Below, piece after piece: positions 1 to 64,000 of a stretch of DNA of 64,000 nt. The stretch covers positions 4,488 to 68,487 of the forward strand of contig JAZRVP010000002.1 in the NCBI GenBank assembly GCA_045599245.1, written 5' to 3'. A program made the translations under genes and the position numbers. Each line of letters starts with the position of its first letter. Position 1 is the stretch's first letter. Source of the stretch: Myxococcota bacterium. GTDB taxonomy: Bacteria > Myxococcota_A > Bradymonadia > UBA4248. The notes under the pieces were generated by a model that did not search any database, was not told the DNA's origin, and was given only the letters and a program-made list of their open reading frames with translations.

Positions 1-569
1 ACGGGGCTGTAGCCCTGAGAATGCTTGAGGTATCCGGAATCACCGATTCCTACGAGCACATCGGCTACAGGATGATGCCATGTTGCCGAAACGCCGACGG
101 TATCATAAAAGATTTCGGCGAATTTCATGTCATACAGGCCGAGATCACCGAAGTAGTAATCGAGCGTACCGACCTGCCAAACGACATCTTTGATGAGAAC
201 GTTGCCGGCCAAGGCATAGAGCTGCGTCAGGGAGAACTGTCCAAGTGTTCCGTTGAGCCAATCGGCGGCATGGGCCGATCCGCCCTCGATTTTGGCATGA
301 AGACTTGTCCACACTTCGTTGGTTCCCGGCGTCTGACGTATCAGCTGCAGACGCATCTCAAGGGCCGCCCACTGTGTTTCATTGAGCAATCGACCGGAAA
401 TATTCCACAATCCCAGTTTTGACCAGCCGCCCTGAAAATCCGGACGGGCACCAATTCTGAAATAACCCCCTGCTGAAAATCGATCTTCTTCAGCACTCGC
501 GTTTACAGGTGCTCCCAATGCCACGATCATGGATACCACGGCGGCAAACAACGCTAAAATTCGGCTCAT
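1..569 (-). CDS. putative outer-membrane beta-barrel porin-like protein (5' part; gene continues past window start)
   Basis: Minus-strand ATG at 567-569 opens an uninterrupted frame to position 1 (translated by hand: MSRILALFAAVVSMIVALGAPVNASAEEDRFSAGGYFRIGARPDFQGGWSKLGLWNISG...). It is absent from the ORF track because it has no in-window stop. It has an N-terminal signal peptide and an alternating hydrophobic (beta-strand) pattern. It lies 34 nt downstream of the isoamylase gene on the same strand. Confidence 0.6.
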   Translation of the reverse strand, partial: MSRILALFAAVVSMIVALGAPVNASAEEDRFSAGGYFRIGARPDFQGGWSKLGLWNISGRLLNETQWAALEMRLQLIRQTPGTNEVWTSLHAKIEGGSAHAADWLNGTLGQFSLTQLYALAGNVLIKDVVWQVGTLDYYFGDLGLYDMKFAEIFYDTVGVSATWHHPVADVLVGIGDSGYLKHSQGYSP

Positions 570-603
570 TTTTTTATTCATTATTCCGTCCTGTCTGAAT
601 TCA

Positions 604-3240
604 TTACATCGTTGCAATTACGATCGAGTGATCTTTTACGCCATACGTGCCTGACGTCTTGTTGCTGCCGGACAGCCACACATTATTCGTCGTATTGGCA
701 TTGATACCCTCACCTTTCAGGTATTCATCCGAGTCATAATACCGTTGTGTATCGAGAAGAATCGTCCATTCTCCCTCGGGAAGATGGAACGTTTTGTCGC
801 CGTATTCCATGTTGATCATCACATACAGAGCTTTTGTCTTGTCTGTCGCTGGATAATACATGCCCACCGATTTGCTCTCCCAGCAGCCGACTTCGACATT
901 TTCACACCCATCCGGCCACCACCATTGAACCGACCCGGTGTATTCACTTGGAGCAAGGAATTCTTTGTATTGCTTGCGGATTTTAATCACTTCACGAACG
1001 AAATCGTGCATTCTCACGTTCTCAGGCCGCGAAAGCCAATCACCCCATCTAAACCAGTTCCATTCGTTATCGGCACTGTCTGAATAGGCATCGTTGTTGC
1101 CGTACTGCGATCTCATATACTCATCTCCACCAAGAATTAACGGCGTTCCCGGTGTCATCAGCAAAAACGTAAACGCATTGCGGATCATCTGACGTTTCAG
1201 CTCTTCATGATAGGAATCAATGCAAGCGCCCTGGTTGTCGATATTTTCAATGCACGTCCTTTCACATTCCTCTTTTCTGTCACCCCAGTCTTTGCATTTG
1301 TTATAACAATAATCGCATTCTCCCTTATAACAGTCTCGCTGACACCAGTTATGGGAACGGTTATCCGTCGATCCGTTGTCCGTTTTGCAAAATGCATTGT
1401 AAGGCTGATCACAGCAGATTTGATTGAGTACACTGCAGCCGTTTTGTTTCTCCCAATAGGTCATCACGTCATACAGCGTAAAACCGTCATGAACCGTGAT
1501 CACATTCACGGAATGATACGGTTTTCGGCCATTGCTCGACTGAAACATATTGCTCGAACCCGTCAGGATATTCCCCATATCGACCGTTCGCTGCCAATCC
1601 GGAGAAAGATTCTCGGTTTTATTGAGTTTGACATCGTTATTGATGAAATCACGAACCATATCGCGGAAACGGCCGTTCCATTCACCCCATCCTTTCGTGT
1701 CGTCTTTGGTCGATTTCGGGAAACAGCCATTGACGTAATAACCGCCCCACGGTTCGGCGACAAAACGCGTATGATACTTGTTCAAGACTTCGTCTTCGAT
1801 GATCTCCTGAAGGACTGTCGTTCCCGTGTTGTCAAACCAGTATTTGTTGTCGTAACCGGCATCGCCATAGTCTTTGGTATCACCGTCGTCCGTGACCTGC
1901 TCTTCATGGACGCCAAGTGCCGTTGCAAGGTCGAAACGGAACCCATCGACGTGCATTTCTTCAACCCAGAATCGCAGGTTATCGAGGATCAGACGTTTGC
2001 CAGGCGTATTGTTGCAGCGGAACTGGTTGCCGACACCCGGTTCATCGAGATAACTCTGATTTCTCACGCCGCTCGTATCTTTCTTCAGGTGATAATATTC
2101 TTTGTTGTCAAGCCCTCGGAACGAATACAAAGTCAGAGCCGTTCTGTCGTCAAAATCTTTTTGTGCCCCGTACGAATTGGCCGGATCCTGGACTTTGCTT
2201 CGCCACAAACCGCCTTCACCCGTATGGTTATAGACGACGTCCAATATGACTTCGATGCCGTTCTGATGCAGCTTATCGACCATTTCTTTGAACTCGTCGT
2301 GAACACCGTTCGTCTTGCTCTGATTAATGCTCGTTGCAAAACGCTGTTCCGGGGCAAAGAAAGCAATCGTGTTATAACCCCAGTAACCGCCGTCATCCGG
2401 CTTTTCTGCCACCGGAAGCAGCTCGAGTGCGGTCACGCCGAGATCCTTCAGATAACCAGCCTTTTCACCGATGCCCTTCCAGGTTCCACGATTCTGAACA
2501 TCGTCGAGTGCCCGCATAGTGAACCCTTTGGGATGGGCTTCGTAATAAATGACGTCGTTCTGGGCATGCCCCTCAAAGGCATCGCCTTTCATGCGGTTGG
2601 CACGCCAGACTGCTTCGTTTTCACTCCACTGATACTCGCTCTTGATGACAACCGATTTCGCAGCCCCTTTCCAGTCCGAAATGCCTCGCGCCGAACCTGA
2701 CGCCGGATTGCCTCCGCTGTACCAGTCAAAATCGTGACTAATGCGGCGCGCATACGGATCGAGCAGAAGTTTGTTCGGATTGTACCGGTTGCCTTCCTCG
2801 TCACAGTCCGTGATGTAGCCTTCCGTCGTCCCCGGCTTAAATTTCTCTGTGTACGGCCAGTTCGGACCAAACGCGATATACCCGTAATGCGTCCCCACTC
2901 CGATGCCATACACAAACTGCGTCCAAATCCCGCTCGCTTCATCCTTCGTCATCGGTATCCGCATAACAGGAAGATCCGTATCCGGGTTGTTCGAATCAAA
3001 TATCAAAACTTCGACGCGCGTCGCATGCTTCGCATAAACGGCAAAATTGACCCCCTTGTCGATGATCGTCGGACCAAGATGATCGAACAGCGCATCCCCT
3101 TTCACCCCCTCCAAAGACGGGGCAATTGCCGACGATTCGTACACGTGATGACTGCTCGTTTCATCACAGGATATCCCCATGGCACCAGACAATACCAGTG
3201 AGGCGGCTAATAATACTTTTCCCAAAAAAGCATGTTTCAT
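604..3240 (-). CDS. GH13 glycogen-debranching enzyme / isoamylase (GlgX-type) lipoprotein with Cys-rich insertion
   Basis: ORF 604..3291. The likely start is MKHAFLGKVLLAASLVLSGAMGISC at 3240 (signal peptide + Cys). It has an N-terminal CBM48/E-set-like segment (VNFAVYAKHATRVEVLIFD...). GH13 conserved regions are DVVYNHTGEG, GFRFDLATALG, AEPWG, ITVHDGFTL. Confidence 0.85.
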   Translation of the reverse strand: MKHAFLGKVLLAASLVLSGAMGISCDETSSHHVYESSAIAPSLEGVKGDALFDHLGPTIIDKGVNFAVYAKHATRVEVLIFDSNNPDTDLPVMRIPMTKDEASGIWTQFVYGIGVGTHYGYIAFGPNWPYTEKFKPGTTEGYITDCDEEGNRYNPNKLLLDPYARRISHDFDWYSGGNPASGSARGISDWKGAAKSVVIKSEYQWSENEAVWRANRMKGDAFEGHAQNDVIYYEAHPKGFTMRALDDVQNRGTWKGIGEKAGYLKDLGVTALELLPVAEKPDDGGYWGYNTIAFFAPEQRFATSINQSKTNGVHDEFKEMVDKLHQNGIEVILDVVYNHTGEGGLWRSKVQDPANSYGAQKDFDDRTALTLYSFRGLDNKEYYHLKKDTSGVRNQSYLDEPGVGNQFRCNNTPGKRLILDNLRFWVEEMHVDGFRFDLATALGVHEEQVTDDGDTKDYGDAGYDNKYWFDNTGTTVLQEIIEDEVLNKYHTRFVAEPWGGYYVNGCFPKSTKDDTKGWGEWNGRFRDMVRDFINNDVKLNKTENLSPDWQRTVDMGNILTGSSNMFQSSNGRKPYHSVNVITVHDGFTLYDVMTYWEKQNGCSVLNQICCDQPYNAFCKTDNGSTDNRSHNWCQRDCYKGECDYCYNKCKDWGDRKEECERTCIENIDNQGACIDSYHEELKRQMIRNAFTFLLMTPGTPLILGGDEYMRSQYGNNDAYSDSADNEWNWFRWGDWLSRPENVRMHDFVREVIKIRKQYKEFLAPSEYTGSVQWWWPDGCENVEVGCWESKSVGMYYPATDKTKALYVMINMEYGDKTFHLPEGEWTILLDTQRYYDSDEYLKGEGINANTTNNVWLSGSNKTSGTYGVKDHSIVIATM

Positions 3241-3253
3241 TGGACTGTCCTTA

Positions 3254-5671
3254 TTATTTTGCTTTCCAGATGATGATCTGACGATCACCACTGAGTGTTA
3301 TCGTTGTCGTTTCTGAAATGCTCCGCGTTTCATCCAAAAGATCGACCCAGCCGTTCTGCCCCACTGTGACGCCATGCTCCGTAAGGACATAAGTCTGGTC
3401 ATCATCTCTGTCACTGATCCCCACAAGGATTGACTCCGTCCCGTCACTCACGACATACATGAAGGATCGTTCATAGGCATCCACAACCTGAATCCTGCCC
3501 CGTCTAAAGGCCGGATGTTTGTGGCGAAGCGTTCCAAGAGTCTGAACATGCGCCAGCGTCTGCTTCTGCAATTCATTGAGTGCCCCGTCAAACTCCATCA
3601 TGCGGCGATTGTCCGGATCATTGGCCCCTTCAAGCCCGTATTCATCGCCGTAATAAAGCATCGGTATTCCCGGCGTCGTGAGCAAAAATGTCCACGCCAG
3701 CTTGAGCTGATGATAGGCCCATGCATCCTGAACTTCACTGTTGTTTCCGTACTTTTCCTCGCTGTCGTGATGAATATGAGATATCGCTCTGGCAACATCG
3801 TGATTGCCAAGAAACGTGCTCATCAGCGCATCGCCGTACACATTTTCGTTGTCCAGAATATGATCCTTCAAATTATAAAATAGACCATTGCCGTTCATGA
3901 TCGTGTCTCGAAGCGAATTATAGAGCGGGAAATCAAACTGCCCGTGAAGCATATCGTCCCCGATATACTGCTTGATCTTGTCCTTCCCGTCGAACGTCTC
4001 ACCAACGATATAAAACGTCACTCCGGTTTTCCTGAACAAGTCATCGATACCGGCACGCAAATCACGAATAAACTGTATCGGCATGTGCTTGACGGCATCC
4101 AGTCGGAACCCGTCGATATCCGTTTCCTGGATCAGCCACCGTGCATGGTCAACCACAAATTCCCTCACCTCCGGGATCTCAAAATTGAAGTCCGGAAGAT
4201 TGTCACTAAACCAGCACGTCTCCGGTATCCTGTCCCAATTTTTCTGCGACAGCTTTCCATTTTCTGTCGGCCCTTCGCAAAGAACCGAATCGCGGTTGGC
4301 AACATCCACATAATTAAACCATTCCGGATGCTGCAAATATACGGGACTGTCATCCGCCACGTGGTTGACCGCAAAATCGACAAGCACTCGCATGCCCCTG
4401 TCATGACACGCCTTCACGAGCGACTTGAGCTCGTCCATCGTCCCGAAATGCGGCTCGATCGGCGTGATGAGAACCCCATTGGACGATGAATTGGCATACA
4501 TCGAGGCCGTCTTTTCCGAATACCCCGTCGTCACTGGCCAGTACGAGTGATACGCACACGACTGCCCCAACGGTTTCTGCGTGTTCATGCTCACCGACGA
4601 GAGCCACAAGGTATTCACCCCAAGGCGTTCAAAATATCCATCCTCAACCCTGGCCTTCAAACCGGCAAAATCCCCTCCCTGCCAGTCATACGTGATGCCA
4701 AGCTTGCCGTCATTCGCCGTATTCCCATTGTTGAAGCGATCGATAAAGGCAAAATACAGAACCGCATCCTTCCAGCTAAATTCCGTTTCTTCATTCCAGA
4801 CCGGAACAAACAGAGAAGCTGCCTCAGCCCCGTTGGACGTTTTCAAACTTACAACATAGCTATTTTTCTTCTCCGTCCCAACGTTTTCACTGAAGGAAAG
4901 CTCCTTTCCGCTCTGCGTTTTGACGATCCGGTCGCCTTTTTTGACGACGATTTCGGGACTCTCCGCCAGCTGATACATATCGTCCAGAGTCACAGAAAAC
5001 GACACGCTGCCTTCTGAAACAACCGGTTTTCCCGAAAGAACCAGCTTCGGCTTCACGGCATCCCCACAACTCAGTGCACGAATGCTCAAATTCTCGCCGT
5101 TATCATTGCCGGACGTCTTCCAGCCTCCATCCCCCCACGATGCCACATAAAATTTGTACCCATACGTTCCCGGCTTGAGAAGGAATGAACCGTCAAATAC
5201 GCCATCCGATGTTTCCGTCAGCTGATACTCTCTGTGCTGCCAGCCGTCGAATTCTCCCGTGACAAAAACCTTCTGCCCCTTCGCCTCCGGATTCTCATAG
5301 TGGAATCTGGAATAGCATGCTTCAACCGCCTCACACACACCGGCATTGTCGACATAACCCAGTTCACAGCCGCAAACCGCCTTGTCTCCCTCAACACGGC
5401 ATGTCTGATTAGGCTCCGTACACATCCCGACACAAACGCTTTGCGCCACACACTGTCCGCCCTGTTCCGAATATCCGGTATCACACACAGTGCACGCCCC
5501 ATCGGCATCCGTCGTATATCCCTTTTCACACTGGCAGCGCTCCATTGTCACGTTCATATAACAGCTTCCATGACCACACGCCTTGCTGCACATCGTATAG
5601 GAATCATGACTGTCCTCACAGCCATTCAACACCACTGCGCCAAGCCCTAAAATCCACCACAGTTTCCGCAT
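3254..5671 (-). CDS. GH13 alpha-amylase lipoprotein with N-terminal EGF-like Cys-rich module and CBM48/CBM20-like starch-binding domain
   Basis: ORF 3254..5695. The start is MRKLWWILGLGAVVLNGC at 5671 (lipobox). GH13 regions are VDFAVNH, GFRLDAVKHM, IVGETFDG, FLGNHDVARA. The CBM-like stretch is KVFVTGEFDGWQ...YGYKFYV. The upstream gene lies 13 nt away on the same strand. Confidence 0.85.
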   Translation of the reverse strand: MRKLWWILGLGAVVLNGCEDSHDSYTMCSKACGHGSCYMNVTMERCQCEKGYTTDADGACTVCDTGYSEQGGQCVAQSVCVGMCTEPNQTCRVEGDKAVCGCELGYVDNAGVCEAVEACYSRFHYENPEAKGQKVFVTGEFDGWQHREYQLTETSDGVFDGSFLLKPGTYGYKFYVASWGDGGWKTSGNDNGENLSIRALSCGDAVKPKLVLSGKPVVSEGSVSFSVTLDDMYQLAESPEIVVKKGDRIVKTQSGKELSFSENVGTEKKNSYVVSLKTSNGAEAASLFVPVWNEETEFSWKDAVLYFAFIDRFNNGNTANDGKLGITYDWQGGDFAGLKARVEDGYFERLGVNTLWLSSVSMNTQKPLGQSCAYHSYWPVTTGYSEKTASMYANSSSNGVLITPIEPHFGTMDELKSLVKACHDRGMRVLVDFAVNHVADDSPVYLQHPEWFNYVDVANRDSVLCEGPTENGKLSQKNWDRIPETCWFSDNLPDFNFEIPEVREFVVDHARWLIQETDIDGFRLDAVKHMPIQFIRDLRAGIDDLFRKTGVTFYIVGETFDGKDKIKQYIGDDMLHGQFDFPLYNSLRDTIMNGNGLFYNLKDHILDNENVYGDALMSTFLGNHDVARAISHIHHDSEEKYGNNSEVQDAWAYHQLKLAWTFLLTTPGIPMLYYGDEYGLEGANDPDNRRMMEFDGALNELQKQTLAHVQTLGTLRHKHPAFRRGRIQVVDAYERSFMYVVSDGTESILVGISDRDDDQTYVLTEHGVTVGQNGWVDLLDETRSISETTTITLSGDRQIIIWKAK

Positions 5672-5862
5672 GAATTCATCCTCCGAGCAGAACATACCAA
5701 TCTCATATTGCCTTATAACTTATTTATGCTCAAATTGGTAATTTGTAATTGACCCCAACGCACACACTCAACTCGATTCGACAATTTCTTTTCTCATCCC
5801 GATTCTATGCAGCCGTGACACATCCCAAAGCCCCCATCTCGATTCCATTTTGCCCTTTTTTG

Positions 5863-5990
5863 AGGAGACGTGCGAAGCGCACGTCTCTGCTCGCCTATCG
5901 CGCGCAAACGCGCAATACGGCTCGCAGCGCCCGGCTATTTTGAAGGCAAAATACGCCGGGCGCATTTTATCGGAATGCCGGCGCTTTGCG
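5863..5990. repeat. cluster of GC-rich hairpin repeats in the divergent promoter region (family member R1)
   Basis: Hairpins seen directly: gagacgtgcg-aa-gcgcacgtctc, cgcctatcgcgcg-caaa-cgcgcaatacggc, gcgcccggctattttg-aagg-caaaatacgccgggcgc. Half-sites are shared with the other intergenic repeats. Confidence 0.6.
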
Positions 5991-6155
5991 CCGCCCAACT
6001 CAAATCACCTATTGTTTCCCCACATCCACTCACTTGCATGACATGACCTCGATGTGTTCCATTTCCAGCTTCTTCCTGCTACTATTCTCTTTAGGCACAA
6101 ACCGCCGTGATTTTTTATAAAAGCCGTGTGACACCACATTTCACCAAGGACAATT

Positions 6156-9100
6156 ATGAAAAAATACATCTTTTTATGCGCAGTATTAAGTCTCGGACTT
6201 GTCGGATGCGGCGATGACTCAAACAACACGTCAGACCCCGTCGAAACTTCTCAATGCGGCAACTCAAAAGTCGAAAACGACGAAGCCTGTGATGACGGAA
6301 ACACAAACGCCGATGACGGCTGTTCTGCCGACTGCTCCCAGGTCGAAGACGGCTGGACATGCCCGAAAGAGGGCGGAAAATGCACGAAAAAAGATTCAGA
6401 ACAGGATCCGCCACTCGACGACGACGCCAAATGCGGCGACGGAAAAGTTACCGGCACAGAAGCCTGTGATGACAGCAACACCGATGACGGCGACGGATGC
6501 ACCGCTGACTGCTCAAAAATCGAAGATGGCTGGACATGCCCAAAAGAGGGCGGAAAATGCGCCAAATCCTCCCAATGCGGCAACAAATCAATTGAAGGCG
6601 ATGAAGCCTGTGATGACGGCAACACCGATGACGGAGACGGATGTGCCGCCGACTGCTCAAAAATTGAAGACAACTATCACTGTCCAACCCCCGGTTATCC
6701 ATGCATCCCTAATTCATGCGGCGATGGCATCACCGATACTTCAGCCGGTGAAGACTGCGACGCTGGCGATGAGAACATCGACTATGGCGATGAGAACGCC
6801 TGTTCGGAAAGCTGCCACCCTGCCCATTACTGCGGCGATGGTCTTCTCGATCAAATCGACATCGACAACGGCGAGGAATGCGATGCCGGTTCAGACACTT
6901 CCACTGAATACAACGGCTGCACATACGACTGCATGAGAAATAATTATTGCGGCGATGGCATCATTCAGTCCGCGAACGAACAGTGCGATGACGGAAACGA
7001 AGACGATGGGGACGGGTGTTCCTCAAGCTGCAAAATAGAACCGAATTTCACCTGCATCACTCAGGACGGAAAAAGCGTCTGCAAGTCCCTTTTGTGCGGA
7101 AATGGAAAAATCGACGAAGATACCGCTGAAACCTGTGACGACGGCAACCGTAACAATGGTGACGGTTGCTCCATGATATGCCTCGTCGAACACACTTTCC
7201 GATGTACCACCGACGAAAATACAGGAACATCCAAATGTGAAAGTACATGCGGCGACGGCATTGTCGATAAAGACACCGGTGAAGCCTGCGACGATGGAAA
7301 TACAAACGACGGCGATGGCTGTTCTTCACAATGCACGCTTGACCCCGGCTATGTCTGCAACGGCACACACTGTTTCGCCAGAGCCTGCGGTGACGGCATC
7401 GTCGCCGGACAGGAAGAATGTGACGATAAAAATACCGACTCCGGTGACGGCTGTTCAAAATTCTGCAAACGCGAAGAAAATTATCATTGCGACAAAGCGG
7501 GAGAACTCTGCCAGCTGGATGTCTGCGGCGACGGCCTCGTAACCGGTGACGAAACTTGTGACGAAGGCCATACCGATCATCCCGAGAACAAAACCGATGG
7601 CTGCCTCAATAGTAAGGTTCAGATGGGCTGGAAATGCGACACGGCAGGCACATCCTGTGTCTCCGCAGTCTGCGGAAACGGCATTCTTGAAGGCGCCGAA
7701 ACCTGTGAAATCCCTGACGCTGATCCCTCCGGTTGCTGCTTAGGCTGCGTTATTCAGCCATTCTGCAAGTGTGATACTGATGGTAAAAACTGCGAAAAAG
7801 GTTCTTGCGGCAATGGCAGGCTCGAAGCCGGTGAACAATGCGATGATGGCAATCTCACTGCCGGTGACGGCTGCGATCCCGTCTGTCGCATTGAGTCCAT
7901 CTTTGAATGCACCCGCGACGACGTAAACGGAACGGCTCAATGCCGCCCTGTGTGCGGCGACGGCGTTACCCTCTGGGACCTCGGCCCCGATGGCAAACCG
8001 TTCGAAGAATGCGACGACGGCAATCTCATCAACGGCGACGGCTGTTCAAGCGACTGCAAAATTGAAACTGGCTTCAGCTGCACGGAATTCGACACTTCCA
8101 CCCTCCCACCAACCCTTAACCTGCCAGTCACATACCGCGACTTCAAAGGACGCGGTGACCGCCGCTCCGGCGCTCAGACCGCAGACGCCGTTAACGGATA
8201 CATGGGCACAAACACATACCCCGCTGACTGCAAACCTACCCCTCTTAACGGCGACGGACATCCCGACTTCGGCGTCACTTCTTATGGCGAACTCCAGCAG
8301 GGAAACGTCCTGAACACCCTCGACAAGGACGGAAAACCCGTTCGAAGCGACCTGCGCCTGCGTTCCGCCTACTATGCCTGCAAGGAATCATTCCATGACT
8401 GGTACCGCGACCGCGAAGGCGTCAACTATCCCGTCAAAACTCACATCCCGGTCAACCTCGTCTCCGGTACCAAAAAATACGAGTTCGCAAACTCGGATTT
8501 CCACCCCATCAAAAATGATGGTTTCAACCGCCCCGGTTCCCCAAGCCCCGGCAACGCCGTCGGTTACATGTTCACTTCAGAGCTCAAAACCTATTTCAAA
8601 TACAACGGCAACGAAAGCCTCTCCTTCTACGGAGACGACGATGTCTGGATCTTCATCAATGGCAAACTCGCTGTCGATATTGGCGGCTGCCACGGCTCTC
8701 TGACAGGCACTCTGCAGCTCGACGACAAACGCGGCATCGGCACCGTTCACGTCAACGACCTCAATGGACATGACCACCCTTCCAATAACGTCCAGCTCGA
8801 CATGTATCCCGGCGGCATCTACGAAATGGCTCTCTTCCATGCCGAACGCTGCCAGGGCGGTTCCGCCTTCAAATTCACAATCGACAACTTTGTCAACACG
8901 GGTTCAAGTACATGCCAGTCCAATTGCGGTGACGGCTTCGTTCGCGGCGCTGAAGAATGCGATTATGTGACGAACAATCTCGATAACGTCGAAGAACAGC
9001 ATGCCAACGGATGTAACCACTGCAAAATCGCCCCATGGTGCGGTAATGGCAAGATCGAAGCCGGTGAAGCCTGTGATCCCGGTGCCGAGGAAACGGACTG

Positions 9101-9656
9101 GTGTTTTGGTCCCGGCAGTGAAAAGCCTTGCCAGCTCAAGACTTGCGGCAACGGCACGTTTGAACCCGAACACGAACAGTGCGACAAATCAGCTCCGGAA
9201 ACGGACGAAAATAAACACGAAAACTGCTCGGATATCTGCCGATTTGTGGGCTGCGGCGACGGCATCCTGCAGCCTGGCGAGGATTGTGATGACGGCAACC
9301 AGTCAGATGATGATATGTGTACAAGAAAATGTACAATTCCTATCTGCGGTGACGGCATCGTTTCCCCATCCATTGGCGAGGTCTGTGATGACGGCATAAA
9401 CGACGGAAGCTATGGCGGATGCGGCCTCGGGTGTACATATCAGACGCCCAAATGCGGCGACGGCATCATCGATGGCACACACGGCGAAGAATGCGATGAC
9501 GGCGAAGAAAACAACGTCGGCGGTTACGGCAAATGCAAAAAAGACTGTAAACTCGACGAACACTGCGGCGACGGCATCCTTCAGGAAGCCTTTGAACAGT
9601 GCGACCCCGGTTTAACCGCCGATTGCACATCAGCCTGTGAACACAGAATCAATTAA
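6156..9656 (+). CDS. Cys-rich repeat (CGDG..E.CDDGN..DGDGCS..C type) surface lipoprotein with central fibro-slime/PA14-like domain
   Basis: Lipoprotein signal MKKYIFLCAVLSLGLVGC. About 25 repeats of CGDGxxxxxEECDDGNxxxGDGCSxxC (Myxococcus cysteine-rich repeat type). The central segment ~8110..8910 (...GYMFTSELKTYFKYNGNESLSFYGDDDVWIFINGKLAVDIGGCHG...) matches the PA14-like fibro-slime domain architecture. Alternate-frame ORFs inside it are artefacts of the repeats. Confidence 0.85.
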   Translation: MKKYIFLCAVLSLGLVGCGDDSNNTSDPVETSQCGNSKVENDEACDDGNTNADDGCSADCSQVEDGWTCPKEGGKCTKKDSEQDPPLDDDAKCGDGKVTGTEACDDSNTDDGDGCTADCSKIEDGWTCPKEGGKCAKSSQCGNKSIEGDEACDDGNTDDGDGCAADCSKIEDNYHCPTPGYPCIPNSCGDGITDTSAGEDCDAGDENIDYGDENACSESCHPAHYCGDGLLDQIDIDNGEECDAGSDTSTEYNGCTYDCMRNNYCGDGIIQSANEQCDDGNEDDGDGCSSSCKIEPNFTCITQDGKSVCKSLLCGNGKIDEDTAETCDDGNRNNGDGCSMICLVEHTFRCTTDENTGTSKCESTCGDGIVDKDTGEACDDGNTNDGDGCSSQCTLDPGYVCNGTHCFARACGDGIVAGQEECDDKNTDSGDGCSKFCKREENYHCDKAGELCQLDVCGDGLVTGDETCDEGHTDHPENKTDGCLNSKVQMGWKCDTAGTSCVSAVCGNGILEGAETCEIPDADPSGCCLGCVIQPFCKCDTDGKNCEKGSCGNGRLEAGEQCDDGNLTAGDGCDPVCRIESIFECTRDDVNGTAQCRPVCGDGVTLWDLGPDGKPFEECDDGNLINGDGCSSDCKIETGFSCTEFDTSTLPPTLNLPVTYRDFKGRGDRRSGAQTADAVNGYMGTNTYPADCKPTPLNGDGHPDFGVTSYGELQQGNVLNTLDKDGKPVRSDLRLRSAYYACKESFHDWYRDREGVNYPVKTHIPVNLVSGTKKYEFANSDFHPIKNDGFNRPGSPSPGNAVGYMFTSELKTYFKYNGNESLSFYGDDDVWIFINGKLAVDIGGCHGSLTGTLQLDDKRGIGTVHVNDLNGHDHPSNNVQLDMYPGGIYEMALFHAERCQGGSAFKFTIDNFVNTGSSTCQSNCGDGFVRGAEECDYVTNNLDNVEEQHANGCNHCKIAPWCGNGKIEAGEACDPGAEETDWCFGPGSEKPCQLKTCGNGTFEPEHEQCDKSAPETDENKHENCSDICRFVGCGDGILQPGEDCDDGNQSDDDMCTRKCTIPICGDGIVSPSIGEVCDDGINDGSYGGCGLGCTYQTPKCGDGIIDGTHGEECDDGEENNVGGYGKCKKDCKLDEHCGDGILQEAFEQCDPGLTADCTSACEHRIN

Positions 9657-9718
9657 CCATTCACGTTGCACAGCCCCGTTCCCTGAATGATTTAACCGGG
9701 GTGCTGAAATATTAAAAC

Positions 9719-9813
9719 GAGCCGTATTGCGCCAAAGGCGCGATAGGCGAGTCGCGACGTGCGGTTCGCACGTCGCAGGCATGGCGTATTGGCCAAAGGC
9801 CGATAGCCATGCC
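9719..9813. repeat. three adjacent GC-rich hairpins (family member R2)
   Basis: gccgtattgcgcc-aaa-ggcgcgataggcgag; gcgacgtgcg-gtt-cgcacgtcgc (perfect 10-bp stem); ggcatggcgtattggcc-aaa-ggccgatagccatgcc. Confidence 0.6.
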
Positions 9814-9979
9814 GCATATCAATTCACAATGCTCTGGCCCGCAGTCTTGTAATGACGCATCACTGCGGGCTTTTCTGCATCAAGTGCTTCAAATCACAAG
9901 CTCCAAATCTTGCCTTTTTTCGACAAACTCCTAAAACGCCTTCAGGTTTACTTCATCGTATTTTGTATCAGAAGGCGAA

Positions 9980-10642
9980 ATGATTTCACTCGAAACGGCA
10001 AAAAATCTTGAGAACAATGGCGATTTTATCGCGGCCCTCAAGCTCTATCACGAGATATATTCTCAGGATAATGCCTGTGAAGAAGCCGTTCTGGGCATTG
10101 CCCAGTGTGCCCTCTCGCTCGACAATCCCGAGTTTGCCTTCGAGTTTTTCGTCAAACTCCTCATTCTTAACCACTCGAATCCCTGGGGCTATATCGGTCG
10201 CGCAAATGTCTTCTTCCGATATAACCAGGTCGATCGAGCACTGACCGATCTCTCAAGAGCGATTAAACTCGACGATCCTGCGACAGAACTTCGCATCGAC
10301 TGTGCAGCTCTGCTCAACGATTACGGCTACTGCAGCATCGCCATTCAAGCTCTGGCTCCCATTCGTTCTGCCTGCCTTCATGACAGTGATTTTCAGTGCG
10401 AATGGTTATTTGCCCAGATCGCTGAAAATCACTACGACAATCCCGACATTCCCTGGATTGCATCACAGTTCAAAGCCCAAGTCACGGATGACCCCTTTTA
10501 TGCGCTCTGCCTCGCTGCGATGAATCAACACAACGGATGTCCAGATCAAGAATATGATGTCATAAATATCCTGACTCATGCCCCGGATCTTATCCCCCGT
10601 GCACAAATTCTCGGCTTCGATATTCCAGAATCTTTGCCGTGA
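9980..10642 (+). CDS. TPR-like repeat protein
   Basis: ATG at 9980 preceded by gaagg. The protein is helical-repeat-like (...ALKLYHEIYSQDNACEEAVLGIAQCALSLDNPEFAFEFFVKLL...) and has no signal peptide. Confidence 0.65.
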   Translation: MISLETAKNLENNGDFIAALKLYHEIYSQDNACEEAVLGIAQCALSLDNPEFAFEFFVKLLILNHSNPWGYIGRANVFFRYNQVDRALTDLSRAIKLDDPATELRIDCAALLNDYGYCSIAIQALAPIRSACLHDSDFQCEWLFAQIAENHYDNPDIPWIASQFKAQVTDDPFYALCLAAMNQHNGCPDQEYDVINILTHAPDLIPRAQILGFDIPESLP

Positions 10643-10680
10643 TAATATGGCGCGGCCTATTGCCTCCGGCAATACGCGCC
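10643..10680. terminator. palindromic hairpin exactly filling the gap between convergent genes (family member R3); putative bidirectional terminator
   Basis: tggcgcggcctattgcc-tcc-ggcaatacgcgcc, a near-perfect inverted repeat lying between the stop at 10640-10642 (+) and the stop at 10681-10683 (-). Confidence 0.5.
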
Positions 10681-12252
10681 TTATGCATTCCATGTTTCAA
10701 TCACACAATCGTGCAATTTTTTATCCTTGTCGTAATTAACGCCGCATAAAAAGACTTCGCCTTTGTAATCACCAAAGAGATTGACATATCGACGGGATTT
10801 TATCTGTGCAATGGCGCCTTCGGCGTTTTGGTCCCATTTGAGCTCGACGACGATGGCTGCACGGCCGGACTTGATGGGAATCATCACGATATCGGCAAAG
10901 CCGGCACCGGATGGAAGTTCGCGAACAAAAATATATTCTTTTCGTGCCGAGGCACAGGCATACATGACAACAAGTGCAAGGTCGTTTTCGCGGTTGTAGG
11001 TCAAAACCGAGGATATATCGTCATGAACTTTTTGAATTTCAGCTGCGACGGTCGCTGCATCGCGTGAACGAAGTGCATCCATGATGTGCTTAGAACGGGC
11101 ATAAGCCTGAACAAAACCTTCCATGCCGCAGTCTTCCAGGGCTACTTCATACTCCATTCGAATTTCTTCATTTGGAATAAAACATTCGCCTGACGTTTCA
11201 TCATATCCAAGATATCCCAGATGAATGAGAAGTGTTAATACATCGTTTTTACTATTCAAATCGGTCATTTTATTTTTAAAATGCAACGTTTTGACAGGAA
11301 CGCGATCGCCCGTCATCAGACGGGCAACATCGTCTTTCAATCCATCGAAATTCATCGTGATATGGTCTGATATCTGTTCATACGTCCCGGTTTTAGTCCA
11401 GTAACTCTTAAAACGGCCACGCATCATCGACTGATAAATCGAGTTTGGATTATAGATATGTTCAATATCACAGATGTGATAACCGTCGTACCATCTGCTG
11501 CATTCTTCAAATTCCAGGTTGTAGCGGGAGCAAAGCTCCTGAACTTCGTCTTTGGTAAAACCGACGTATTTGGATAAAACATCGGAATCGACCATAGTGA
11601 ATTCACGAAACATGTTCATGGACGATTCCGTGTTGTATTTGACGATCGGGAAAATACCAGTCACATAAGCGAGTGCAATGCAATCATTTAAAGCTCTGCT
11701 CTTAAAGAGCTGACGCAGAAAATCGACGTATGCTCTTTGAATTCGATCGGGGAACTGATGCCTGAAGATGCCGTCCCATTCGTCGATAATGATGACAAAC
11801 TGTTCGCCATATTGAGCATAAACATAACACAAAGCATCGGGGATCGATTGTGCATAGTCATCTGGAATTTCCCACTTGGCTTGCATTTCAAAAATAAGAC
11901 ATCGATTTGTTTTGGGTAAAAAATCCTCTGGTTTGCTGCAGTCCATAAACTGCTGTGCATCCCAATAAAGCACGTTGAATTTGTTCAATCCCTTTTCAAA
12001 ACTGGGGTGTTTTGCGATTTCGAATGGTTCAAAAAGTGAACGACTGTCGACGGTTTTGTCATAGTATGCCGCGATCATGTCAGCCGCTATCGACTTGCCA
12101 AAACGTCGAGCCCGGCTGACGCACACGAAGCGATCGACCGAAAAAAGCCACTGATTGAGGTGCGCAATCAATCCCGTTTTGTCGACATAAAAGTAAGAAT
12201 TATCGACAACTTGTTTAAATCTGTTCAATCCCGTGTTCAGAAACATTCCCAT
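10681..12252 (-). CDS. AAA-ATPase-like / PD-(D/E)XK nuclease family protein (DUF1703-type architecture)
   Basis: ORF 10681..12312; the likely start is MGMFLNTGLNRF at 12252. The N-terminal P-loop-like part is YVDKTGLI...VSRARRFGKS. The C-terminal region has a restriction-endonuclease-like fold (..IVVELKWDQNAEGAIAQIKSRRY..), typical of the AAA-ATPase_like + PDDEXK family common in Bacteroides-type genomes. Confidence 0.7.
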   Translation of the reverse strand: MGMFLNTGLNRFKQVVDNSYFYVDKTGLIAHLNQWLFSVDRFVCVSRARRFGKSIAADMIAAYYDKTVDSRSLFEPFEIAKHPSFEKGLNKFNVLYWDAQQFMDCSKPEDFLPKTNRCLIFEMQAKWEIPDDYAQSIPDALCYVYAQYGEQFVIIIDEWDGIFRHQFPDRIQRAYVDFLRQLFKSRALNDCIALAYVTGIFPIVKYNTESSMNMFREFTMVDSDVLSKYVGFTKDEVQELCSRYNLEFEECSRWYDGYHICDIEHIYNPNSIYQSMMRGRFKSYWTKTGTYEQISDHITMNFDGLKDDVARLMTGDRVPVKTLHFKNKMTDLNSKNDVLTLLIHLGYLGYDETSGECFIPNEEIRMEYEVALEDCGMEGFVQAYARSKHIMDALRSRDAATVAAEIQKVHDDISSVLTYNRENDLALVVMYACASARKEYIFVRELPSGAGFADIVMIPIKSGRAAIVVELKWDQNAEGAIAQIKSRRYVNLFGDYKGEVFLCGVNYDKDKKLHDCVIETWNA

Positions 12253-12584
12253 GATGCGCCTCCTCACCAAGCATGCGGCATAACATGCAATACAAACATT
12301 AAAATAACACACCCATGATGCTTTGGCGAGTGTACCTGTTGTTTTGAGATACGGCCCGTTTCAATTTTTCTCGTTCCACGCCGGACTTCATGTGGAATAC
12401 GCCTTACAAGGCGCTTCGCGCCTTAGTTTTATGCCCAAAGCTTTTTCAAAATATCGATTTTTTCGTCTTGACGGAATGAATTTTCTTTTTATGAAACAAT
12501 GTCTTTTATGCGATGTAGAAGACCGTGTTTTACTTTTTAATCAATATAACAGTCCCACTTTGTACACATCAATTATGAGTTGCC

Positions 12585-13037
12585 ATGAGTAAAGACTCCA
12601 CACCCAATAATGAAGAACTTCGGTCACTCAATGCCATTCTTCGAACCAAATCCCTGACATCTATGCTGCAGCCCGTTGTGCTGCCGCTCTTTTTCCTAGC
12701 GCTTATCGCGTTTATCGGAATCAATTTTTATACGAGCCACAAAACACTATTTGCCACACCGAAAAAAGACTCTGCCTTTGATATTGTCAAGCAGCTTCGC
12801 GATAATCATGAACTCGCTGTACTCGATGTCACTATCGAAAAGCTGGCCGTCTATTCCTCCGAGCATCAGAATAATTCATTCGACTTCTCAGCTTGGCTCA
12901 CAAATAAAAAGCAATTCTGCAGCTCAAGCCGAGTTCTAGTTGTTGAAAAATGCCATCCTTATAACTTATTCCGACGTATTGTTCGATATTATCAAATCCG
13001 ATTTTTTCAAACGCGTTCAAACAACGGGAGCGGGTAA
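12585..13037 (+). CDS. hypothetical small membrane protein (weak call)
   Basis: 150-aa ORF with one hydrophobic segment (VVLPLFFLALIAFIGINFY). It has no recognisable family, and its 3' end overlaps a HAD-like fragment on the other strand. Confidence 0.3.
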   Translation: MSKDSTPNNEELRSLNAILRTKSLTSMLQPVVLPLFFLALIAFIGINFYTSHKTLFATPKKDSAFDIVKQLRDNHELAVLDVTIEKLAVYSSEHQNNSFDFSAWLTNKKQFCSSSRVLVVEKCHPYNLFRRIVRYYQIRFFQTRSNNGSG

Positions 13038-13098
13038 CGGGGAGCAGGACTTCACCCATATCGAATATAATATTTTTAATATTTTGAGAAATATTCAT
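12898..13098 (-). pseudogene. possible remnant of a HAD-superfamily hydrolase (N-terminal fragment only)
   Basis: MNISQNIKNIIFDMGEVLLPVTRSRCLNAFEKIGFDN... carries a HAD motif-I-like IIFDMGEVLL, but the frame stops after ~66 aa. No remaining HAD body exists in any minus frame downstream. Confidence 0.3.
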
Positions 13099-13126
13099 TT
13101 TTAAGCCAGAGAAAGCCAAAAGAAAC

Positions 13127-13200
13127 CGGCCGGGTGTATCGGCAAAGCCGATAGCCCGGCCCAAGCGAGCCGTATTGCGCGTAGCGCGATAGGCGAGTTT
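13127..13200. repeat. two GC-rich hairpins between convergent genes (family member R4)
   Basis: gccgggtgtatcggc-aaa-gccgatagcccggc and gccgtattgcgc-gtag-cgcgataggcgag; the second is almost identical to the first hairpin of R2. Confidence 0.6.
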
Positions 13201-13208
13201 ACCAATGA

Positions 13209-14015
13209 TTACATATATTTTTTAATGAAGTCAGCCGTCAGTTCAAACACGGTATCGGCCTCGCAATCCTGGCCGAGTTCATGCCCGGATTTATGAAGTG
13301 TATATCGTTCGCAGAAGGGACTGCAGACCGAATCATAGAGCAGCTGTGAGGTTTTGTATGGCACGACCTGATCGAGTTCTGAATGAATAATACGAAGGGG
13401 AATTTCGACGTCCTCGAGGCGTTTTCGCATATCATGCGCATAATCATAGAGTTCGACAAAGGCTTTTGTCGGAAATGTTTGATAATTGTGATTATTTTTT
13501 CTGCATTCGGGATCGTTGAAACTGTCCTGCCCTTTCCATTTTTTGAAAAAGATGGAAAGAGGCTTTGCCATCCAGGCCAAAGAGTTGACAAAACCGAGAG
13601 CAGCGGCCCAGGTTACACAGCCGACGATTTTATTTTTAAGCGGGTGGTCCTTGGCACAGAGATCGAGTGCAACGACCCCGCCCATGGAAAGCCCAATCAC
13701 GATAATGCGTTCCGCGCGCTGCGAGAGTTTTTCAAGTGCCGCATAGGCATCGTCGTACCAGTCCTTATGCGTGACGCCGATGAGTGCATCCGGAGTGGCA
13801 TTGTGACCGCGAAGGACGGGCATTTCATATTCAACGCCAAGGTTTTCAAGCGTTGGAATGAGGCCACTCACGGCATCGAGAGCCGATGTAAAACCATGAA
13901 GAAGAAGGATGCCCAGTTTGCCGCCATCCACTGCCTTAAAAGTGCCTCTCGAAATATAATCCGGTGTTTCGTTCATTTTCTTTGTCCTACGAGCGGCTTG
14001 CAAGAAAAGCCTCAT
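13209..14015 (-). CDS. alpha/beta-hydrolase fold esterase/lipase
   Basis: GLSMGG nucleophile elbow, HGF oxyanion-region motif (LLLHGFTS), and C-terminal His region (HKSGHE). An alternative start MNETPDY lies at 13976. Confidence 0.8.
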   Translation of the reverse strand: MRLFLQAARRTKKMNETPDYISRGTFKAVDGGKLGILLLHGFTSALDAVSGLIPTLENLGVEYEMPVLRGHNATPDALIGVTHKDWYDDAYAALEKLSQRAERIIVIGLSMGGVVALDLCAKDHPLKNKIVGCVTWAAALGFVNSLAWMAKPLSIFFKKWKGQDSFNDPECRKNNHNYQTFPTKAFVELYDYAHDMRKRLEDVEIPLRIIHSELDQVVPYKTSQLLYDSVCSPFCERYTLHKSGHELGQDCEADTVFELTADFIKKYM

Positions 14016-14107
14016 GTGTATTAGTATAATGAGCTACTTAGGCTTTTGACAGCCCGTATTCCATGATACAGGTACACGCAAAGACTTCCAATAAGGAATC
14101 CGGACAA

Positions 14108-16336
14108 ATGGCAAAGAAGAAATCCACCGCGTCAGAAAATCAGACCGCAGCAAAGACCCCGGAAACAACGCAAACCACTGCATCATCCAGTGATACAACA
14201 ATACTCAAGCCAACCAATCCGGAAAATGCCGTTCCAGACGAAATCTTAACCTCAGAAGGCAGTGCCGCAGAAAGCAAATCAGCGAGTGAGGCCCTGAAGC
14301 CGACCAATCCGGAGAATCCAATTCCCGATGAGATCGTCAGTGCAGAGAGTGCCACGTTGGATCCTGCGTCAGAAACCATCATTCTCAGGCCCACCAATCC
14401 GGAAAATCCGATACCGGAAACCATTTCGTCAGAACCAGACCAGGTCAGAGGCGAGCTGTCAGATGTTTTGTATTCGGACGACGCATCCTTTCTTGAGCGG
14501 ATACGATCGGTCAGTCTCACGTCGTCAGAAGCGTTCCATGAAGCGCAGCATTTTTCGTCGCGATGTCTGGATGTATCCAAACATCTCAAGAGCGGCCATG
14601 CCGTCCTTGTGAGCAATCTGCTGACGATATTAAAACTGATGGACTGCTGGAATTCAGAAGCCGTGAACGGGCTGTTTATTTCTGATGAAAAGGCTCGTGA
14701 TGTTGCCGAAAAATACTGTCTGAACGGCTTAAAAAAATTACAGGCCAACCCGGCTGATTTTGTTTTGAGCCTTGAGGCGCACGCCAAATCGGGGAGGGTC
14801 ATCGACAAAGCATTTCTGGACAGCATCTGCAGCATTCTTCTCAATCTGATAACGCAAAAAGAAGGCACGATGGCAGACAACCAGATGGCCATGACGCATC
14901 TGTGCAGCCTACTCGATTCTCAAAAAGTCAGTCGTCTTCTCTACGACCCGAGTCCGGAAGCCAGAATTTCCGTCATTCGTTTTCTCGCCGGTCAGCCCAA
15001 TATAGACATCAACGACCTGTCCATTGCGCTGATACTCCTAAAAGATCGAAACGATGCCGTCAATCAGGCCTTATTGGGACTTTTTGAGCATATTCAGACC
15101 TGTCCGGACATGGTCATTCCGGCTCTCGTTAACATCATGCCGGCATCATCAAGCGGCTTCCGTCAGGACATCATCAACATCATCAAAGGATATGGCGATG
15201 AAGCGATAGACCCGATCATGAATGCCATCGAAAGTCTCCAGACTGACATCTATTCATCAGTCAAAGACATCATCGCGCAGTCACCACAGCGTTATACGGA
15301 TGTTCTTATCAAGGCACTTGTGAGCGTCCGGACGAAAGAGCATGTCAGAGAACGAGTCAGCGAGATACTTCGTTCGCATCGCGATCCAGCGCGCCGCCAG
15401 GAGATCGAGAGAATATTACATTCGGTGAGCGGGCGTCCGAGCGTTGTTCCGAAATGGGTTCCGCCTGAAACATCAGAACGTTTTCAAGCGAAAGCGACGC
15501 AGGACAATAGAATTTATGAGCGTCTGTTAACGGATGAAGAGATTGCGGAGTTTGCCGCAAAAGCCGATGAGGTTCTTCTGTCAAAACTGCTCATGGATGC
15601 CTCAGACACGGTCAGAATCAATGCACTCAATGTCATTCGTTATCGGAAAACAGCATCACAGGCTTTGACAGGAACCATACTGGTGTGGATGAAATCCTCA
15701 TCGCCGGAGCTTGCGGGATCAGCCCTTGACGCCTATCTTACGCTCGAACCCGATCTGGAAAAATCTACAGCGAATATTATTGAGTCGTTTGCACACTGTG
15801 AGTCTGACGAAGTCAAAAAAAACTTTTTCAATGTCATCTTGCGCCATCAGTCATCGATTGACGCGCTCATTCGAGCATTTTATCAATCACCGCAACGATG
15901 CGTCGGCTTCATCAAGAAGTTCCTTCGACTTGGCCCCAACAAGGAAACACTCAAGTCTATTCTTCACGGCCTTGATCGAACGCAGACGGTTGCCTGTATT
16001 GATGAAACCTTACAAAGTCTTCTGCAGATTGATTTTGAATTTGACAATCGTCAAATTCGCAAAGAGCTGATCGAGCATGCAAGTCATCCCGTGTCGTTCG
16101 GCCAGCATGGCTTTATGGTTCGTCTTTTCAGCCTGAAGCTATTGAGAAAATATATGCTGGAGGACAAAGAAAGAGATTCGGAATCTGTATCATTTCTTCA
16201 GGCATTTTATAAAGAAGCCAAGAATGCGGAGCTCAAACAGTTCACCAAAACGCTGCTCAAGGATCTTGGAGAAGAGATATTCGATTTCGATGATGAGGAG
16301 GATGATTTTGATGATTTAAGGGATGAAGAAGACTGA
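14108..16336 (+). CDS. HEAT/ARM-like helical repeat protein with N-terminal tandem LKPTNPENxIPDEI repeats and acidic C-terminus
   Basis: ORF from 14063. The preferred start is MAKKKS at 14108, with aagga 9 nt upstream. There are three ~31-aa tandem repeats at the N-terminus, a long alpha-helical repeat body, and a C-terminal DFDDEEDDFDDLRDEED tail. Confidence 0.7.
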   Translation: MAKKKSTASENQTAAKTPETTQTTASSSDTTILKPTNPENAVPDEILTSEGSAAESKSASEALKPTNPENPIPDEIVSAESATLDPASETIILRPTNPENPIPETISSEPDQVRGELSDVLYSDDASFLERIRSVSLTSSEAFHEAQHFSSRCLDVSKHLKSGHAVLVSNLLTILKLMDCWNSEAVNGLFISDEKARDVAEKYCLNGLKKLQANPADFVLSLEAHAKSGRVIDKAFLDSICSILLNLITQKEGTMADNQMAMTHLCSLLDSQKVSRLLYDPSPEARISVIRFLAGQPNIDINDLSIALILLKDRNDAVNQALLGLFEHIQTCPDMVIPALVNIMPASSSGFRQDIINIIKGYGDEAIDPIMNAIESLQTDIYSSVKDIIAQSPQRYTDVLIKALVSVRTKEHVRERVSEILRSHRDPARRQEIERILHSVSGRPSVVPKWVPPETSERFQAKATQDNRIYERLLTDEEIAEFAAKADEVLLSKLLMDASDTVRINALNVIRYRKTASQALTGTILVWMKSSSPELAGSALDAYLTLEPDLEKSTANIIESFAHCESDEVKKNFFNVILRHQSSIDALIRAFYQSPQRCVGFIKKFLRLGPNKETLKSILHGLDRTQTVACIDETLQSLLQIDFEFDNRQIRKELIEHASHPVSFGQHGFMVRLFSLKLLRKYMLEDKERDSESVSFLQAFYKEAKNAELKQFTKTLLKDLGEEIFDFDDEEDDFDDLRDEED

Positions 16337-16475
16337 TCCTTGCATTATCACTTATTGACAATGCGATCATCATTTCCTATAAAACTCAATTCCCTGCCCG
16401 ATAATATATAAAAAATCGCCAGGGAACAGTTCATCAGAAAACGAAACTGCGCATGGTCGCTAAAGGGGCGGAGTC

Positions 16476-16871
16476 ATGACCACGGAAGAATTAGTTGCAC
16501 TGGCCATTCAAATGCAGGAACGAGCGTATTGTCCCTATTCCCATTTTCCAGTGGGAGCAGCCCTGGAATGCTGTGATGGAGCGATATATACGGGATGCAA
16601 TATTGAGAATGCGTCCTATCCAGTCGGTTCATGTGCTGAACGAACGGCAGTGTCGAAAGCAGTCAGCGAAGGTCATCGTTCATTTAAGAGGATTGTGATT
16701 GCAGCAAAGACGGAGGATTATTGTGTTCCTTGCGGAATGTGCCGCCAGTTCATGCAGGAGTTTTCCCCGAACATGGAAATCATCTGCACCAACATCAAAG
16801 GAGAGCACAAGAGCTTCAAATTGAACGAAATGTTGCCATTCGGATTTGATGGAAGCTGTCTAAAAGCGTAG
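16476..16871 (+). CDS. cdd: cytidine deaminase
   Basis: Zinc-binding motifs CAERTAV and PCGMCRQ, at a typical 131-aa length. Confidence 0.9.
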   Translation: MTTEELVALAIQMQERAYCPYSHFPVGAALECCDGAIYTGCNIENASYPVGSCAERTAVSKAVSEGHRSFKRIVIAAKTEDYCVPCGMCRQFMQEFSPNMEIICTNIKGEHKSFKLNEMLPFGFDGSCLKA

Positions 16872-16897
16872 AGAAGTCCGGCATTCACATCATAAAA

Positions 16898-16951
16898 AGG
16901 CTCCGCTCATATCCTGCTGAAAGGCAGATGGTATGAGGGAGCCTTTTTTTT
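16898..16951 (+). terminator. Rho-independent terminator after cdd
   Basis: ggctccgctcat...atgagggagcc stem followed by T8. Confidence 0.7.
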
Positions 16952-17029
16952 CGTATATACTCCGAAACAGTTCGGTCAGAGCAGAGGCAGAACAAAAAAA
17001 AGCACATCAAGAAATGATGTGCTTTACAA

Positions 17030-17102
17030 CAGGGGTGGAAGGACTCGAACCCTCGGCCCACGGCTTTGGAGGCCGTTGCTCTACCAACTGAGCTACGCCC
17101 CT
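17030..17102 (-). tRNA. tRNA-Trp (anticodon CCA), no encoded CCA tail
   Basis: The minus-strand read AGGGGCG-UA-GCUC-AGUUGGUA-GAGC-A-ACGGC-CUCCAAA-GCCGU-GGGCC-GAGGG-UUCGAGU-CCUUC-CACCCCU-G gives a cloverleaf with U8, A14, G18G19, U33, A37 and a T-loop GTTCGAGTCC. It closely resembles canonical bacterial tRNA-Trp. There is one C6-A67 mismatch in the acceptor stem. Confidence 0.8.
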
Positions 17103-17194
17103 ATCGGACGAGAAAAGATGATGCCACAACTGAAGACTGAAAGCCAGCAAAAAAAGAAAAAAGTTCAGAATAAAGTTACAGCTCAGTCTGGGCT

Positions 17195-17284
17195 CTGCCC
17201 CGAACCCCGCTGGGGCTTTGCCCGATTCCGAAAAGCAGTTGCCATTCGTGCATATCTGCCCCGAACCCCGCTGGGGCTCTGCCC
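17195..17284 (+). repeat. two tandem copies of the CTGCCCCGAACCCCGCTGGGGCT(T/C)TGCCC motif (a third, CTGCCCCCGAACCCCGCC, at 22031..22048)
   Basis: Seen directly at 17195..17223 and 17256..17284. Each unit contains a cccc-gct-gggg mini-hairpin. Confidence 0.6.
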
Positions 17285-17292
17285 CTTTCCTC

Positions 17293-17411
17293 AGTTCGCA
17301 ATATGAAATGCACTTCGTTTCCCGAGCCAGCCTCACCGCTTTGTCACTACGTGACGTTCGCCGTCTCCTTTATGGCGAGGGGGGATTTTGGGTAACATTT
17401 CATTTGCTCAC
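17293..17411 (+). repeat. structured repeat: conserved 36-nt 5' arm + variable perfect hairpin + conserved 3' arm (copy 1)
   Basis: 5' arm agttcgcaatatgaaatgcacttcgtttcccgagcc, inner hairpin gtcac-tac-gtgac, 3' arm catttcatttgctcac. The 36-nt 5' arm recurs exactly, inverted, at 63965..64000, and the copy-1 3' arm recurs with one mismatch (catttcatttgctcacGggg vs ..Tggg); the enclosed hairpin there is different but again perfect. Confidence 0.65.
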
Positions 17412-17413
17412 GG

Positions 17414-17499
17414 GGCTCTCGTCAATTTCTGCCTTAATATTGTGTAACAATCCTTTTTTTTTCGCCAATCTCTGCATATTTCAGTAGATTTGGGAATTA
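17414..17499 (+). promoter_or_regulatory. conserved ~85-nt leader/promoter-like element, copy 1 (upstream of csrA)
   Basis: ggctctcgtcaatttctgccttaatattgtgtaacaatcc...cgccaatctctgcatatttcagtagatttgggaatta, about 85% identical to 22142..22225. It contains the near-palindrome ttgtgtaacaa and a TAgaTTTG motif. Confidence 0.55.
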
Positions 17500-17607
17500 G
17501 GCGTGTCTGAGAAGTAACGATTTGGCGACCAAACCTACATGTGGTTTTATTACATTATTTTAAGTCTAAATACGCCAAAAGCGAGATAAAACCTAGATAA
17601 TTTGCAA

Positions 17608-17716
17608 ATGAGGGAAGAGGGATTATAAGTCGCGGAGTTGAGAACAGCCAGAAGGGTTGTGAACTTAGTCAAGGAAGACGGGATATTATCCCGGTTTCAT
17701 CAGGAAAAGAGGCAAT
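17608..17716 (+). promoter_or_regulatory. GGA-rich csrA leader (candidate CsrA autoregulatory / titration region)
   Basis: Six GGA motifs lie in ~100 nt upstream of the csrA start: gagGGAag, agagGGAtt, cgcGGAgtt, caaGGAaga, acgGGAtat, tcaGGAaaa. The last (tcaGGAaaa) adjoins the SD aagagg. Confidence 0.5.
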
Positions 17717-17941
17717 ATGCTGACATTAACGCGCAAACCTGAAGAGACAATTGTCATAGGAGACGGGCCGGAACGGATCGAAGTGATTGTGAAAGAGATC
17801 AGACGCAATCAGGTTCGGCTAGGGATAGTGGCCCCTGACAATGTGAGGATATTCAGAAAAGAGTTGATAGATCGCGAGGATGAAGAACGCGAGGAATCCG
17901 TGGACGTGACGTCAAGAGAAGAGGGCACACCGAAAAGATAA
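17717..17941 (+). CDS. csrA: carbon storage regulator CsrA (RNA-binding translational regulator) with acidic C-terminal extension
   Basis: MLTLTRKPEETIVIGDGPERIEVIVKEIRRNQVRLGIVAPDNVRIFRKEL matches the CsrA signature (MLxLTRK.GE...IGD......G.QV(R)(I/L)G(I)(D/V)AP..V.I.R.E). The SD is aagagg. Confidence 0.85.
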   Translation: MLTLTRKPEETIVIGDGPERIEVIVKEIRRNQVRLGIVAPDNVRIFRKELIDREDEEREESVDVTSREEGTPKR

Positions 17942-18077
17942 AGTTTGACGCAATAACAGGATAGGTGTTAGATAAAGAGACTAGGTGTAAAGAAGCACCA
18001 TTTGTATAGTTGGAAGAGATTTTCGCAAGAGAAGCTTTCAGCAGATTTTTTAAGTATTTTGATGAGGAGTCGCATCC

Positions 18078-19832
18078 ATGATTCAGGCCTTCGTATCGCT
18101 CAAGCCGCAGCAACCATCGCGAACGGAGTCCGGAATGCGGAGTTTTTTTGAAGCTCTGCAGGGAGCTGTTTTCAGTCAACCCACGATATTCCGGACCAAT
18201 GCGGATGCATCAATCCGACCATACTCGCTTGACGCAGTGTGTGAAGCTGCATTAAATCCGGGCTGCAAGTTTGTCGTTTTGAGAGCAGAATGCGAAAAAT
18301 TCTGGCAATGTACCTTCCTTCTTCCGGACAAGCAGGGAATGGGGGCATTATTTTTCGATCTTCAACGCCAGGAAAATCCGCGACGTCTCTCGCCAGACAG
18401 CCTGATAGAGATGTTCAAGAAGCTCTATCTTTCTCTTCAGCCGCGTCTTATCCGCATCGGCGATTCAGAAGCAAGAGAGAAGCTCAAGAGCCGTCACGGT
18501 CTGGTAATGATGCCTGGTTTGGGACGTATTGAGTGGCTTCAGATCGTTTCGCGAGAAGTTTATGGCGACATTTATAACTCATCAGAGCTCATTGCATCGC
18601 CAGGCTTTTCGACCGAAGTTTGGGAAGACGGTGCTCTCTTTATGCGAGTTTATGACGATCCCAATGACTGGGATCTCGAAGACAATATTTCTCGCGCCAA
18701 CTTCGTTCCCGGTTTTCTCGCAGGTATTGCCAAGATTTCTGACAGCGAAAAACAGAAAGAGACGCTGCGCGATCTTGAAAAAATCTGGACGCGTGCTGAA
18801 AAGACGGCTGAAAAAGCTTACGAAGTTCTCGATGCAGACCCGAACGCCAAGAAAGATACAGGCGTCAAGGTAAAAGAAGAAAAACAAGTGGTCGATGAGA
18901 CACCGCTTGTGAGCGAAGCTGCTGCCGAAGAAGGCGATGATGCCAAACTGGCTATCGTCAAGAAGAGACTCGAAGCCGATTATAAGATCACCGATATCGT
19001 TAAAGCCGGTCAGGAAGGCATTTGTACACTCTTCAAAGTCAAAGCCGAAAGAAGACCTGTCTTCTACGCAACCTATCAGGATATCGATCGCAAAGTCTTC
19101 ATCCTTACCGATATTGAAGACCTTGGCCGCTTCCTCGCCATTAACGACTGCGCTATCAAACCCGAGTGCTTTGACAAAATTAAATCACTCACAAAAAAAT
19201 ACTATCATCCCGACTATCAGCTGCTTGATTCTCTCGATGAACTGCCCGATACAGTCATTCGCGATCGCAGAATGCCCGATATGCGCGCAGAATTTAAGCC
19301 AGCCGCCGTTGAAAATATTGACGGAACACTTTCTCTCACATTCTGGTTCTATAAACCCGAACTTCTCGGTCTTGAAACCATTACATTTACACAAATGGAT
19401 GGCTGGCCCATGCAGCTCAACGCCAAAGTCCAGTGTACGGATATGGAAAATGAACCGGAAGTCAAGCCTGACCCCGTTCAGGAAGTCAAAGCTGAACCGG
19501 CAAAAGTCGAAGAGCCTGCAAAAGCTGAAGAACCTGCAAAAGAAGATGAAAAGGCAAGTGAAGGAGAAAGCCCGGTCTTCAATCTCGTCGACGACAATAA
19601 ACCTAAAGCCAAGAGAAAATCCGCTCAGGCAGAAGAAGAGGATGAAGTTCCTGAAAAAGCCGATGACAAAGGCGGCTTAAGCACCGGCGCAAAAGCTGGT
19701 ATTGCGGCAGTCTTCATCATTATCTTGATTGCTATTGTACTCTATGCTCTGGGTGTATTTGGTGGTGGTCAGGCAGACAACTCTTCAGTGCCGTCCGAAC
19801 CATCGAATGCGGCTGAACAGCCTGCCGAATAA
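18078..19832 (+). CDS. hypothetical protein with C-terminal transmembrane anchor, acidic EPAK-type low-complexity linker
   Basis: ATG at 18078 with gaggag SD. A single C-terminal TM helix (GIAAVFIIILIAIVLYALGVF) follows a KVEEPAKAEEPAKEDEK linker. No recognisable domain. Confidence 0.7.
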   Translation: MIQAFVSLKPQQPSRTESGMRSFFEALQGAVFSQPTIFRTNADASIRPYSLDAVCEAALNPGCKFVVLRAECEKFWQCTFLLPDKQGMGALFFDLQRQENPRRLSPDSLIEMFKKLYLSLQPRLIRIGDSEAREKLKSRHGLVMMPGLGRIEWLQIVSREVYGDIYNSSELIASPGFSTEVWEDGALFMRVYDDPNDWDLEDNISRANFVPGFLAGIAKISDSEKQKETLRDLEKIWTRAEKTAEKAYEVLDADPNAKKDTGVKVKEEKQVVDETPLVSEAAAEEGDDAKLAIVKKRLEADYKITDIVKAGQEGICTLFKVKAERRPVFYATYQDIDRKVFILTDIEDLGRFLAINDCAIKPECFDKIKSLTKKYYHPDYQLLDSLDELPDTVIRDRRMPDMRAEFKPAAVENIDGTLSLTFWFYKPELLGLETITFTQMDGWPMQLNAKVQCTDMENEPEVKPDPVQEVKAEPAKVEEPAKAEEPAKEDEKASEGESPVFNLVDDNKPKAKRKSAQAEEEDEVPEKADDKGGLSTGAKAGIAAVFIIILIAIVLYALGVFGGGQADNSSVPSEPSNAAEQPAE

Positions 19833-19868
19833 TTAAATCCCCCTTCCCACAGTAGGGTTTATCTTTTC

Positions 19869-19900
19869 AGCCCGGTTGCCACAGTGACCGGGCTTTTTTA
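19869..19900 (+). terminator. Rho-independent terminator
   Basis: gcccggt-tgccacagtg-accgggc followed by T6. Confidence 0.7.
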
Positions 19901-19932
19901 TTCCTGTTTCTGCTTTATTTTGGAGTTTTATT

Positions 19933-20601
19933 ATGGGTTCATTAGAAGGCGGCCTCACTTTTAAAACTTTTTACGTCGAGGGCGAGCCACCCAACGATTT
20001 TCAGGAAGCCTATCTCCACAACCTGCAAAGCCATTTTTTTGAACCACTCAGTCCTGTTGGTGAAGAAGAACGTTCCGTGGGATGGGTTCCGACTCAAGAT
20101 CCCATTGCAGAAGAATTCAGACGTGATCACGTTTTTTTCAATCAGTACATCGTCTTCTCAATGAGAATCGACAAATGGGCTTTGCCGGCACCATGGGTGA
20201 AAGCCATGACACGGCAGGCCATTGCCGAAAGACTCCCCGAACTGACGGCAGAAGAAGCTCAAAAACAAAAAGATGACGGCAAACTTCGTCCAACAGCAAA
20301 ACTCTCCAAGAGAGAAAAAGATAAAATCAAACTCGAAGTCATCACCGATATTAAGCATAAAATTCTTCCCGCGATGAAAATCATCGATGTTGTCTGGAAC
20401 ATTTCGGAATGCACCGTTCGGTTCTGGTCCACATCAAACGCGGTTTGTGATGAATTTACTGACCTTTTTGAAGCAACTTTTGGCCTGACACTTAATGCCG
20501 ATTCGCCATTTCTCATGGCGCAACATTTGGGCATCTCGGAAAAATTACTCGATGAAATGGTCGATGAAGAGCCCTGGCACCCGATTTTCGAAGAAGATTA
20601 A
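19933..20601 (+). CDS. RdgC-like recombination-associated protein, N-terminal and central part
   Basis: Architecture resembles RdgC as recalled: the SVGWVP region, KWALPAPWVK vs RdgC KILPSPVIK, and KREKDKIKLEV vs KKTEKDSLKDEV. It ends with TAA overlapping the SD of the next ORF. Confidence 0.6.
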   Translation: MGSLEGGLTFKTFYVEGEPPNDFQEAYLHNLQSHFFEPLSPVGEEERSVGWVPTQDPIAEEFRRDHVFFNQYIVFSMRIDKWALPAPWVKAMTRQAIAERLPELTAEEAQKQKDDGKLRPTAKLSKREKDKIKLEVITDIKHKILPAMKIIDVVWNISECTVRFWSTSNAVCDEFTDLFEATFGLTLNADSPFLMAQHLGISEKLLDEMVDEEPWHPIFEED

Positions 20602-20613
20602 GGAGAATTCACC

Positions 20614-21141
20614 ATGGACATGTTTGAAAAAATCGAGCGAACCCGTCACTTTGGTGAACTCTTTCTGATGTGGCTCTGGTACCATTCAGAAATTGATGAC
20701 ACCATTTTTTATCTCAGCGACGGCAGTGTACTCACACTCGCGATAGACAATCAAATCACACTGGAAGCCAAACTGACCGAAGCTGAAAAAACGGTCCTTT
20801 CGGGCGGTGCACCGGCCGACAGCCGTGAAGCCTACGAAGCACTCAGACAGGGAAAAGTCGTTTCTCAGGCTAAAATTCGTCTTCAAAGAGATGAAAAAGA
20901 ATGGATTTTCTGCCTTACCGGAGCCACGCTTGACATTTCCGGACTCAAAATTCCTGCCCTCATGACAAAAGCTGACGACGACAAACTTTATGAACGACAG
21001 GGACTTATCGAGGAAATTGATGGTCTGATTCGTGGACTGTTCGAAAAATTCCTCTCCATCCGCCTCTCCCATGACAACTGGAAAACAGAATACGATAACA
21101 TCTGTGACTGGATTCTGCGCAAATCACGGGGCGAAGAATAA
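20614..21141 (+). CDS. RdgC-like C-terminal domain protein (separate, translationally coupled ORF)
   Basis: GKVVSQAKIRLQRDEKEWIFCLTGATLDISGLK resembles RdgC's [29 protein letters not shown]. The start lies 13 nt after the upstream stop, with aaggag overlapping that stop. Confidence 0.55.
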   Translation: MDMFEKIERTRHFGELFLMWLWYHSEIDDTIFYLSDGSVLTLAIDNQITLEAKLTEAEKTVLSGGAPADSREAYEALRQGKVVSQAKIRLQRDEKEWIFCLTGATLDISGLKIPALMTKADDDKLYERQGLIEEIDGLIRGLFEKFLSIRLSHDNWKTEYDNICDWILRKSRGEE

Positions 21142-21165
21142 GAAAATTAAGAGAACGGACAGCCC

Positions 21166-21978
21166 ATGGAATCTTTCTTTTCGATTTACATCTCACCTTT
21201 TATTCTGGCCATTTTACAGGGGATCAGTGAATTTCTTCCGATCTCCAGTTCCGGCCACCTCATTCTTCTCAACACACTCATGCCCGTAGATGCAGGTCTT
21301 TTGTTCGACCTGGTGCTGCATTTTGCCACACTCATCAGTGTAGTCGCATTTTATCGCCGGGATATTGCAGAGATTTGTGTTGGCTGTGTTCAGGAAATTC
21401 GCACTCCCGTTGAAAAGAAAAATCTGAAATTTGTCGGTTTTCTTCTGGCAGCAACTTTTATTACCGGCATTATCGGTCTGTGTCTCAATGACTGGGTCGA
21501 AACGACTTTCCGTTCAGCAGTCATTGTCGGAAGTCTGCTCATTCTCAATGCCGGAATTCTCTGGTGTTCAAGAAAGAAAGGGCTCTGGAAATTAACGGAT
21601 GGAGCCTTAAACCTGAAAACAGCCCTGCTCATTGGACTGGCACAAGGACTGGCTGTTCTCCCCGGCATTTCACGTTCGGGAACGACCATTACAGCGGCAC
21701 TTCTCATGAGCGTTTCGCCAAAAGACTGCGCCAAAATTAGTTTTCTGCTCTCCATTCCGGTCATCTGCGGCGCACTCATTCTGCACATTCCCGATATGGA
21801 AAAAATGGAAATATCCAACCTGACTGTCACCATTTGCGCCGCCATTTGCGCCGCCATCGTCGGATATGTCAGCCTTGTTCTGCTCGATAAAATCCTAAAA
21901 AAAGCGAATTTTCACCATTTCGCCCCCTACTGTCTTGCCGTAGGCATCCTTGCCATTACACTTTCACTCATTTTCTGA
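21166..21978 (+). CDS. uppP: undecaprenyl-diphosphatase
   Basis: ILQGISEFLPISSSGHL and GISRSGTTI signatures, and a polytopic membrane profile. Confidence 0.9.
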   Translation: MESFFSIYISPFILAILQGISEFLPISSSGHLILLNTLMPVDAGLLFDLVLHFATLISVVAFYRRDIAEICVGCVQEIRTPVEKKNLKFVGFLLAATFITGIIGLCLNDWVETTFRSAVIVGSLLILNAGILWCSRKKGLWKLTDGALNLKTALLIGLAQGLAVLPGISRSGTTITAALLMSVSPKDCAKISFLLSIPVICGALILHIPDMEKMEISNLTVTICAAICAAIVGYVSLVLLDKILKKANFHHFAPYCLAVGILAITLSLIF

Positions 21979-22141
21979 CATCCATAACCACGCACCACTC
22001 TTTTTTTTTCGTTACTATTCAGGCGGAGCTCTGCCCCCGAACCCCGCCAAAGAGCTGAGCCTTTTGGAATCCTCAATATTTTAGGTGAATAAAAACTATT
22101 GGAGCTGCCTTACAATTGTTCCCCGCCGGGGCCCCTCCCCC

Positions 22142-22225
22142 GGCTCTCGTCAAATTTTACCTTATTATTGCGTAATAATCCGCTTTTCGCCAATCACTGA
22201 TCATATTTCAGAGGTTTGTGAATTA
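22142..22225 (+). promoter_or_regulatory. conserved ~85-nt leader/promoter-like element, copy 2 (upstream of small secreted-protein gene)
   Basis: ggctctcgtcaaattttaccttattattgcgtaataatccgcttttcgccaatcactgatcatatttcagaggtttgtgaatta. It is preceded by the CTGCCCCCGAACCCCGCC motif at 22031. Confidence 0.55.
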
Positions 22226-22332
22226 ACCCAGGCTGTGCTGTAACTTTTTTTATCGATTTATGGCGCGGATTTTGACTAGATGCTATAGTCTTCTCGTGCT
22301 GAACCCGTGTGTTAAATAAAAGGAGAATTAAA

Positions 22333-22728
22333 ATGAAAAAAGCACTTGTTTTCGTCATGATGGCAGTAGGGTTATTGACAGTTTCCACGACAGCATTTGC
22401 CTATGAAAAGGGCGATCGTGTTCTCGCTTTATGGGAAGATGCTTTCTGGTATCCCGGAACAGTTCAGTCACAGGACGGCAACGTTGTTCTGATTTATTTT
22501 GATGACGGCGACAAAGCAACCGTTGACTCGGAACGCGTAAACAAACTGGACTGGGCGGCCGGCGACAAAGTTGAATGCCGTTGGGACTACGACAACAAGA
22601 ATTATCCCGGCACCTTCGTAAAAGTTGAAGGCGAAAATGTCCGCATCGTCTATGACGACGGTGACAAAGCCAATACGACGGCATCGCGCTGCCGCCAGAG
22701 TCGCGCCAGCCGACTTGTCGGCCGCTAA
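22333..22728 (+). CDS. small secreted protein with two tandem ~45-aa Tudor/Agenet/SH3-like beta-barrel repeats
   Basis: ATG at 22333 with aaggag SD. Signal peptide MKKALVFVMMAVGLLTVSTTAFA. The repeats are GDRVLALWEDAFWYPGTVQSQDGNVVLIYFDDGDKATV / GDKVECRWDYDNKNYPGTFVKVEGENVRIVYDDGDKANT. Confidence 0.7.
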   Translation: MKKALVFVMMAVGLLTVSTTAFAYEKGDRVLALWEDAFWYPGTVQSQDGNVVLIYFDDGDKATVDSERVNKLDWAAGDKVECRWDYDNKNYPGTFVKVEGENVRIVYDDGDKANTTASRCRQSRASRLVGR

Positions 22729-22754
22729 TTCCGGCATTATCCCTAAATTTATGA

Positions 22755-22777
22755 ACCGGCTTCGGCCGGTTTTTTTG
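22755..22777 (+). terminator. Rho-independent terminator
   Basis: aaccggc-ttcg-gccggtt followed by T7. Confidence 0.7.
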
Positions 22778-22786
22778 CCTCTAACT

Positions 22787-23344
22787 ATGATGACAATCGT
22801 TGAAAAATATGAACGCAGTCTTTGCACCGAAAACTGCGATGAACTTTTCAAAACGATCGATGCCATGTCGGCTCAGGACAATCCCCTCCCGATTTCCTTA
22901 TGGAAATCGGCGTGTCATGCTTTGCAACTGATTGCTCAAAAAACGTGGTGGAAATGCCAATGCGGGCCCATTGAACCCAATGCATCAACCATCGATGCAC
23001 TTTGTCCAACATGCGGAGAATTCAGAATTTTACCGCAAAGAATGCAAAGATCACCCTGGCCATTGTATATTATTTGTCTCAAACATTTATATCCGGAGAC
23101 ATGGTTTGACGCATTATTTGCCTGGATGAAGCAAAAATATCCGGAAACAGAAATCAAAGCCGGCGTATGTCCAAAGGACATAGCCGGCGGGGGGAGCGCC
23201 GTATTGCCACCGGCAATAGGCGCGCGGGGGGCCGTGCCCCACGTCCCAAACGCCATTCACTGTATTGACGGCATGATCATCGAAGATACAGGCACGATTC
23301 GCGGCCTGCAATGGATTGCCCTTCCCATGATGCCGATCGATTGA
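22787..23344 (+). CDS. hypothetical protein with CxC...CxxC zinc-ribbon-like motif; 3' third of ORF is built from palindromic repeats
   Basis: The start was re-set to MMTIVEK at 22787, after the terminator. WKCQCGPIEPNASTIDALCPTCGE resembles a Zn ribbon. Codons 22787+ ~375..460 coincide with the hairpin repeats at 23159..23243. Confidence 0.4.
   Translation: MMTIVEKYERSLCTENCDELFKTIDAMSAQDNPLPISLWKSACHALQLIAQKTWWKCQCGPIEPNASTIDALCPTCGEFRILPQRMQRSPWPLYIICLKHLYPETWFDALFAWMKQKYPETEIKAGVCPKDIAGGGSAVLPPAIGARGAVPHVPNAIHCIDGMIIEDTGTIRGLQWIALPMMPID
23159..23243. repeat. GC-rich hairpin repeats embedded in the 22787..23344 ORF (family member R5)
   Basis: gccggcgtatgtcc-aaa-ggacatagccggc; gcgccgtattgcc-acc-ggcaataggcgcgc (its reverse complement is nearly identical to R3); gggggccgtgcccc. 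Confidence 0.6.
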
Positions 23345-23455
23345 CAAAATCATCCTTAACCCAACTTAGTCTCGAAATACGTTTGCTTTTTTGCTAAATG
23401 AGCGGCGTTTTCCTCCGCATTCTGCGGCCAGAATCTTTAATATGAGGTAAAAATC

Positions 23456-26035
23456 GTGAACTACCGAAGACTTTTCTCAATCAGCATTTTATCAGCACTC
23501 ACCGTGGCCGGATGTGCAGACAGCGTCTCCAACCCAATTCAGCCGGCAACCTGCGGAAACAATGTCCGTGAACTCAATGAAGTCTGTGATGGAACCGATT
23601 TAAACAATCTTTCATGCAGCCATTTTAAAATGGGCTCAACGGGAACGCTGGCCTGTGCAGCCGACTGCACCAAATATGAGATTTCAGGCTGTTCGGCACC
23701 AACCTGTGGAAACAATATCCTGGATGCCAACGAAGACTGTGATGGCGCACTGTTTGCGAACATGAAAAATGTCTGTCCCGCCGGAACCACGGGAACACCC
23801 GTATGTGTCAACTGCCAGATCACGGGCTGCACCCCTGTCACGCCATCCCCAACCTCGAAATGCGGAAACAACATACTTGAAACTGGCGAAGTCTGCGACG
23901 GCACGGATGTCGGCGGCAAAACATGCAACGACTTCATCGCCGGTTCTCAGGGTACGGTATCATGTCAGACAGACTGTCTCGCCTATAATGCCACCCAGTG
24001 CAAACTCGAAACCTGCGGAAACAAGTCCATTGATGCCGGAGAGGACTGTGACGATACCGCATTTGCCCCGGGCAAAGACAAATGCCCGGACGGTTATACG
24101 GGAACACCGGTTTGTGACGTAAACTGCACAATATCGGGCTGCACACCGATCGCCAAAGACTGCGATGACGGCGCATCCAAATGCGAAAATAATGCAGTGT
24201 CACAGTGCGCCGGCGGAAAATGGGTTGAAATCCAAAAATGCGAATATGGATGCAACGGAAATGTCTGCAACACCGAAGCTCCTGCCGGCTGCAACAACAA
24301 CAAACTCGATGCCGGTGAAGATTGCGACGGAACTTTGTTTGCCGATGGCAAAGACAAATGCCCGGACGGCTACACCGGCACTCCGGTCTGCAACGAGAAT
24401 TGCGTCGTCACGGGTTGCACACCGACACAGGAAGAAAAGCCCAAATGCGGCGATGGTGAAGTCAACCAGGAGAGTGAGGAATGCGACGGAACAAAATTCG
24501 CCGCTGGAAAAGACACATGTCCCGACGGATACACCGGCACACCGAGTTGTGACGCCGCGACATGCAAAGTCACCGGTTGCACACCTGTAACTGACACACC
24601 CAAATGCGGTGACGGTGAAGTCAACCAGGAAAGTGAAGAATGCGACGGAACAAAATTCGCCGCTGGAAAAGATACATGTCCCTCAGGATATACAGGCACT
24701 CCGGTTTGTGACCCCAACACGTGCAAAGTTACCGGATGCACGGAAGAATCGAGTGAAATCGAAATTAAGTGTACAGACAACGTACTCCAGATGTGCGAAA
24801 ACGGCACATGCATCGATGACAAAGATTGTACGGTCAGTGCCAAATTATGCGATGCTCAGAAAGGCGAATGCGTCGAACACGATTTCACATGCGACGGCAC
24901 AAAAATGGTCTTCGGCAACGACGGAACCGTTGACTGCAGCAAACGAAAAGACGGTCAGGTCGGCTGCGCCGATGCATTCGGCTGTGCCGATCAGTACTGC
25001 TCCGGAAACAAGCTCATGGACGGCACCAACGTCCAGATTGACTGCTCAAGTTTCGGCGGCACATGTGACAACACACTCGTCGAATGCGTCTGCACTGAAG
25101 ACGTCATCGGCTGTTTCGACAACGGTTCGAAAAAAATTTCCGTCGTGTGCGATGAAACAGGTGCCGAGATTGATTACTGCGCCGGCGACTGCGACGACAA
25201 CAACGGCTGCCTCGCCAAAGAACCTTCCTGCGGCGACGGCGAAATCAATACCGTCAACGGCGTGGCCGAACTCTGCGATTACGACAGCAACAACAAGCCC
25301 ATCTGGACTTCTGTTTACAACCAGTACTTCGTCAACTACGAACCAACCTGCAACTTCTATAATTACAGCCAGGGCGGCGACGTCATCTACGTCTCCGGTG
25401 CACCTTCCTGCAAAAACAAAAATAACAAGTGCAGCATCGATGTCTCGACCTGCAATGTCGCAACCGACGCCGATTTCGTCGATGTTTATTCCTGGAATTT
25501 CTCATCCATGGACTACATCAAAAATCTTACCAACAGCACGAACAGCAACAAAATCGGCGGTGTTGCCATTCATCACACGAGTGAAAATGACGGATTTAAA
25601 GTCAGTCAGTATGTCAAAGAAGATAAAGCCTGGCAGATCGGTTCCTGGACAAAAGGCACAAATCCCGATTTTGAAAACACTTATATGTGGTTCAAGGCCG
25701 GTGATGCCAAAAACAACGTCGTCCAAATTACCTTTGACATCAAACGCGCTGAAACCGGCCCGCAAAAAGCCCAGCTTCAGTTCTTTGACGGCACCACGGC
25801 TCTCAAAGAAAAAGTCAACAACAAGGAAGTCGATGCCAAATCCGCCGTCATTGATATACCAAAGAAAGACACCTATTATCCCGTCACGATCATTTATCGC
25901 CCCGATCGCTATCATGCCAACGAAGTTGTCGAAAACTTCACGTTCAAACTCACGGGTTATTCGGCCACAACAGGCGATGGAAACGGCTCAATGTCGATCA
26001 AAAATGTCGTCGTTAAAAGTGTGAATGCCCTCTAA
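23456..26035 (+). CDS. Cys-rich repeat surface lipoprotein (about 8 repeats TCGN..D.GE.CDGT.F....D.CP.GYTGTP.C.-C.VTGCTP) with C-terminal beta-sandwich-like domain
   Basis: Lipoprotein signal MNYRRLFSISILSALTVAGC. The protein-level repeats are very regular. There is a near-identical ~150-nt tandem DNA duplication at 24441..24745. The C-terminal ~300 aa are non-repetitive. Confidence 0.85.
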   Translation: MNYRRLFSISILSALTVAGCADSVSNPIQPATCGNNVRELNEVCDGTDLNNLSCSHFKMGSTGTLACAADCTKYEISGCSAPTCGNNILDANEDCDGALFANMKNVCPAGTTGTPVCVNCQITGCTPVTPSPTSKCGNNILETGEVCDGTDVGGKTCNDFIAGSQGTVSCQTDCLAYNATQCKLETCGNKSIDAGEDCDDTAFAPGKDKCPDGYTGTPVCDVNCTISGCTPIAKDCDDGASKCENNAVSQCAGGKWVEIQKCEYGCNGNVCNTEAPAGCNNNKLDAGEDCDGTLFADGKDKCPDGYTGTPVCNENCVVTGCTPTQEEKPKCGDGEVNQESEECDGTKFAAGKDTCPDGYTGTPSCDAATCKVTGCTPVTDTPKCGDGEVNQESEECDGTKFAAGKDTCPSGYTGTPVCDPNTCKVTGCTEESSEIEIKCTDNVLQMCENGTCIDDKDCTVSAKLCDAQKGECVEHDFTCDGTKMVFGNDGTVDCSKRKDGQVGCADAFGCADQYCSGNKLMDGTNVQIDCSSFGGTCDNTLVECVCTEDVIGCFDNGSKKISVVCDETGAEIDYCAGDCDDNNGCLAKEPSCGDGEINTVNGVAELCDYDSNNKPIWTSVYNQYFVNYEPTCNFYNYSQGGDVIYVSGAPSCKNKNNKCSIDVSTCNVATDADFVDVYSWNFSSMDYIKNLTNSTNSNKIGGVAIHHTSENDGFKVSQYVKEDKAWQIGSWTKGTNPDFENTYMWFKAGDAKNNVVQITFDIKRAETGPQKAQLQFFDGTTALKEKVNNKEVDAKSAVIDIPKKDTYYPVTIIYRPDRYHANEVVENFTFKLTGYSATTGDGNGSMSIKNVVVKSVNAL

Positions 26036-26074
26036 TTCCACAATTTCAACCGGCGCCTTGAGGCGCCAGCCGAA

Positions 26075-26102
26075 AGCCCGTTTTTACGGGCTTTTTTTTT
26101 GT
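26075..26102 (+). terminator. Rho-independent terminator (preceded by a second hairpin ggcgcc-ttga-ggcgcc at 26052..26067)
   Basis: gcccgt-tttt-acgggc followed by T9. Confidence 0.75.
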
Positions 26103-26169
26103 GTTTTTAAACCCAAATCGAGTAAAATCAGTGTTTTGTGATGGTCGTTTTTTATCTGGAGTTCCTGTT

Positions 26170-29100
26170 ATGAAAAAATATTGTTTCCGCGCAATGCTGC
26201 TTGCCGTTCTCATCACGGGATGCGGCAGTGAATCGGATGATTTGACTTTTTCAATCTTTGCCGATCCATCGCGCACCCATGCCCCGGGCGATATCACATT
26301 TGAACTGACGAGAGACGATGGCGAACCCGTCACGGAGTGCTCGGGAAAATGGGATTTTGGAGACGGCATCACCCTTGCGGGCGACTACGAGGCCAGTCAC
26401 CACTATCGAGATGCAGGAAAATACAAAGTCTCCGTTGCACTGACCTGTGACGACAAAAAAGGCAAGGCCTCGACCGACGTCGAAGTCTTCGGAACTGTCG
26501 ATCTCGGCGTTGCCGCCGTCGAGGCACGCCCCCTCGATATCAGCACAAACGGAACGCTTTCCGTCTCATTTCAGGTCTCAAACGGCGCCAATAACGCCCT
26601 CCAGATTCCGACCTATATCGACATCTATCTCACACCGACGGCTTCAGAAACGGCCTATCTCGAGTCCGGCGCATCGCGCATTTTCCGGCACACACTTCCC
26701 TCTCTTCCCGCCGCCGGAAATGAAAACAGTGTCCAGAAAATTGAACTCGACATCCCCCTGGATGCCTCCATTCGAACCGGCGCCTATTACCTTTCCGCCG
26801 TCATCAATCCCGATCATCAAATCGGCGAGGTCAGCTACGCCAACAACGTCGCCTTCGGAACACAGGCCGTCACGGTTAGAAATCAGGCCACAGACGGCGC
26901 CGATTTCGTCGCCTCACGCCTCCAGGTTTCACCCCCTGTCACTTCGATTCTAACCTCGGCAACCGCCCAGTTCGACATCATCAACCAGGGCTCCACAACC
27001 GCCGAAACCTTCCGTTATGAAGTCTGGATCGGCGCCAAAGACAACGCCGAAAACATGGACGGCGCCACAAAAATTCATGAGTCCACCATCGATGGAGGAA
27101 TGTCCGGCGTCGAACAGTCATTCAAAAACATTCTCCTCTCGATCACCCCGGCCATTTCCGATCCCGGTCTTTATTACTTCTGGCTCGTACTCGATCCCAA
27201 CGATGCCATCGTCGAACGTGACGAATCCAATAATACCGTCAGAAGTTCCGCCCCCATCCAGATTACCAACGAGCCCGTTCTGGATGCCGACATCACCGTC
27301 GAAAAACTCACGTTTGCCCCCACATCAACCAATCCTGGCGGCACGTTTTCCGCCACCGTCGATCTCTACAACCAGGGGTCACAGCCCACCGGCTCTTTCG
27401 TCTGCACAATATTCCTCTCCAACGACATGTCCCTCGATATCGACAAAGATTCCATCGTCGGTTCTCTCAACGTCGATAACCTTCTCCCGCTCAGTTCCCA
27501 GACCATGACCGGCATCATGGAAACCGACACCGGCATCACGCCGGGAAAATACTGGGTTTATGCCTTCTGCGACTCGAGCGGTGTCGTGTCCGAGGCCAAT
27601 GAAGACAACAACATTCAAAGAAGTGAAAACCAGCTCGTCGTGACCAGTGACGCCGACATCGATCTCGTCTTCGGACCGCCTCAGCTCGAATCCACCAGCA
27701 CTCTCAATGACGGAAACGATATCTCAATGTCAGTCATGTACTGCAACAAAGGATCGACAAGTGCCGGTCCCTCCTACGTCTCCGTCATGCGAATCAATCG
27801 ATGCGACAACACGGAAACCGAATTCAGCCGCATTCTCGTCGAAGGCATGGACGCCGGACACTGCGAAAACGTTTACGCAAAAGCTCCGCTCGTCTGCGAC
27901 TTCTGGTGCCCCAACTACGCATTCTATTTCATCGCCGATTCCACGATGATCGTCGATGAAACCGAAGAAAAAAACAACACGAAAAATCTCCAGGAAAAAA
28001 TCACGATGTCCGGCGACAACTGCGTCTGCGCCGGAGACAAATATGAGCCCAATGATCGCATCTCCGAGGCCGCACTCGTCCGCGCTGTCCATGACGACCT
28101 CACGCTCTGCCCGAATGATGCCGACCTCTTCCAGCTCGACCTCGTCGAAGGCGAAACAACAGAAATCCATCTCTCGCACGATCACCTGAAATCCCCACTG
28201 GAACTGTCCATGATTCGCGGCTCCGACGTCATCAGCTCCGTTTCGGGTTCCGACGACCTCTACCTGACCGATCTCCACGCCATCAACACAAAACAGATGC
28301 CGACCTACGTCAAAATCTCCGGCCTCACGGCCACAGACGCCAATCGATATCACCTCGATGCCGACATCTATTCGACGATCACAGGCATCGATTTGGCCGC
28401 ATCAACGCTCAAGATCGAGGACGATGCCCTCAACGCCTCCGATAACCGGCGCGTGTCCATGATCCTGACCAATCTCGGAAAATCGACCTCTCCTTCGGTC
28501 TCGATCGGATACTACCTGTCACGAACCACTCAAATCGATGACTCCGCCTGGCGTCTTGCCCGACAGACCGTCTCCCCTATCCCACCCAATACGACCACCG
28601 CTCCGGCCATCAACCTCAAACTCCCGGCCGATACCGAAGGCGGCAGCTACTTCCTCATCGCAAAAGTCGACGACGAGAACGAAATCAAAGATGCCCGCCC
28701 GTCAAACAACATCGTCCGAACCCCGCTGTGGAAGTTTGAACGAAGCTGCTGGGACATCCTCGATCCCAATGACACGATCGAAACCGCCCGCACCATCCCC
28801 CTCAAGGACGGACAGTTCCATCAGGACGAACTCGCAGTCTGCCAAAACAATCCCGATTTTTACGTCATCGACATGAAAAACGGTTACAGCCTCGACATCA
28901 CCGCAACGACAACCGGAACCGGCGACTTTGACCTGGTCCTCTACGACCAGAATTTCAACGAAATCGTCTCCAGCCGAACCGGTTCCGCCACCGAATCGAT
29001 CCATCGGGACGCCGTCATTGGAGACCAGAAACTCTATCTCCAGGTCTTCCTGCTTGAGAACATCTACAACGCCAAAGAGGCCGCCTACACCCTCGACATC

Positions 29101-30132
29101 AAGACCGCAAAGGCGCCTGAATGGCTCTCATGCAACGCGGATTTCGAGCCCAATGACTATCCGTCGTCAGCTTATGACCTTGTCAAGGCCGCCAAATCCG
29201 GCAAGACGCTCGAACTGTGCCCCTCCACCGACGAAGATTATTACAAAATCGATCTCCACGAGGGCGACCGCCTGCAGCTCGGTTTCAAGACTGAGGCCAC
29301 GGGGCTTCGCGCCGCTCTTTACGTCGGCACGGAACAACGCTTTCTCAAACTCCTCACGAATCCGGCCGCTCAGGGACTCGATTACACCGCAACCGAAGAC
29401 AACACGTACTATCTTCGCATCTACACAAACGTAACCAATGCCCCGACCATGCCCTACCAGCTCCAGTGGCTTGGCACGGAAGGCGTCGATATGGCCGTTT
29501 CCAACCTGAAATACGCCCCGGAAATTCCATCCGCCGGTTCCCCGATAACCGTCGATTACGACATTCATAACCGAGGATCGGTCGAAACCGCCTACAATAC
29601 CGCCGTTACACTCACGACGAATCAGCCCTACACGCTCGCGACGGCTTCCGGAAAACTCGCCCCAGGCGCCACCGAAAACGCGCGTCATAAAATCACAATC
29701 CCCTCACAAATTCAGGGCTTTGCGACGCTATCTGTCACCGTTTCGGCCGATGGCGACGAATCCTCCGGTAACGATCGCCAAATGCTCGAATTCACCATTC
29801 TGGCCGCCTGCATGAACGACGACAATGAACCGAACGACAACATCCTGCGCGCAACGCCGATCGAACACGCCATTCAAGGCACTCTCTGCCCCAATGACGA
29901 AGACTGGTTCAAAGCCGTCCTGACCGAAGCCGCAGCCGCGACTCTCAAATTCTCGCACGAGAACGGCGATCTCGATCTCGAGGCCTACGACGAAAACGGT
30001 GAACTCATCGGACAAAGTACGAGTGCAAATGACATCGAACGCATCGAGCTGCCAAATGCCGGCACATACTATCTTCGCGTTCGCGGGTCGAGTTCATCGG
30101 ATACGGGAACTTATGAGCTGACAATCGAGTAG
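26170..30132 (+). CDS. large surface lipoprotein with PKD domain, multiple CARDB-like domains and four pre-peptidase C-terminal (PPC)-like domains
   Basis: The start was re-set to MKKYCFRAMLLAVLITGC at 26170. The PKD motif is WDFGDGITLAGDYEASHHYRDAGKYKVSV. Repeated domain ends ..NNVAFG, ..SNNTVRS, ..EDNNIQRS, ..EKNNTKN, ..PSNNIVRT, ..SGNDRQM are typical of CARDB. The PPC-like modules are EPNDRISEA...DLFQLDL, DPNDTIETA...DFYVIDM, EPNDYPSSA...DYYKIDL, EPNDNILRA...DWFKAVL...GTYELTIE. Confidence 0.85.
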   Translation: MKKYCFRAMLLAVLITGCGSESDDLTFSIFADPSRTHAPGDITFELTRDDGEPVTECSGKWDFGDGITLAGDYEASHHYRDAGKYKVSVALTCDDKKGKASTDVEVFGTVDLGVAAVEARPLDISTNGTLSVSFQVSNGANNALQIPTYIDIYLTPTASETAYLESGASRIFRHTLPSLPAAGNENSVQKIELDIPLDASIRTGAYYLSAVINPDHQIGEVSYANNVAFGTQAVTVRNQATDGADFVASRLQVSPPVTSILTSATAQFDIINQGSTTAETFRYEVWIGAKDNAENMDGATKIHESTIDGGMSGVEQSFKNILLSITPAISDPGLYYFWLVLDPNDAIVERDESNNTVRSSAPIQITNEPVLDADITVEKLTFAPTSTNPGGTFSATVDLYNQGSQPTGSFVCTIFLSNDMSLDIDKDSIVGSLNVDNLLPLSSQTMTGIMETDTGITPGKYWVYAFCDSSGVVSEANEDNNIQRSENQLVVTSDADIDLVFGPPQLESTSTLNDGNDISMSVMYCNKGSTSAGPSYVSVMRINRCDNTETEFSRILVEGMDAGHCENVYAKAPLVCDFWCPNYAFYFIADSTMIVDETEEKNNTKNLQEKITMSGDNCVCAGDKYEPNDRISEAALVRAVHDDLTLCPNDADLFQLDLVEGETTEIHLSHDHLKSPLELSMIRGSDVISSVSGSDDLYLTDLHAINTKQMPTYVKISGLTATDANRYHLDADIYSTITGIDLAASTLKIEDDALNASDNRRVSMILTNLGKSTSPSVSIGYYLSRTTQIDDSAWRLARQTVSPIPPNTTTAPAINLKLPADTEGGSYFLIAKVDDENEIKDARPSNNIVRTPLWKFERSCWDILDPNDTIETARTIPLKDGQFHQDELAVCQNNPDFYVIDMKNGYSLDITATTTGTGDFDLVLYDQNFNEIVSSRTGSATESIHRDAVIGDQKLYLQVFLLENIYNAKEAAYTLDIKTAKAPEWLSCNADFEPNDYPSSAYDLVKAAKSGKTLELCPSTDEDYYKIDLHEGDRLQLGFKTEATGLRAALYVGTEQRFLKLLTNPAAQGLDYTATEDNTYYLRIYTNVTNAPTMPYQLQWLGTEGVDMAVSNLKYAPEIPSAGSPITVDYDIHNRGSVETAYNTAVTLTTNQPYTLATASGKLAPGATENARHKITIPSQIQGFATLSVTVSADGDESSGNDRQMLEFTILAACMNDDNEPNDNILRATPIEHAIQGTLCPNDEDWFKAVLTEAAAATLKFSHENGDLDLEAYDENGELIGQSTSANDIERIELPNAGTYYLRVRGSSSSDTGTYELTIE

Positions 30133-30281
30133 GCGATCCTATGCGCCGCAGACGCATACGGATCGCGGCGGCGCGGCCTAATAGATACGGCCGCGCTGCT
30201 TTTTTTTAAGAAAATCGCCGGGCGTATGGCGCAGGCCATAGACCGGCGCGCGGGGCGTATGGCGCAGGCCATAGTCCCGCC
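30133..30281. repeat. hairpin cluster plus terminator plus 2x tandem GGGCGTATGGCGCAGGCCATAG repeat (family member R6)
   Basis: gcgatcctatgcg..cgcatacggatcgc; gcgcggcc-taatagatac-ggccgcgc followed by T8 (terminator of the 26170 gene); then two tandem copies of gggcgtatggcgcaggccatag(a/t)cc. Confidence 0.65.
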
Positions 30282-30325
30282 CACAATCTTATTTCATCCC
30301 CTTTATCTGCAAGGTTTCACACGAT

Positions 30326-31984
30326 ATGACACGACAAAACACGCGTTCTCTTGCCAAAAATCCGAAGAAAAAGTCTGCCGGGACGGACACCGTTCGAAGC
30401 CTGACCACTGCCGTTCAGAAAAATTTGGAAGACGGACACTTTGATGAAGCCCTCACCCAGGCCCGTGAACTCGAACAAAACGCGCGCCCGGAAGGCGACG
30501 AGGCGGCCATCTATCTTACCTCAATGGTCTGGCAAATACGCGCACTTCAGGGCCTCAAACGCGATCGAGACGACATCGAAAACGCCGCCCGGCACTACGC
30601 CGAAGAAGCCGAAAAACTCGGCGATTTCAGACGCGTCGTCCAGGCAAACCGGATTGCTGCACAGGCCTATATCGATACCGGCACCTGGACCGTTGCCTGC
30701 GAATATCTCGAAAAAGCCCTGTCAGCCGCCATGGCTCACCAGTTCGGACGCGAAACACTCGAACTTCTCATGCATTTGAGTGCGCTCGAACTCAAGCTCT
30801 GCCACTACTGCGAAGCCATTGACTACCTGTCCCGGGCCATGCAGGCCATCACCCCCAACGGGGCGATTCGCGAGGATTTTCGAGACCTGGGGGCCATCGG
30901 CTACCGCCAGCTGTGCGAACTCTACGACACCATCGGCGACGGTCAGAACGCCTGCGACGCCCTCGAAAAAGCCCAGTCCGCCACCACCCGAGATCCCGAA
31001 GAACTATGGATGCAGCAGCTCATACTTGCCCGTTTTGACATGCGTTCCGGCGACGCCGACGCTTCTTGCGCGCGACTCAAAAAGATCGAATCCGACGTCA
31101 AAAAAGCCGTCTGCGACGGTCACTCGCGATGCGAACAACTCGCCATGGTTCAAATCGAATACGCCCAGGCACTCTGGAACAACGGCGAATACGAAATAGC
31201 TACCCAAAAGCTCGATGCCATCGGGATTTCCGAGGCCGATCACGCCATGAAAACAGCTCGCGCACTGACGAAATTTCAGTGGGCCGTCGAGGCCGGTCTG
31301 CCGGCCATGAACCCCGATGAATACAGCCGCATCTTTTCTGAAACATGCAACGAAGCCGAGAACACGGATATCCAAATTCTGCTCGCCGCCGCACTGACAC
31401 AGGCTTCGGTCGAAATCGAACGCGGTCACTACGACACCACCCTTGAGAGCCTTCTTCACATTGCCCAGACGGCCGCCTTCACCCAGCTCATTCCGTTTGC
31501 GACGCGCGCACTCGCGCTTCGCGGGCACATTTTTCACGCCCAGGGGAGCTATTCCGAGGCCGCCTGCGACGGCCGTGATGCCTGCGAAACGTTTGTCGAT
31601 CACGTCGATGACGTCTGTGCAAAACAGGCAGCAGCCCTCATGCTGCGCGCTCAAATCGACCTGACCCAGTCACAGGGAAACATGACGGTCGATGAAGGCG
31701 AAATCGCCGCCTTTGAACAGCTCGTGAACGATTTGTCCCGGTTTGAAGCCCATCATCACGCCGCTGCCTTCATCGATCTCGGACTGGAGCTCATCCAAAT
31801 CGCCGAAAAAATCGGCCGAATCGATACCGCCAAAGACATCCTCAAACGCCTTGATTCATGGATTGTATCGCCCTATATGGCGCATCGCGCCATGGTCTTC
31901 ATGCGCCTCAAGGCGCGACTCACGAAAGACGATACGCTGCTCGAAAAAGCAAATGAAATCGCTCGCGAAAACGCCTTTGTTTGA
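30326..31984 (+). CDS. TPR-like helical repeat protein
   Basis: 552 aa, alpha-helical repeat character throughout, no signal peptide. Confidence 0.7.
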   Translation: MTRQNTRSLAKNPKKKSAGTDTVRSLTTAVQKNLEDGHFDEALTQARELEQNARPEGDEAAIYLTSMVWQIRALQGLKRDRDDIENAARHYAEEAEKLGDFRRVVQANRIAAQAYIDTGTWTVACEYLEKALSAAMAHQFGRETLELLMHLSALELKLCHYCEAIDYLSRAMQAITPNGAIREDFRDLGAIGYRQLCELYDTIGDGQNACDALEKAQSATTRDPEELWMQQLILARFDMRSGDADASCARLKKIESDVKKAVCDGHSRCEQLAMVQIEYAQALWNNGEYEIATQKLDAIGISEADHAMKTARALTKFQWAVEAGLPAMNPDEYSRIFSETCNEAENTDIQILLAAALTQASVEIERGHYDTTLESLLHIAQTAAFTQLIPFATRALALRGHIFHAQGSYSEAACDGRDACETFVDHVDDVCAKQAAALMLRAQIDLTQSQGNMTVDEGEIAAFEQLVNDLSRFEAHHHAAAFIDLGLELIQIAEKIGRIDTAKDILKRLDSWIVSPYMAHRAMVFMRLKARLTKDDTLLEKANEIARENAFV

Positions 31985-31995
31985 CATGATGCGGG

Positions 31996-33255
31996 ATGCC
32001 GCACAGCCAGGCCCTCGAGGCCGATAGAAGCATTATTTTGAGAAAACACGACCACAGACATACATCCTCAGAGATGCATCCCGATGAAATTCTTGCGCGC
32101 GCACTGCTGCGCACCCAGGCTGATTACGACGACGTCGTATCGACGATTTCCTATTCTCGCGGTTTTCCCGTCTGGACTCACCGACAGACGGTTCTCTTTA
32201 TTCTTCGTCAGGACAACGGCCCCTGGGCGGTACGGGGCGATTTCAACGACTGGAATCCGTTTCCGATGCAGCAGGCCGAAAACGGCCTGTGGTATGCCGA
32301 ACTTCGCATACCGCGAATGATCGGTCAGGGGATTCGATACAGCTATATCAACGCCGAAAACGAGGTTATTGCCGATCCGCTTGCGCGCTGTTTTGGCGAA
32401 GACAACGACGGAGAATTTTCCTATCTCAAGCGGCCCTCCCGCACGCAGTACCTCATGCGCTGGAATGATTTCAAAAGCCCGCAGGGCCTGAAATCGCGTC
32501 CGCTTCACATCCTTGTTCCGCCCAATCCCGGGCCTTATGACGTTCTTTATGTTCACGACGGCCAGAACCTTTTCAGCAAGGACAGCATTTGCGGCGGCTG
32601 GAAACTGTGTGAAAACATGGCCGAAATCGGCGGAAATTTTCTCATCGTCGGCATCTGGAACAGTCCGGACAGAATGCGAGAATACACGCACGCAACCGAC
32701 CTGTACGATGACGACTATCACGCGACACTGGGCAGGAAATACGCGTCATTTGTCGAGGAAACGGTTCGTCCGTTCATCGAGTCGCATTTTGAAACGACGC
32801 CGCGAGCCGGCCTGATGGGTTCATCCCTTGGCGGCCTCATCAGCCTGTATATTGCGAACTGCTATCCCGGACGGTATGACTCGGTGTTTGCACTCTCGCC
32901 GACGACGGCCTGGGGGCACTTTGGGAGCGACAACGGACCTCTGATTCGCGATTTTTATGAGAAATCAGGCCATCAAAACACGTTTCTGTACATCGATCAC
33001 GGCGGCATGTTTCCGAAAGAAGGGATGCCGGATGTCTTTGACCGCAAGGCCGCGATACGAGATGAATCGGGCTGGGCCAGTCCGTACGACAACTGCTGTC
33101 ATACGTTTGATTTTGTGTCGGCCCTGGTCGAACTTGGCTACCGTCAGAGCGTCGATATGTTTTACCAGCACATTCCCGGGGCGATGCACAACGAAGGCGC
33201 GTGGGCCTCGCGCGTAAGCCGGCCGCTGCGGCTATTCATGCAAAAGAAAAAGTAG
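31996..33255 (+). CDS. esterase (putative-esterase / enterochelin-esterase-like alpha/beta fold) with N-terminal CBM48/E-set glycogen-binding-like domain
   Basis: WAVRGDFNDWNPFPMQQAENGLWYAELRI (E-set/CBM48-like), followed by the GSSLGG nucleophile elbow and a C-terminal HNEGAW region. An alternative start MHPDEIL lies at 32074. Confidence 0.75.
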   Translation: MPHSQALEADRSIILRKHDHRHTSSEMHPDEILARALLRTQADYDDVVSTISYSRGFPVWTHRQTVLFILRQDNGPWAVRGDFNDWNPFPMQQAENGLWYAELRIPRMIGQGIRYSYINAENEVIADPLARCFGEDNDGEFSYLKRPSRTQYLMRWNDFKSPQGLKSRPLHILVPPNPGPYDVLYVHDGQNLFSKDSICGGWKLCENMAEIGGNFLIVGIWNSPDRMREYTHATDLYDDDYHATLGRKYASFVEETVRPFIESHFETTPRAGLMGSSLGGLISLYIANCYPGRYDSVFALSPTTAWGHFGSDNGPLIRDFYEKSGHQNTFLYIDHGGMFPKEGMPDVFDRKAAIRDESGWASPYDNCCHTFDFVSALVELGYRQSVDMFYQHIPGAMHNEGAWASRVSRPLRLFMQKKK

Positions 33256-33330
33256 GCCGGGCGTATCGCTAAGGCGATAGCCCGGCAGGCGAGCCGTAGA
33301 GCCGCAAAATTTTACGGCTCAAGACGAGCC
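33254..33330. repeat. two hairpins between convergent genes (family member R7)
   Basis: gccgggcgtatcgc-taag-gcgatagcccggc (compare R4) and gccg-caaaatttta-cggc. Confidence 0.6.
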
Positions 33331-33339
33331 AAAACGGCA

Positions 33340-34683
33340 TCAGTTATCGGCGCGAACGAACCTGCCGGTTCCCGCTTCAGCCAGAACCTTTCCATCGCGA
33401 ACGATTTCCTCGCCGCGTCTGAAAACGCGTTCAACGATGCCGCGAGCGGTATGTCCATTGAAGGGAGAATAGCCCGCAAAAGACGTCATTTTGGTTTCAT
33501 CGACGACGAATTCCTCATCGCGAACGACGATGATATCGGCATCTAAACCGGGCGCAATGGCGCCTTTGTGCGGCCAGAGGCCATAAATCTGAGCGGGATT
33601 TCTGGCCAGGAGGCACGAGACCTGTTCCCAGGTGATATCGGGAAGGGAAGCGAGCATGGGCAGAAGCGTGAGGAACCCGGGAAGGCCGCCGGGGGTGGAA
33701 GTCGGGGCACTGATTTTCTGATCGCGGGTGTAGGAGCAGTGATCGGTGATGACCATATCGATGTCATCGGCATAAATGGCCTCGGCCAGACCGTCATTAG
33801 CGAGTTCGTCACGAAGAGGCGGCTGAAGAATGTAGCGCCAGGGTTCGGGGGAATCGGTGTTGTCGGAGGCGTTGAGGAAGAGGTACTGCGGAGCGGTTTC
33901 GTTAAAGACGGCGATGCCTTCCGCGCGAGCCTGTGAGACGACATCGGCGGTCTGTTCGGAGGAATTGTGAGCGATGACGACGCGGGCGCCGGTATAATCG
34001 GCGAGTCTGATGACTCGTTCAGCGGCCTCAACTTCGGCAATAGCGGGACGAAGAGAGGGATAATTCCGCCACAGGGAATCGGTGCCGTATTTGGCGGTCT
34101 CGTGGGAAACGATGGCGTCATTTTCGCAGTGAATGAGGACGGTAAGGCTGGCTTGTGCGGCGCATTCGAGGATTTTGACGAGGGCGTGGTCGTCGAGATA
34201 GTAGTTTGGGCGGTAAGTTGTATAGAGTTTAAGAGAGGAGATACCCCATTCGCGGCATTTTCTGACGCCGTCGAGGCTTTGCGGAGTGTCATCGAGGACG
34301 GTCATGTGGAAGGTGTAGTCGATGATAGAAGATTTAGCCTGATCGAGTCTGAAATCGAGGGCATGACGCAGGTCTTCCCCTGGCTGAGGGCCGACGAAAT
34401 CAATGACGGTCGTAATGCCGCCGCGAGCGGCCTCGGCAGAGCCGGAATTCCAGTCGTCGGGTGTAGCGAAGATGCCGGTATCGAGCTGAATATGGCAATG
34501 GGCGTCGATGAGTCCCGGCAAGACGAGCCGGTCTGAGCAGTCAATGACGCGGTCATCGGAGGAAAGGCCGAAAGCGCGGGCGTCGCCGAGCGCGAGGATG
34601 CGTCCATTTTCGACGAGGACGTCGGTTTTCTGACGCAAACCGGCGGAAATCACAGTACCGTTAACGAAACAGATTTTCATCAT
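33340..34683 (-). CDS. cyclic amidohydrolase (dihydropyrimidinase/hydantoinase/allantoinase-like)
   Basis: PGLIDAHCHIQ metal-binding HxH, internal SLKLY (carboxylated-Lys region), VLIHCEND, and a C-terminal ...DHCSYT... consistent with the D-hydantoinase family. Confidence 0.8.
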   Translation of the reverse strand: MMKICFVNGTVISAGLRQKTDVLVENGRILALGDARAFGLSSDDRVIDCSDRLVLPGLIDAHCHIQLDTGIFATPDDWNSGSAEAARGGITTVIDFVGPQPGEDLRHALDFRLDQAKSSIIDYTFHMTVLDDTPQSLDGVRKCREWGISSLKLYTTYRPNYYLDDHALVKILECAAQASLTVLIHCENDAIVSHETAKYGTDSLWRNYPSLRPAIAEVEAAERVIRLADYTGARVVIAHNSSEQTADVVSQARAEGIAVFNETAPQYLFLNASDNTDSPEPWRYILQPPLRDELANDGLAEAIYADDIDMVITDHCSYTRDQKISAPTSTPGGLPGFLTLLPMLASLPDITWEQVSCLLARNPAQIYGLWPHKGAIAPGLDADIIVVRDEEFVVDETKMTSFAGYSPFNGHTARGIVERVFRRGEEIVRDGKVLAEAGTGRFVRADN

Positions 34684-34951
34684 TGAGCCTTTAAAAGAGA
34701 GAGGGAAAAGGGAGGAAATGCCAGAGAGCGGGTGGGGCGTCTATGTCCTTCGGGCATACGACGACTGTTCCTCGGCTATTTCCCGGTGGTCAATACGCCT
34801 CGGAAAGGGTATGATGATAGCGTATCTTGAGAGCAAAAAAAGCACAATATGTGCAAAAGTGGCGTCTGAGACGGCTTGCGTATAAACCAAAGACAGAGTA
34901 AAGTAAGACGGTTTATGGTCTGCGCAAAGCGCATATTAAGGAAGGAACAAT

Positions 34952-37528
34952 ATGGGCGTATTGGCGAAACCCATCCCATTTGGCGATTATTTTTTATTGG
35001 AAAAGCTGAATACCGGCGGCATGGCCGAGGTATTTAAAGCAAAGACGTTTGGTGTCGAAGGCTTTGAACGCATCGTTGCTGTGAAGAAGATTTTGCCGTC
35101 AATCGCCGAGGACAAAGAGTTTATCTCGATGTTTATCGACGAGGCGAAGATAGCCGGGCAGCTGACGCATGCGAACATTGCGCAAATCTTTGATTTGGGC
35201 AACATTAACGACGAATACTATATTGCCCTGGAATATGTTGCAGGACATGACCTGCGTGTGATTTACGATCGATGTGTAAGGACCAACCGGAAGCTTGATA
35301 TCGGATGTGTTTGTTACATCATATCGAAGATCTGCGAGGGTTTGGATTATGCCCACAACAAGCGAGATGCGAACGGCGAATTGATGGGAATTATCCATCG
35401 AGACATCAGTCCGCAGAATATGCTCATCAGCTATGAAGGCGACTGCAAACTGATCGATTTCGGTATTGCAAAAGCGAGCAACAAATCGTCAGCGACGCAA
35501 GTCGGCATTCTGAAAGGCAAATTCAGCTACATGAGTCCGGAGCAGGTTTCTGGCAAGACGAACATCGATCGCCGAAGCGATATATTTGCATTAGGCATTG
35601 TCTTGTTTGAAATGCTGACACTCAAACGTCTGTTTTTGGGTGCGAGTGACTTTGAGACCCTGGAAAAGATCCGCAAAGTCGAGTTGAGTCCACCGACCCT
35701 GTACAATTCGGATATTCCGGAGGAGCTTGAAGACATCGTGATGAAGGCCCTGGAAAAGGATGTAACGCAGCGTTATCAGACGTGTGCGGAACTCCAGCAG
35801 GCACTCCAAAAATTCATGTTCACGCATAATATTTATTATACGGCAAAAGAATTGAGCGAGTTTATGCGCTCAATGTTTGCCCAGGAAATAGCGCTTGAAC
35901 AGAAGAAGATGGAGTTCTATCGGGAACTGACCCGTGATGTCCTGATTCAGTCAAAACAGCCGAGTGCGAATCTCGAAGATGAAACGTCGTTCTATGATCG
36001 GCAGAATGTGCCGAAAATGAGCGGAGTCCAATACGAGGCAGCAGTAGTCCAGACGGCGCAGCCTGCGCCGAAACAGGCTATTTATGCAGAGCTGGACGAC
36101 TTCCAGCCGCCTAATGAAGGGATCGTGTACTCGCCGAAACAGGCCGTAAACAGCCCGAATGTCATCGACAGTGTCAATGTCAATGACATCGTATCAGCGT
36201 CGGTCAATTCAGGCAAAGCACACCCCAGTGCGCGCAAGTCAATGGCTTCAATGGATGCGGTTGTTGTCAACAAAAATCGCGAAACCATTATGACAACTCC
36301 GGTTGAGAAAAAACAGAACGGAGAAAAGCGAGGTGCCTTTATCGCCATCGCCATCGTTCTCTTTATCGTTATTCTCATCCTGATCGGTCTGATTTCAGGT
36401 AAAGGCAGTCTGTTTGATAAACATGACGGCAAAGTCCGTTTCGACATCTATCCCGAAAACGTCAAAGTTAGCGTCGAAATCAATCACGAAAAGACGGGAG
36501 ACAATCTCACCAAATCATTCAATATCAGCGATCTTTCGACGAATACAGAAACGGCATATCGCATTTCAGCCCCGAATTATAAAGATTTTGAGGGCACGAT
36601 TATGGCGACAGGCGAAGGAGCCCTGGTCGAGATCAATCTGGAATCACTGATTGTTCCCAAAGCAAAGGTGTTTGTCGACGTCGATGGTGCCGATGTCTAT
36701 ATCGACGATGCGCATCAAGTGGGAGACAATCGCCAGTTTGAAAGTGAAGAGCTCTCGATTGGTGATCACGTCCTTCGCGTTGTGAAAGAAGGTTACAAAC
36801 CGGAAAAACGAACGATCAAAGTCGAAACAGGACGCGAAATCGAACCGATACACGTCAAACTTCGTCCTGCCATTGCCACCCTGGTCATCAAGACGGAACC
36901 GTACAATGCCTCCTATATTCTCAAGAATCTGAGAACCGGAGACATCGTGTCCAAAGACAACACGAAAGCGGGGGTTGCGCGAATCAGCAATTTGCCGGTA
37001 GATACCGATTATCAAATTGTAATTTACGATGGCAAAGAAGAGCGTATTGAATCATGGAAACCGCGTCCCGGTGCGTTGCCGACGGAAGATCAGGTTAGAA
37101 CGTTTACGATCAAGACGGATCCGGATGCCGTTGCGGTTGCCGCAGCACCGGCCCCGGTTCAGCAACCGGTAGCCGCGCCAGCACCTGCCCCGGAAAAAGA
37201 AACGAAAACCGCGAGTGCCGGAAGCAGCAAATCGACAACGCCCAAACCTAAGAAAACGGAATCGGAGAAGAAAGCCCCTGCACCAGCTGCGCCAGTGGCG
37301 AAGCCAACGCCAGTTGTTTCATCCGATGCCCCCGGTGTCCTCCAAATCGCAGGCAAACCGCCTTGCACGGTTACGATCAAGGGTAAATCATACGGTTCGA
37401 CCCCCATCAAGTATCTTGAAGTGGCGGCGGGTACGTACACAATCAAGTGCGCCAGTGCAGACAGTTCGGATGAAAAAACGGTCACTGTCGGCAGTGGTGA
37501 AACCAAAAAAGTCATGTTTACGCGTTAA
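34952..37528 (+). CDS. Ser/Thr protein kinase with transmembrane segment and extracellular PEGA domains
   Basis: Hanks kinase motifs GGMAEV...VAVKK, HRDISPQN, DFG, SPE. TM helix AFIAIAIVLFIVILILIGLIS. PEGA-like segments ...GADVYIDDAHQVGDN...GDHVLRVVKEGYKPEKRTIKV and ...CTVTIKGKSYGSTPIKYLEVAAGTYTIKCA. Confidence 0.85.
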   Translation: MGVLAKPIPFGDYFLLEKLNTGGMAEVFKAKTFGVEGFERIVAVKKILPSIAEDKEFISMFIDEAKIAGQLTHANIAQIFDLGNINDEYYIALEYVAGHDLRVIYDRCVRTNRKLDIGCVCYIISKICEGLDYAHNKRDANGELMGIIHRDISPQNMLISYEGDCKLIDFGIAKASNKSSATQVGILKGKFSYMSPEQVSGKTNIDRRSDIFALGIVLFEMLTLKRLFLGASDFETLEKIRKVELSPPTLYNSDIPEELEDIVMKALEKDVTQRYQTCAELQQALQKFMFTHNIYYTAKELSEFMRSMFAQEIALEQKKMEFYRELTRDVLIQSKQPSANLEDETSFYDRQNVPKMSGVQYEAAVVQTAQPAPKQAIYAELDDFQPPNEGIVYSPKQAVNSPNVIDSVNVNDIVSASVNSGKAHPSARKSMASMDAVVVNKNRETIMTTPVEKKQNGEKRGAFIAIAIVLFIVILILIGLISGKGSLFDKHDGKVRFDIYPENVKVSVEINHEKTGDNLTKSFNISDLSTNTETAYRISAPNYKDFEGTIMATGEGALVEINLESLIVPKAKVFVDVDGADVYIDDAHQVGDNRQFESEELSIGDHVLRVVKEGYKPEKRTIKVETGREIEPIHVKLRPAIATLVIKTEPYNASYILKNLRTGDIVSKDNTKAGVARISNLPVDTDYQIVIYDGKEERIESWKPRPGALPTEDQVRTFTIKTDPDAVAVAAAPAPVQQPVAAPAPAPEKETKTASAGSSKSTTPKPKKTESEKKAPAPAAPVAKPTPVVSSDAPGVLQIAGKPPCTVTIKGKSYGSTPIKYLEVAAGTYTIKCASADSSDEKTVTVGSGETKKVMFTR

Positions 37529-37568
37529 AGCCATCGGGTCGATTTCGCCCATGGCTTTTGTCAGGCAT

Positions 37569-37597
37569 AAAAAAGCTCCCAAATGGGAGCTTTTTTT
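37569..37597. terminator. bidirectional Rho-independent terminator (A6-hairpin-T7); an additional hairpin at 37529..37556
   Basis: aaaaaagctccca-aat-gggagcttttttt, lying between the kinase gene (+) and the Cys-rich pseudogene (-). Confidence 0.75.
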
Positions 37598-37615
37598 ATA
37601 AGCAAGCAAATCACG

Positions 37616-38334
37616 TTACATCATGCGAAGACATGCATCCTGTTCATCCACACCATTGCCTTCAATGCAAATGAACTCACAAGGTACTTCGCTGAATTGT
37701 TCGTTTTCGTCACAAACGAGAAGAATATTCTCGGTCAAACATTTTGCTTCACCCCAAAAGCATTTTTTAGTGATGCATTGATTTCCTTTTGAATTGAATT
37801 TGTATTCACTGGTACAAGTGATTTTGCACGTCCCATCAGCGAGACATTTTCCGGAAGCCACGCCTTCGCCTTGTGTACAATCGATTTCCAGTTCACCGCA
37901 TTTGTAATCACAACGGGAAGGCAAGTATTATTCGAAGAGAGGGCATATCCATCCTCACAGGTTGCGATTTTACAGGTTCCATCGGACTGGCAAGAAGCTG
38001 ATTGAACACAATCACCGGCCATGCAATCGATGCAGCTGTCACCGCAGCAATGTGCTGTCCCCATTTTAATGCATTCAAAACTGCCATTGACTTCACGAAC
38101 GAAATCGAGTGACTCCGGACAATAGCCATTTTTCAGGGATTTTTCGGCGTTTTTGGTATCGTATTCACATTTTGAACTGTCAGGATTTCGAAGACAGGAT
38201 TCAAAAACAGCCGTGCATGTCCCCGATTTTCCTTCCGGAGGACAAGGAAGTCCATTCTAGGAATCATCCCCACTGCAACCGGAAAATGCCATAAATAACG
38301 CGAGCCCCCCGAAACATTTGAATACAGTTTTCAT
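37616..38334 (-). pseudogene. Cys-rich lipoprotein gene disrupted by an in-frame TAG and a frameshift
   Basis: Minus-strand ATG at 38334 gives MKTVFKCFGGLALFMAFSGCSGDDS and then TAG (plus coordinates 38257-38259). The same frame continues Cys-rich to 37735. Near 37925-37935 the Cys-rich reading shifts frame (..SSNNTCLP / (L)PSRCDYKCGELEID..) and continues to 37616. Three track ORFs (37616..37924, 37735..38064, 37908..38129) are fragments of this gene. Confidence 0.5.
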
Positions 38335-38343
38335 ATCAACCTC

Positions 38344-38380
38344 AAACAAAAAAGTCCCAGGACACAATGGCCAGGGACTT
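38344..38380 (-). terminator. Rho-independent terminator of the 38413..41847 gene
   Basis: On the minus strand: agtccctgg-ccattgtgt-cctgggact followed by T6. Confidence 0.65.
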
Positions 38381-38412
38381 TAATAGACTGAGAAACAATA
38401 CCTACAACATCG

Positions 38413-41400
38413 TTATTTGCAATAAGAAAACGTCACGCCGCCCGACGTTTCGGTGACGCAAGCGTTGTTGCATCCCATGGAATGAGCGGCGGCATCTGTT
38501 GTATTGTTGTTTTGCCAATAAAGGACGTGGAGCGTATTGCCGTCACACGTGCCAAGTGTAGAGACAGGCTTTGTTGTAGAGTCAGAGAATATGAAGTTGC
38601 CAGCAGATTTGTTGCAAACGGCACGTGCAACACCATTGGAATTGACGACAGCGCAAGTACCGCCGGCCGTGGCGCAATCCATTTCGGCATAGACATTTCC
38701 GCCTTCACCGGAGTTATAAGTGGGATCGTAGAAGCAGTTCTGGGCTTTAGTTCCACTGCAGGTAGCAGAAACAGCCGCGCAGGAAGCGAAGCCGCAAGAC
38801 CCGTTTGTACAAGTTCCACCGCCGTTAAGACCGCAGTTCATATAATCGAAAACGATATGATTATTGTGACCAGCCGTTTTATCGACTCGACAGGAAATGG
38901 AGTTACCATTTTCACAGATACCGGACTGTCTCAAAACACCGTATTTTTCGACACCTTTATAATCGGTGCCTAATTCACATTTACCAATGTATTGAATGCC
39001 GTCCCATGTCGAACACCAGGTAACATTATTCGCAACATCCGTCGCGTTGCAAATGCTGTAGAAATTGGTTTCACCTTTAATGGTTCCACAGAAGTATTTG
39101 CTTGGATCGTTATAATAAACGAATTCAATGGTTTTGGTGTCTCTATCGCAGGATTCGAGATAAATTCTGCCGTTGTCTTCGTGGCAAACATTCTTGAACG
39201 TAGCGGGAACACAGGCCTTTCCGGCTCTGGATTCACAACGTCCATCCACGCAAGTGGATTGATAATCGCAAGCCATGGATTTTTTGGAGCCATCGCCGCT
39301 GTAATCGCAATAGATTAAATTACCATTCTCATCACAAGAAGGTTTAAAATCCTTGCCGCATTTATCGACGCAACCCTCGCCTTCGACGCATTTTTCGGTT
39401 GTTGATGGGCAGGTCACATCTTTATATTTTTTCGTTGTCGGATCGCAAATGTGAGCCGTGATGTTACTGCCACTGCACGTCGGGGTAGTTGTAACAGGAT
39501 CGCATTCTGCACAAATACCGTCGAGGCAAAGGCTTGGACACGAATCGACTTTTGCGACCTGGCCGTTCTGACAATAGATGCTGGTCTTTCCATCCTGACA
39601 TTTCTGACCATTGAGAAGGCCATCACACCGTTTGTCGACACAATTTCCTTCGTAGCAAACCTCAGTATCGGTGCATTTATTTTCCTTTTTGAGACCGGGA
39701 ACTGCACAAACCTGAACGGCAGAACGATCAGCAGAGCAGACTGCGGGTTGAGAAGGATCGCATTCGGGAACGAAGACGCATTTATTTTCTTTGCATTCGT
39801 AGTGTTCAAGCGCGCAATCAGCATTTGTCGAGCAAGTGGTTGAACAAGCATTGCCCTCGCAATGATAGCCGGTCGGACAATCCGTTTTTTCGATTTCATT
39901 CTTGTCATTGCAAGAGAAAAGCGCGTTATCTGTACAGTTCAAAGTATATTTTGCGGGATCGCAGGCGACGCATTGTCCATCGAGGCAGACGGCTTTATCA
40001 CCCGAGCAAGCTTCCTGTGCAGAGATATGCCCATCGACACAGGTGAGAGGTTTATTGTCACTATTGCAGCCTGGGACAAATGAATCGGGATTGCATTCGG
40101 CGCAAACGCCGTTGAAACATACCGGGAGATCGCCGGAGCATTCACTGACAGCAACTTTATAATTCTCACCGTCGAGTTTGCACTCAAGAATTTTGCCCTC
40201 GGTCGTACATTTGGGCGAGAAAGTATCGGGCTGACAAGGATCACCCTCTTTTGCGTCATCGACACAATCACCGGCGACACAATGCTGATTGGCATCACAG
40301 GCTTTTTTCTCGACTGTACTGCCTTCACAAACGAGCTTGTTGAAATCACCGCTGCATGAGGCAACAAAAGAAGCGGGATCACATTTCTCGGCAATGCATT
40401 GTCCAGCCTGACAAATCTGGGCACCGCAATCAAATTTAGTCACGACGCCGTCTTGAGAGCAAATATACGAGCTGTTGCCATCAATGCATTGAGGAACAAA
40501 GGATGCCGGGTCACAAGCATCACCTTCGTTGATATTGTCATAACAAATGCCATCCGTACAATGCTGATTTGCCGCGCAATCATACTTGGCGAGATAACCA
40601 AATTCACATTTAACGACAGCCGCGCCATCACAAGAAGCCGAACCGGCAGTTGACATGTTACATGTCGTAGCAGTCGAAGCATCAACACATGCACCGGCAA
40701 CACAAACCTCTGAATCGACTTTGCAATATTTGGAGTGCCATGTATCGTCTTTACAAATGCGAACAACATTTGCAGAAACGCAATAATCACCGCCGCTTGT
40801 GCAGGCTTCGCCAGGTTTCTGGCAGATACCGCCCTCACAAATCTCCCCCGTATCACAGCTGGATGGTGTCTTTACGCCTGTCGGGCCGCAAATTGTTACG
40901 GTACTTTCTTCCTGACAAACCGGAGTGAATTTATCGACATCACAGGAACCGCTGACTGTGCACGTTCCATTGATACATTCCGTTCCCTCGACGCAATCAA
41001 TACGTTCAACGACGCCAATATCACTGCATCTCTCGAGCTGACCATCGACGCATCTGGGTTTAAAATCCGCCTGAGAGCAAACGTCTGTTACGCAGGCTTT
41101 GTCTTTGCAGACATTACTGTTGCAAATTTTCGTTCGGATTTTCCCATTTTCACAATAAAATTGAGAAGTTCCATCGAGTGTACATTCCATGAACCCTTCA
41201 TCGCATTCGTCGGAGCAGGCGCCGTTTCTACATACCTGTTCGCCATCGCAATACATGGGGGTTTCATATCCATCGATGCACTGAATAATCGTTCCATTGA
41301 TACCGCATACCGGTGAATAGGATGCATCACACGGTTTAGCGGCGCCACAAACGCCGTTGAAACAAACCTCGCCATCGGCACAAGGATGACTGACGACATA

Positions 41401-41847
41401 TCCGCCCATACAGTGAAGCATTGTATGGGGATCGCGGCACTGTTCTTTATAGGTATTGTCACAAGTCGTCATACTTTCATCGCGGCAGTATCCCTGATGA
41501 CAGACATTGCCTTTTTCACAAGGCTCACTCACTGTCATACCGAGAGCATTGCAAATAAAGTGTGCATTATCGCCATCACAAGTCATGACATGAGTTGACG
41601 GCGTACATTTTGCGGAGCATTCACCGAGGTAACAAGTTGTTCCGGGCAAACAAGCCGTGGGTTCATAAAAGCCATTTTTACAAACGAGGACATCGCCGGT
41701 TTGGCTGCAAGTTTTTTCGCCGTCAACCGTACATGTCTGCCGTCCGGCCAGACCGGCGATACCGTCATCAGAGCAACCATAACCTGCCGCGAGAGCCATT
41801 GCAGCGAGAACGACAAATACATTTTTACGATTCATATTTAACCTCAC
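38413..41847 (-). CDS. very large Cys-rich surface lipoprotein (high Cys content; different repeat type from the CGDG proteins)
   Basis: Signal/lipobox MNRKNVFVVLAAMALAAGYGC (the alternative ATG at 41835 is the more likely start). Cys is spaced every ~6-10 residues over >1000 aa in EGF-like C..G.C..G.C patterns. No homologous known domain recognised. Confidence 0.8.
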   Translation of the reverse strand: MRLNMNRKNVFVVLAAMALAAGYGCSDDGIAGLAGRQTCTVDGEKTCSQTGDVLVCKNGFYEPTACLPGTTCYLGECSAKCTPSTHVMTCDGDNAHFICNALGMTVSEPCEKGNVCHQGYCRDESMTTCDNTYKEQCRDPHTMLHCMGGYVVSHPCADGEVCFNGVCGAAKPCDASYSPVCGINGTIIQCIDGYETPMYCDGEQVCRNGACSDECDEGFMECTLDGTSQFYCENGKIRTKICNSNVCKDKACVTDVCSQADFKPRCVDGQLERCSDIGVVERIDCVEGTECINGTCTVSGSCDVDKFTPVCQEESTVTICGPTGVKTPSSCDTGEICEGGICQKPGEACTSGGDYCVSANVVRICKDDTWHSKYCKVDSEVCVAGACVDASTATTCNMSTAGSASCDGAAVVKCEFGYLAKYDCAANQHCTDGICYDNINEGDACDPASFVPQCIDGNSSYICSQDGVVTKFDCGAQICQAGQCIAEKCDPASFVASCSGDFNKLVCEGSTVEKKACDANQHCVAGDCVDDAKEGDPCQPDTFSPKCTTEGKILECKLDGENYKVAVSECSGDLPVCFNGVCAECNPDSFVPGCNSDNKPLTCVDGHISAQEACSGDKAVCLDGQCVACDPAKYTLNCTDNALFSCNDKNEIEKTDCPTGYHCEGNACSTTCSTNADCALEHYECKENKCVFVPECDPSQPAVCSADRSAVQVCAVPGLKKENKCTDTEVCYEGNCVDKRCDGLLNGQKCQDGKTSIYCQNGQVAKVDSCPSLCLDGICAECDPVTTTPTCSGSNITAHICDPTTKKYKDVTCPSTTEKCVEGEGCVDKCGKDFKPSCDENGNLIYCDYSGDGSKKSMACDYQSTCVDGRCESRAGKACVPATFKNVCHEDNGRIYLESCDRDTKTIEFVYYNDPSKYFCGTIKGETNFYSICNATDVANNVTWCSTWDGIQYIGKCELGTDYKGVEKYGVLRQSGICENGNSISCRVDKTAGHNNHIVFDYMNCGLNGGGTCTNGSCGFASCAAVSATCSGTKAQNCFYDPTYNSGEGGNVYAEMDCATAGGTCAVVNSNGVARAVCNKSAGNFIFSDSTTKPVSTLGTCDGNTLHVLYWQNNNTTDAAAHSMGCNNACVTETSGGVTFSYCK

Positions 41848-41932
41848 AGGGATAGAAGAAAATCACACCCGATAAAAACACACAAAGCCGTCTCATAGCG
41901 AGACGGCTAAGAAAATTCAATGAGTACCCCAA

Positions 41933-42958
41933 TTATTTGGCAGAAACATCGGCATTTTCAGCCTTTTTTGGAGCTGCTTTAGGTGCTGCTTTTTTAACCG
42001 AAGCTTTCGGAGCGACGGCAGATGTATCGAGGCCGGCGGCCAAAGCCATCAACGTCGTCATCTGTTCGTCTGTAAACGATACCGTTGCTTTGATATTCTT
42101 TTTATCACCAGCAATTTTGACGGCATCTTTGACAAAACCAAGACCGATTTCATTGAGTGAAGGATCCGAGAGAATGCCATTAATCTGAGCATTGAGAATG
42201 GCAGCGCCGGAAGTCGCAACGGCATCACTGGCGACCTTGGCATCGGCAACGACATTGAGCCCTTTGGCAAAGCTGATGGAAACGGAGCCTGAATCGATAT
42301 CACTGACAGCGATAGAGGCATCCCCCTCTTTAAGGCTGTAAGATTTGGATTTTTCTTTGAGGTAACTGGTCATTTTAGCACCGATGCGGATATCGGCGGA
42401 CTTTGATGCAGCCTGATAGGCATCGTAAATGACCTTGTCACGGTCTTTGAGTGTTTTCGGCTTTTCAGCTTTTGCGTTATCGATAATCGGCTTGATATCG
42501 AGTTTATTTTCGCAAACAACGAGGCGTTTGTCGTTCAAAAGCACCATCGAATTGTTGGCATCGGAAAAAATCATGAGCTCGTTGTAAGCAGCTTGTGTTG
42601 ACTGCATTTTTTTGGCGGAAGCTTCAACGGCAGCGAGAAGAGAAACCTTGGCATCCACAGCCGCACATGCGCGGCCTTTTTCCGTCAATGCGATGGTGAT
42701 CGTATCGATATCTTTTTTGTAATCAATGCCGGAGGCTTTGAGTTCATCGAGAACAGCCTGGACACCGCTGTTTGATGCAATTCCCTGATTTACGGCATCC
42801 GACACCATTTTATTGGCAACAAGTTTATCAAAATCAATGCTGCCGACGCCTGCAAAATCGCCGACAAAAAGATCAATTGCATCCAAATCTTTGGCCATTG
42901 CCGTCGTACAAAAACCAAGAGAAAGGGCCGTAAAAGCAGCTACTAATGCGTTTTTCAT
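41933..42958 (-). CDS. secreted hypothetical protein with Ala/Lys-rich C-terminal tail
   Basis: Signal peptide MKNALVAAFTALSLGFCTTAMA. The C-terminus is KKAAPKAAPKKAENADVSAK. A hairpin at 41891..41912 lies downstream. Confidence 0.7.
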   Translation of the reverse strand: MKNALVAAFTALSLGFCTTAMAKDLDAIDLFVGDFAGVGSIDFDKLVANKMVSDAVNQGIASNSGVQAVLDELKASGIDYKKDIDTITIALTEKGRACAAVDAKVSLLAAVEASAKKMQSTQAAYNELMIFSDANNSMVLLNDKRLVVCENKLDIKPIIDNAKAEKPKTLKDRDKVIYDAYQAASKSADIRIGAKMTSYLKEKSKSYSLKEGDASIAVSDIDSGSVSISFAKGLNVVADAKVASDAVATSGAAILNAQINGILSDPSLNEIGLGFVKDAVKIAGDKKNIKATVSFTDEQMTTLMALAAGLDTSAVAPKASVKKAAPKAAPKKAENADVSAK

Positions 42959-43104
42959 TTTTATTCTCCTTCACAGATGCGGTCTTAAATTAAAAGAGTT
43001 GGCAATGGAGCCGGATTTTAGATACAGCAATTCTAATGCCAAACCCTGTTTTATGGCATATTTTGTCTTTTTCGTAAAGAGAACATGGCAAAAGCATAAA
43101 AAAA

Positions 43105-43166
43105 GCGCGGCGTATGTCAATAGCCGCGCTCGCGAAGCGTATTCGCCTTTGGCGAATAGCGAAGCC
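43105..43166. repeat. two hairpins between co-directional genes (family member R8)
   Basis: gcgcggc-gtatgtcaata-gccgcgc and gcgtattcgcc-ttt-ggcgaatagcg. Confidence 0.6.
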
Positions 43167-43168
43167 CA

Positions 43169-45262
43169 TCACTCAGCATCAAGACTGGCCCGGATAATCC
43201 CTACACCACAATTGTCTCCGCCGCCGCCAAGATTGGCCTGCATGATCAGTTCAAGACAAGCCAGAGCCGAATTATGGGCATGACGAACGACGTCCGCTAT
43301 TTTGGCCTCGCTCTCCGTAATTTCACACGCCACGTAATCAAGAATGCCGTCCGTCGTGAACATCAGCGTGTCACCCGGTATCAGGCTCATGCTGTAAACA
43401 TCATACGCCAGGTCGGTTCCATCCTGATTCTCCTCGTTATAACCAAGACATTGGACAAGCGACCCGGCATGTGGATGAACCGCACACATCTCAACGGGCA
43501 ATCCATTGATGATGCCCACGGTAAACAAATTGTGATCGCGCGTTATGCACGACATGAGTTCATCACGAATGATATATGCCCGCGAATCACCCACAGCGCC
43601 AAGGGTCAGAATGCCGTCTTCGATGAGTCCGACGAGTGCCGTTGTTCCCATACATTCCGACGCCGTCGGATTTTTATCTGCAAAACGGTCGCGGATGTAC
43701 TGGCAGATTTCCTCGTTCGATTCGAGTAAAATCTGACTGATTTCATGAATAGGACTCAGCGTCTTTGCTGCTTCTATTCGCTTGTTCCAGGCATCTTCGG
43801 CTTTGGCTATGACGATATGACTTGCAATATCTCCGGATCCGTAGGTCGATGTCGAAACCCCGTCGGCGACAACCATCAGAATGCGCTGGCCATTCTCACT
43901 TTTTCTCATGAACACAGCATCCTGATTGACAGGACACTTCAGACGCTTGGTCACCCCGATATGGGTATCGACGGCCGCATCATACTGCAGCTGCGCTCGA
44001 AAATCCCTGCGCTCATGCATGAAATCAAGCGCATTGCTCATCGCATTCATGAACTCCGTCATCGTACGATATCGAAATTCCGGAGAAGCATGAAGGGAGG
44101 CATGAATGATTTCATCCCAACCAATCGGAAATGTCGGATTAAAGGCGCGAGGATCAAGGGCCGGTTCAAAATTAAGCGCATCACAGGTCGGCACACGGTT
44201 TCCGGCAACGAGATAGTATGCCATTGCACCCAAAACATAAACGGCCTGTGCCATCGTCATGCGCTGTCTTAAAAATCCAAAACATTCCGGCGGAACCGAC
44301 GCCAAATCCCCCTGCCCATGCTCGATCGCGCAACGTTCATTCCACGGCAAATCAAACGATTCCGCGCCCATAAAGAGAATTTCATCGTCCCGAAGAACGA
44401 TATTTTCCGGTGAAATGCGAAGAAACGTATGTCCGGAAGCAAAGACTGCACTCAGCTTTGAACAGATAAACGTCAAAATGCGATACACAGAACTTGGCGC
44501 AACGAAATGCTGCGCCTCACGCCACGTTGCTACTGTCTCTATGCCATCGAGTGAATAGGCCTGTGCTATGGTTCCCGCAACTTTTCCCATGTACTGACAC
44601 GGCCATACATACGCCTTGCACTCTTCGGGAACCGGCTTTCTTCCTGACACGGGAAAATGAATGCACATCAGCCACGGACGGTGATCTGCGTCCTCGGCAC
44701 GCCACATCAAAGTCGCATCGAATCCCGGACAAGACTTCAGAAGCATCAGCTCCTGAACACCTTCCTGCGGCGAATAAAGAACAAATCCCAGCTGATCATT
44801 GCCTAATTCGAGAATTGCATAGCGAGTCTCCCCCGAGCCGCCTTCACACTGGCAGGCACAACCTTTCTGGACCAGATACGCGTCCACATCATTCGTGAAG
44901 ACAAACATATCTCCGTCTGCCGGACACGGAATGGCTGCATTATCCGACGACTCCGGGATTTCCGTAATGATCGGCATTACATCCGTGTCACAGGAATCCC
45001 CCTGCGACATCAAATTCGATGTCGCCAAATCATCGATGTCTTCTCTGACGTCTTCCGCATTGGCATATACATCTTTAGCCAGCATCGAAAGTGTACTGCC
45101 TGCACTGTAACCTTCATTCTCGTCGTCATTCAGAGCATTCTGTCCAGACACCTCGGCACTCTCTCCACATACCGCCGCCGATGTAACATCTTCCGCACGG
45201 CACACCGCGCCAAACCTATTCTCTGGCACTTCACGAAACTGTTCCGGTTCTTGTTCTGACAA
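43169..45262 (-). CDS. PP2C-family Ser/Thr phosphatase fused to an N-terminal degenerate kinase-like (pseudokinase) domain
   Basis: C-terminal PP2C motifs LMVVADGVSTSTYGSGDIAS, GTTALVGLI..GDSRAYI, FTTDGILD. The middle region is kinase-like, but the catalytic HRD is replaced (FLRISPENIVL). Confidence 0.8.
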   Translation of the reverse strand: MSEQEPEQFREVPENRFGAVCRAEDVTSAAVCGESAEVSGQNALNDDENEGYSAGSTLSMLAKDVYANAEDVREDIDDLATSNLMSQGDSCDTDVMPIITEIPESSDNAAIPCPADGDMFVFTNDVDAYLVQKGCACQCEGGSGETRYAILELGNDQLGFVLYSPQEGVQELMLLKSCPGFDATLMWRAEDADHRPWLMCIHFPVSGRKPVPEECKAYVWPCQYMGKVAGTIAQAYSLDGIETVATWREAQHFVAPSSVYRILTFICSKLSAVFASGHTFLRISPENIVLRDDEILFMGAESFDLPWNERCAIEHGQGDLASVPPECFGFLRQRMTMAQAVYVLGAMAYYLVAGNRVPTCDALNFEPALDPRAFNPTFPIGWDEIIHASLHASPEFRYRTMTEFMNAMSNALDFMHERRDFRAQLQYDAAVDTHIGVTKRLKCPVNQDAVFMRKSENGQRILMVVADGVSTSTYGSGDIASHIVIAKAEDAWNKRIEAAKTLSPIHEISQILLESNEEICQYIRDRFADKNPTASECMGTTALVGLIEDGILTLGAVGDSRAYIIRDELMSCITRDHNLFTVGIINGLPVEMCAVHPHAGSLVQCLGYNEENQDGTDLAYDVYSMSLIPGDTLMFTTDGILDYVACEITESEAKIADVVRHAHNSALACLELIMQANLGGGGDNCGVGIIRASLDAE

Positions 45263-45461
45263 TGCTTTTTCTCCGAATTAACTGCCTCACCCTCCGAATG
45301 GCAAATCAATTCCCCTTTTCTATCATTGCCCTTATTTCAATTAAATGCAAATTTACAACGTAGATAATTGCGTATTTACTGCATTTACTTGTGATTTTTT
45401 TTCCCACACATTAAATTCTTGTCCGTTTTGGTTTCGATAGCTCATTCTTCATGAGGCTTCC

Positions 45462-47420
45462 ATGCATTACAAATACTCGTTTTTGCCTCTCCTTCTCGGT
45501 TCGTTCCTCATGACTTCATGCGGTCCAACCCTCGATGAAGGCAGTGATGCCAGAATTCGTGTGACCCCGGCAAAGCAGATTACCTTCTCTCGCGTTACTG
45601 TCGGTGACTCACACAGCCTCCCGTTTGTCGTCTCCAGTGTCGGCAAAGACCCTCTCAATATCCGAAAAATCGAATGGAACGGAAGCAGTGCTGTCCTCCT
45701 TTCCATGACCGGAAATGAACTGCCAAGAACACTCGACGTTCACGGCTCTATCCCCGTCTCCGTGAATTATTCCCCATCTGAAGCCGCTCCATCTCCTGAA
45801 GGCATCGTCAAAATCTATTCCAATGACCCCGACACGCCCGTCTATGAACTCAAAATCGCCGCTCAGCAGCTCTCTCCTCTCATCCATGTCGTCCCTTCAT
45901 CCGAAGAAAAGCTCATCTTCGGACAGACTGAAAAAGGCGAAATCCTAAAAAAAGATGTCGTCATCACAAACGTCGGCGATCTTCCTCTCACACTCTCTGA
46001 TATCTCACTCTCGACCTCCGACGATTTCTCATACTCCCTCGTCAACTCCTCAAAACTTCCCGTTTCACTCGCTGCAAACGCCGCTGATCAGCTCACCGTC
46101 AGCGTCGCTTTTGAACCCAAAACCATCGGAAAACAGGAAGGAAAAATCGTCTTCTCTTCAAACGACCCGACACACCCTCACTACGCTCTTCCCATCATCG
46201 CAAACAGCGACTCGCCCTGCCTTAAAATTCAACCGACTATTCTTGAATTTTCCCCCTCTCTGAGCGTCGGAACCTCTCTCACAAAACCCGTCACACTCAC
46301 CAGCTGCAGCGATGTCCCCCTTAAAATTACAGACATCGTGAAAAATAGCGGCTCCGAGGTCTTCACCCACGAGCTTCTCGGCGCAAATACCGAACTCAAA
46401 AACGGCGAAAGTGCCACGCTCAACATCACATTCAGTCCCTTGAGTGAAGGCCCCGCTCAAGCTGAATACGTCATACTGAACAACGATCCGCTTCAGGCAA
46501 ATGCCCTGTTCAAAGTCATGGGCTCCGCCTCCGCAAACCAGTGCCCAAACGCCTCCGCTCAGGCACGCCTCGACTCCTCCAGCACTTGGTCAAAATCCCT
46601 CGACCTCGCGCCTCTTGACACCGTTATTCTCGACGGTTCCCAGAGTTCCGACAAGGAATCCACCGAACTCAAATATTACTGGAGCATCAAAAATGCCCCC
46701 AAAGACTCCACTTCCTCGATCTCGTCCGACGGCCCAAAAGCCTCTTTCTTCCTCGATCTCGCGGGAAGCTACGAGCTCTGTCTCGATGTCGAAGACTCCG
46801 GTAATATGATGAGCTGCAACTCCGACTGCATCACCATTACCGCCACACCTCGCGAAACCATTCACATCCAGCTCGTCTGGCATACCCCAAAAGACACCAT
46901 TCTCGGCGATGACGACGGAACCGACCTCGATCTCCATCTTCTTACACTCCCCGACGGCAAATGGGGAGATGTCGGAATCGCCGAAAAAAATGACGGAACC
47001 GACGTCTATTTCAACAACCGAGCCCCCGTCTGGACACCTAAAAATCTATCCCCCGAATATCCATCCCTCGATATCGACGACAAAGACGGCGAAGGTCCCG
47101 AAAATATCAACCTCGATCAGCCTAATCCCTGCCGTTGGTACGCCATCGGCGTGCACTACTATCAGGACAACGCATTCGGCCCTTCATACGCCACCATCCG
47201 CTCATACATCGACGGAAAACTCCGTTTCGAAAAATCAACCATTTCTCTCAAACAAACCGGCGTATTTAAACACATTGCCTGGCTCTTCTGGGACGGAACT
47301 CAGGGACTCTTCTACGAAACAGACAAAGCCTACGACGACAGCGATTGGATCAATGTGACCCCCGCCGTTCCAAATGATGTGCTCGAAAAAGCTAAAAAGG
47401 CAGCTCCCGGATGCTTCTGA
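45462..47420 (+). CDS. lipoprotein with tandem Ig-like (ASH/choice-of-anchor-type) beta-sandwich domains
   Basis: Lipoprotein signal MHYKYSFLPLLLGSFLMTSC. There are repeated ~100-aa units F..V.VG.S...P..V.N.G..PL.I..I. Confidence 0.75.
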   Translation: MHYKYSFLPLLLGSFLMTSCGPTLDEGSDARIRVTPAKQITFSRVTVGDSHSLPFVVSSVGKDPLNIRKIEWNGSSAVLLSMTGNELPRTLDVHGSIPVSVNYSPSEAAPSPEGIVKIYSNDPDTPVYELKIAAQQLSPLIHVVPSSEEKLIFGQTEKGEILKKDVVITNVGDLPLTLSDISLSTSDDFSYSLVNSSKLPVSLAANAADQLTVSVAFEPKTIGKQEGKIVFSSNDPTHPHYALPIIANSDSPCLKIQPTILEFSPSLSVGTSLTKPVTLTSCSDVPLKITDIVKNSGSEVFTHELLGANTELKNGESATLNITFSPLSEGPAQAEYVILNNDPLQANALFKVMGSASANQCPNASAQARLDSSSTWSKSLDLAPLDTVILDGSQSSDKESTELKYYWSIKNAPKDSTSSISSDGPKASFFLDLAGSYELCLDVEDSGNMMSCNSDCITITATPRETIHIQLVWHTPKDTILGDDDGTDLDLHLLTLPDGKWGDVGIAEKNDGTDVYFNNRAPVWTPKNLSPEYPSLDIDDKDGEGPENINLDQPNPCRWYAIGVHYYQDNAFGPSYATIRSYIDGKLRFEKSTISLKQTGVFKHIAWLFWDGTQGLFYETDKAYDDSDWINVTPAVPNDVLEKAKKAAPGCF

Positions 47421-47436
47421 TTTCTTTTTTTGGTAA

Positions 47437-47473
47437 GGCCGGCCTATGGCGCACATCGCGCCATACGTCCGCC
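47437..47473. repeat. hairpin (family member R9)
   Basis: ggccggcc-tatggcgc-acat-gcgccata-cg; this is the perfect tatggcgc/gcgccata stem. Confidence 0.6.
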
Positions 47474-47580
47474 AAAAGACGCTATGTTTTTTTGCCTCCC
47501 TTTGAGGCAAAAAAAGCATACGCGTCTTTTTCATTTTGCTCAAAACACGCCTGCCGCTTGCGCGCACCACGGCTCATGCC

Positions 47581-48975
47581 ATGATCGGATGGCTCGATGC
47601 ACTCATCGCCGCCGTATTTCTCGCCATCACACTCTGGATGGGACTGCGGCTCAAGGATAAAACCACCGATTCCGCCGGATATCTTCTCGGCGGACGTGCA
47701 CTCACTCTGCCCGCATTTGTGGCAACCACGGTTTCTACCTGGTACGGCGGCATTCTCGGCGTCGGCGAATATTCATTTCAATACGGCATTTCAAACTGGA
47801 TCGTGTTTGGTGTCCCCTATTATTTAGGTGCCCTGCTCTTTGCTCTCCTTTTGAGTAAACGCGCCAGAAAACATGAATCTCTCACAATCCCTCATATCTT
47901 CGAAACAGGATACGGAACAAAAGCCGCCAAATGTGCCGCCATTCTCATCTTCCTCACGACCATTCCCGGCGCCTACACCCTCATGATGGGTACTCTCTTT
48001 TCGATGACCTTTGCCATCCCTGCCGCCTTCGGTATCCTTCTTACCGCCGTCTTTGTCGTCATCTACCTCTGGCGCGGCGGTTTTAAAGCCGTCGTCAAAA
48101 CCGACGCCATCCAGTGTGCACTCATGTTCGGCGGCTTTTTACTGCTCACGCTGTGGCTCGTTATTGGATTCGGTCTTGAACCGCTCAAATCACTTCCTCC
48201 AGGGCATCTTCAACCGACTGGCGGACAGCCCGTCGGAAGCATCCTCATCTGGTACGTCATTGCCCTGTCAACACTCGCTGAACCCAACTTCTTTCAACGA
48301 GCTTTCGCCGCCAAAAACCCGGAAATCGCTAAAAAAGGTCTCCTCATCAGTATCGCATGCTGGTGCTTTTTCGATATCATGACGACGATTTGCGGTCTAT
48401 ACGCCAGAGCTTTACTCCCCGACCTCTCAAATCCCGTCCAGGCCTTTCCGGCTCTCGCCGCTCACGTTCTTCCCATCGGACTGACTGGAATCTTTTTTGC
48501 CGGACTGTTTGCTACCGTCCTTTCATCACTCGATTCCAACCTGTTTACCGCTGCTGCAACGTTCGGCCGCGATTTATGCCCCCGCCCCCTTAATCAATCT
48601 TCTAATCCTCGCTATACAAAAATCGGACTCATACTCGCCGCCATCCTCGCCAGTGCCATTGCTCTTTGCTCCGGTTCGGTCGTCCAAATATGGAAAATTT
48701 TTGGTTCTGTTTCAGCCGCTTCCCTTCTTATTCCCATCTTCGGTATCTATTATCCTAAACTTAAAATGTCCGAAACAGGCGCAATAATCCTCATGATCAC
48801 GAGCTGTATCACGACTTTGACATGGTTCGCTGCAGGTAAAATGACCGGAGCCTTCTGGTTTGAAATGGAACCGTTGTTTGCCGGCGGCCTGATGAGCATT
48901 TTCATCTTTTTGTCCGAAAAATGCCTCCGCCACTGTTCTTTGCTCAAACACACACAAAAAAATTGTGAAAAATAA
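47581..48975 (+). CDS. sodium:solute symporter family (SSF) transporter
   Basis: The track ORF starts at TTG 47536. The ATG at 47581 (MIGWLDALIAAVFLA) matches typical SSF N-termini. The SSF signature is YLLGGRALTLPAFVATTVSTWYGG. The protein is polytopic. Confidence 0.85.
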   Translation: MIGWLDALIAAVFLAITLWMGLRLKDKTTDSAGYLLGGRALTLPAFVATTVSTWYGGILGVGEYSFQYGISNWIVFGVPYYLGALLFALLLSKRARKHESLTIPHIFETGYGTKAAKCAAILIFLTTIPGAYTLMMGTLFSMTFAIPAAFGILLTAVFVVIYLWRGGFKAVVKTDAIQCALMFGGFLLLTLWLVIGFGLEPLKSLPPGHLQPTGGQPVGSILIWYVIALSTLAEPNFFQRAFAAKNPEIAKKGLLISIACWCFFDIMTTICGLYARALLPDLSNPVQAFPALAAHVLPIGLTGIFFAGLFATVLSSLDSNLFTAAATFGRDLCPRPLNQSSNPRYTKIGLILAAILASAIALCSGSVVQIWKIFGSVSAASLLIPIFGIYYPKLKMSETGAIILMITSCITTLTWFAAGKMTGAFWFEMEPLFAGGLMSIFIFLSEKCLRHCSLLKHTQKNCEK

Positions 48976-49303
48976 TATCCGAAACAGCTGAATCAATGCT
49001 CATGACCGCGAATTGTACGGCGACTTTGACTTGTTTTCCCGACTGTACAATTTCAGGAACTTTTTTGTTTGAATTTCAGTCATGATTTACAGGTAATTCC
49101 ATAAGTCCTCACCCCTTTTTCACCGAAAAATGCCTCCTTTTCTGTTCGTTAACCAAAATAATGCAAAAAAGTGCGAAAAATAACACCTCATGTGACTATT
49201 TACTTGACAGTTTGGGGCTCAAAACATACTTTTCGCCTTGTTTTTGACAAACGCCAAAGGCGAGTTGTCGTCTAGTACCTCTCTTTTTCTGGAGATTTGA
49301 GTT

Positions 49304-49720
49304 ATGAAAAAAGGTGAACTCCTTAAAGAAGTGTCCAAAAAAATCGCTGATCAGAAATTGACCAATGCTCAGCTGAATGCAACCGTTAAAGCCGTCTTTG
49401 ATGCTCTCGGCGAAGCCATTTGCTCAACCGGTCGCGTTGCTTTCCCAGATTTCGGTACGTTTACAGTTAAAGAACGTGCAGCTCGCGATGGCCGTAATCC
49501 TCGTACAAAAGAAACCATTAAAATTCCTGCTTCCAAGAATATCGCTTTCAAAATTTCCCCCAAACTCAAAGCTATGCTCAATGTCGACATGGCTGCCGAT
49601 GACAAAGCTGATGCAAAAGTAGCCGACAAAGTCGAAGAGAAAAAAGAAGCCAAAGCCGACAAAAAAGCTGCTGACAAAAAAGCCGCTGACAAAAAAGCCA
49701 CCAAAAAAACAAAGAAATAA
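49304..49720 (+). CDS. hup: HU-family DNA-binding protein with Lys/Ala-rich C-terminal tail
   Basis: HU fold residues (..GRVAFPDFGTFTVKERAARDGRNPRT.E.I.IPA...FK) plus the tail AKADKKAADKKAADKKATKKTKK. Confidence 0.85.
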   Translation: MKKGELLKEVSKKIADQKLTNAQLNATVKAVFDALGEAICSTGRVAFPDFGTFTVKERAARDGRNPRTKETIKIPASKNIAFKISPKLKAMLNVDMAADDKADAKVADKVEEKKEAKADKKAADKKAADKKATKKTKK

Positions 49721-49742
49721 GATTTAGTTATTATAAATTTAT

Positions 49743-49770
49743 AGCCGCTCAGTTGAGCGGCTTTTTTTTG
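49743..49770 (+). terminator. Rho-independent terminator after hup
   Basis: agccgctc-agtt-gagcggct followed by T8. Confidence 0.8.
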
Positions 49771-49824
49771 TACCATATTTCCCCCTGTTTCCCATCTTTG
49801 ATGAGAAACAGGGACAATTTGCTA

Positions 49825-52704
49825 TTATTTCTGGCAAATACCGCTGGTGCTTACTAATCGATATCCGGACTCACACTTCGTCGCTACACATTTGCCCGAC
49901 GTATTGCAATTAACCGCCGTACTGTTGGCCACTTTGGATATATCACACACCTGGTCATGACCTCCGCAATTCTTGTCGGAATTCACCTCACACGTGTTGT
50001 CATATACGTGATAATTGCTCTTGCAGCTACACTTTGAATAACTCAAAGTTGCATTCTCCACACAACTCGTTGCCTGACAAACGCCCCCTGTCGAACATTT
50101 ATATGCCGCACTCAAAGGCGCTGCTTTCTCATCACAGGCCTGTTCATGCGCCCCGCAGTTCGCGTCATCATTGAGTTCACATGTATTGTTATAGGCATGA
50201 AATTTAGCATTGCAGCTGCAAGTCTGTTGCGTTGTACTGCGCGTCGCATTATCGACACAGCTCTTGGCTACACATTTACCCTTTTCACACGCCAGTTCCT
50301 TGCCAAACGGAACCGTCTCGGCGTTACATGCGACTTCAACAGAACCACAATGTTCAAGACTGTCCTCTTCACAGGCATCGCCTTTTGCATTCAGATGCGT
50401 CCCCGTTTGACACAAGCATTTTCCTCCCGAAAGATTCGTTCCGGACTCACATTTCGTTGCTTCACACACACCTGACGTTGAACACTTCGCCGAGACACTC
50501 AACGGAACTTTTTTATAACTGCACTCCGTTTCATGCTCCCCGCAGTGTGCGTCCGAATTCTCTTCGCATGTATTTTCATACTTGTGATAACCGCTTGAAC
50601 AAACACAAGATCCGGAACTCACCGTGGCATGAGAAACACATGTCGATGCCTTGCACACCCCCGTCGTTGCCGGACACGATACAGTTTTACTCAAGGACAT
50701 TGTATTGACACTGCATTCTGCGCCGTGTTCACCACAGTTCTCCGTTGTGTTCTCCTCACAGGTGCTCTCATAAACGTGATAGTTGCTCCGGCATGTAATG
50801 ACACAGGCGCCGTCCTTGCACGCAACAGAACTCGCATTTTCCGGCTTGTCCGGGCACTTGTTGCCCTCCTTGCCGCAATTGTCTGTCGTATCCCTGACGC
50901 ACTCACTGTCCTTGATGTGATAGCCTGAGGCACATACACAAGTTCCACCCGAACACGTGCTGTTTGAAGGACAAACGGTATCATGCGTTCCGCAATGATT
51001 GTTGTCATCTTCCTCACAATCCGTACCGTTGGCATGATAACCACTGGCACAAACACAGGTCGCATTGACACAATCAAAGTGCTCTGAACAGGCCTTGTCA
51101 TGACTGCCGCAATGACCTGCATCATCCGCCTCACAATCCGCGCCATTGACGTGCATTCCCGCTCCGCACACGCCTTCTGCGCAGACACCGTCTGCACAAT
51201 TTTCATTGCCATTGCACGCCTTGCAGGCATCTCCCGTCACGCCGCATGCATTGATATTCGCCTTGCCATCAACACACGTGCCGCTGCTCAGACAATACCC
51301 TTCCTGGCACTTGCTCGGTGTACACTGCCCATGTGGGCATGTTCCTTCAAGCCACCCCTCAACCGTTTCTGCACATGAAATTCCATGTTCCGAGCAATTC
51401 TCGACCGTGTTGTCTTCGCACTCACCTTCATAAAGATGTTTGTCACCATCCGGACAGTCCGTATGAATGATGCAAATTTTCTCTTCTTCCACCAAATCAT
51501 AACCATCCAGACAGGATGCGGCGACACACTTGCCGGAGACACAGCTTACGTCCTTCCACCCTTCCAATGCCGAACAGTTATTTCCATAAGCCCCGCAATC
51601 CGTCAACGTATCATCCTGACATGCCCCATCCTGACGATGCTGGTTCTCAGGACACGCTTCTTCACACATCCCGGCAGCATTCACACGGTAGCCATCGATA
51701 CAAGTCCTGGCAAGACAAACGCCTTTTTCACACACACCCGTGAGCCAACCCGAAAGTTTTGTACAGTTATTGTCATGAGAACCGCAGTTTTCTGTACTGT
51801 TTGCTTCACATACCTCGCCGAACATGTGATGCGTCGTTCCCACGGCACACTCGCTGTTTGCCACACATGCATTGGAATTGACATCATACGAATATCCATC
51901 GGAACAGCTGGTTGGTGAACACTTTCCACTCAAACACGATCCAGATCCCCAGCCTTCCAATTTCGTGCAGTCATTGCCATGACTCCCGCAATTTTCCATG
52001 GAATTCTGTTCACAGCCATTCTCAAAGGCATGTTCATTGCCAAAACACGACACAGCTTTTGCCTGGCACGCTCCCCCAACGACCTCAAACCCTGCCTGAC
52101 ACGCGGTTGCCACACACACCTTATTGCGGCACTCACCGCTGTCCCATCCCTTGACGCTTGTACAGCCATAATCATGGCTTCCGCAATGCTCAACGCTGTC
52201 ACTCTCACAGTCGCCATCGTAAGCATGTTCATTGTCAAGACACGAAACAGGGTCCGGAACCGTTCCTTCACACACGCCTTTGACTAATTCATAACCATCC
52301 CGGCACTTGCTCGCCACGCACTTTCCATACTCGCAGGTACCTTCAACCCAACCGCTCAACTTTTCACACGATGTGTCATGCGAACCGCAGTGTTCTAATG
52401 AATTATCTACACATTCGCCATTATAAATATGTTGACCGGAAAAGCAGTTACTTTCTGCACAGAAATACTCTTCTCCTTCATTCAAACACTTCGGAAATTC
52501 CTTGGGGCATATATTATTTTTAAACGAGTTTGAAAAATCCCCCAAATCACAGGAAGTTTCCGTACAGGTTTGTGAAAAGATATAACTAATTCCATGGGAA
52601 GCAAATGTCGGTGGCGGACACACATCTCCATGCTCCACGGGATTATCTGAATCACATCCAACCAACAAAGCAGCCACAATCAAAAACTTCGCGTATCGTT
52701 TCAT
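49825..52704 (-). CDS. Cys-rich repeat surface lipoprotein (about 13 repeats of E(N/H)CGSHD..C..L.GW..G.C..GKC....C.DGY)
   Basis: Lipoprotein signal MKRYAKFLIVAALLVGC, with a regular ~45-aa Cys repeat. Many alternate-frame ORFs on both strands are artefacts. Confidence 0.85.
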   Translation of the reverse strand: MKRYAKFLIVAALLVGCDSDNPVEHGDVCPPPTFASHGISYIFSQTCTETSCDLGDFSNSFKNNICPKEFPKCLNEGEEYFCAESNCFSGQHIYNGECVDNSLEHCGSHDTSCEKLSGWVEGTCEYGKCVASKCRDGYELVKGVCEGTVPDPVSCLDNEHAYDGDCESDSVEHCGSHDYGCTSVKGWDSGECRNKVCVATACQAGFEVVGGACQAKAVSCFGNEHAFENGCEQNSMENCGSHGNDCTKLEGWGSGSCLSGKCSPTSCSDGYSYDVNSNACVANSECAVGTTHHMFGEVCEANSTENCGSHDNNCTKLSGWLTGVCEKGVCLARTCIDGYRVNAAGMCEEACPENQHRQDGACQDDTLTDCGAYGNNCSALEGWKDVSCVSGKCVAASCLDGYDLVEEEKICIIHTDCPDGDKHLYEGECEDNTVENCSEHGISCAETVEGWLEGTCPHGQCTPSKCQEGYCLSSGTCVDGKANINACGVTGDACKACNGNENCADGVCAEGVCGAGMHVNGADCEADDAGHCGSHDKACSEHFDCVNATCVCASGYHANGTDCEEDDNNHCGTHDTVCPSNSTCSGGTCVCASGYHIKDSECVRDTTDNCGKEGNKCPDKPENASSVACKDGACVITCRSNYHVYESTCEENTTENCGEHGAECSVNTMSLSKTVSCPATTGVCKASTCVSHATVSSGSCVCSSGYHKYENTCEENSDAHCGEHETECSYKKVPLSVSAKCSTSGVCEATKCESGTNLSGGKCLCQTGTHLNAKGDACEEDSLEHCGSVEVACNAETVPFGKELACEKGKCVAKSCVDNATRSTTQQTCSCNAKFHAYNNTCELNDDANCGAHEQACDEKAAPLSAAYKCSTGGVCQATSCVENATLSYSKCSCKSNYHVYDNTCEVNSDKNCGGHDQVCDISKVANSTAVNCNTSGKCVATKCESGYRLVSTSGICQK

Positions 52705-52854
52705 GCCACAACCTCCTCACGGTGCTGCAATTCAGGCAGCTGGTATTAACTCTTCACAAACACCTTTTTTTCATATTCCGCTGTCTGTTTTTACATGCTC
52801 CAGCATCATAAAAACAACCGCCATCAGGCGGTTTTCATCCGTACCTGACAGCTT

Positions 52855-53433
52855 TTATATTTCTTTTCCCTCGAGCATAAATCTCGATATGATATGATGA
52901 TGTGCACCCGTCTCATTTAAATCCGATCCAATTAATACAAATTCAAATATTTCCGACTGACCGAAATTTAAATCCCGAACGGCATTGATTGCATCCGTTA
53001 GATTGATGCGATTCGTCCGCGTTGCCACACGTCCAAGCAGCATATTTGTCTCAAAATGACGTCCATCATATCGCAGATTTGCCGCATTACATGCTTCCAT
53101 CAGCCTCTCTCTCAAATCGTGAAGCTTCTGGTTCGCCTCCGCCGAAACCTGAATAAGACGCGGACATTCCGGTGACGGATACGCACTTATCCCCGCTGTC
53201 ATCATCTGAAACGCAGGAAAACTCTTCGCCACCTGATGAAGAAGCTCGTTGAGCTCCGGAATCGATCCATCGTCGTGACGACCAAGGCAAAGGAGTGGCA
53301 AATGCAGGTGTTCCGGACGCGTCCAACGAGAATCCGCCCCTCGGCTCGATATGATTTTGCCAAGGTCTTCCTGCAAAAATGTCAGTCTCTCCACCAGCTT
53401 GATGTCTGGTTCTATTGCAATTGTAAATATCAT
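52855..53433 (-). CDS. 2H phosphoesterase superfamily (LigT/ThpR-like) protein, catalytic motifs atypical
   Basis: The start was re-set to MIFTIAIEPD at 53433; the track's N-terminal MAVRPLARTAWRMAVRPLAG is a translation of tandem repeats. Size and layout resemble ThpR/LigT (..HLHLPLLCLG.. and ..GRHFETNMLLGR..), but the two H-x-T/S-x motifs are altered. Confidence 0.5.
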   Translation of the reverse strand: MIFTIAIEPDIKLVERLTFLQEDLGKIISSRGADSRWTRPEHLHLPLLCLGRHDDGSIPELNELLHQVAKSFPAFQMMTAGISAYPSPECPRLIQVSAEANQKLHDLRERLMEACNAANLRYDGRHFETNMLLGRVATRTNRINLTDAINAVRDLNFGQSEIFEFVLIGSDLNETGAHHHIISRFMLEGKEI

Positions 53434-53454
53434 CGTTTCATCATGCTTTTTCTG

Positions 53455-53560
53455 AACGCCGGCTAATGGCCTAACGGCCATACGCCAGGCGGTCCTCGCT
53501 AGTGGCCTAACGGCCATACGCTCGGACTTTTTTTCGCCATCCGGCTAAAAGCCGGCACAA
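53455..53560. repeat. 2x tandem TGGCCTAACGGCCATACGC hairpin repeat + ccggctaaaagccgg hairpin (family member R10)
   Basis: taatggcctaacggccatacgc at 53464..53485 and agtggcctaacggccatacgc at 53501..53521, then T7 and ccggc-taaaa-gccgg. Confidence 0.6.
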
Positions 53561-53820
53561 CAAAATAGCAATTTTATTCCCTTCTGGCAATATCCGCACG
53601 AACTATATTCTATCTTTTGCAATTTCTTTTATTATATTTATTATACATATCCCATCATCATTCACCAAATACAAAATTTAATTATATAACAACTATATAA
53701 ACACCACATTTACCGCACAAATCAACGCTTTTATCATCTTCACCTCCCCCTAATATATATTCAAATTGTTCAGCACCTCTCTCGACACGCACTTCCACAC
53801 CGCAATTATCATATTATATG

Positions 53821-53877
53821 CCTGTGCGTATGAAATAGCACAGGCACGGGCGGCGTATGGCTTCGCCATAGACGCCC
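53821..53877. repeat. two hairpins inside AT-rich island (family member R11)
   Basis: cctgtgc-gtatgaaata-gcacagg and ggcgtatggc-ttc-gccatagacgcc. Confidence 0.6.
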
Positions 53878-53951
53878 TCAAATATCATTTCACGCATTCT
53901 AATAAAACAAAATATAATATCCCGTCACACATCACATCCATTATATACTTT

Positions 53952-54800
53952 TCATCTGACTTTCAATAAATAATCTATCACTTCATTCGCATCCGCAATG
54001 ATGCCTTCATCTGCAAATTGATATATCGGCGCATCCTTATCCGTATTCACACCAATCAGACGATGAACATTCTGAATACCCGCCAAATGCTGTATCGCTC
54101 CCGATATGCCAAAGGCAATATAGATTTCCGATGAAACGCTTCGCCCTGTCTGCCCCACCTGAATATCATTCCGGCACCACCCCATATCCACAGCCAGACG
54201 AGACCCCGCGACTCCCGCACCATATTTTTCGGCACATCGCGATAGCTTCTCAAACGCATCACGACTCCCCAGTCCACGACCTCCCGCAAAAATGATACGC
54301 GCCCCATCCAGTGGAACCCCTTCCGACATAAATGAATCAAACTGACCTCTCCAGCCCCCTGGCTTTATGCCCTGCGCTTCAATTAGACTCGACATCACCG
54401 GCCAAATCCCCACTTCCTTCGCCGGCTCTTCCGGCACCAGCGTCGCACAGAATATCTTTTCCGGTACTTCCACCGTCTCAAATACCCGATTCGCACACAT
54501 CGCCCGTTCACACTTCGGTAGATGAACACATTTCAGTCCGCTGATAAACGAACAGTTTATATATGACGATAATATTGATAACACCCGAAGCCAATGCGGC
54601 TCATGCGGCGCCAATATCGCACAGCATTCATACCCGGATACAAAATCCAGTATTTTTCTCACCTCATCCATCGGCGATTCATGCCTCACACGCCCCTCTT
54701 CATACACGATACACTCGCTCTGAAGCAGCTCTTTCATGCACTGAACCTGGTGCTGATGCACCGCCTGCGTTACCTGACCCAACCAGAGAAACGAACTCAT
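53952..54800 (-). CDS. etfA: electron transfer flavoprotein alpha subunit (short N-terminal domain)
   Basis: C-terminal FAD-binding region IFAGGRGLGS...GQTGRSVSSEIYIAFGISGAIQHLAGIQ...GVNTDKDAPIYQFADEGIIAD. Confidence 0.8.
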   Translation of the reverse strand: MSSFLWLGQVTQAVHQHQVQCMKELLQSECIVYEEGRVRHESPMDEVRKILDFVSGYECCAILAPHEPHWLRVLSILSSYINCSFISGLKCVHLPKCERAMCANRVFETVEVPEKIFCATLVPEEPAKEVGIWPVMSSLIEAQGIKPGGWRGQFDSFMSEGVPLDGARIIFAGGRGLGSRDAFEKLSRCAEKYGAGVAGSRLAVDMGWCRNDIQVGQTGRSVSSEIYIAFGISGAIQHLAGIQNVHRLIGVNTDKDAPIYQFADEGIIADANEVIDYLLKVR

Positions 54801-54809
54801 CTTTACCTC

Positions 54810-55517
54810 TTACAATATCTCAAGCAACGCTTCTTTTGTAATGAACCGGCATACACGACGACGAACATCCCCCTCCCTGACTGAAACCGTTTTGAGCATA
54901 GATTCGGCTTCGACCACGGCAATTTCTTCAATCGGCTTGCGACGCGCCTTAATGATACTGGGAAGCCCCGGATACCTTGGTTCGGCCAGTCTCAGCTCCG
55001 ACGTCACCACAAACGGCGGCACCGACTCATACCGATATTCCCCGCCATCGTCCTCACAAACAATCGACCACAAATCACCGGACTTTGATATTTTCGACGC
55101 TGAACTAAAACACGGACAACCAAGATGTGCCGCCAGAAGCTGCCCCGTCACATGACGCTCAAAGTTCACACCCAATTTTCCCGTCATCCATATCGCCGGC
55201 GATGCCCCAAAATGAGAAAGTGCAGTCGCCACCACGCGCTCCGGCGTCAGAAAACGATTCTCACACGCGCCCCACACAGCTCGATCAGCCCCCATTGCCA
55301 ACACCTTGAGCAAATGGGATTTGTCCCCCGAAAGGCTGAAAACAACGACTTCATCCAGAAACCCGGCCTCTTTGAGCGAAACAGCCGCCTCAACCGCTAT
55401 CAAATCAAAGTCGTTGATGATGATATTTTCCTGGACCGGTTCAAGAAAAGAGCCGCTGCAAACCAGCGGCTCCTCCGGATTCTGAACCGTCGACACAAAC
55501 ACAACGGCTCGCATCAT
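54810..55517 (-). CDS. etfB: electron transfer flavoprotein beta subunit
   Basis: NDFDLIAVEAAVSLKE (compare NPxDxxAlEeALrlKE) and ..LAMGADRAV..; it lies immediately upstream of etfA on the same strand. Confidence 0.75.
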   Translation of the reverse strand: MMRAVVFVSTVQNPEEPLVCSGSFLEPVQENIIINDFDLIAVEAAVSLKEAGFLDEVVVFSLSGDKSHLLKVLAMGADRAVWGACENRFLTPERVVATALSHFGASPAIWMTGKLGVNFERHVTGQLLAAHLGCPCFSSASKISKSGDLWSIVCEDDGGEYRYESVPPFVVTSELRLAEPRYPGLPSIIKARRKPIEEIAVVEAESMLKTVSVREGDVRRRVCRFITKEALLEIL

Positions 55518-55518
55518 A

Positions 55519-56517
55519 TCAGCAACTCTCTATCTCGCGAAGCAGCGGTTCATAGTGCGTAATATCGTACGCAATCGAAAACGCCATTCTTGCCGCATCC
55601 GGATACGCACCTTTCATCTGTTTGCCGATATACATCGCGAGTTCATAAACCGACGGCGACGGCCCCAGAGGTATCTTTGCATCCGACAAACGCTGCTTGA
55701 CCGTGTCAATTTTGGGCTTCGACAAATCCACTTCGCGATGTTTGGCAATGGAATTGAGCTGCGCTCTGGCCTGGCCGGAATCTTCATAATCAAGGCTCAG
55801 ATAAATGAGTGAAAGTGCCAGCTCAAACTGCTCCTCGATCATCGCCAAACCCGCATATTCTCTATAAAATCGCGCCAAATGCCCGCGCGTGAACAAATAC
55901 GGATAGACGACTTCAAGAAGCCTGCGGCATTCCGCCATGTCTTTCTCGACTTTCGCAATCTGAAGCAGCTCCATATAAATCGGGAAACTCACAGGACACA
56001 GTTCCAGCGCCATCCCGTAGTATTTCTTCGCTTCATCATATCGCTTCATCTCAAAATAGGCGCCGCCCATCTGCATGTAAATGAACTGCGCAAGCGTCGA
56101 TATCCGTTCCACCTCTTTTTCACGGTCGTATCCCGATCGAAACAGCATCTCTTCAAACGGATGCACAAATGAACAATACTTTTTCTTTTCATCCACAGGC
56201 GGCTTGACTTCGCCAACCAGTTCTTCAAAAAGAGCAATGCCTTCTTCATATTTTCCGGCCTTCAGACACCCCTGCGCCTTCTCAATCATGTCCGTAAAAC
56301 GCGTATAGGCTTCTTCAAAACGTTTCGCTTCCTTCACGACTTCTTCATCCGGAAAATGCTCCGCAGCATACCTGCCCACGGCAGTCACAATCGAAAGATT
56401 CTCCTCATTTTTCGGAAGATTTCGACAGTACTGACGAAGGATATCGACGTCGTGATGGCTGTCTCCTGTGAACTGTGCTTCAAGGGATTGGATGATTTCC
56501 TCTATTTTTTTGTCCAT
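55519..56517 (-). CDS. TPR-like repeat protein
   Basis: 332 aa, helical repeat, W/Y..A.....G.Y..A TPR-like units. Confidence 0.65.
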   Translation of the reverse strand: MDKKIEEIIQSLEAQFTGDSHHDVDILRQYCRNLPKNEENLSIVTAVGRYAAEHFPDEEVVKEAKRFEEAYTRFTDMIEKAQGCLKAGKYEEGIALFEELVGEVKPPVDEKKKYCSFVHPFEEMLFRSGYDREKEVERISTLAQFIYMQMGGAYFEMKRYDEAKKYYGMALELCPVSFPIYMELLQIAKVEKDMAECRRLLEVVYPYLFTRGHLARFYREYAGLAMIEEQFELALSLIYLSLDYEDSGQARAQLNSIAKHREVDLSKPKIDTVKQRLSDAKIPLGPSPSVYELAMYIGKQMKGAYPDAARMAFSIAYDITHYEPLLREIESC

Positions 56518-56553
56518 TCTTTTCTTTCCTGATATTTCGCCAATCTGGCGAGG

Positions 56554-57504
56554 TTATTTGATTTCACTACCATCAACCGTAAACGGGATGTTCTGAAGAC
56601 GCCACTGCTCAGGGGGATTGGCGAACCTGAGCTGGCCACCCATCATAAACTGCTTTATCGTTGCCTCGATCATGCGATCAAAAGATGAATTGCCGCTCTT
56701 TCGGATAAAATCCCAGCCCCAGACAACGCCGTTGTCTCCAATCTTAATCCAGACCTGAGCCTTGAGTTTTTGAAGCTGTGCCTTGGGCAAAGTCGCGGGC
56801 GGAACCATCGTATTATCCAGTTTTGCCTTAACTTTTTGAAGATATGGGTCACCTTTACCTGTCGCCGATTTAGAGAGTTTTGAACCGTCCAGAGAGCCGC
56901 CAGGATCGATCTCACTCACGGGACGTGCTTCATCAAAATCCGTTGCTGCATTGAGCAAATCGTCGATATTCGGCGTCTTCTTGACAGGTTTATCCGCTTT
57001 CTTTTTGACCGCATCTTTTGCCGTCGTGACGGTATTCTCCTGCGATGGCTCCGGCGTGTTGATGATCCTCGGAAGGGCCGTTTTCTTCGTCTCGCTGCCA
57101 AGACGCGGAGCCTCCACAATGCTCACATCCTGTAATATCGGCACTTCCTCTTTGTCTGAACATGAACAGCTCTCGCGCTGTGCATAAATCACGTCATTGG
57201 CCTGGTCTTCCAGAATTAACAGCGCTCCTTCCAGCAAAAGCGGACTCAGATGAACGTCTTTTTTCTGTGCACCGCAAACCTTGTCTTCCGCTTCCTGCCA
57301 GTCCACCGCATGCACTTCAACCTGGAACAGACGACCATTATCGATATAGCGACAATACACCGTGTTCGGCGTCTCTTCTTGCATTTTGCTCTCTTCTGAA
57401 CCGCTGCTGAGCAAAAACATCGAAAAGATTGCCACGTGAACCAATACGCTGATGACTGCCCCAAAGATCCGTTCCAGGCCACCGCTCGTGCGCTGATTTC
57501 TCAT
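56554..57504 (-). CDS. TonB/TolA-like energy transducer (N-terminal TM anchor, Lys/Pro-rich linker, C-terminal domain)
   Basis: TM IFGAVISVLVHVAIFSMFLL; linker KKKADKPVKKTP; the start overlaps the exbD stop by 4 nt (ATGA). Confidence 0.65.
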   Translation of the reverse strand: MRNQRTSGGLERIFGAVISVLVHVAIFSMFLLSSGSEESKMQEETPNTVYCRYIDNGRLFQVEVHAVDWQEAEDKVCGAQKKDVHLSPLLLEGALLILEDQANDVIYAQRESCSCSDKEEVPILQDVSIVEAPRLGSETKKTALPRIINTPEPSQENTVTTAKDAVKKKADKPVKKTPNIDDLLNAATDFDEARPVSEIDPGGSLDGSKLSKSATGKGDPYLQKVKAKLDNTMVPPATLPKAQLQKLKAQVWIKIGDNGVVWGWDFIRKSGNSSFDRMIEATIKQFMMGGQLRFANPPEQWRLQNIPFTVDGSEIK

Positions 57505-58034
57505 GGTTTGCCCTCCAGAACGGCTTTAAAATGCGGATCCGTTACAATATCCACGCTCTGAAGCCCAAGCCCGCGAAATGCCTGCAATACGCCTGATACA
57601 AAGCCATACGGCGCATCCGCATCTGCCTCCAGATACAATCCCTCTTTGATCAGACGCTGATTCTGCCCCAAAGTCTGGACAATGATGTCAAAACACGGCT
57701 GCCAGAGTGCAGGCTCCCGCGTCCGCGAACAGTCCGCAATCGGATCCTGACCGCCGGCACTCGACAGCCCTCGTACGACAAATACGCGCAAATTCTTATC
57801 AATTACGACCACCAGCTTCGTCGTATCCGGATCCGCCAGATAGTCATTGTCCGGGGTTATCGGCAAGTTCAGAGACACCAGTGATTCCGTCTTCTCCTGG
57901 ATACTCTCCTGCTTCTTCTGCTCCAGCTGCCGCTGCTCCGCCGCTGCCGTCGTCACCATAAATATGATCAGCAGTACAAGCAATACGTCGACCAGCGGCG
58001 TCACATTGATTTCACTCAGTTTTCCTGATGCCAT
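57501..58034 (-). CDS. exbD: ExbD/TolR family biopolymer transport protein
   Basis: INVTPLVDVLLVLLIIFMVT N-terminal TM signature. Confidence 0.85.
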   Translation of the reverse strand: MASGKLSEINVTPLVDVLLVLLIIFMVTTAAAEQRQLEQKKQESIQEKTESLVSLNLPITPDNDYLADPDTTKLVVVIDKNLRVFVVRGLSSAGGQDPIADCSRTREPALWQPCFDIIVQTLGQNQRLIKEGLYLEADADAPYGFVSGVLQAFRGLGLQSVDIVTDPHFKAVLEGKP

Positions 58035-58067
58035 CGTTTCTTTTCCAAATTGCTGGATGTACGCCGA

Positions 58068-58781
58068 TTATTTGAAGAAGTGACGCTTCACGATATTCAG
58101 AAAATCATTCGAAAAGCTCTCCATATCCGAATGAAGAACTTTTATCTTCTGATTAAAATAATTGTACGCCATGACGCTTGGAATAGCCGCAACCAGCCCG
58201 ATTGCCGTCGCAATCAGAGCCTCTGCAATCGGACCCGCAACCGTCTGTATACCCATGTCAGACGCCGTCGCCGACAAATTCACAAACGCATGCATGATCC
58301 CCCAGACCGTACCAAACAGACCGATAAACGGTGCCGTCGATCCCGTCGTCGCCAAAAATGACAGGCTCTTCTCAAGCTCCGTCGTCTCCGCCAACGACGC
58401 TCGTCTCAAGGCACGCTCCACGTTCTCTATCCCGGAGAGCTCCATCGTCTCCGCATCTTTGTCCTTCTCTTTCTCGCCCTTCTTGAGCTTCGTCAATTCA
58501 ACGTAGCCTGCTTTAAACATCTGTGCTATCGGACTCGTCTTGAGCTGCTCCGCTTCCTTGTACGTATTGTCCAGTCTCTTCGACTTCCAGAATATTTCCT
58601 GAAATTTATCCGACTGACGACGTGCTTTCGATAAATACACCGCCTTCATCGCAATAAAATACCAGCTGATCAGACTCATCGATACCAGGATCACCAATAC
58701 TGCCATCACCGCTCCGGTCGATTCCTTTACCAGAGTCAGTACATCAAGCTGTTCTGCCGCTACTATGACTATGTGCTCCAT
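58068..58781 (-). CDS. exbB: MotA/TolQ/ExbB proton-channel family protein
   Basis: Three-TM topology with the conserved C-terminal TAPFIGLFGTVWGIM...GPIAEALIATAIGLVAAIPSVMAYNYF. Confidence 0.85.
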   Translation of the reverse strand: MEHIVIVAAEQLDVLTLVKESTGAVMAVLVILVSMSLISWYFIAMKAVYLSKARRQSDKFQEIFWKSKRLDNTYKEAEQLKTSPIAQMFKAGYVELTKLKKGEKEKDKDAETMELSGIENVERALRRASLAETTELEKSLSFLATTGSTAPFIGLFGTVWGIMHAFVNLSATASDMGIQTVAGPIAEALIATAIGLVAAIPSVMAYNYFNQKIKVLHSDMESFSNDFLNIVKRHFFK

Positions 58782-59029
58782 TGAGCCTTCTCCTTACTTG
58801 TTTACACTTACGCTTCCCGCTTCCTGCGAAAAATCAGCTCACCCGTTTACAGGATTTCACCCCGTACGAAAAGTGAAAATGCCTTGCACCACCACACAAA
58901 CAAAGGCAAAATATAAATCTTTTCCCCTTTCAGACGCTCCCGGCTTGTCTGCCTCTGACTGGACCGATACTCTCGCAGAATTATTGTCAAACCGGAGCCT
59001 TTTTCACTTCTTTCAATGGAGCTTTTGAC

Positions 59030-60892
59030 ATGGCATCTCACATTCCTCCTTTTCAGATTGATATCCGTTTCGATGACGCCTCCTCCGATTCCGCTGAAAT
59101 TCAGGCTCTCGCCGCTTCCCTCGAAAAACGCGGTCATTCCGTCTCCGTCAAACGCGCTCTCACAAAAGGTTCATTAGTGCGAGACTTCGCAAAACAAGCT
59201 CGCGACTTCAAAGATTCCGCAGAAAAAGATCTCCGCGATATCGCTGAAAACGTCCGTGATGTCGCTGAAACCGGTATGCAAAAACTTAAAGACATCGTCG
59301 AACCATACGTCCAGGCCAAATCTTCCTCTCAAAAAGATGAAAAATCTAAATCCAATGACAAAAAATCGGAAAATGCTTTCGATGACATCGGCCCCTCTGC
59401 CGCGTCTTCAAACGCATCGGACTCAACCAATAACGATAATCGCGCTCTCATCGTCACTTCCCCCGATGCCCTCCTCGACACGCCCTGGGATGCCATGAGA
59501 ATCGGCCTCATGACAAAAACTGAACTTAACGCCACATGGCAGCCCTCAACTCTCGATGCCATGGTCATTCCTCACTCTTCTTTCAGACCTTATCTCGAAT
59601 TTATCCATTGGGATCCCAAACGAATCTTCGAAGGCGGTTACCTCGCTCTGACAAAAACTTGCCCCTCTCTGTCCCACGAGGACGCTCAAAAACGTTTCAA
59701 TCTCGATCGAAACAACGGCCCCGTCCTCCTCGTCATGGCATCCGAATTTGATGACCTGCAGTCCCTCATCATTCAGCTCTCTCTCATCAAAATCCCAATG
59801 CAGCTCTTCTTTTACCACGCCGGAGACGCCTATAAAGCCGATCAGCTCCGTCTCCTCGCTCAAAAATTCTCCGTCAGTGCCAGAATGTTCGGCCGCGTCG
59901 ATCCCCTTCCCGACTATATCGCCATGGCAGACCTCGCCATCATTCATGCAAACGACAAAAATGCACAGCTCCTCGAAAATGCCGGCGTCCCGACTGTATT
60001 CGTCCTCAACCAGCAGACTCCCGCTCTCGCCACTTTCCTCGCTCACGAAAATGCCGCAGCCATTTCGCCGTCTATCATTAAACTTTCAAACGTCCTTGCA
60101 TCCATCATTCCTGACAACGCAAAACTCGATTTGATGAGACAAATTGCACAAAATATCTCGGCACTCGCAAACATCGAAAGATGTGCCGATGCCATCGAAG
60201 CGGCTCTGGCTAAAAAATCCGAAATCGCTCCCGATACCAAATCACGAAGTGTCACTGCGGATGGATTTGAAACCATCGGAAACTTCAACAATCAACCCGT
60301 TGAACAGACCTTTATCACGCCTCAGTCGATCGCACCTCAAGCCACGGCTCCGACGCAATACATTCAGCCTCAGCCCGTTGCTCAGCCCATGCTGACACCG
60401 CAAAATGAACGTATTGAACCACAAATCACCAATCCTGCCCCTGCTGCGTTCCTCACACCAAGCCTCAGTGCACGCTCGAAGACCGAAATTTCTGAAGAAT
60501 ATACAAAGCTCACCATCGCTGAACGTTCCATCGACAAATCACTCGATGACATCAGTGCAGAAGTTCGAAAATGGGAACAGCGTCTCGATCTCGCCAGACA
60601 AAATAATCGTGACGATCTCATCAATATCGCTCAGGCAAACCTCAAAACGGCTCAGGCTCAGGAAATGTCCCTTTTCCAGCAAAAAGATCAGATTCTGCAG
60701 CAAAAAAGCGTCTTGAAACAGAGCTTCAAACTTGCTTCTCCAAGCCTTCAGGAACCCCGTTCAAACATCGCAGCCATGCTCGATGCCGAACTTAACAGCC
60801 CTTCAAAAGAAGAACTCGAGACCGAAAAAGCATTTCTCGAAATGCAGAAAAATGACGCCCTCGCCAGACTGAAAAAGGATATGGGACGCTAA
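59030..60892 (+). CDS. hypothetical cytoplasmic protein with Q/P-rich linker and C-terminal coiled coil
   Basis: 620 aa, no signal peptide. A central globular region is followed by PQATAPTQYIQPQPVAQPMLTPQ and a coiled-coil tail. Family not recognised. Confidence 0.65.
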   Translation: MASHIPPFQIDIRFDDASSDSAEIQALAASLEKRGHSVSVKRALTKGSLVRDFAKQARDFKDSAEKDLRDIAENVRDVAETGMQKLKDIVEPYVQAKSSSQKDEKSKSNDKKSENAFDDIGPSAASSNASDSTNNDNRALIVTSPDALLDTPWDAMRIGLMTKTELNATWQPSTLDAMVIPHSSFRPYLEFIHWDPKRIFEGGYLALTKTCPSLSHEDAQKRFNLDRNNGPVLLVMASEFDDLQSLIIQLSLIKIPMQLFFYHAGDAYKADQLRLLAQKFSVSARMFGRVDPLPDYIAMADLAIIHANDKNAQLLENAGVPTVFVLNQQTPALATFLAHENAAAISPSIIKLSNVLASIIPDNAKLDLMRQIAQNISALANIERCADAIEAALAKKSEIAPDTKSRSVTADGFETIGNFNNQPVEQTFITPQSIAPQATAPTQYIQPQPVAQPMLTPQNERIEPQITNPAPAAFLTPSLSARSKTEISEEYTKLTIAERSIDKSLDDISAEVRKWEQRLDLARQNNRDDLINIAQANLKTAQAQEMSLFQQKDQILQQKSVLKQSFKLASPSLQEPRSNIAAMLDAELNSPSKEELETEKAFLEMQKNDALARLKKDMGR

Positions 60893-60913
60893 TTTATATA
60901 TATTTTGACGACT

Positions 60914-61020
60914 GCTATTGCTTCGCAATACGCAGCTCGTCCTGCGGCTATCGGCTTCGCCAATACGCCGCAGCCGCCCGTCTCCTCGCCGCCATTTCAT
61001 GGCGACTCAATACGACGGGC
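60914..61020. repeat. hairpin repeats between convergent genes (family member R12)
   Basis: tattgc-ttc-gcaata and cggctatcggc-ttc-gccaatacgccg. Confidence 0.55.
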
Positions 61021-61069
61021 TTTTTATTTATCCGGAAACATTCGACAGAGAATACTTCCTTTTATTACT

Positions 61070-61597
61070 TTATTTCTTTGTGCGATGATACTCGACATAA
61101 TCCGGGTCATGCGTCAGATTCATCGACAAATACACGTGTTTGTTTTCGTGATTAAAGCCGTGTTTCCGAAAAAATCTGATGGCAGGTTCATTGTTCGCAT
61201 CAGTATCCACCAATATCATTCTCGCACCTAATTCAATAAATCGCTCCCGCATTACTTTAAATAATATCGAACCAACGCCAACACGTTCCAGATTCGGATC
61301 CACACCAAGCCAAACCAGATATCCGTACCGCCACGAACTCTTCTCTTTTTCAATCACATTTCCGAGGGCAAACCCTATCACCTTCTCCTGGCGCGTCGCC
61401 ACAAGACATGTTTCCGTATCCGACGAAAAAAACGACACAACCTCGTATTCATCCCAGGTTCGATACAGCGCCGGCCAGCGGTCCGCTGTAAATATTCTCT
61501 CTCCGAGATAAAATACCGCTGCCAGATCCCCGATTTCCATCTCCCGGATATCAAACGAATTCTCGCCGGCTTCGTGATGATAGAGTGTGTATGACAT
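61070..61597 (-). CDS. GNAT family N-acetyltransferase
   Basis: GNAT motif A region ..IGFALG..., RVGVGSILF, and the C-terminal NEPAIRFFRKHGF. Confidence 0.85.
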   Translation of the reverse strand: MSYTLYHHEAGENSFDIREMEIGDLAAVFYLGERIFTADRWPALYRTWDEYEVVSFFSSDTETCLVATRQEKVIGFALGNVIEKEKSSWRYGYLVWLGVDPNLERVGVGSILFKVMRERFIELGARMILVDTDANNEPAIRFFRKHGFNHENKHVYLSMNLTHDPDYVEYHRTKK

Positions 61598-61599
61598 CG

Positions 61600-62400
61600 C
61601 TATTTCTTACAGTTCGTTTTGGCTTCTTTCAGACGGCTGGATGCATCTTTATAACCAAGTGCCTCAAGTGTCTGGAACGATTTCTGAGCCAATTCACAAT
61701 TGCCTATCTTCATCCCTGAATCCCCCATAATATATATGATTTCATTGCGAGACGCTCCTTTGGGAAATACCTGAAGATATTTCGTCGTGTAACTGATCGC
61801 ATCGCGATCAAGCCCTTCTTTCGAACACAATGTCGCCATCTCCAGCAATAACGCTTCATTGCGTTCATCCGCAGGATATCGCTTCAAAAACTCAACCGTT
61901 CCGGCTTTTTGGGATGCCAGTTCGCCTGAAGCCTTTTTCTCTTGAATAAACTGATACAGGGCTTCCTGGTCGCTGGGAAGAATTACGTTCGATCCACCGG
62001 TCGTGCTTGCGACCGATCCCATCACCGTCTGAAGACTCGACTGCATTTCATCCAGTGCTTTCTGCTGAACATCGAGACGACCTCGCATCGCCGCGAGCTC
62101 TGCTCGCTCCTGTTCAAGTTCCAAGGACAACTGAACGTTCTGTTGTGACACGCGATCGTGCGTCTCATCCTGGCTGCTTCCCAATTCCTCCAGCTTCTTA
62201 TCCGCCCGAAGAATCATCTCCGTGAGCTGCGTCTGATCGTTATTCACGCGTTTCTGAATCTCATTAAACTGAAGCTGAAGTGCCTCAATATCGGCTTCCA
62301 TCTTCTCAACGCGAGTCGCGCAAACAAACCCCGTCGTCGGAATAAAAAGCAATACCAGCAATATAGAACATACAATACGGAATTTCATCGTTTCCTCCAT
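61600..62400 (-). CDS. secreted coiled-coil + C-terminal TPR protein (YbgF/CpoB-like architecture)
   Basis: Signal peptide, a long coiled coil (EALQLQFNEIQKRVNNDQTQLTEM...), and a C-terminal TPR-like portion (..ALLLEMATLCSKEGLDRDAISYTTKYLQVFP..). Its stop lies 2 nt before the GNAT start. Confidence 0.65.
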   Translation of the reverse strand: MEETMKFRIVCSILLVLLFIPTTGFVCATRVEKMEADIEALQLQFNEIQKRVNNDQTQLTEMILRADKKLEELGSSQDETHDRVSQQNVQLSLELEQERAELAAMRGRLDVQQKALDEMQSSLQTVMGSVASTTGGSNVILPSDQEALYQFIQEKKASGELASQKAGTVEFLKRYPADERNEALLLEMATLCSKEGLDRDAISYTTKYLQVFPKGASRNEIIYIMGDSGMKIGNCELAQKSFQTLEALGYKDASSRLKEAKTNCKK

Positions 62401-62852
62401 GAAAAAAGCCCCAATATCACTACCATATTCACTTATTTACCGACAAACCATTTTCATCGTTATTGTGCTGGCTATAGCCTTGCATCCCTCTAACCAAGCA
62501 CAAATGCACAAGGCTTCAAAGGAAACGCCAGGCTGCAAGTTGCCCCCGGATAACGCATCAAACCTCACGACCAACCATCATCTTGCCAAGACGATATGCA
62601 GCCACATTCCAGATCAAAATCACCTATTCAGGCAAACTGAATACGACCTTATGACCGGTTCAGGCGACATACACCACGATGAAATCGATGACGGCTAGAC
62701 TGTTGTTTTATGCGGCAATGAGAATTTCGAACACACCAGCACACGACTTTCCCCCTCCCCGAATTATTTTGTAAAATTTATGTCCTTTTTTCCGAAAAAT
62801 GCCCAATTAAATGCATACAAGTTCGTTCAGTCACAATAAATTGAGGTTCAAT

Positions 62853-63830
62853 ATGTCAGAATGTGATGTTCTATGTCGTGAATTTATGAGCGACCCGCAG
62901 ATATTTGCAGAAGCATTTAATTTCTATCTCTATCGTGGCGAGGAGGTCATAAAACCTGAAGACTTAAAGGAATGTGATACAAAACTCGTTCATTCATCAA
63001 ACAAAAAGCAAAGCAGCATTTGGAAAGAGAGAGACATTTTCAAAGAAGTTTATCGAGATGAAAACCATATCTATTTAGTTTTAGGAATTGAAAACCAGGC
63101 ATCCATTGACTACTGGATGCCACTTCGTATCATGTTATACGATGTCTTGAGCTATATATCCCAAATGCAGAACAAAACACTTCAAAACGCATTTATCGAT
63201 GCAGAAAAGCCCAATCAACATCACAGGCAGCGTCTTCTTCCTGTAATAACGCTTGTCATAAATTACAGTTTATCAGCCTGGACAGGTCCGAAAACATTAC
63301 ACGAACTCATGGGAAATCAACCAAAAGACCTGCTCAAGTTTGTTCCCGACTATCCACTGTTCGTTCTCGATCCGCATAAAATAAAATCATCAGAGCTTGC
63401 CATGATGAAAAGCGAGTTAGGTTGTGTATGCAAGTGCCTAAAATATTGCAGGAATAGATCAGGACTGAAAAAAATGGTAAAATTAGACAGCCGTTTCAAG
63501 TCACTGAGCAAAACTGCGGCTAAATTACTTAATCAAAGGTTAAATCTTGGTATAAAAATCGATAATCGAGAACCAAAGGAGAAATGCAATATGTGTCAAG
63601 CCATTGAAGAAATGAAAGCCATCGCAGAAAAACGGGGGGAAAAACGGGGGGAAAAACTCGGAGCAAAACAGGGAAACAAAGAGGGACGTCTTCTGGTTGC
63701 TAAAAATCTGCTTCAACAAACTGATATGACCATCAAGGCTATTGCTGCTTCAACTGAATTAACCCAACGTGAAATCAAACAAATTGCTGCTGAATTGTCT
63801 AAAGAAAGTCTGAATAATACACATTTTTAA
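62853..63830 (+). CDS. Rpn-family recombination-promoting nuclease / putative transposase (PD-(D/E)XK, YhgA-like)
   Basis: The start was re-set to MSECDVL at 62853. IYLVLGIENQASIDYWMPLRIMLYDV and LPVITLVINYSLSAWTGP match the family core. The C-terminal AEKRGEKRGEKLGAKQGNKEGRLLVAKNLLQQTDMTIKAIA is the characteristic repeat + HTH-like tail. Confidence 0.8.
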   Translation: MSECDVLCREFMSDPQIFAEAFNFYLYRGEEVIKPEDLKECDTKLVHSSNKKQSSIWKERDIFKEVYRDENHIYLVLGIENQASIDYWMPLRIMLYDVLSYISQMQNKTLQNAFIDAEKPNQHHRQRLLPVITLVINYSLSAWTGPKTLHELMGNQPKDLLKFVPDYPLFVLDPHKIKSSELAMMKSELGCVCKCLKYCRNRSGLKKMVKLDSRFKSLSKTAAKLLNQRLNLGIKIDNREPKEKCNMCQAIEEMKAIAEKRGEKRGEKLGAKQGNKEGRLLVAKNLLQQTDMTIKAIAASTELTQREIKQIAAELSKESLNNTHF

Positions 63831-63889
63831 GGCAAAAAATTGATAAAAGCTGAGGGTGGGTGCCGAGACGACAGGCGTCCACTGGACGA

Positions 63890-64000
63890 CTGGCATCGCA
63901 GCGCCCAGTGAGCAAATGAAATGAACGGCCAGTCGAGGCGTTGTGCACAACGCCTCGACCAACAGGCTCGGGAAACGAAGTGCATTTCATATTGCGAACT
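63890..64000 (-). repeat. inverted second copy of the 17293..17411 structured repeat (truncated by window end)
   Basis: Reverse complement of 63965..64000 equals 17293..17328 exactly (36 nt). The inner hairpin here is gtcgaggcgttgtg-c-acaacgcctcgac. The 3' arm catttcatttgctcac is conserved. Confidence 0.65.

Follow-up and report, generated by a model that had tools for sequence, protein, structure and literature searches.

We propose, with about as much reason for belief as for doubt, that the conserved core of this locus is a gene for a PP2C phosphatase fused to a pseudokinase, followed by a sigma-54-type element and the gene for a secreted 341-aa protein (Sec341), with Ser/Thr dephosphorylation gating the production of envelope proteins. 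The features on which this reading is built are collected in Table 1, where positions refer to the window, i.e., the whole stretch of 64,000 nucleotides that was analyzed. Judging by its nearest relatives, which are Myxococcota/Bradymonadia MAGs from the ruminant and human gut, the host is an uncultured gut or rumen Bradymonadia-like Myxococcota; the Fibrobacter origin named in the initial annotation is wrong, since the relatives are all Myxococcota or Bradymonadia MAGs. Loci of the phosphatase family (those referred to individually carry L numbers) were collected by an alignment-based genome scan, a single-protein query having given no matches, and a look-up of the exact sequence of the window's own phosphatase found no record.

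Table 1. Genes and regulatory elements of the cluster and its flanks, with positions in the window.
Feature	Position	Strand	Basis or remarks
REP-like palindrome copy	34775..34798	+	Upstream of kinase gene; GCTAT-N(2-14)-ATA[CG]GC
Transmembrane Hanks-type Ser/Thr kinase, predicted extracytoplasmic PEGA region, 858 aa	34952..37528	+	Pkinase E 1.7e-40, PEGA E 4e-12
Bidirectional intrinsic terminator A6-GCTCCC-AAAT-GGGAGC-T7	37569..37597	.	Between kinase gene and pseudogene
Pseudogene of small Cys-rich putative lipoprotein (intact form 239 aa)	37616..38334	-	Comparison with intact L115 ortholog
Terminator-like hairpin and T-run past giant gene	38348..38381	-	z-score -3.2; stem GUCCCUGG...CCUGGGAC, then U6
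Giant Cys-rich putative lipoprotein, 1140 aa from ATG (ORF 1144 aa, to 41847)	38413..41835	-	Repeat dissection
Strong terminator hairpin past Sec341 gene	41876..41908	-	10-bp stem, 6 G-C pairs, T-rich tail
Secreted 341-aa protein (Sec341), modelled TP0453-like alpha/beta/alpha fold	41933..42958	-	A-x-A signal peptide, AF2, Foldseek
Sigma-54-type -24/-12 element TGGCAT-TAGAA-TTGCT	43026..43041	-	83 nt upstream of Sec341 start codon
REP-like copy, GCTATTGACATACGC inside stem AGCGCGGC/GCCGCGCT, then T7	43097..43130	-	Inverted repeat 43104-43130
Second REP-like copy (GCTATTCGCCAAAGGCGAATACGC)	43137..43160	-	Inverted repeat 43140-43158
Cytoplasmic pseudokinase-PP2C fusion protein, 697 aa	43169..45262	-	PP2C_2 E 1.7e-7; NCBIfam Stp1-type E 6.7e-31
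Choice-of-anchor-D putative lipoprotein, 652 aa	45462..47420	+	NCBIfam choice_anch_D E 1.7e-36; divergent from fusion gene

The five genes from the kinase to the phosphatase fusion look like separately transcribed units in a run. A single operon was rejected because terminator-like hairpins lie 3' of each gene and promoter-like elements lie 5' of Sec341 and, in relatives, 5' of the giant gene, the latter being sigma-70-like -35/-10 elements (e.g., TTGACA-17-TATAAT in L014). The bidirectional terminator, with fold z-scores of -6.0 on the plus strand and -4.6 on the minus strand, is kept in L001 (8018-8047) and L115, and hairpins equivalent to the one past Sec341 follow its ortholog in L001 and L002. 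The gene inventory given in the initial annotation is borne out throughout: the PEGA-ectodomain kinase has its domains, transmembrane segment and catalytic motifs, the PP2C domain is fused to a kinase-like region without the HRD and DFG aspartates, the secreted protein has its signal peptide, and the Cys-rich giant gene and the Cys-rich pseudogene are both real. Two details of the layout need correction, as the genes between the kinase and the fusion number three rather than four, and the bidirectional terminator described as common to both signalling genes is flanked by the kinase gene and the pseudogene.

The fusion protein, in which no transmembrane segment was found, consists of an acidic N-terminal tail, a degenerate zinc-ribbon remnant, the pseudokinase (~aa 170-430) and the PP2C domain (aa 445-690). 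The PP2C_2 match scores 31.4 bits (cut-off 24), tPphA is matched by the family profile at E 1e-31, and the metal-binding residues D448, D467-G468, D559, D638-G639 and D683-N684 are invariant across 35 family members; an active PPM/PP2C enzyme is defined by this fold with the metal-coordinating Asp residues of motifs 1, 2, 8 and 11, and on these features the domain is predicted to be catalytically intact. At 107.6 bits against a curated cut-off of 230, the protein is a relative and not a member of the Stp1/IreP equivalog NF033484. The family profile of the region preceding the PP2C domain matches PknE (3e-14) and PknB (7e-14) over kinase residues ~43-278, with HRD changed to FLR and the DFG Asp to Gly when aligned to the window's own kinase, and neither a glycine loop nor a VAIK motif was recognized in the kinase-like region of the fusion; the domain is accordingly classed as a pseudokinase and predicted to be catalytically dead. 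A 2025 review of bacterial pseudokinases (PMC12599244) describes the families ActPs1-3, GLW, CP1, DYD and DLHK, with family-specific motifs and taxonomic range, and mentions neither PP2C fusions nor Myxococcota. The Bradymonadia-wide family of phosphatases fused to a dead kinase, with at least 358 loci among species-representative genomes, goes unmentioned in that review and is uncharacterized.

Sec341 belongs to a family of only 23 clusters, gut clade throughout, in which the A-x-A signal peptide is invariant, and it has no Pfam match. Its AF2 model (pLDDT 80, pTM 0.75) finds Treponema pallidum TP0453 as the top Foldseek matches (E 3e-8, probability 1.0, TM 0.64 on the target and 0.49 on the query), so that Sec341 models as TP0453-like, a resemblance of fold short of established homology. 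Upstream of the gene, TGGCATTAGAATTGCT fits the sigma-54 consensus TGGCAC-N5-TTGCW, with GG at -24 and GC at -12, at the correct position and on the correct strand, and is the single match in the window to TGGCAY-N6-TGCW. Over the 115 loci this pattern yields 24 matches in 23 loci, and 20 of the matches stand immediately before Sec341; a sigma-54-type element precedes the Sec341 ortholog in 21 of the 22 loci examined, among them all with a full-length ortholog; we regard the element as a putative sigma-54 promoter. In some loci it begins 3-40 nt past the phosphatase stop codon, and therefore any enhancer would lie inside the phosphatase gene, an overlap that could in cis alone preserve the adjacency of the PP2C and Sec341 genes. 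The 64-kb window holds no activator, FHA-protein or rpoN gene. Sigma54_activat genes exist in the clade (L083), and a nearby one was dropped as a candidate because it is present solely in the L009/L083 lineage.

In the mechanism that we propose for this core, the dead kinase domain would serve to dock the phosphatase on a catalytically active Hanks kinase, with the PEGA kinase next door as one candidate, or on a substrate of such a kinase. The Ser/Thr phosphorylation state would then set the activity of an enhancer-binding protein, in the manner of the FHA-type activators of Myxococcus, and this activator would fire the sigma-54 promoter of Sec341 and adjust envelope-protein production. The link between phosphatase and promoter is one that we infer from position only. 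Against the mechanism, the window has no activator and the sole nearby one is confined to a single lineage, and the genes form separate units, so that adjacency alone is no proof of co-regulation.

The hairpins at about 43105-43166, between the phosphatase and Sec341 genes, had been proposed to act as an attenuator. The inverted repeats do exist; the attenuator is rejected because they belong to a dispersed repeat, have a fold z-score of only -1.9 and vary in structure among relatives, whereas the sigma-54-type promoter element downstream of them is kept. By their sequence, they are two copies of a lineage-specific REP-like palindrome, GCTAT-N(2-14)-ATA[CG]GC, which occurs 10 times in the window against 0.24 expected, each copy lying either between large ORFs or within an ORF that is itself unsupported. 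The same family is present in 33 of the 115 loci, nearly all of them gut-clade, and absent from the other 82. The hairpin nearer to Sec341 has the shape of an intrinsic terminator and may serve the phosphatase gene in that capacity. In being short, imperfect, intergenic and lineage-specific, with conserved flanks and often in tandem at gene ends, these palindromes are like the REP/BIME elements of Proteobacteria, from which they differ in consensus (GCTAT, a variable palindromic core, then ATA[CG]GC). No RAYT transposase was identified here for the palindrome, and the family appears to be undescribed.

The giant ORF encodes 135 Cys, with ~19 tandem 44-residue six-Cys modules followed by a Cys-poorer C-terminal region of ~270 aa, and it diverges fast, the cysteines being invariant among its orthologs and the remainder variable. 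The protein has no Pfam or NCBIfam match, and CBM_19 was matched in only one of six orthologs. A pair of modules comes out all-beta in an AF2 model (pLDDT 87.6), which has no significant counterpart among PDB folds (best E 0.25); by profile and fold, the module falls outside DUF4215, CPL1-like, CBM14/CBM19 and EGF-like domains. A profile from an alignment of the in-phase module set finds 481 representatives among 1.84 billion proteins, including larger proteins in which the module stands alongside beta-helix, PKD and Big_7 domains, and this six-Cys beta module is both unclassified and rare. Read by eye, the giant signal peptide ends in ...LAAGYG-C-SDD, with the Cys invariant in six orthologs, and lipoboxes ...AFSG-C and ...LMTS-C are seen in the pseudogene product and the choice-of-anchor-D protein, respectively; we take all three to be putative lipoproteins. 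Genes for Cys-rich giant lipoproteins are common here, with four intact in 64 kb, and for this reason a giant gene near the kinase is unremarkable in itself. We do not group the Cys-rich giants of the window into a single family, the sole BLAST match between this giant protein and the others being marginal (E 0.002). The slot beyond the giant gene is variable and holds a small Cys-rich lipoprotein gene that is dead in this genome, as comparison with the intact L115 ortholog reveals a GAC>TAG change at codon 26 (38257-38259), directly past the lipobox, as well as the loss of one nucleotide near 37911.

Conservation of gene order, which the initial annotation had named as its own test, is seen for the minus-strand array and not for the kinase, which is facultative. 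Sec341 follows the fusion gene in 14 of 18 lineages, and in 11 of the lineages the giant gene comes next, an arrangement kept across gut-clade lineages whose phosphatases are just 42-59% identical. Wherever the sequence reaches far enough upstream, Sec341 has no other location than downstream of the fusion gene, which holds for 14 lineages whose outer flanks are completely different. Between L002 and L005 (phosphatases 88% identical), Sec341 and the giant gene were lost from the latter, and because such close relatives lost both yet keep the phosphatase, the phosphatase would have a role independent of the two. The choice-of-anchor-D gene, which lies outside the interval covered by the initial annotation, encodes a protein with ASH, HYDIN-type Ig and PKD domains; a resemblance of its C-terminal ~190 residues to DUF2135/YfaP found no support in Pfam at E<=10 or in a PDB sequence search, neither of which supports any assignment for this region. 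This gene is immediately upstream of and co-directional with the fusion gene in ~30 Bradymonadales loci (gaps of ~100-190 nt) and beside it in the gut clade too, in three different orientations, and it is retained in L005, L012 and L013, which are without Sec341. The adjacency thus extends from the gut clade as far as Lujinxingia and Persicimonas, with every other neighbor different and the orientation changed, and the choice-of-anchor-D lipoprotein is the oldest linked neighbor of the phosphatase.

The kinase ORF is of the Hanks type, with Pkinase above the cut-off and VAVK42, HRD149, DFG169 and SPE195 present. Its PEGA match (Pfam PF08308, 46.3 bits against a cut-off of 20.8) covers two stretches, the best at aa 806-854, and being C-terminal to the single transmembrane segment (~aa 460-483) this region is predicted to be extracytoplasmic. 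Its orthologs (56-66% identity) accompany the cluster in some loci and stand apart from it in others, namely L092-L096 and L099, the last having a PEGA kinase, 64% identical across the kinase domain, in unrelated surroundings. The kinase adjoins the cluster tail-to-tail in six lineages and is absent from five with >=3 kb of downstream sequence, and it is thus a separately conserved membrane kinase and facultative neighbor of the cluster (~half of lineages). The tail-to-tail arrangement with an intervening terminator excludes co-transcription with the array, and the two signalling genes, convergent across 5.6 kb, do not make up a cognate operon of the PknB-PstP type. Hanks kinases are numerous in Myxococcota; because of this abundance, the kinases lying 4-8 kb from distant phosphatase-family members (L061-L079, 23-30% identity) are left uninterpreted. 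The same abundance speaks against a model in which the PEGA kinase is the dedicated cognate partner of the pseudokinase-PP2C and both form one surface-sensing module with the proteins between them, the hairpins acting as an attenuator that couples expression of the phosphatase and Sec341; this model seems improbable to us. The kinase does carry a predicted extracytoplasmic domain, the pseudokinase could plausibly dock on an active Hanks kinase, and the adjacency in six gut-clade lineages extends to L091 and L110, where the giant gene is missing; yet the kinase is missing from the five lineages noted above, differs in presence between L004 and L086 at 89% phosphatase identity and has orthologs without the cluster, a terminator separates the two convergent genes, and the hairpins are a repeat with ten copies in the window.

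An inherited neighborhood of genes with unrelated functions, in which the PP2C-Sec341 adjacency follows from an enhancer overlapping the phosphatase 3' end, is a possibility to be taken seriously, if an unlikely one. It would account for genes that each look like their own transcription unit with their own terminator, for components gained and lost between close relatives, for sigma-54 elements abutting the phosphatase stop codon in several loci and for Cys-rich lipoprotein genes scattered across the window, but it sits less easily with the restriction of Sec341 to the position downstream of the fusion in 14 lineages, whose phosphatases can be as little as 42% identical and whose outer flanks differ completely, or with a choice-of-anchor-D pairing that outlasts inversion and class-level divergence. 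That pairing could itself be the functional one, the fusion phosphatase and the choice-of-anchor-D protein being an old Bradymonadia-wide pair and Sec341 and the giant gene a later clade-specific insertion under independent sigma-54 control. We hold this very improbable, since no mechanism joins a cytoplasmic phosphatase to an exported lipoprotein, and the ~30 co-directional Bradymonadales loci may reflect largely plain synteny, with downstream epimerase and acyl-reductase genes conserved too; moreover, no lipoprotein gene of this kind was seen next to family members at the greatest distance (~29% identity). The three orientations in the gut clade and the retention in lineages without Sec341 speak for such a pair, which is in any case compatible with, rather than exclusive of, the dephosphorylation-gated core that we prefer. 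A much wider form of that preferred reading, quite improbable as it stands, would join the pseudokinase-tethered PP2C, the choice-of-anchor-D lipoprotein and the sigma-54-driven Sec341 and giant genes into an unrecognized trans-envelope Ser/Thr pathway of Bradymonadia, in which the dead kinase would target the phosphatase to a membrane Hanks kinase (e.g., the PEGA kinase) and gate a phosphorylation-dependent sigma-54 activator, so that a rapidly diversifying, disulfide-rich surface coat would be switched in gut relatives of predatory bacteria.

Both Ser/Thr kinase-PP2C signalling and the control of envelope genes by sigma-54 are familiar, so that the overall logic is not new. The uncharacterized parts are the phosphatase-dead-kinase family, the clade-restricted Sec341, the rare six-Cys module and the REP-like repeat, all stemming from uncultured gut and rumen Myxococcota. 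Should the proximity of phosphatase and promoter reflect regulation, the locus would offer a concrete, testable entry to surface remodelling in these organisms; if not, it is an ordinary conserved neighborhood.

Among known systems, PknB-PstP of Mycobacterium tuberculosis, PrkC-PrpC of Bacillus subtilis and Stk1-Stp1 of streptococci and staphylococci likewise combine a membrane kinase bearing an extracytoplasmic sensor with a nearby PP2C phosphatase, and the PP2C domain in the window most resembles the Stp1/tPphA type. These pairs are co-directional and co-transcribed, whereas the genes in the window are convergent, terminator-separated and adjacent in about half of lineages, the ectodomain is PEGA rather than PASTA, and the phosphatase carries a fused pseudokinase and falls short of the Stp1 cut-off. 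The statement in the initial annotation that no kinase/phosphatase pairing with surface proteins had been described overlooks TagQRST-PpkA-Fha1-PppA of Pseudomonas aeruginosa, in which perturbation of the envelope is sensed by a kinase/PP2C pair together with periplasmic proteins and a lipoprotein of the outer membrane (PMC7817224). In contrast to that system, the window contains neither an FHA protein nor ABC-like TagS/T or T6SS genes, and its envelope proteins show no sequence relationship to those of P. aeruginosa; only in one relative (L002) is the cluster followed by contractile-injection genes. TP0453 (PDB 3K8G-3K8J) is an envelope protein for which the carriage of lipids or glycolipids and the insertion of amphipathic helices into membranes have been proposed (PMC5421087). 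The Sec341 model shares its alpha/beta/alpha sandwich, and differs in having ~7% identity, a signal-peptidase-I site with no conserved lipobox, ~60 extra residues and a Lys/Ala/Pro-rich tail. In Myxococcus xanthus, FHA-domain enhancer-binding proteins reportedly place sigma-54 activators under Ser/Thr control. Although no activator was found for the window promoter and its link to the phosphatase is one of position, the M. xanthus FHA activators and sigma-54 regulon supply a precedent from within the Myxococcota, and the window carries its sigma-54-type promoter directly past a Ser/Thr phosphatase gene.

The gene calls of the initial annotation are reproduced by our ORF map and domain scans, and the anatomy of the locus as read here is very probably correct. 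The PEGA kinase has its VAVK, HRD, DFG and SPE motifs intact, a single TM helix at about aa 460-483, and PEGA domains (E 4e-12) towards the C-terminus. The minus-strand array between it and the phosphatase gene is present as described, with three genes instead of the four counted initially: Sec341, a secreted 341-aa protein; the giant protein, a predicted Cys-rich lipoprotein of 1140 aa; and a disrupted gene whose product would be a small Cys-rich lipoprotein. The intact counterpart of the latter in L115, the closest relative (giant protein 87% identical), encodes 239 aa, and relative to it the window copy has a stop at codon 26 (GAC to TAG) and has lost 1 nt near 37911, two lesions that make it a true pseudogene unless both are assembly errors.

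Features of the locus and its surroundings, in window coordinates
Feature	Position	Strand	Remarks
REP-like palindrome, copies 1-5	5934-5956, 9784-9807, 23163-23184, 33261-33281, 34775-34798		
REP-like palindrome, copies 6-10	43110-43124, 43137-43160, 53826-53839, 60914-60933, 60947-60968		
Giant Cys-rich lipoprotein	6156-9656	+	Seven DUF4215 repeats, PA14
Predicted AAA-ATPase	10681-12312	-	PD-(D/E)XK nuclease domain; possibly mobile or defence-related
tRNA-Trp (CCA)	17029-17103	-	Sole RNA gene in window by Rfam and ARAGORN
Giant Cys-rich lipoprotein	23456-26035	+	75 Cys; without family assignment
Secreted 1343-aa protein	26101-30132	+	Four CARDB + PKD domains, C-terminal PPC domain; closely followed by TPR, esterase and amidohydrolase genes
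PEGA kinase (Hanks kinase), 858 aa	34952-37528	+	Pkinase E 1.7e-40
Bidirectional terminator	37569-37597		
Pseudogene	37616-38334	-	
Giant protein	38413-41835	-	
Sec341	41933-42958	-	
Sigma-54-type element	43026-43041	-	
Hairpin region	43105-43166		
Fusion phosphatase, 697 aa	43169-45262	-	Soluble; C-terminal 250 residues are the PP2C domain
Choice-of-anchor-D predicted lipoprotein, 652 aa	45462-47420	+	Divergent from phosphatase gene
Giant Cys-rich lipoprotein	49825-52704	-	CPL1-like, 119 Cys
LigT-like phosphoesterase	52855-53517		Adjoins phosphatase gene in L005, L006
Housekeeping block	53952-58781	-	Electron-transfer flavoprotein alpha + beta, TPR protein, TonB, ExbD, ExbB homologs
YhgA-like (Transposase_31) gene	62811-63830	+	Possibly mobile or defence-related

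The reading of the phosphatase as a PP2C domain fused to a pseudokinase is upheld. Its PP2C domain matches the NCBIfam Stp1-type model at E 6.7e-31, short of the equivalog cut-off, and when the profile of an alignment of 35 family members was searched against PDB sequences, the C-terminal half matched PP2C phosphatases (tPphA, 1e-31) and the middle part the kinase domains of PknE (3e-14) and PknB (7e-14), at kinase residues of about 43-278. Aligned with the PEGA kinase of the window, GHTFLRISPEN stands in place of GIIHRDISPQN and the glycine of LFMG in place of the DFG aspartate, so both catalytic aspartates are gone from the kinase-like domain. The PP2C metal ligands (D448, D467-G468, D559, D638-G639, D683-N684) are invariant in the alignment. 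The protein unites a dead kinase domain with a cytoplasmic PP2C that is apparently active. In distant family members the N-terminus is a CPxCG...CxxCG zinc ribbon, which is degraded to IPCPAxGD in the clade of the window. Neither PP2C fusions nor Myxococcota are mentioned in a 2025 review of pseudokinase families in bacteria (PMC12599244).

The fusion protein has homologs in MAGs labelled Proteobacteria or Myxococcota bacterium and, farther away, in Persicimonas and Lujinxingia. The closest loci are in bins from roe-deer and goat omasum, cattle colon, buffalo rectum and human gut, so that the window belongs to a gut-associated Bradymonadia-like myxobacterium and not to Fibrobacter, as had been assumed. 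For comparison of gene order we assembled 115 loci from a scan with the phosphatase alignment, exact look-ups of homologs of the phosphatase, Sec341 and the giant protein, and a metagenome scan with the kinase as query, and compared them all with every window protein; dereplication by phosphatase identity left 18 gut-clade lineages. The proposed gene order is conserved in part. Sec341 lies directly 3' of the phosphatase gene in 14 of the 18 lineages (it is absent in L005, L011, L012 and L013), and was never observed without the upstream phosphatase gene in those of the 115 loci that extend upstream of it. The giant gene follows Sec341 in 11 lineages, is absent in L091 and L110, and is cut off by a contig end in L008. 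The PEGA kinase converges on the array in only six lineages (window/L115, L001, L004, L007, L091, L110), in two of which, L091 and L110, it converges straight onto Sec341, and is not there in five whose contigs continue for 3 kb or more downstream (L002, L010, L014, L083, L086). Even between L004 and L086, whose phosphatases are 89% identical, the kinase is present in the former and absent in the latter; likewise L002 has Sec341 and the giant gene and L005, with an 88% identical phosphatase, has neither. Kinase orthologs in L092-L096 (56-57% identical) adjoin a different kinase, and an 877-aa PEGA kinase with a 64% identical catalytic domain lies amid ABC-transporter and hydrolase genes in L099, an environmental contig of 3.4 Mb. 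The kinase gene is thus conserved in its own right and adjoins the cluster in only some lineages.

Several local arrangements were also seen. In L092 (3900-5200; same position in L093, L094 and L096) the kinase ortholog is convergent with a smaller, 27% identical Hanks kinase, in a lineage without the cluster next to the PEGA kinase. In L099 (6081-7514, 7538-9735) the genes ahead of it encode an ABC ATPase, a permease of the FtsX/MacB type and, separately, a PEGA-domain protein of 477 aa; this arrangement hints at a different conserved context for the kinase. The L004/L016/L086 group has an extra 203-aa gene without a Pfam match, situated 3' of the phosphatase gene and ahead of the putative sigma-54 promoter of Sec341 (L086 8924-9535; L087 2367-2978; L004 about 9800-11300). 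In a single lineage, contractile-injection genes (Phage_sheath_1, Phage_T4_gp19, a protein of >1379 aa) lie directly 3' of the phosphatase-Sec341-giant array (L002 18068-22052).

The strongest and most deeply conserved linkage of the phosphatase gene is to the choice-of-anchor-D gene, since this adjacency survives larger divergence and inversions. The two adjoin in most gut-clade loci, in three orientations, and in about 30 Bradymonadales loci, including Lujinxingia vulgaris and Persicimonas, the choice-of-anchor-D gene is immediately upstream and co-directional, at 29-32% identity. In Bradymonadales the linkage may partly be ordinary synteny; the remaining neighbours there are unrelated (an epimerase, a 1630-aa acyl-reductase/acyltransferase). 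The protein, encoded also at L038 6505-8874 and L035 6651-8762, combines Ig domains of the ASH/HYDIN type with PKD domains and ends in a domain of ~190 residues without family assignment.

Sec341 has a signal peptide and no Pfam match, and its family comprises only 23 clusters, all from the gut clade. In the PDB its AF2 model (pLDDT 80, pTM 0.75) has T. pallidum TP0453 as sole match (E 3e-8), which suggests an exported protein of TP0453-like fold; TP0453 itself is an outer-membrane-associated alpha/beta/alpha protein, proposed to be a lipid/glycolipid carrier and membrane perturber (PMC5421087). The giant protein (135 cysteines in the 1144-aa ORF) is a tandem array of about 19 modules of 44 residues (C-x7-C-x8-C-x11-C-x5-C-x3-C, ending GxC) and a Cys-poorer tail of 270 residues. 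Little besides the cysteines is invariant among its orthologs, which are 31-43% identical; the corresponding figures are 42-64% in Sec341 and 55-71% in the choice-of-anchor-D protein. Modelled from 27 in-phase pairs, a module pair comes out with confidence as all-beta (pLDDT 87.6) and has no significant PDB neighbour. Among 1.84 billion proteins the module profile picks up 481 representatives; in larger proteins the module occurs together with beta-helix, PKD, Big_7 and IgGFc-binding domains, company that fits an extracellular stalk or spacer. Three other intact giant Cys-rich lipoprotein genes of different repeat types lie in the window, giving this genome an unusually high density of disulfide-rich surface proteins.

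Each gene of the array ends in a hairpin and T-run. The bidirectional terminator, initially assigned to the two signalling genes, is common to the kinase gene and the pseudogene, and is kept in L001 and L115. The hairpins behind the phosphatase gene are two palindrome copies with conserved flanks, GCTAT-N(2-14)-ATA[CG]GC, around a variable, self-complementary core. Ten copies occur in the window, as against 0.24 expected from shuffles, often in tandem and all between large ORFs, one of them within a doubtful TTG-start ORF; most gut-clade loci have several and 82 other Myxococcota loci none. A transposase associated with them was not identified. These palindromes are a lineage-specific REP-like family, and with the fold of the whole region unremarkable (z -1.9) we abandon the suggestion that they form an attenuator. 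The copy at 43104-43130, directly followed by T7, looks like a terminator of the phosphatase gene. Beyond the palindromes is TGGCAT-TAGAA-TTGCT, 83 nt 5' of where Sec341 translation starts; it comes close to the sigma-54 -24/-12 consensus and is a putative promoter. It is the sole match to TGGCAY-N6-TGCW in the window; across the 115 loci 20 of 24 matches are Sec341 elements. All full-length loci have the element 83-107 nt ahead of the Sec341 ortholog (260 nt in one lineage), and in several it begins 3-40 nt past the phosphatase stop codon. Most relatives have a terminator and then a sigma-70-like promoter before the giant gene (e.g., TTGACA-17-TATAAT in L014); the corresponding gap in the window is only 86 nt. 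Terminators and promoter-like elements together make the array a row of separate units and not an attenuator operon.

With the kinase a facultative neighbour and the hairpins a dispersed repeat, the single module of bracketing kinase and phosphatase with an attenuator, as proposed initially, is not upheld. What is constant is a phosphatase gene just upstream of a gene that has a conserved sigma-54-type element and encodes an exported TP0453-like protein, usually adjoined by a fast-diverging Cys-rich lipoprotein. In the leading mechanism the dead kinase domain would bring the phosphatase to its target, an active Hanks kinase or the substrate of one; the phosphorylation state that follows would work on a sigma-54 activator, as reportedly proposed for the FHA-domain activators of Myxococcus (Jelsbak 2005, cited in PMC12288465), and the activator would then set the output of Sec341 and perhaps of its neighbours. 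We consider this link from phosphatase through promoter to envelope proteins rather unlikely: the phosphatase persists where Sec341 has been lost, the 64-kb window holds no activator, FHA protein or rpoN, and an enhancer overlapping the phosphatase gene could alone preserve the adjacency.

Among known systems the nearest are PknB-PstP-type pairs and the TagQRST-PpkA-Fha1-PppA envelope-sensing system (PMC7817224). The locus shares with them the logic of kinase, PP2C and envelope proteins but departs in co-transcription and in constant adjacency, and it has no FHA or T6SS partners. We regard it as a variant of Ser/Thr-phosphatase-associated envelope gene clusters, built from uncharacterised families in an uncultured lineage.
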